IMG/VR virus record: IMGVR_UViG_2529293142_000017
Location: 1 to 19,557 of that record
Origin: a virus
Lineage: Duplodnaviria; Heunggongvirae; Uroviricota; Caudoviricetes
Reading direction: 5' to 3' (one strand)
Length of the DNA stretch: 19,557 nt
The position numbers and the translations under genes are program-made. Under the pieces are notes generated by a model. It saw nothing but the letters and a program-made list of their open reading frames with translations, made no database searches and was not told where the DNA came from. Below, piece by piece: positions 1 through 19,557 of this stretch (its first letter is position 1; every line of letters starts with the position of its first letter).

Positions 1-501
1 TCATTCCAGACGCAGCGAATATGATTGTGTTTTTAACCGTACTGGCGGCAGTTCCTGTTTTTCATGCAGGCGTTCTGCCAGTTCGTCCGGCGTGACCGGG
101 CGGACAATGAAGCGGGTGATGGTCTGAAGCGTTTTAAACACCAGACCACAGCCCGGATCCGTGCACACATAAAAACGCTCGGTGACTTCCTGAGACAGAC
201 GCCGCGATGTTCTTGACAGCGCAAGGCCTTTACATCTCCGACAACAATATCCGGTAACAAGCATTCTTTTCGGGCGTTTCATACTGCCGGAGGCTGACGT
301 CAGTGAATCGCGGTATCTCTGTTTGCCTGAAATGTATTCCATTCCTGAATCTTTACTGTCAGAGAAAAAGCTTTCACTCGCTTCAAATGTCGCAGAGCAA
401 TAAATATTCCGGCACTGTGCAATCATTATCTTGGTGCCATCGTCCATGAAATGTGCGCGGCGGGTGTGAGCAACATGTCCACACGACGGGCAGTAAATCA
501 T
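1..501 (-). CDS. delta: Ogr/Delta-family zinc-finger late-gene transcriptional activator (tandem two-domain P4 Delta type)
   Basis: 166-aa ORF with stop at 1-3. Two Cys4 modules (CPSCGH...CRNIYC and CCRRC...CTDPGC), the duplicated Ogr arrangement of satellite P4 Delta. Start overlaps the sid stop (ATGA) and the gene follows sid as in the P4 late operon. Confidence 0.88.
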   Translation of the reverse strand: MIYCPSCGHVAHTRRAHFMDDGTKIMIAQCRNIYCSATFEASESFFSDSKDSGMEYISGKQRYRDSLTSASGSMKRPKRMLVTGYCCRRCKGLALSRTSRRLSQEVTERFYVCTDPGCGLVFKTLQTITRFIVRPVTPDELAERLHEKQELPPVRLKTQSYSLRLE

Positions 502-1231
502 GACAGCAGTCCTCTGGCCTTAAGCTCTGCTCCCTGCTGGTCTATTTTGTCCTGCCACACCTTGCGCTGTGCCGGTGTGCCTGCCACCTCATAATCCATG
601 TGCGGGAGTGTTGCCGCTGACAGTCCGGTCAGCCGGAGAACCGGCTCACCGGTGAGGCTGATTTGCATCTGTTTTATTTTCTGTTCCAGCGATGATTTCA
701 CCTGCTGCATGACAGCCTTTTCCGGTGCGACGTAGCCCTGATGGCCGGTGGTGTTGGCGAGCGGATTTTCCTGTACCAGAATGCTCAGATGCATTGCCCG
801 GACAAGCGCCTCACAGGTTTCATTCAGGGCGTGTTCCAGCTCATGCTCTGCATACAGACTCAGCAGGTGATGATGTGCCTTCCGGTAGGCGGTGGCCGTG
901 CTGTCACACGCCCCTTTCAGGCGTTCACGTTCAAAATTCAGCACCACGGCCAGATTGTCATATTCCTGTACCAGCTCCCGGCGTGCCACGCGCTCAATGT
1001 GGCGCTGTTTCAGCTCGTCGCTCAGGACACCACCGGCTGCACGAAAGGCTGTGCGCCAGTCATCAGCGTCATTTCCGTCGGCCTGCGCCAGCGCATTTTT
1101 TCCTGCTCTGCCCGTTCAATGGCCTTGACGGTCTCATCCATCAGTCGGGCGTTCTCAAGGTGGGCGGCTCTGGCCTTTTCCAGTTGTGCCAGTGCGGGTT
1201 GCAGATATTCAGGGATGGTGTTGTCAGACAT
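498..1231 (-). pseudogene. sid: sid-like capsid size-determination gene interrupted by a single-base frameshift in a homopolymer
   Basis: N-terminal reading frame starts at ATG 1231 (MSDNTIPEYLQPALAQLEKARAAHLENARLMDET...) behind a GAGGAG RBS and stops at 1022. The C-terminal frame (498-989 in the ORF track, ...ARRELVQEYDNLAVVLNFERERLKG...) stays open upstream to the same point. The two frames meet at a T6 run (1096-1101); one extra base would give one continuous 244-aa ORF. Confidence 0.8.
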
Positions 1232-1265
1232 TTTCCGGCTCCTCGTCACTTCAGGTTAAGAAAAT

Positions 1266-1321
1266 TGTGACGTACACCGGACAACAACACGACGCATTGC
1301 AGATGTGCCAGTCCTGACACA
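1266..1321 (-). promoter_or_regulatory. Candidate Delta/Ogr-responsive late promoter for sid, with two TGT-N12-ACA dyads
   Basis: TGT-N12-ACA at 1304-1321 and again at 1266-1283. With transcription leftward into sid, the dyad centres sit about 55 and 18 bp upstream of a start near 1257, ahead of the GAGGAG RBS. P2/P4 late promoters are known to carry this dyad near -55. Confidence 0.45.
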
Positions 1322-1400
1322 GGAGACTCATCCTCAGACCGGCAAGCCAGGAAAAGGTCGCAGGAAAAACCGGCTTACTGTTTGTTTTTTTATATTTTAC

Positions 1401-1513
1401 TGTTCACCTCTGTTCACCATAAGAAAAAAGATAAGTAATACAGTAAGTTAAAGGGTGAACAATCGCAGTAATGACTGTTCACCGTCTGTTCACCACTGTT
1501 CACCCGTTCATGG
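1401..1513. repeat. Cluster of 6-7 TGTTCACC iterons (alpha-protein-type origin iterons)
   Basis: TGTTCACC at 1401, 1411, 1477, 1487 and 1497, inverted GGTGAACA at 1454, degenerate GTTCATGG at 1506, followed by an AT-rich stretch (1515-1600). Same octamer as in the repeats downstream of alpha, about 4.8 kb away. Confidence 0.65.
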
Positions 1514-1662
1514 ACTTTTTGTGCTGTTTATTACTTTTTATTTTTATTAATTAACTGAAATAAATAAGAAAAAACAATTTGTATTTCACTATAATTTTTT
1601 CCAGCTCCTTCCAGAGCGTTTTAAAGCTATCTGGCGCTGATGTGCAAAAAACACACAGCCAT

Positions 1663-1680
1663 TGTAAGGCTGCCGGAACA
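1663..1680 (+). promoter_or_regulatory. Candidate rightward Delta/Ogr-type late promoter dyad upstream of vis
   Basis: TGT-N12-ACA (TGTAAGGCTGCCGGAACA) centred about 110 bp upstream of the vis start codon, divergent from the sid promoter dyads. Confidence 0.35.
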
Positions 1681-1782
1681 AATCCCCCCTGTTGCGTCTG
1701 CCAAAAATATTCACAAAATAAAGCGCTACCCGAAGCCGGACGGACTTATCCGGTGCTGTATGGACATTAACGAGGTAGCCCG

Positions 1783-2049
1783 ATGCAAGCTGTTTTTTCT
1801 TCCCCGTCTCCTGCCCCTGTGACGCCACTGATGCCGCTGCCGGACATCACGCAGGAGCGTTTTTTACGTCTGCCGGAAGTGATGCACCTGTGCGGCCTGT
1901 CACGCTCGACCATCTATGAACTCATCCGTAAGGGGGAATTTCCGCCGCAGGTGAGTCTTGGCGGTAAAAATGTGGCCTGGCTGCACTCTGAAATCACCGC
2001 ATGGATGGCCGGGCGCATTGCCGGACGCAAACGGGGGTACGACGCATGA
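1783..2049 (+). CDS. vis: AlpA/Vis-family helix-turn-helix regulator (88 aa)
   Basis: GAGG RBS 7 nt before ATG 1783. The [28 protein letters not shown] segment is the AlpA/Vis-type HTH. Size and position (first gene rightward of the divergent late promoters) match P4 vis. Confidence 0.8.
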
Positions 2050-2084
2050 TGATGCCCGCTCTGCAAAAAGTCCCTTTTTCTGGC

Positions 2085-2114
2085 TTGCCTTTTTCCGGCA
2101 TTTGCGGATATAGT
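2085..2114 (+). promoter_or_regulatory. Candidate sigma70 promoter (TTGCCT-N17/18-TATAGT) at the head of a structured leader
   Basis: Hexamers at 2085-2090 and 2108-2114, immediately followed by a perfect 7-bp hairpin (2121-2140). Position corresponds to the early leftward promoter and immunity region of P4-type elements. Confidence 0.3.
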
Positions 2115-2177
2115 TTTTCTGCTGCCGCAAAATCGGCAGCCGGGCGTGGAAACCCGAGCAATTCACAGGCGACATAT

Positions 2178-2199
2178 GACGCGCCATGCGTCTTTTTTT
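2178..2199 (+). terminator. Small intrinsic-terminator-like hairpin within the leader
   Basis: GACGC-GCCAT-GCGTC stem-loop followed by T7 (2193-2199), about 70 nt downstream of the candidate promoter. Confidence 0.35.
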
Positions 2200-2447
2200 G
2201 TGTCGCAATCAACGCCACAGAGCGCCAGATTATGGTGTGGTGTGTGGTCAGTCGTGCAGATGGCATTCCGTGCATCCTGCCCGCGTCCGCTCATTATGCC
2301 GCAGAGTCAATGGTAGCTCAGGCGGGGCAGCCTCCGGGCTGGCCGGTATCCTGTGAAGCCGGTATTTCCACCCCCGTCTGGGCTATCGCCATCGAGCGTG
2401 GAAACTCCGGCGATAGCGTTATTTGCTATTCACAGGAGGCTGCCATC

Positions 2448-2645
2448 ATGGCTACAACCCTTACCCCCTCACACCCTGAATTTGTCTTTGTGTTTGCGGC
2501 TGTCCGTCGCGCAGACCGTCATCCCCGTATCTGCATGCTTCGCACCGTCGCCGGTGATGAACGCAGTGCCCGCCGTTCCCTTGTCCGTGACTATGTGCTC
2601 TCCCTTGCTGCCCGTCTGCCGGTGGTGGAGGTGTCCCGTGCGTAA
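2448..2645 (+). CDS. Hypothetical small protein (65 aa)
   Basis: AGGAGG RBS (2434-2439) 8 nt before ATG 2448. Its stop overlaps the GTG start of the next gene, consistent with translational coupling. It is the 3' part of the long 2001-2645 open frame. Confidence 0.4.
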
Positions 2646-2925
2646 TAAAAAAGCCCCTCAGACCGTCTCAGCGCGTCATGACGCCCGTGAACACCTCAGC
2701 ATTGAGGCTTACCATAAGCTCAACCGCGCCAGCGCCGTATCCCAGTTTGTTGGGGGTGATTTGATTCACCGTGAACTCTCCGGCCTGCATCAGCTCTACA
2801 TTCCGCATATTTTCAGCTACCTGAATGAAGATATTGATTTTGTGCTGAATGAGCTGAAAGCCAAAGGCCTGTGCCGCGATTTTCTCGCCCAGCAGAAAGA
2901 CCGGGGAGACAGGACGCATGTTTGA
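2638..2925 (+). CDS. Hypothetical small protein (95 aa); candidate epsilon-like derepression protein by position and size only
   Basis: GGAGG RBS (2626-2630) 7 nt before GTG 2638. Lies in the same operon ahead of alpha. No motif recognised. Confidence 0.5.
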
Positions 2926-3331
2926 TTTTCCCCAGCCCGGTGAGATTTACCGTTCTGCCGGTTTTCCCGATGTGGCCGTGGTCGGCATTCTGGAAGACGG
3001 TATTCCGTGGGAAATGCCGTACCGCTGCCCGGACATTGTCTGGAACCCGTACCGCCGTAAATTCAGTATCCTTGTGCGTATCCTCGCTGACGGGCGCACC
3101 ACAGACATCCCGCTGGGGCGTTTTCTGCGGGAATTTACCTGTGACCGTCCTGACCTGTTTAAACGCAGCCCCGTAAACCGGCATGCGGTACTGAAAGAAA
3201 TGGCCGGAGACCCGGAATTACAGAAATGGCGGGAGAAATATCTGGATATTTACCCGCAGGCCCCCTGTTCCGGTCAGCCGGGCGGCACCGGTGGCGCGGG
3301 AATGGCGGGAAATTCCCCGCACGGAGCCTGA
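2918..3331 (+). CDS. Hypothetical protein (137 aa), P4-type left-operon gene
   Basis: GGGGAG RBS about 9 nt before ATG 2918. Start overlaps the previous stop. Codon usage matches the neighbouring GC-rich genes. Confidence 0.55.
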
Positions 3332-3510
3332 CCCGGAAATCACCCCGGATAACAGTTACCGCAATTATCTGTAAATTAAAAAACGACCCCCGAAAAATTA
3401 AATGTGCGTATTCGCGCAGGGATACGCACGTCTTCAGGAGACGCAGATATGCCTTATCAGTTAATGCAACCGGCACGGAATGCAGTCATCTGTCACAGGG
3501 AGGAAAACAA

Positions 3511-3831
3511 ATGAAAACACCCTTACCGCCCGTCTTACGCGCTGCCCTTTACCGTCGCGCTGTCGCCTGTGCCTGGCTGACCGTGTGCGAACGTCAGCAC
3601 CGCTACCCGCATCTCACCCTTGAGTCACTGGAGGCGGCCATCGCCGCTGAGCTGGAAGGCTTTTATCTGCGCCAGCACGGTGAGGAAAAAGGGCGTCAGA
3701 TAGCCTGTGCCCTGCTGGAAGATTTAATGGAATCCGGCCCCCTGAAGGCCGCGCCGTCGCTGTCCTTTCTCGGGCTGGTTGTGATGGATGAACTCTGTGC
3801 CCGTCACATAAAAGCGCCGGTACTGCACTGA
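3511..3831 (+). CDS. Hypothetical protein (106 aa) immediately upstream of alpha
   Basis: AGGGAGG RBS (3497-3503) 7 nt before ATG 3511. Stop lies 14 nt before the alpha start. It is the in-frame 3' part of the 3226-3831 ORF. Confidence 0.6.
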
Positions 3832-3845
3832 AGGAGAACAACACC

Positions 3846-6179
3846 ATGAAAATGAACGTAACCGCCACCGTCAGCCATGCACTCGGCCACTGGCCGCGTA
3901 TCCTCCCGGCGCTGGGGATTCAGGTGCTGAAGAACCGTCATCAGCCCTGTCCGGTCTGTGGCGGGAGTGACCGCTTCCGTTTGGATGACAGGGAGGGGCG
4001 CGGCACCTGGTACTGCAATCAGTGTGGTGCCGGTGACGGCCTGAAACTGGTTGAAAAGGTGTTTGGTGTTTCCCCGTCCGATGCGGCCGCAAAGGTGGCT
4101 GCCGTGACCGGCAGCCTGCCCCCGGCTGACCCGGCAGTGACGGCTGCCGCCGGTGCTGAAACAGACGCTGCCCGGAAGAACGCCGCCGCACTGGCACAAA
4201 CCCTGATGGCGAAAACCCGTCCCGGAACCGGTAACGCCTACCTGACCCGCAAGGGCTTTCCCGGCCGGGAATGCCGGATGCTGACCGGCACACACAGAGC
4301 CGGTGGCGTGAGCTGGCGTGCCGGTGACCTTGTGGTGCCACTGTATGACGACAGCGGCGAACTGGTTAACCTTCAGTTAATCAGTGCTGACGGCCGTAAG
4401 CGCACCCTGAAAGGCGGACAGGTCAGGGGCACCTGTCACACCCTTGAAGGACAGAATCAGGCCGGAAAACGTCTGTGGATAGCGGAGGGATACGCGACCG
4501 CACTTACCGTGCATCACCTGACCGGTGAAACGGTGGTGGTGGCGCTTTCTTCCGTGAATCTCCTTTCTCTGGCCAGCCTTGCCCGGCAGAAGCATCCGGC
4601 CTGTCAGATTGTCCTTGCTGCTGACCGTGACCTCAGCGGTGACGGCCAGAAAAAAGCCGCCGCAGCCGCAGATGCGTGTGAAGGTGTTGTTGCCCTGCCG
4701 CCGGTCTTCGGTGACTGGAATGATGCCTTCACGCAGTACGGCGGGGAAGCCACCCGTAAGGCCATTTATGATGCCATCCGGCCACCGGCTGAAAGCCCGT
4801 TCGACACCATGAGCGAAGCGGAGTTTTCCGCCATGAGTACCAGCGAAAAGGCCATGCGTATCTATGAGCATTACGGCGAGGCGCTCGCGGTCGATGCCAA
4901 CGGCCAGCTTCTGTCCCGCTATGAAAATGGTGTCTGGAAGGTGCTGCCGCCACAGGACTTTGCCCGGGATGTGGCCGGGCTGTTTCAGCGTCTGCGCGCG
5001 CCGTTCTCCTCCGGGAAGGTGGCCTCCGTGGTGGACACCCTGAAGCTGATTATTCCGCAGCAGGAAGCCCCCTCCCGCCGCCTGATTGGCTTTCGTAACG
5101 GCGTGCTCGACACGCAGAACGGCACGTTCCACCCGCACAGTCCGTCACACTGGATGCGCACCCTGTGTGATGTGGATTTCACCCCGCCAGTGGAAGGGGA
5201 AACGCTGGAAACCCACGCCCCCGCGTTCTGGCGCTGGCTTGACCGTGCCGCCGGTGGCCGTGCGGAAAAACGCGACGTGATTCTGGCCGCACTGTTTATG
5301 GTGCTGGCAAACCGCTACGACTGGCAGCTCTTTCTGGAGGTGACCGGTCCCGGCGGCAGCGGCAAAAGTATCATGGCCGAAATAGCCACCCTGCTGGCCG
5401 GGGAGGATAACGCCACATCGGCCACCATTGAGACGCTGGAATCCCCGCGTGAACGTGCCGCGTTAACTGGCTTCTCACTGATACGCCTGCCGGACCAGGA
5501 AAAATGGAGCGGCGACGGTGCCGGACTCAAGGCCATCACCGGCGGCGATGCGGTGTCCGTTGACCCGAAATACCGGGATGCGTACTCCACGCACATCCCG
5601 GCGGTGATTCTGGCCGTGAACAATAACCCGATGCGCTTCACCGACCGCAGCGGCGGCGTGTCACGCCGGCGGGTGATTATTCACTTCCCTGAACAGATAG
5701 CCCCGCAGGAGCGCGACCCGCAGCTTAAGGACAAAATCACCCGCGAGCTGGCGGTCATCGTGCGTCACCTGATGCAGAAATTCAGCGACCCGATGCTCGC
5801 CCGGTCACTGCTTCAGTCCCAGCAAAACTCAGACGAGGCGCTGAACATCAAACGGGATGCCGACCCGACGTTTGATTTTATCGGCTATCTGGAAACCCTG
5901 CCGCAGACCAGCGGCATGTATATGGGGAACGCCAGTATCATCCCGCGCAATTACCGTAAATACCTCTATCACGCCTATCTGGCCTACATGGAGGCAAACG
6001 GCTACCGGAATGTACTCAGTCTGAAAATGTTCGGGCTGGGGCTGCCGGTGATGCTGAAGGAATACGGACTGAATTACGAGAAGCGCCATACCAAACAGGG
6101 GATACAGACCAACCTGACGCTGAAAGAGGAAAGCTACGGCGACTGGCTGCCAAAATGTGACGACCCTGCAACAATCTGA
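3846..6179 (+). CDS. alpha: P4 alpha-type multifunctional replication protein (zinc-binding primase, TOPRIM, P-loop helicase, C-terminal origin-binding region)
   Basis: 777-aa ORF with AAGGAG RBS. N-terminal CPVCGG...CNQCG zinc motif, EGYATALTVH (TOPRIM-like) and Walker A VTGPGGSGKS. Same length as P4 alpha, and flanked downstream by iteron repeats. Confidence 0.95.
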   Translation: MKMNVTATVSHALGHWPRILPALGIQVLKNRHQPCPVCGGSDRFRLDDREGRGTWYCNQCGAGDGLKLVEKVFGVSPSDAAAKVAAVTGSLPPADPAVTAAAGAETDAARKNAAALAQTLMAKTRPGTGNAYLTRKGFPGRECRMLTGTHRAGGVSWRAGDLVVPLYDDSGELVNLQLISADGRKRTLKGGQVRGTCHTLEGQNQAGKRLWIAEGYATALTVHHLTGETVVVALSSVNLLSLASLARQKHPACQIVLAADRDLSGDGQKKAAAAADACEGVVALPPVFGDWNDAFTQYGGEATRKAIYDAIRPPAESPFDTMSEAEFSAMSTSEKAMRIYEHYGEALAVDANGQLLSRYENGVWKVLPPQDFARDVAGLFQRLRAPFSSGKVASVVDTLKLIIPQQEAPSRRLIGFRNGVLDTQNGTFHPHSPSHWMRTLCDVDFTPPVEGETLETHAPAFWRWLDRAAGGRAEKRDVILAALFMVLANRYDWQLFLEVTGPGGSGKSIMAEIATLLAGEDNATSATIETLESPRERAALTGFSLIRLPDQEKWSGDGAGLKAITGGDAVSVDPKYRDAYSTHIPAVILAVNNNPMRFTDRSGGVSRRRVIIHFPEQIAPQERDPQLKDKITRELAVIVRHLMQKFSDPMLARSLLQSQQNSDEALNIKRDADPTFDFIGYLETLPQTSGMYMGNASIIPRNYRKYLYHAYLAYMEANGYRNVLSLKMFGLGLPVMLKEYGLNYEKRHTKQGIQTNLTLKEESYGDWLPKCDDPATI

Positions 6180-6195
6180 CCCTCATGACTCATCT

Positions 6196-6219
6196 GACCG
6201 GCATCTGCCGGTCTTTTTT
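6196..6219 (+). terminator. Rho-independent terminator after alpha
   Basis: GACCGG-CATCTG-CCGGTC hairpin followed by T6, 17 nt after the alpha stop. Confidence 0.6.
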
Positions 6220-6238
6220 ATCCCTGAATTCCCCGAAG

Positions 6239-6536
6239 GTGAACAATCCACTGTTCACCCTTCACCGTGTATTCACCCGTTATCACACTGAAATTAAAAG
6301 AGAAAAACGAAAGGTGAACAGTGTGAACAATCAAATCAAAAAAAACTTTTTTTTCTCCCTGTGTGATTTCAGTACGGGGGATTAATCACCGGTATGAGTC
6401 ACACCGGCAGAATGCCGGAGGTGAAGAATCGAATGTTCACCCTTCACCCATTATTCACCACCTATCATACTGAAATAAAAGGAGAAAAAGAAAGGTGAAC
6501 AGTGTGAACAGTTCTTCCGAAAAAAATTTTTTCTTA
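6239..6536. repeat. Two ~120-bp direct repeats, each with several TGTTCACC/GGTGAACA iterons (crr-like cis replication region)
   Basis: Copy A is about 6239-6358 and copy B about 6420-6536, roughly 60 bp apart and about 85 percent identical by eye. Each holds GGTGAACA, TGTTCACC, TTCACC and TATTCACC variants plus GGTGAACAGTGTGAACA, and each ends in an A-run/T-run tract (A8-C-T8 and A7-T6). Confidence 0.7.
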
Positions 6537-6651
6537 CTTTTAATTGTGTAAAAAACAGGCGATGCGCGCAGTGTGTATAGATATGTGTATAGTTATATTT
6601 TTTGAATATAATAATATCTTATAAATCAATGCTTTAACTTGCAATATTCAT

Positions 6652-6669
6652 TCCTATTATCGGCACCAT
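6652..6669 (+). repeat. Attachment-site core copy (left): 18 bp identical to 19004-19021, with the form of a tRNA 3' end
   Basis: TCCTATTATCGGCACCAT reads as T-stem 3' half, acceptor 3' half, discriminator A and CCA. No D arm or anticodon arm lies upstream, so it is a partial tRNA copy. It sits about 115 bp after the crr-like repeats. Confidence 0.7.
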
Positions 6670-7274
6670 CAAGAAAATCAATAACTTAGCTTAACTTCTC
6701 TAAGAAATTGTATCTTCTGTTATCACTTACAAACGCCTATACGTTGTTATGGGCTTTGGTAGTGTAACACGTATGGGCGAGTAGTTCCCAAGCTCAACCT
6801 CGTAACAAGTTCCTTTGAAGCTGGAAGACGTGCCACCGTCTCTAAACCTTCTACCAAAACTCTTAGCAAGATGTTCCACACCTGGCGCGGTGTCCAATGA
6901 TGCTACACGTCGTGAGACGTTGCAGAGGATAAACAGGCTAAATGATGGGAAGAGTTTTAAGTGCAATAGTGGATTAAAGCCCACCTCTTCAAAACCTAAC
7001 TTGATCGGGAAAGAATCAAGCTCTAGCACGGTTTCGTCCACCGGAGTACAACGGGTGCCTGATAAGAGAAGAACTGCTAAGACTTCATAGCTTTTGTGAA
7101 AAAGCCCTTTTTAGTGGATACGCCTACGGCGCTTATTTTTTGGTATAACCATCAAAGGCGCTTTATGGCTTCTATTGTCTTGAAAATGTATCTTTACTTG
7201 TATTGTGTTTTATGCGTAGTCTCCCTGTGTAGTATGTAACTTGTTAATTTTCATATGAATACAGAGGCAACACG

Positions 7275-7433
7275 ATGAAAAACATTGCAGCTATAAAACG
7301 TAATAACCGCAAGATTCACGCTCGTAAGTTCCTGTCTACGCCAGAAGGAAAAGCCTGGTTAGAGCGTAAACAGAGAGAGAACGAAGAAAGAAAACTCCTT
7401 AGTGAGTTGAAATGGCTTAGAGAGGATTTCTGA
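7275..7433 (+). CDS. Possible small basic protein (52 aa), not in the supplied ORF track
   Basis: AGAGG 7 nt before ATG 7275. Encodes MKNIAAIKRNNRKIHARKFLSTPEGKAWLERKQRENEERKLLSELKWLREDF, a charged helical peptide. Too short for compositional support. Confidence 0.3.
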   Translation: MKNIAAIKRNNRKIHARKFLSTPEGKAWLERKQRENEERKLLSELKWLREDF

Positions 7434-7700
7434 AAATCTCCAGAACGCAACAGGACGCATTCTAACGCTGTTTTCATTGCTTGATATAGGGATGTATAGG
7501 TGGTGTGTGTTTAATGCGTCTGTGAGCTTGTTTTGTGCCTTATTTTGCATTTTCATAATGCAGAAGAGAACACGGAAAGCCTTAAAATTAATTATTTGGG
7601 TATTTAAGGCTATTTTCAGGTTATTTAAGGGTATTAAACTTGATTTAATTGGTTGAAATATAAACAGATAGTTCTGTATCTTATTGATTTATAAGGTTAT

Positions 7701-7780
7701 TTTTAAATAAAGGTAAATAAAAAATAAATAGCCATAAATAGCTATAAATACATCTAAATACCTATAAATCCCTTTGAATA
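7701..7780. repeat. Eight tandem 10-bp units ending in ATAAATA (helically phased A/T repeat)
   Basis: ttttaaataa, aggtaaataa, aaaataaata, gccataaata, gctataaata, catctaaata, cctataaatc, cctttgaata. The exact 10-bp period predicts intrinsically bent DNA. Confidence 0.6.
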
Positions 7781-7884
7781 CATATGAAGCCCTTCCCTTA
7801 TGGCTAGATTGCGAGAGGTGCTTAACGCGATTTTCAGCGCCCCCCGATCTGGAAAATCCAGAATCCCCAAATATCAAGGAGGCA

Positions 7885-8424
7885 TTACGCCTCCTCTTCT
7901 TCCTTCTTAATTCGCTGTACCGTCGAAGGAGCAACATTAAAGATCTCGGCGGTTTTACGCACTGACAGGCCATCAGAAAGGGCTTTCTTTATACCTTCTC
8001 TATCTACTGCTTTTCCATTACCACGCTTTGTAGGATTGACGGCTTGCGCTTCTCGTTTACGTTCTAACATCAGTTCACGTTCACACGTTGCCACTGCCGA
8101 CAACATAGTAAGCATCATTTTTCCCATCGCGCTTGTAATGTCAGCAATGATCCCTTCTTTGTGAAATCGAACAATTACACCACGATTATTAAGCTCTTCC
8201 ACTAAAGCAAGAATGTCTAAGGTGTTACGCCCTAAACGGTCGAGAGAGTGCACGTGTAAGGTGTCGCCTTCTCTCAGATAGGATAAACACGCCTGCAATC
8301 CTGGACGGTTAGTGTCTTTACCTGACAGCTTATCTTCAAAGACTTTATCAAGCGTTACTCCTGCAAGCTGGCGATCAGTGTTCTGATCTACAGTGCTCAC
8401 ACGCTTATAACCGATATTGCTCAT
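7885..8424 (-). CDS. Serine recombinase of the resolvase/DNA-invertase family (179 aa)
   Basis: N-terminal GYKRVSTVDQNTDRQ catalytic-serine motif, internal SLDRLGRN, and C-terminal HTH (TAEIFNVAPSTVQRIKK). AAGAGG RBS before ATG at 8424. Confidence 0.9.
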   Translation of the reverse strand: MSNIGYKRVSTVDQNTDRQLAGVTLDKVFEDKLSGKDTNRPGLQACLSYLREGDTLHVHSLDRLGRNTLDILALVEELNNRGVIVRFHKEGIIADITSAMGKMMLTMLSAVATCERELMLERKREAQAVNPTKRGNGKAVDREGIKKALSDGLSVRKTAEIFNVAPSTVQRIKKEEEEA

Positions 8425-8439
8425 AAAATCCTCTTAATG

Positions 8440-8560
8440 TATCGATTTGGCACTACTTCAATGCAAATGAGTATATCGTATTCATTTGGTCTGTTTCAAG
8501 CCTTATAGGTACGGAATATTACACGATTTAGCTGTATTCATTTGGTATGCCTAATGGATA
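8440..8560. promoter_or_regulatory. Candidate recombinase target or regulatory region with TTTGG-type repeats
   Basis: Direct repeats GTATTCATTTGGT at 8478 and 8535, and imperfect palindromes ATTTGGCA-N-TGCAAAT (8446-8470) and ATTTGGCA-N25-TGCCAAAT (8621-8661), immediately upstream of the recombinase start, where res or inversion sites usually lie. Confidence 0.25.
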
Positions 8561-8994
8561 CACAGGGGAATAGATTAAATGGTGTTCTGTTTATACAGGT
8601 TTATTTGTTAGATCAACAATTTGGCATTTCTAAACAGATGTTTGAACGTTGCCAAATGTCTTGACAACACAAGAAAAGGGCTTGCTATGCCACGCATTAC
8701 ACGAAATAAGGCTGTAAAAACAAAATAAATTTTAAAATTTGCACAAACGAGAAAACTCATTCGACAAATAATAGATTAATTTTTAGCCAACAATTTCTGA
8801 TGGTGCTCTGTAAGCCGCATTACACAAGGCTTTGCGAAAGTGATGTAAAAGTGAAGAAAGTTAACATTGCTCTTTTAAGCTACTTTTTCATTGAATTTTT
8901 AGTATGGAATTACACAGGAATAAGTTAGGGATATTCTATGATTTACACAGGGAATATAGGGGGATTATGGCACACACATAGAAAGGCATTACAC
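8518..8994 (+). repeat. Dispersed direct repeats of ATTACACAGG(A)ATA-type motif, at least 6 copies
   Basis: ATTACAC at 8518, 8696, 8819, 8909 and 8988, TTTACAC at 8942, plus ATACACAGGGGAATAG at 8558. Inverted copies (GTGTAATT) at 9476, 9530 and 9581. AATTACAC-N12-GTGTAATT forms a perfect inverted pair at 9510-9537. Confidence 0.5.
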
Positions 8995-9256
8995 AGAGTG
9001 AGTGCTATGTGACAAATGGATGTAACGAGAGGTTACATTCAGCTATCTGAAATGCTCTTTGTAAGAAAGTTGGTAGTAACGGTAGGTCATAGTGAGCTAG
9101 GGGGTAGGTCACTGTGAACTACAATAAGACTATTAATAAAACTATATTAGATTATTAATTAGATCATAATAATAATATTCTTTATATCTATATATATATG
9201 ATCTTTTGCCTTCCGGCGTTAGCTTCACTCTCTGGCAAGCAACCTTACTCCGCTAC

Positions 9257-9352
9257 CTTTCGGGCTTCGTGGCTGGCCCGTTCCGCTCACACCGAAAGCA
9301 AAGCGTTACTTTCTTCGTGTAACTATCGTTGGCGGTAACGCCCACGAAGAAA
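9257..9352. other. GC-richer island of interleaved inverted repeats inside AT-rich non-coding DNA
   Basis: CTTTCGG (9257) pairs with CCGAAAG (9292); GCGTTAC (9303) with GTAACGC (9335); TTTCTTCGTG (9310) with CACGAAGAAA (9343). The last two pairs cross each other, giving a pseudoknot-like or alternative-hairpin topology. Confidence 0.4.
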
Positions 9353-9631
9353 TACTATTGCGCTGTGCGCAGTAAGAGTAATCACCTAACCAATCATACT
9401 GATTGCTTACGTGTTAACTCTCTCTAACTCTTAATTACCCTCCTACATTTAATAACTCTGTTATTCTCTGTAGTTGTGTAATTACTCGAAGAGAGAGCGG
9501 CTAAAGCTCAATTACACTCTGCTTTCCTCGTGTAATTTCACTAAGCCTCAATACAATTTCACTTCCTACATTCTGTAGTCGTGTAATTGTTTTCGGTGGA
9601 AAAGCCAGAGGCGACACCGAAAGAGAATTCT

Positions 9632-9695
9632 GATCTTATTAATCTTATCTATCTTAGTTAATCTTCTTACTTATCTTACTTAATCTTTATCTACT
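9632..9695. repeat. Phased ATCTTA repeats (about 7 copies, 9-10 bp period) starting with a GATC 13-mer-like element
   Basis: GATCTTATTAATC at 9632-9644 resembles the oriC-type 13-mer class (GATCT + AT-rich), followed by aatcttatct, atcttagtta, atcttcttac, ttatcttact, taatctttat. Confidence 0.45.
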
Positions 9696-10223
9696 TTATT
9701 ATTAATAATAGCTTTATAAGCTCTCTGTAGCTCTCTGACGCAAGAAACAGCATTCAGGAAGGGAATCACCTTAGAAAAGTGTTCTTTGCGTCATAATGTG
9801 TTTTATGAAGGATTCAGAGGTGTTTCATAACAGGAATGTATAGAGGATACGTTAGGTAATTAAAAATAAGGGGTCTAAATGCTTCTCTAACAGCATTAAG
9901 CAGGGTAGGGAATGGAAACGCATTGCCTACATATATAATCTCACTACAGAGCTTTACAGAGCGTTTTATAAAGTGACTCTCTATCTTATATCTACCATCA
10001 CCTTTTTATATACCTAACAAATACCAAATAAGCCCCTTAAATAAGCCTCTGGCGAGCTAAACAGCCATTACATAAGGGAATGTATTGCTTTTATCAAAAC
10101 TTCGTTAGAACGCGTTTTAGAGCGTTTTAGACAATAATGAAGAATAGCACTACACAGAAGAGCACGAATTGCTAAGAAAAAATGTAAGTGCATGAAAAAG
10201 ATCAGATTTTTTGTGAAAAGGTA

Positions 10224-10252
10224 TTGACAAATGTTTCTTTATATGTAATAAT
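10224..10252 (+). promoter_or_regulatory. Candidate sigma70 promoter for the plus-strand small-gene operon
   Basis: TTGACA (10224-10229), 16-17 bp spacer, TAATAAT (10246-10252), about 110 bp upstream of the first gene. Confidence 0.5.
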
Positions 10253-10361
10253 AGGTATTAGAGGGACAGAAAAACATTCTTCTCTAAATAATCAAAATCA
10301 ATGCACTTTGAAGCCGTCAGGCTTGCAAGGTGTTTTTCTTTTAACTGAATAAGGAGTTTTT

Positions 10362-10550
10362 ATGAAATGGTTTACACCGAAACACGTCGTCGAGGCATTT
10401 AAAAAAGGTGAGCTAACACGCCACCAGGTAGTAATGAACCGTAATATGGCAAGGAGTCGAGGTTATCCAGAGCGAGCAGCTTGCTTCAATGAAGCACTCA
10501 AGATTATTGATGAACTAAGAAAAAATGAAAAAGAATCTGAAACAGAGTAA
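10362..10550 (+). CDS. Hypothetical small protein (62 aa)
   Basis: AAGGAG RBS 5 nt before ATG. First gene after the promoter. Basic and helical. Confidence 0.5.
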   Translation: MKWFTPKHVVEAFKKGELTRHQVVMNRNMARSRGYPERAACFNEALKIIDELRKNEKESETE

Positions 10551-10569
10551 AGAATAGAAGGAGAAAACT

Positions 10570-10740
10570 ATGAGCGAAACTACAGAAAAGAAAAGACAAC
10601 CACGCACTTGCTTTCATATTCCTGATGAAGTATTTCAGGTGTTGTTTAAAGAAGCCAGAAGTAGACGTATCACTGTTACAGATTACATTCTTGATATGTT
10701 GAAAAGAGAGGCTGAAACACTCTCAAATAAAAGCAAGTGA
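10570..10740 (+). CDS. Probable ribbon-helix-helix (Arc/MetJ/CopG-like) DNA-binding protein (56 aa), not in the ORF track
   Basis: AAGGAG RBS 7 nt before ATG 10570. RTCFHIPDEVFQVLFKEARSRRITVTDYILDMLKRE fits a beta-strand plus two helices. Confidence 0.5.
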   Translation: MSETTEKKRQPRTCFHIPDEVFQVLFKEARSRRITVTDYILDMLKREAETLSNKSK

Positions 10741-10793
10741 TTTTTATCACCATAGTAGCGCCGTAGAGCGTGATTACATCAAGGAGATTTTTA

Positions 10794-11483
10794 ATGATTA
10801 ACCAACTAACTTTTACAAAACACTATGACACGTTTGATAATGTATCAAAGATTTATTCTGATAAATTCCCTCAAGGAAAAGATTTAGATCTATTACATAT
10901 TGTGCTTTATTTTCGATTCCTTAGTTATCAGGAAAACAACCTTAATTGTTATGAAAGTCACGAAACATTAGCTAAGATTTTTAAGTCTTCAGCGTCAACA
11001 ATTAAACGTAAGATAAACGATCTTAAAGAGATGGGATTATTAGAAACATCCCCACATCCTGATCCGTATATTTCATCTTTGATTTACAATGCTCTCCCTC
11101 TCACAGATGCACATATTACTCCCCCAGGAGAATCATCACTCTCTGATCTTTCTGAGGCAGCAGAAGCACAGGAACAACCTAAAGGCCATAAACAGCCTTC
11201 TTTTGATGTTCTTGATGATTGGGATGCGCCTTTGCCGTGGGAGACGGAAGAAACACCTGTTTCATCAAGTGAAAAGGTAGCTAATGATAATGAGGAGGAT
11301 GTGTTAGAGAATTTTGCCTCTCTTATCTGCCAGCAGAAACACACCAGAACAGGAGGGGCATCATTTATAGAATTTGCAAATTCACTAGCTTATAGACACG
11401 GGCTAAAACGACCAAATGGTATTGAGGCATATTTTTCTAAGAATTACCCAAATGTGTATGATGACTTTGATATTCCATTTTAA
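10794..11483 (+). CDS. Winged-helix DNA-binding protein with acidic C-terminal region (229 aa); candidate replication initiator or regulator
   Basis: AAGGAG RBS 7 nt before ATG 10794 (the track's upstream GTG start would cover the RBS). HTH-like segment ESHETLAKIFKSSASTIKRKINDLKEMGLLE. Acidic Ser/Glu-rich C-terminal half. Confidence 0.7.
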   Translation: MINQLTFTKHYDTFDNVSKIYSDKFPQGKDLDLLHIVLYFRFLSYQENNLNCYESHETLAKIFKSSASTIKRKINDLKEMGLLETSPHPDPYISSLIYNALPLTDAHITPPGESSLSDLSEAAEAQEQPKGHKQPSFDVLDDWDAPLPWETEETPVSSSEKVANDNEEDVLENFASLICQQKHTRTGGASFIEFANSLAYRHGLKRPNGIEAYFSKNYPNVYDDFDIPF

Positions 11484-11494
11484 TAAGGAGGGTT

Positions 11495-11773
11495 ATGATT
11501 CAATATTTAGTAAAAAATCAAGTAGACAGAATTCAGTGTAATGACACAGGAAAACGCATCTACGAAACACTTGCTTACCTCTATAAAGGAAAGCCAACAC
11601 CGCTAAAATATAGCGATGTGTTACATCGAGCAGGGTGCTCTGAAGATGGTTTAAAATTCTGGCTGAAACAGCTATCAAATTTCGGTGTTATAGAGATTAA
11701 AGAATTATCTTTCTCTACATTCAATCTCAAAAGACTGGATAAAGAAATAGTATTCATCTATTCCACTCTCTAA
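11495..11773 (+). CDS. Hypothetical protein (92 aa), possible small HTH protein
   Basis: AGGAGGG RBS directly upstream, 11 nt after the previous stop. The YSDVLHRAGCSEDGLKFWLKQLSNFGVIEI segment looks HTH-like. Confidence 0.6.
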   Translation: MIQYLVKNQVDRIQCNDTGKRIYETLAYLYKGKPTPLKYSDVLHRAGCSEDGLKFWLKQLSNFGVIEIKELSFSTFNLKRLDKEIVFIYSTL

Positions 11774-11905
11774 AATCTCTCTATGTAATTAAAATATAAA
11801 AGGAAAACATTATTATGATAGTAGCTATGTATTGGTTATTGTTCTTTCTCACGTTAGAAACATATTTCGGGGTGTTTTCCTTTAAAAGAAAAGGAAAAGT
11901 AAATA

Positions 11906-12313
11906 ATGGCAAAAAGAAAAAACAACGTTGTTAAGAAAATCGGTGATTCAGCTTCTCTTCTAAGTAAACCTAAATCTATTCTAAGACGTAAAGACTTTAA
12001 AGAGCTAGTTACGCTCTCCAAGCAAAATAGCGCCCCTGGCGAATGGAAAACAGAGATCATAGAACATTCTCCCTCTGTGCCTTGTGGAGATGAATTTAAC
12101 GCCTTACAAGAAATCTTATCTTCAACACCTGGCGTATTCTGGAAACCTAGAAAAAGAAAAGAGTATATTGTTGATAGCTCTGATTTACGCAAATACCAGA
12201 TTTTAGGATTTGAAGACTATAACCACTACGTTGGTTATCTCGCCACCAATGGCCTAAATAATTTAGTTCCTGAATTCCATTTAGATAATGATGATCACTA
12301 TGGAGACTTTTAA
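11906..12313 (+). CDS. Hypothetical protein (135 aa)
   Basis: AAAGGAAAAG RBS region before ATG. Basic N-terminus (MAKRKNNVVKK). Same strand and codon style as neighbours. Confidence 0.6.
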   Translation: MAKRKNNVVKKIGDSASLLSKPKSILRRKDFKELVTLSKQNSAPGEWKTEIIEHSPSVPCGDEFNALQEILSSTPGVFWKPRKRKEYIVDSSDLRKYQILGFEDYNHYVGYLATNGLNNLVPEFHLDNDDHYGDF

Positions 12314-12314
12314 T

Positions 12315-12653
12315 ATGAACAAAAACACGTATGATACAATTTACTCACTAATTAATTATTATGAGGATGATTACCTCCTGCCTTTAAACCGCGCTGAACT
12401 TGAAGCATATAAAGAAAATACACCATCGGCACTAAATGAGGCGTTTAAACACTGGGATCTAGCTGTGAATGCCTTGGAGCACCTCTTTAAGCGTGTAGAG
12501 ATGCTCTGTAAGCGCGAAAACGCATATCTGACAGCGGATCAGATATGGGAGCTATCAAACTGGATAGAAGATATTGAATCTGATGTTCGCTATGTGGGAG
12601 ATGGCCTTATCGAACTCGCACAACGCTTAGGCGCTGCTATCACAGAAGAATAA
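12315..12653 (+). CDS. Hypothetical protein (112 aa)
   Basis: GGAG 9 nt before ATG 12315, which lies 1 nt after the previous stop. The track's earlier start (12288) overlaps the upstream gene and has no RBS. Confidence 0.6.
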   Translation: MNKNTYDTIYSLINYYEDDYLLPLNRAELEAYKENTPSALNEAFKHWDLAVNALEHLFKRVEMLCKRENAYLTADQIWELSNWIEDIESDVRYVGDGLIELAQRLGAAITEE

Positions 12654-12682
12654 AAAAAGCAACAAAAAAGTTGTAAAATATC

Positions 12683-12711
12683 TTGACATTTCATATATTG
12701 TATGTTAATAT
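12683..12711 (+). promoter_or_regulatory. Near-consensus sigma70 promoter (TTGACA-N17-TAATAT)
   Basis: Hexamers at 12683-12688 and 12706-12711 in the intergenic gap after the 112-aa gene. Confidence 0.55.
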
Positions 12712-12909
12712 AATTATATGGGGTGATTATTTTTCCTTTATTGGTTCGATATTAAAAATTCTTCTTGTCGTTAAAGGGGAGTAAAATCTCCGCTCCCCGC
12801 TTCTCCTCCTTAAGTAAATACTGTGTCATTATTACCTCTTTTTTCCTTTGTTATGCATACATCTTGGAGTATGCATAACATAGGGTAATTACATAGGTAC
12901 AAGTTAATA

Positions 12910-12941
12910 AAAGGCGGCTCTAAATGCTGCCTTTTATTTTG
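12910..12941 (+). terminator. Intrinsic-terminator-like hairpin ending a ~200-nt ORF-free leader
   Basis: AAAGGCGGC-TCTAAAT-GCTGCCTTT (9-bp stem with one G-T) followed by TATTTTG. Lies between the strong promoter and the next gene start at 13003. Confidence 0.5.
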
Positions 12942-13002
12942 CCCGTTATGCAACTTAAAAGTTGTATTTCTTACTTTAAACAAGGTAACAAGGTTTATAT
13001 AA

Positions 13003-13215
13003 ATGTTGTTTTTAAACGATAAAGAGCAAATCATCAAGTATAAAGATGAAATGCTGAAAATTAATCCACAAATTACCGAAATGGTAGCTAAATACGCTGG
13101 GTGTTCTGTCGAGGAAGTAGAAAGATGTGTTGAAAAATATTTTTCTCCTTCTTCTCCGTCTACACCTTCCCTTAATGAATTAATCAAATTAAAAGCTAAG
13201 GAGATTACTAAATGA
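13003..13215 (+). CDS. Hypothetical small protein (70 aa)
   Basis: Weak RBS (AAGG about 12 nt upstream). Stop overlaps the next start (ATGA). Confidence 0.45.
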   Translation: MLFLNDKEQIIKYKDEMLKINPQITEMVAKYAGCSVEEVERCVEKYFSPSSPSTPSLNELIKLKAKEITK

Positions 13216-13574
13216 TTATTGATTTAGACACTCTATTTCCAGTTCGAAAGACTTTCACAGATATTGTAAGTTATTGTACTGATCCGTTTGCCTCTGTAGA
13301 AAGCAAGGTTTTTGCTTCTCTTCCTGCTGATGTTGAATGCGGAGACTTGATCACCAGCACTGGCGCTAAATATGAATCAGGAGATGATATCTATGTTGTT
13401 ATGAGTGAATTTTTAACGGCTGGAGAAAATAAGCCTGTAGATGTTTTACGTAGCAATGCTGGCCTTGTCTGCATCAAATCTGATGCGCTGAATGCTGTAA
13501 GTGAAGCAGCAAAAACAGCATTAATTAAAAAAGGCTTCCAGCTTGAAGGGTTCCATTCTGTTTTCACTTCTTAA
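13212..13574 (+). CDS. Hypothetical protein (120 aa)
   Basis: AAGGAG RBS 8 nt before ATG, overlapping the previous stop. Acidic protein. Confidence 0.6.
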   Translation: MIIDLDTLFPVRKTFTDIVSYCTDPFASVESKVFASLPADVECGDLITSTGAKYESGDDIYVVMSEFLTAGENKPVDVLRSNAGLVCIKSDALNAVSEAAKTALIKKGFQLEGFHSVFTS

Positions 13575-13592
13575 TAAAAGGAATAATAATAA

Positions 13593-14621
13593 ATGATTTT
13601 AGGTAATGATTACGTTGATTTAGCTCCTCTGTTCTCTGCGCATAGCACTAGAAACTATCTGCTTTCTACTCTTGATTTTACGGATTCTGTAGGGGTTACA
13701 TCTCATAAAGTAGCTGTTTCCCAGCTTGTCGAAAGCAACGAATCTCTGTTCAACAAAGAAACCTCTCGTTTCTCTTCTGAACACAACGTTACTAAGCGTG
13801 AACAAGGCAAAGAATATCTTATCGAAATCCCGTACTTTTTAAGGCAAGACCTGATCAAACCGCAGGACGTGCAAGGCAAGCGTAAGCCTGGCACTGATTT
13901 TCAGGAAACACTCACTGATATCTATGCTGACTATGTTGCTAAACACCACGTAGCGTATCAGCGCACTAAAGAAAGCGTATTGGCTGCTTCTTTGTTTAGT
14001 GGTCGCACCTATACCCCGAAAACTGACGATGTTCTTATCGAGTGGGGCAAGCTGTTTAACGTATCAGCTATGAAAGCCACTGTGAACGCTTCCAGCACTG
14101 ACACCACGAAGATTTTTAAAGAATTTGATCAGATTGCTACGAATATTATCGACAGAGCACAAAGCCAGGCGGCTGCTGTAGAAAGAATTGTTGTTTTCTG
14201 TAAACCTGACGCCTTCTCTGCAATTCGATTCTCTGCTGGTATGGCAAACGCATTCCAGTATGTAAGCCCACTGGAAGAGGGGAATGTTGTGTATCAGCGT
14301 CGTGACCTGCTGCCAGGGGTGACAGCGTTCACTATCCCAGGAACTAACATTGATGTTGTTAAACTGGTAGATCCGCTACACCTTGCACATATGACCGCAG
14401 ACGCTGTAGCTGTTCCGAAGTTTGCTAAAGGCTCTAATGTATATCAGAACATCTACGGGGCTGCTTCCAGCACCTTTGAACTGATTAATGCCGCTCCTGC
14501 TGAGGTGTACAGCTATAGCTATGAATCTTCTCGTGGTGATGCTGTTAACGTTGTTACAGAGAATAGCCAGATGGTGGTAAACCACGGCGTTGGCTTCTCT
14601 GTTCAAATCACTGTTAAATAA
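13593..14621 (+). CDS. Hypothetical protein (342 aa) with virion-structural-like composition; candidate major structural protein
   Basis: RBS-like AAAGGAA before ATG. Rich in Ala/Ser/Thr/Val/Asn with no Cys-rich or nucleotide-binding motifs. Followed by a strong terminator, as is common after highly expressed structural genes. No family recognised from sequence. Confidence 0.8.
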   Translation: MILGNDYVDLAPLFSAHSTRNYLLSTLDFTDSVGVTSHKVAVSQLVESNESLFNKETSRFSSEHNVTKREQGKEYLIEIPYFLRQDLIKPQDVQGKRKPGTDFQETLTDIYADYVAKHHVAYQRTKESVLAASLFSGRTYTPKTDDVLIEWGKLFNVSAMKATVNASSTDTTKIFKEFDQIATNIIDRAQSQAAAVERIVVFCKPDAFSAIRFSAGMANAFQYVSPLEEGNVVYQRRDLLPGVTAFTIPGTNIDVVKLVDPLHLAHMTADAVAVPKFAKGSNVYQNIYGAASSTFELINAAPAEVYSYSYESSRGDAVNVVTENSQMVVNHGVGFSVQITVK

Positions 14622-14640
14622 CATTTTAACGTGTAATAGA

Positions 14641-14673
14641 GGCGTGGCGTGTATTCACGCTTCGCCTTTTTTT
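14641..14673 (+). terminator. Rho-independent terminator
   Basis: Nested GC stem (GGCG...GCGTG-TATT-CACGC...CGCC) followed by T7, 20 nt after the 342-aa gene stop. Confidence 0.65.
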
Positions 14674-14707
14674 ATTTATTTTTTAAATTTTGAGAGGTGA
14701 TTAAAAT

Positions 14708-14911
14708 ATGGAAGTGATTCTGAAATCAAAAAATGGTGTACACGTACATTTAGATGCTAATGATTCTAGAGGATTGTTAAATCTGAAATATCTATGTTCT
14801 CTCCTAGATGTTCCATATGAAGGAGTAAAAGCCCGTATGTTCAGACTAAACGAGAGTATTGATCAAGCTCTACACCATTTCTTAAGTAAAGAAGGTGGTA
14901 AAAATGATTAA
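14708..14911 (+). CDS. Hypothetical small protein (67 aa)
   Basis: GAGAGGTGA RBS 7 nt before ATG. First gene after the terminator. Confidence 0.5.
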   Translation: MEVILKSKNGVHVHLDANDSRGLLNLKYLCSLLDVPYEGVKARMFRLNESIDQALHHFLSKEGGKND

Positions 14912-14925
14912 TAAGGGGATTTTAA

Positions 14926-16755
14926 ATGTTAGAAATTAACACTTCTAAAATTAAGAACACAGTTACATTTAGTGTAGATAAAGACAGCTTGAAAAAAGCG
15001 AAAGACTCTATTACAGGCTTAAAGGAATTCGCAGAAAATATCAAGCCAGCTAAATTAAGGTTTGATAATGTCACTAAAGGCTATAAGAAAGCACAAAACG
15101 AAGTAGACAAGATTGCTCAACAGAAAGCCAAAACAGAAAAACAGAATCAAAGAGCACAAGCTGCCGCAGCAAGAGCACAGGCAAGGCAACAGGCACAAAT
15201 AGCAGCACGCAAGGAGAAAGCAGAATTAAAGCTCCTTGATGTGTCAAGCTCTATCAGTGCAATGCACCGTCTCTCTGTAGCTGAACAATACAAAGCTATT
15301 GCACAGGCTAGAGAGATAGCAAAACAATATGAGCAAGGGGCTATCTCGCTTGCACGTATGAATAGCCAGATGAAACGCCTACAACAGCAACAACGTAAGA
15401 TTAATGGCAACCGAAAAGCACAATTAGCCCCCGTTAAGGGAGGATCAGGGAATTCCGCCACTATGGGCGCTCTGTTATTTGGAGGCGCTACGGCTGCTGC
15501 TGGCGTGATGGCTGTTAGTAAAGCCTCTGAATTTATGGCTAATAGCTTCGCTAACGCAGAGACACAAGGAGAGCTAATTCAACGTGCAAGGCTTGGCGGT
15601 GTAGACGTTAACCAGATGTATAATATTACAGAATGGGCGTATAAAAACGGCGTTGACTCTATGATGGGTGATCAAGGGGCTAGAAAATACCTGGATCAGA
15701 TGAAAGATGTTAGGGAACGTGCCGCAAAATCCTACAGTGAAGCTGAATTGGTGAAAGATAAGAAAACCGGAAAATCTGAATGGAAAGGCGGTGATAACGC
15801 TATTAATGAACTTCTAAACATCGGTGTTATTAACAAAAGCGACCTTAAAAAATTTGCTGATAATCCAGCCGGATTAATTTCTAAGGCTGTTAATGGAATG
15901 ATGAAAAAAGGGTTTTCAGACTCCCAAATTGGACAACGTTTAGAAGACCTGGGCGATGATTTGATGCTTACGTCAAAATATTGGCAACGTTCCGTTAAAG
16001 ATGTACAAGAAAGTATTAATCAGCAAAAAGCCTCTGGAAAATGGCTAACAGAAACACAGCAAGAATCTATCGTTAAATTCAGAGAACTAAACAGACAGCT
16101 TTCACAGCTTTCTGATGCAAGACAAGTAGCATTTGTAGACGGCTTTATGAAATCTCTCGATCCAAAAGTAACGGAAGAGTTTTTGAAAAACCTTTCTAAT
16201 CTCACTCCGTATTTTACGAAGCTGGGAGAAGCTACAGGAAGTCTCTTTGAAGCTATTATGAAGATTGTAAACTGGTTTAATCGTAATGATGATAAGACAG
16301 ATGCTATTCAGAAAAATTTAGGTGATGCACCGCCTTTGAGTAATGAAGGGATGAAACAGCATCTTTCTAATCTCGTTCCTGACCAATATAAAGGCGCTGG
16401 CACTGCAACAACTACACCTGATAATAGTCATTCTCTCTTTAACACGATTAAGGGATTGCTTTTCGATGATAATTCTTCTGTGTCAGATGTAAAAATGTCA
16501 GTCAATGAAGCACCGATAACCAATCTCAAACAGGGTGCTTTAAATAATCTTGCAATGACAACTCCGGCTTATAATTTATCTCCTGTGTTTAATCTGAATC
16601 CGACCTTTGAAGTGGTAACAGAGGTTCCTCTTACTATTAATTCTGACACATCAAGATTAAGCGATTATGTGGATTTTACAGCGAGAGCAAGTCGGGATAG
16701 CTTCTTGAAATCATTAACATTAACCAGCTTATCAGGACAATCCAACGGCGGGTAA
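14926..16755 (+). CDS. Hypothetical protein (609 aa) resembling a tape-measure or pilot protein: basic Gln/Ala-rich coiled coil plus a Gly/Ala hydrophobic segment
   Basis: AAGGGG RBS 9 nt before ATG. Residues ~60-170 are Lys/Gln/Ala-rich helix (QKAKTEKQNQRAQAAAARAQARQQAQIAARKEKAE), followed by GALLFGGATAAAGVMAV. No signal peptide and no enzymatic motif recognised. Confidence 0.8.
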   Translation: MLEINTSKIKNTVTFSVDKDSLKKAKDSITGLKEFAENIKPAKLRFDNVTKGYKKAQNEVDKIAQQKAKTEKQNQRAQAAAARAQARQQAQIAARKEKAELKLLDVSSSISAMHRLSVAEQYKAIAQAREIAKQYEQGAISLARMNSQMKRLQQQQRKINGNRKAQLAPVKGGSGNSATMGALLFGGATAAAGVMAVSKASEFMANSFANAETQGELIQRARLGGVDVNQMYNITEWAYKNGVDSMMGDQGARKYLDQMKDVRERAAKSYSEAELVKDKKTGKSEWKGGDNAINELLNIGVINKSDLKKFADNPAGLISKAVNGMMKKGFSDSQIGQRLEDLGDDLMLTSKYWQRSVKDVQESINQQKASGKWLTETQQESIVKFRELNRQLSQLSDARQVAFVDGFMKSLDPKVTEEFLKNLSNLTPYFTKLGEATGSLFEAIMKIVNWFNRNDDKTDAIQKNLGDAPPLSNEGMKQHLSNLVPDQYKGAGTATTTPDNSHSLFNTIKGLLFDDNSSVSDVKMSVNEAPITNLKQGALNNLAMTTPAYNLSPVFNLNPTFEVVTEVPLTINSDTSRLSDYVDFTARASRDSFLKSLTLTSLSGQSNGG

Positions 16756-16786
16756 TTCCCGCCATAACATTACAAGGAAAATTATT

Positions 16787-17500
16787 ATGGCAACGGCGGG
16801 AATTTTAACCATACGATCAGCAAATACTCCAGAACAACACGTTCAGGCTGTTTACAAAGCAGAACAAGATATAAACTCTACAAAAAACGAAAATAGCAAA
16901 GCTAATAAAACAAAAGGAGAGAACGGATTTGCTATTGTTACCAGTGGACTGGCATCTTCTGGCAATGACGTTTATGAAAATTATATGGCACTGGCCTTTG
17001 ACAGTGTTGACGACGTGAACGTGAGACGTTCGGCAGATGTTACAAGCTACCCCGTAGAAAATGGTGCTACTGTGTCTGATCACGTTCAAATTAAAAACAA
17101 TAAATTTTCTCTTAAAGGAAGGATCACTGAAACACCGATTAAAAGCGATCCTGGCTTGTTAAAGAGTGCAGGGGTGAACGGGAACAGAAGATCATTAGCT
17201 ATCGACTACCTGAATCAGATTATGGACAGTAGACAGCCTTTTCTTCTTGTTACAGAAAATAAAACTTTTGAGAACGTTGTTTTAACAGGCATCGAATACA
17301 CAGAAGAGGCAAGCGAATCCCTGGTATTTGATCTTAGCTTTGAGCAGATCAGGCTCGTTTCGTATGGCACTGTAAACACTGTAGCTCTCAAAACACAGCC
17401 ATCTAAGAACATTGGGGCTAATATGAAAAAACGTGTTAACACTGAAAAATCAAGTAGTGAAGGTGAAGACACTATTACTCCTGCCTTTAAACAGGAATAG
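16787..17500 (+). CDS. Hypothetical protein (237 aa), structural-like, co-transcribed with the 609-aa gene
   Basis: AAGGA RBS about 9 nt before ATG, 31 nt after the previous stop. Beta-rich composition (VTSYPVENGATVSDHVQIKNNKFSLKGRITETPI). Confidence 0.8.
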   Translation: MATAGILTIRSANTPEQHVQAVYKAEQDINSTKNENSKANKTKGENGFAIVTSGLASSGNDVYENYMALAFDSVDDVNVRRSADVTSYPVENGATVSDHVQIKNNKFSLKGRITETPIKSDPGLLKSAGVNGNRRSLAIDYLNQIMDSRQPFLLVTENKTFENVVLTGIEYTEEASESLVFDLSFEQIRLVSYGTVNTVALKTQPSKNIGANMKKRVNTEKSSSEGEDTITPAFKQE

Positions 17501-17542
17501 CTGTAAATGCCTCTAAAACGCTCTGTAACGATGTAATTATAA

Positions 17543-17573
17543 AAGAGGCTACCAATCTATGTTGAAGCCTCTT
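17543..17573. terminator. Hairpin between convergent genes (possible bidirectional terminator)
   Basis: AAGAGGC-N17-GCCTCTT with flanking A/T, between the 237-aa gene stop (17500) and the integrase stop (17582). Confidence 0.45.
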
Positions 17574-17581
17574 TATTGCGT

Positions 17582-18946
17582 CTATGGCGTTGTTTTACGC
17601 CTTAAATTTGATTTTTTATTGATTGATAAGCCTTTCTCTATTTCAGGGTAGCGTAGAAGCTCAATATATTTTTTAAGCTCTACTGGAGAAGCTGCATTCT
17701 TGCTATATGTGCGGAATGTCTCTGTATTACCGCGTGTATGGCCCAGGAGAAGGGCGATCCTGTCTTCTGGAATTTGATTTCGATCAAGAAGCTGTGCTAC
17801 TCCGTGTCTCAGAGAATGAAACACCTTCCTTTCTGTTCCCTTTTCCCCTAAAGCCTTTCGTTTAGCTCTTGTAAATCTCTGCGTGTGCCACGTGGAACGT
17901 TTACCATCAGCACGCTCTGTAATGCTGGCGTGATAGAACAAAAAGCCATTGTGAGGCTTTTCACGAAGAGATAACACCAATGGAGTGATAAGGCTATGCA
18001 CAGGCACAAGACGTGCCGCAGCTTTCGTTTTTCCCTGTGTGATTTCAAAACACAGCACACCTTCGATCTCTTTCACATCGTCTATTGTGAGACTTGCTAT
18101 CTCATTGATCCGCATACCTGTATAAGCACCGATAAGACACAAAGCCATCATTTCTTTGTTTTCTGCTGAATTACCGGAAAATACTTGCAACACTTGCAAT
18201 AGCTCTTTGTTAGAAAATGCCTCATAGCTCTCTCTACTTTGTGCCACATCAAGCCTATGCCCTCGCCAGGGGGAGAGCGCCCTTTCTGGCGCATCGTGGT
18301 AACGTGATGAAGCTAACTCCCATAGCTGGGCCATTGGGCTGATATAATTTGCAATTGATTGTTGTGAAAGGGTTTTTTGCATGTGTTCAATCCAGCCTGT
18401 AACAGTGGTGCGGCTCACATCTTGCAATGCAATATCAGGCTTTTTACGGTAGGAGAGAAACATCTCTACCGCTTTTCTTGCCTTAGCTAAAGTGGCTGGC
18501 TTCTTCTTCGTGCTGTTAATTGTCAGGTAGATTTCAAGAATTTTAAGCAATGACGGACACGAAGACGCTGTATCTTGCACTCTGGTAGCTGTTTTGGCGT
18601 ATTTAGCCTTACTGCGTAACAGTTCCAGCGTGTTCTCTATTGTGCTGTTTACAGGAGCGACACTCTCCCGTAAACAATGGTATTCATCTGCAATCTGATC
18701 ACGCTTTCTACGTGCAACACGAAGATTACTTGTGTGTAGACTTCTGACAAACGTCCTTTTTCCTTCAAAAAAGGGCTGCATATACACAGGCAACGTGATC
18801 CTCAAATAGTAGTTACCGTAAGAATCACAGATTATGTATTGATTGGGCTTGTATCTCATAAACTCCCCGGCTAAAGTGTCGGAGCGTTTGTAATGTGAAA
18901 ATTGATTGTAACGCATAGAAAATGATAATTTTTCTATAAGATTCAA
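17582..18946 (-). CDS. Tyrosine recombinase / integrase of the P4 type
   Basis: C-terminal catalytic region with HSLRHGVAQLL and LLGHTRGNTETFRTYSK (R-H-R-Y architecture), and an N-terminal arm-binding-like domain. The track start is TTG at 18946; ATG at 18859 with a GGGGAG RBS is a more likely start (about 425 aa). Reads away from the adjacent att core. Confidence 0.9.
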   Translation of the reverse strand: MNLIEKLSFSMRYNQFSHYKRSDTLAGEFMRYKPNQYIICDSYGNYYLRITLPVYMQPFFEGKRTFVRSLHTSNLRVARRKRDQIADEYHCLRESVAPVNSTIENTLELLRSKAKYAKTATRVQDTASSCPSLLKILEIYLTINSTKKKPATLAKARKAVEMFLSYRKKPDIALQDVSRTTVTGWIEHMQKTLSQQSIANYISPMAQLWELASSRYHDAPERALSPWRGHRLDVAQSRESYEAFSNKELLQVLQVFSGNSAENKEMMALCLIGAYTGMRINEIASLTIDDVKEIEGVLCFEITQGKTKAAARLVPVHSLITPLVLSLREKPHNGFLFYHASITERADGKRSTWHTQRFTRAKRKALGEKGTERKVFHSLRHGVAQLLDRNQIPEDRIALLLGHTRGNTETFRTYSKNAASPVELKKYIELLRYPEIEKGLSINKKSNLRRKTTP

Positions 18947-19003
18947 TCAATTAGTAATGGTCGTAGGTGATGGCATTAACACGAGATTAATCGAGTGTTT
19001 TAC

Positions 19004-19021
19004 TCCTATTATCGGCACCAT
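19004..19021 (+). repeat. Attachment-site core copy (right): 18 bp identical to 6652-6669
   Basis: TCCTATTATCGGCACCAT, then AAAATCAA shared with the left copy after a 1-3 nt difference. A 10-mer GGTCGTAGGT resembling a tRNA T-arm lies 35 bp upstream (18959-18968). Confidence 0.7.
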
Positions 19022-19146
19022 TAAAATCAAAGAGTTACCCCATATTTAAATACACCACGTTTCCTCCTGTGCCGCATTTGTGCCATTGTAACCTTGGCAA
19101 TTCATCAAAATACTGTTCTGACATCAGGCAGTGCAGGTGCAGCTAT

Positions 19147-19557
19147 TTAAACCAATTGCTGCCGCCATTCTTTGACGTAGTCAATCAGGGCGCGGAGCTT
19201 TGGTGCAATATTGCGACGCTGTGGGAAATACAGATAGAAGCCCGGAAATTGTGGAAGAAAGTCATCAAGCAGCGATACAAGCTTACCGCTTTCAATATAT
19301 GGCCTGAAAGTTTCCTGAGTGGCAATTGTTATTCCTCCGCCGGCAAGAGCCAGCCTCAACATCAGACGCAGATCATTAGTCGTAATCTGCGGTTCAATCG
19401 CAAGGTCGAAAGTTCTCCCGTTTTCTTCAAATGGCCAGCGATAAGGCGCAACCTCCGGGGACTGACGCCAGCCGATACACTTATGGGTATTTCCCCCGGA
19501 GGCGAGAAAGCGCTCTCCACGCCCGGCCGCAAGGATCAGGACGACGGGGGCAGGCAT
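19147..19557 (-). CDS. LysR-family transcriptional regulator, C-terminal effector-binding domain only (chromosomal flank)
   Basis: 136 aa matching the LysR substrate-binding-domain pattern (LILAAGRGERFLA...LRLMLRLALAGGGITI...YLYFPQRR). No N-terminal HTH is present. The window ends exactly at an ATG, so this is either truncated by the window edge or a short or pseudogene form. Confidence 0.75.
   Translation of the reverse strand: MPAPVVLILAAGRGERFLASGGNTHKCIGWRQSPEVAPYRWPFEENGRTFDLAIEPQITTNDLRLMLRLALAGGGITIATQETFRPYIESGKLVSLLDDFLPQFPGFYLYFPQRRNIAPKLRALIDYVKEWRQQLV

Follow-up and report, generated by a model that had tools for sequence, protein, structure and literature searches.

What purpose could be served by six genes that look like parts of a virion but stand next to an integrase, in an element that seems to lack most of what a particle requires? 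The question is raised by positions 13003–17500 of a 19,557-nucleotide stretch of viral DNA, the whole of which is called the window below. The preliminary description considered the genes real on account of their ribosome-binding sites and two terminators, and we agree: Shine–Dalgarno motifs precede five of the six open reading frames (AAGGAG, AAGGAA, GAGAGGTG, AAGGGG and CAAGGAAA; the 70-aa frame has a weak one only), RefSeq annotates the same six coding sequences in a strain 100% identical across 13003–17500, and pN/pS is 0.03–0.25 across the six genes in all scorable pairs. The genes are under purifying selection, and most of the 11 related loci have them intact, with IS insertions in some copies. 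They are arranged as follows:

13003–13215 (+), 70-aa protein, first gene of the capsid operon, function not assigned
13212–13574 (+), 120-aa protein, candidate capsid cement/decoration protein by position and size
13593–14621 (+), major capsid protein (MCP), HK97 fold, lambda-E family, 342 aa, Pfam PF03864
14639–14672 (+), intrinsic terminator after the capsid operon, 3' of the 342-aa gene
14708–14911 (+), 67-aa protein with an HTH-like pattern (alignment A4)
14926–16755 (+), tape measure protein (TMP), 609 aa, phrog_16051 at 3e-53 and Phi92_gp134 at E 9e-39
16787–17500 (+), tail tube initiator, Dit-like baseplate protein, 237 aa, Pfam Dit_like at 3e-29 and Phi92_gp135 at E 2e-78
17544–17577 (no strand assigned), hairpin with a T-run where the tube-initiator and integrase genes converge, read from the sequence

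Initially no motif was recognised in these proteins and no capsid context was seen, a view that the profile searches overturn. Against PF03864 (Phage_cap_E; cut-off 22.9 bits) the 342-aa protein scores 52.4 bits across residues 18–341; the best PDB sequence for its family profile is Phi92_gp124 (E 8e-20, full length), it is 22% identical over its full length to the MCP of phage KMB37, and the top Foldseek matches of its model, whose pLDDT is only 57, are myophage MCPs. It is a major capsid protein of the lambda-E/HK97 type. The 609-aa protein had been guessed to be a tape measure from its coiled-coil and Gly/Ala-rich hydrophobic pattern; the pattern is present, and the protein is indeed a TMP like phi92 gp134, its residues 1–66 being 53% and its residues 173–609 28% identical to the KMB37 TMP, and its length about 50 aa short of the helper-type TMP (659 aa). 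The 237-aa tube initiator scores 101.9 bits against Dit_like and is 61% identical over 205 aa to a protein of KMB37 (Justusliebigvirus); within the family the gene is accessory, members L004, L016, L026, L027 and L029 having none.

The remaining three proteins are harder to place. The 120-aa gene lies directly upstream of the MCP gene, like phi92 gp123 (130 aa), and the distant family members P0166 and P0167 match phrog_2680 “head decoration”, to which the phi92-type cement protein belongs; a direct hhalign comparison was not significant and the AF2 model was unusable, and we only tentatively suggest a cement or decoration protein. The 70-aa protein has counterparts at 44–48% identity in L016, L024, L026, L027 and L029, with pN/pS of 0–0.25. 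The 67-aa protein matches neither the 75-aa gene of the phages nor any library searched and may be a regulator; it is not detectably a tail chaperone, and none was recognised elsewhere in the element.

The gene order, earlier likened to a siphovirus tail module, is in fact that of a phi92-type myovirus, in which cement protein and MCP are followed, further on, by a small (75-aa) frame, TMP and initiator; the element genes are collinear with these, and the phage likewise has a terminator directly after its MCP gene. We take the structural genes to be the counterparts of phi92 gp123 (with a question mark), gp124, gp134 and gp135: the likeness to gp123–gp124 and gp134–gp135 lies in gene order and sizes, and MCP, TMP and tube initiator are homologous. 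In phi92, these proteins form a T=13 shell with cement trimers, a trimeric TMP and a hexameric tube initiator (PMC13450770). The other ~240 phage genes are missing from the element. Its nearest relatives are virulent 148-kb phages, and at amino-acid identities of 22–61% the element cannot be a piece recently broken off such a phage; the examined parts of their genomes have no annotated integrase. The TMPs of all variants tested match one PHROG and one phage subfamily, and phages and elements are both found in Escherichia, Klebsiella, Citrobacter and Serratia.

The borders of the element are given by two attachment-site cores, with the integrase just inside the right one:

6652–6669 (+), left attachment-site core, TCCTATTATCGGCACCAT, which duplicates the 3' end of the tRNA-Thr gene thrW, as read from the sequence
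17582–18946 (−), tyrosine integrase with DUF6538, SAM-like and catalytic domains, Pfam Phage_integrase at 6.5e-17 and phrog_1 at 2e-32; the RefSeq product has 425 aa
19004–19021 (+), right attachment-site core, the identical 18 bp (20 bp against the tRNA)

The alignment of strain 20KM2762 to the window begins exactly at the left core, which there is the thrW 3' end, and host genes, a truncated LysR and then paoD-A, follow 3' of the right core. With both cores located, the element between them measures 12,334 bp (6670–19003). It is a discrete unit at thrW, with its att repeats, the 18-bp thrW 3' end on each side, intact, and it contains the integrase, a Rep-like protein adjoining an ORF-free region rich in iterons, and no more than four or five structural genes. 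That it ends at the integrase and carries no portal, terminase, protease or lysis gene had been stated before and is borne out: scanning every remaining ORF of the element with profiles returned none of these, nor sheath or tube; head-tail connector and small terminase were likewise absent from the profile scans, and AlpA was not recognised.

A further link to the same phages lies outside the genes:

7803–7881 (−), copy of the inner boundary of the phi92-type direct terminal repeat (DTR), with invariant cores GTGCTTAACG and CCCCAAATATC

Window positions 7803–7848 are identical to phi92 nt 363–318 at 44 of 46 positions, and the annotated DTR end, 343, falls inside the match. The site is present once in each of 62 Stephanstirmvirinae records, ~320–360 bp from the record end where ends are set; it has 96% identity to Justusliebigvirus, and a search of 50,697 phage records places it in Stephanstirmvirinae only. 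Diverged elements L003, L016, L024 and L028 keep it, both cores being invariant in diverged elements and phages; it was not found in family members L004, L023, L026 and L029, and only one of the two phi92 DTR boundaries is copied in the element. The GenBank annotation and the analogy with other DTR phages suggest that the phi92 boundary is a terminase target, and 7803–7881 is a candidate recognition or cleavage site for a helper terminase.

Between this site and the capsid operon lies what appears to be a replication module:

7885–8424 (−), small serine recombinase (resolvase/DNA invertase), Pfam Resolvase at 7e-34 and phrog_125 at 2e-55
8425–10360 (no strand assigned), ORF-free 1.9-kb region with opposed TTACACR arrays around AT-rich blocks
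10362–10740 (+), two small genes of 62 and 56 aa, the latter with an Arc/ribbon-helix-helix-like pattern and a weak match (0.017) to the Arc-like phrog_582
10753–10801 (+), 5' leader and start codon of the Rep-like gene, 94% identical to a gene leader and start of Phapecoctavirus Mt1B1_P17
10770–11483 (+), Rep-like winged-helix protein with a replication-initiator O/DnaD-type HTH, HTH_36 at 2.9e-5 and phrog_270 replication initiation protein at 2.8e-9; the RefSeq start is 10794
11495–12653 (+), three conserved genes (92, 135 and 121/112 aa), function not assigned

TTACACR is found 13 times in the window against 4.2 expected, with six plus-strand copies at 8519–8995 and four minus-strand copies at 9316–9586, and an ORF-free stretch of similar size occupies the matching position in L003, L004 and L016; we presume the region to be an iteron origin of replication. 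The Mt1B1_P17 gene with the matching leader is a double winged-helix gene, and the two proteins are only 26–32% identical. The 62- and 56-aa genes are kept in family members and are presumed regulators. The serine recombinase is variable cargo, other family members being without it or having a small tyrosine recombinase instead.

The element is common. Of 5426 complete E. coli genomes, 239 contain 80% or more of its 12.3 kb, a lower bound for the architecture in this set, and 772 show some match, which puts its frequency among them at about 5–14%. The gene order is also found where integrase and att site differ, as at tRNA-Gly in strain MJ-T, and the architecture extends to other Enterobacterales (Buttiauxella, Kluyvera, Scandinavium, Citrobacter and Enterobacter). 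In variant L003, the capsid module is not alignable by BLAST with that of the element with the 342-aa MCP.

The possession of its own capsid, TMP and tube-initiator genes together with a copy of a phage genome end makes the element most likely an undescribed satellite of phi92-like phages. We consider it probable, with due room for doubt, that 6670–19003 is an integrative satellite of virulent phi92/phAPEC8-like myoviruses (Stephanstirmvirinae, ~148 kb, T=13), belonging to a family of which we found no description in the literature. On helper infection, the element would excise and replicate from its own origin; as it has no terminase or portal, we propose that the helper terminase packages it, recognising the mimicked terminal-repeat boundary. 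On the helper portal and scaffold, its own capsid and cement proteins would build a shell for ~12 kb, with a triangulation number of probably T=4 or less, and the small shell would exclude the 148-kb helper genome. The element's TMP, in some lineages with the tube initiator, would replace that of the helper and give chimeric tails ~6–8 nm shorter. Helper output would drop as a by-product, and through this reduced production the element may also protect the bacterial population. Some observations speak against the satellite reading: an MCP only ~22% identical to that of the helper must use the helper portal and scaffold, with no portal or protease of its own; the DTR boundary is a single one, and the site was not found in four family members; and neither a packaged nor an excised form turned up, exact matching having found the attP junction in no metagenome or viral contig, and element-sized contigs showing no terminal overlap, with those that have both att cores retaining short sequence beyond them.

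The absence of a detected packaged form would suit an element that is mainly an anti-phage interference island, whose diverged capsid, TMP and initiator homologues act as dominant-negative decoys and poison phi92-like assembly whether packaged or not. Structural interference of the satellite type is well documented, for PLE and for Tai systems (PMC11364771), and the proteins are close enough to engage helper parts (61% in the initiator, 53% in the TMP N-terminus). Defence alone, however, needs neither a copy of the helper's terminal-repeat boundary nor a Rep-plus-iteron replication module, the spread over genera, integrases and att sites indicates efficient horizontal transfer, and PADLOC models gave no match; we hold this account to be unlikely, though it is compatible with the satellite reading and does not exclude it. 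Rather improbable, in our judgement, is a satellite of another, unsampled and possibly temperate phage lineage, with shared ancestry or gene exchange behind the phi92 likeness. The MCP is about equally distant (22–25%) from phi92-like and Pseudomonas Pakpuna-like MCPs, and the L003 capsid module and the variants without the phi92-type site fit such a helper; the convergence of all tested TMPs on one PHROG and one subfamily, the 61% identical initiator and a cis-site confined, among the phage records searched, to Stephanstirmvirinae do not.

A reduced or atypical capsid-forming PICI (cf-PICI) would also be an integrative element of ~12 kb with its own HK97-fold MCP, and putative tmp genes are reported for some published cf-PICIs in the legend of Extended Data Fig. 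10 of PMC12987554; yet the missing portal, protease, head-tail connector and small terminase are the capsid and packaging genes that define cf-PICIs, AlpA is not recognised, and the MCP is of the lambda-E/phi92 type, making this very improbable. The preliminary description had offered, beside a satellite module co-opting helper particles, which the evidence favours, a decayed prophage remnant with structural genes left by chance. A few structural genes beside an integrase and the IS insertions in some copies are what a remnant might show, but we found no intact prophage with high-identity matches, the nearest phages being virulent and 148 kb in size, hundreds of genomes from several genera share the compact unit beside different integrases, the att repeats are intact and all six genes are under purifying selection; a remnant is scarcely credible.

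If a satellite of phi92-like phages, the element would unite the self-encoded capsid shell of cf-PICIs with the chimeric tails of PLE. PLE has its own TMP, chaperone and hub, and chimeric tails 10 nm shorter have been shown experimentally for PLE and ICP1 (PMC11838301, PMC12987554). PLE and the element are both small integrative elements parasitising a large virulent myovirus (as proposed here for the element), with a TMP shorter than that of the helper (582 vs 677 aa in PLE, 609 vs 659 aa here), a baseplate-core protein distantly like the helper's (PLE proteins are 19–41% identical, those of the element 28–61%) and a Rep protein with an iteron origin, presumed in the element. PLE takes the helper coat protein and resizes it via the scaffold TcaP, whereas the element encodes an MCP itself, together with a probable cement protein; integration is by a large serine recombinase in PLE and by a tyrosine integrase, at a tRNA gene, in the element; PLE has a tail chaperone and a hub, whereas the baseplate protein of the element is a tube initiator and no chaperone is recognised; and the hosts are Vibrio and Enterobacterales, respectively. 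PLE proteins gave no match to the element in BLAST and profile searches. With cf-PICIs, it shares an MCP of its own for small capsids and, as proposed here, the use of helper tails; they have the complete equipment for heads and packaging (TerS, portal, protease, MCP, connectors) against its MCP and probable cement protein, and it differs from them in having a helper-type terminal-repeat site and tail genes. P4-like satellites are similar in size (~11.6 vs 12.3 kb), in tRNA-gene integration and in copying a helper packaging or termini signal (the P2 cos site in P4) with no terminase of their own; P4 has no capsid or tail structural protein and resizes P2 capsids with Sid and Psu, and the element, unlike P4, has no homologue of the alpha primase, Sid, Psu or Delta. 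The window holds both kinds side by side, the left core at 6652–6669 dividing a P4-like element (1–6651) on its left from the satellite candidate on its right.

Three of the six genes between 13003 and 17500 encode virion proteins of the kind made by phi92-type myoviruses, and a fourth probably does. The preliminary description had placed six open reading frames and two terminators in this region, all of which stand:
13003-13215, plus strand, 70-aa protein
13212-13574, plus strand, 120-aa protein
13593-14621, plus strand, 342-aa protein
14639-14672, strong intrinsic terminator after the 342-aa gene
14708-14911, plus strand, 67-aa protein
14926-16755, plus strand, 609-aa protein
16787-17500, plus strand, 237-aa protein
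17544-17577, hairpin and T-run between the 237-aa gene and the convergent integrase

The same description recognised no motif in the larger proteins and saw no capsid gene; profile searches overturn both statements. The 342-aa protein is a major capsid protein (MCP): over residues 18-341 it matches positions 13-329 of the 329 in Pfam PF03864 Phage_cap_E, the lambda-E-type HK97-fold MCPs, at 52.4 bits against a gathering cut-off of 22.9, and it also matches phrog_29 'major head protein'. The best solved-structure sequence found with the profile of its family is Phi92_gp124, the phi92 MCP (E 8e-20, full length). Its AF2 model (pLDDT 57) served only as a check on the fold neighbours, which are myophage MCPs, the top Foldseek matches being PhiTE, Bas63, the ICP1 coat in PLE capsids and Sf14. 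The 609-aa protein is the tape measure protein (TMP) of phi92-type myoviruses, as judged by homology over most of its length (phrog_16051, 3.3e-53; Phi92_gp134, E 9.3e-39) and by the position of its gene, directly upstream of the initiator gene as in the phi92-type phage KMB37. The 237-aa protein is that tail tube initiator, of the phi92 gp135 type: it matches Pfam PF21821 Dit_like at 101.9 bits (cut-off 24.2; 3e-29) and Phi92_gp135 with an E-value of 2e-78, and the PhiTE and Pam3 tube initiators match too.

The 120-aa protein is a probable cement protein. Its gene lies immediately upstream of the MCP gene, the site of the cement gene in phi92-type phages, and its size fits; two distant members of its family (P0166 and P0167) match phrog_2680 'head decoration', the PHROG of the phi92-type cement protein, and so link it transitively. 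The 120-aa protein itself gave no direct match to the cement protein (phrog_2680, phi92 gp123-type beta-tulip), hhalign and hmmsearch comparisons with the phi92-type cement protein being not significant, and its AF2 model, made from 28 homologues, was unusable at a pLDDT of 40. The 67-aa and 70-aa proteins have no significant match in Pfam, PHROG, NCBIfam or PADLOC. The former looks like a small HTH protein; a role as tail chaperone was considered and dropped, given that HTH-like look and the lack of a BLAST match to the 75-aa gene of the phage.

An identical copy of the region in E. coli 20KM2762 has RefSeq coding sequences that coincide with the six ORFs; RefSeq already labels the MCP, and the TMP and the element as a whole carry no label there. 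Shine-Dalgarno signals, described earlier as strong, are clear for five of the six ORFs, the 70-aa ORF having a weak one only. In 11 related loci, Nei-Gojobori pN/pS lies between 0.03 and 0.25 for all six genes and the majority of copies are intact, and we therefore regard the six as working genes. The capsid operon is preceded by a 350-bp non-coding gap (12654-13002) with a good sigma-70-like promoter at 12683-12711 (TTGACA-17-TAATAT with TG) and a hairpin with a T-run at ~12912-12940; the gap may encode a small RNA of ~220 nt.

The likeness to phi92-type phages extends to gene order. In vB-Eco-KMB37, decoration (130 aa) and MCP (333 aa) genes are followed, further on, by a 75-aa gene, the TMP (659 aa) and the tube initiator (236 aa); the window has 120, 342, terminator, 67, 609, 237, and a terminator after the MCP gene is common to both. 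Identity to the KMB37 proteins is graded, from 61% in the initiator (205 aa) through 53% in TMP residues 1-66 and 28% in TMP residues 173-609 to 22% over the full length of the MCP, and the TMP is 609-620 aa long across the element family versus 659 aa in the phage. The phages matching the TMP and initiator at both the DNA and the protein level are Stephanstirmvirinae only (Justusliebigvirus, phi92-like; Phapecoctavirus, phAPEC8-like), which are virulent myoviruses of ~145-150 kb. The phi92 proteins form a T=13 shell with cement trimers, a trimeric TMP and a hexameric tube initiator (PMC13450770). A late-promoter motif common to phage and element was not evident, and both seem to use sigma-70-like promoters. 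Several GenBank records named 'Campylobacter phage' (A150, A145, C3 and A110a; ~146 kb) match the TMP, the initiator and the terminal-repeat site discussed below just as the Escherichia Justusliebigvirus records do, and we suspect that their host labels are wrong.

The genes belong to an element with clear limits. GC content drops from ~60% to ~38% at about 6.2-6.6 kb of the window, the alignment to strain 20KM2762 starts at 6652, which is the 3' end of the tRNA-Thr gene thrW there, and an 18-bp core, TCCTATTATCGGCACCAT, is repeated at 19004-19021, just past the integrase. With core copies at both ends, the element between them measures 12,334 bp. We hold the gene identities and these boundaries with near-certainty. 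From left to right the element consists of:
left end, short left arm
7803-7881, phage-like site
7885-8424, minus strand, small serine recombinase of the DNA invertase type (phrog_125, 2e-55)
8425-10360, stretch of 1.9 kb with no ORF of at least 50 aa, with opposed TTACACR arrays around AT-rich blocks
between that stretch and the Rep-like gene, two small regulator-like genes
after the regulator-like genes, winged-helix Rep-like gene
between the Rep-like gene and the structural operons, three genes of unknown function
then the two structural operons and, at the right end, the tyrosine integrase

Scanning all ORFs of the element against the Pfam and PHROG profiles revealed no portal, terminase, protease, sheath, tube, fibre or lysis gene. 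The serine recombinase is variable cargo: the block 7877-8551 is absent from many metagenome variants, and other lineages have in its place a FimB-sized (~193 aa) tyrosine recombinase. The metagenome contig L016 has a small tyrosine recombinase instead of the serine one. The ORF-free stretch carries six copies of TTACACR on the plus strand (8519-8995) and four on the minus strand (9316-9586), AT-rich blocks at 9120-9200 and 9630-9720 and a GC-rich island at ~9200-9370, and every family member inspected has a similar stretch. An iteron origin is the probable reading, a long non-coding RNA the alternative; Rfam has no match inside the element, this stretch included.

For the preliminary description, high-identity full-length matches to the tail genes of an intact prophage, with no conservation of the compact unit elsewhere, would have made the gene set an ordinary remnant; our survey found the unit in E. 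coli and in other genera, and by that test it is not one. Of 5426 complete E. coli genomes, 239 contain at least 80% of the 12.3 kb and 772 have some match; coverage of the 4.5-kb structural module reaches at least 80% in 287 genomes. Loci with MCP homologues of 38-96% identity occur in Citrobacter, Klebsiella, Enterobacter, Cronobacter, Serratia, Sodalis, Dryocola, Kluyvera, Buttiauxella and Scandinavium; they keep the order 70 aa, 120 aa, MCP, 67 aa, TMP, and most have an integrase nearby. The thrW locus of E. coli EC187792 has an integrase 98% identical to that of the window, a TMP 64% and an initiator 59% identical, and a capsid operon (10107-11738 of that locus; 65, 127 and 343 aa) of the same layout that BLAST cannot align with ours, its 343-aa protein giving a weak phrog_29 match (1e-4); the pattern suggests that capsid genes are exchanged as a whole module within the family. 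In strain MJ-T the unit sits at a tRNA-Gly gene, with an integrase 32% identical and the initiator gene absent. Judging from contig sizes and from matches that take in the element plus its flank, the IMG/VR entries look like prophage-style calls made in larger contigs and not like virome particles. The predicted attP junction has no exact match in metagenome or viral contigs, and contigs the size of the element do not overlap at their ends; where both att cores are present, short sequence outside them is retained as well.

When the non-structural half of the element was compared by blastn with 50,697 phage records, two short and very strong matches emerged, both in the Stephanstirmvirinae. One joins window 7803-7848 to phi92 nucleotides 363-318, with 44 of 46 positions identical. 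According to the GenBank annotation, the direct terminal repeat (DTR) of phi92 spans 1-343, and we confirmed that both terminal copies in the record are identical; since the repeat ends at 343, the match straddles its inner boundary (GGTGCT/TAACGCG, the slash marking the boundary). Each of 62 phage records, all of them Stephanstirmvirinae, contains the site once; where the numbering follows determined ends, it lies ~320-360 bp from the end. Aligning three elements with four phages reveals two invariant cores, GTGCTTAACG and CCCAAATATC, which are both retained in L016 and L024, diverged elements with MCPs only 63% identical. Judging by the GenBank annotation and by analogy, the repeat boundary would be the target of the terminase, and a copy of it in an element with no terminase of its own is what one would expect of a satellite borrowing its helper's packaging enzyme, much as P4 does with the P2 cos site. 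One boundary is mimicked, a word-7 blastn search having found no second (left) DTR boundary in the element; some lineages lack the site, and looking for it in the tRNA-Gly variant of MJ-T gave no phage match. In phi92, CCCCTAAATATCC lies 13-25 nt outside the left boundary of the terminal repeat and an inverted copy, GATATTTGAGGGGG, at 291-304, just inside the right one; the pair may serve the terminase as half-sites. A single exact CCCCAAATATC occurs in the element, at 7865-7875.

The other match lies at 10753-10801 and comprises the start codon and leader of the Rep-like gene; in Phapecoctavirus Mt1B1_P17 the counterpart, 94% identical, belongs to a 328-aa double winged-helix gene, and identity is 88-98% in phages muut and BI-EHEC. 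The Rep-like protein and the Mt1B1_P17 winged-helix protein are only 26-32% identical. The match suggests a cis-regulatory signal common to phage and element, which the helper may control.

We are inclined, with some reserve, to see the element as a satellite of phi92/phAPEC8-like phages that would work as follows. On infection by such a phage, the element would excise and replicate from the iteron origin, and the helper's terminase would cut or bind the mimicked repeat boundary. The element's MCP and cement protein would build a small shell on the helper portal and scaffold; a shell of T=4 or smaller would hold ~12.3 kb, and P4 packs 11.6 kb in a T=4 capsid. The element's TMP, with the initiator in some lineages, would replace gp134/gp135, and from 609-620 versus 659 aa, at ~1.5-1.6 Å per residue, tails ~6-8 nm shorter are predicted. 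The identity gradient fits the satellite model, since the parts that would dock to the helper (initiator and TMP N terminus) are the most conserved and the self-interacting shell protein the least. Rather more tentative, and in our judgement slightly on the improbable side, is the fuller claim that a minimal satellite family, common in E. coli and in further Enterobacterales, parasitises virulent phi92/phAPEC8-like phages, supplies only the shell (MCP, cement) and the tail 'ruler' (TMP with or without initiator), borrows portal, scaffold, terminase, tube, sheath and fibres, and recruits the terminase by a terminal-repeat mimic, a way not seen before.

Other readings account for parts of these observations. 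An interference island would work through decoy subunits that poison helper assembly. The satellite model has room for this reading, which taken alone leaves the terminal-repeat site and the mobility of the element unaccounted for. PADLOC, bearing on the related idea of a defence system, returned nothing for the element's unknown ORFs or for the cargo genes of the variants. The real helper could also be a phage group without sequenced members. A decayed prophage cannot be squared with purifying selection, with a unit that recurs or with att sites that are intact, and classification as an atypical cf-PICI fails on portal, protease and TerS.

The element has the general features of a satellite, namely att repeats, an integrase, a Rep-like protein and an iteron region, in the absence of portal, terminase, sheath and tube genes, yet it falls outside the definitions of P4-like satellites, classical PICI, PICMI, cf-PICI and PLE. 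Like a cf-PICI it has its own MCP, whereas the portal, prohead protease, head-tail connectors and small terminase of those satellites were found in none of its ORFs by Pfam and PHROG. The PLE satellites of ICP1 encode their own TMP, chaperone and hub, 19-41% identical to those of the phage, and their tails are 10 nm shorter, a manipulation described then as unique among satellite families (PMC11838301, PMC12987554). In pairing a TMP with another tail-assembly gene the element resembles PLE, though its partner is the tube initiator and it has no recognised chaperone; it further differs in having a tyrosine integrase instead of a large serine recombinase, its own MCP where the PLE scaffold TcaP resizes the helper coat, and Enterobacterales hosts in place of Vibrio cholerae/ICP1 specificity. 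The alpha primase-helicase, Sid, Psu, Delta and P2-type cos site of P4-like satellites were not found in 6670-19003, the alpha primase at 3846-6179 belonging to a neighbouring P4-like satellite. Unlike classical PICI and PICMI (AlpA, Pri-Rep, TerS or Ppi/Rpp, no structural genes), the element has structural genes and no AlpA or TerS match. In function it would combine traits of cf-PICI (own shell), PLE (own TMP, virulent myovirus helper) and P4 (helper's packaging signal), and we rate it as a new satellite family. A full-text literature search with partial coverage found no published description, and an earlier one may exist.

If the fuller claim is true, the element would be the first satellite of virulent coliphages and the first to unite capsids of its own with chimeric tails; it would also confer natural resistance to a group of phages with therapeutic use. 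The virulent, broad-host-range coliphages of the Stephanstirmvirinae (phi92, phAPEC8, ESCO5/13 and others) are often isolated with a view to treating infections by encapsulated and avian-pathogenic E. coli. If an element carried by 5-14% of complete E. coli genomes hijacks these phages, and probably inhibits them too, it would influence phage susceptibility in a way that has gone unrecognised, and would be a vehicle of gene transfer as well. The element would fall between the cf-PICIs, with their own complete heads, and PLE, with its own TMP and stolen coat, and that position would show the part sets of satellites to be more modular than the current families suggest. An E. coli system would also be easy to handle for studying the assembly of a foreign MCP on a helper portal and the choice of substrate by the terminases of terminal-repeat phages.

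The element shares its attachment site with another satellite. Window 1-6651 is the right-hand part of a P4-like satellite that sits in tandem between thrW and the element, so that two unrelated satellites occupy one site. Besides the alpha primase-helicase, this neighbour has three Rfam matches (C4 antisense RNA, 2306-2393; isrK, 2121-2198; c4-a1b1, 2108-2160) and two direct repeats of ~100 bp rich in TGTTCACC, at ~6225-6330 and 6415-6515, which resemble P4 ori/crr. On the other side, the host flank at 19147-19557 (minus strand) holds a truncated LysR-type regulator pseudogene, with paoD-A next in the reference strain, and the island lies where K-12 has its CP4-6 prophage region, at thrW.
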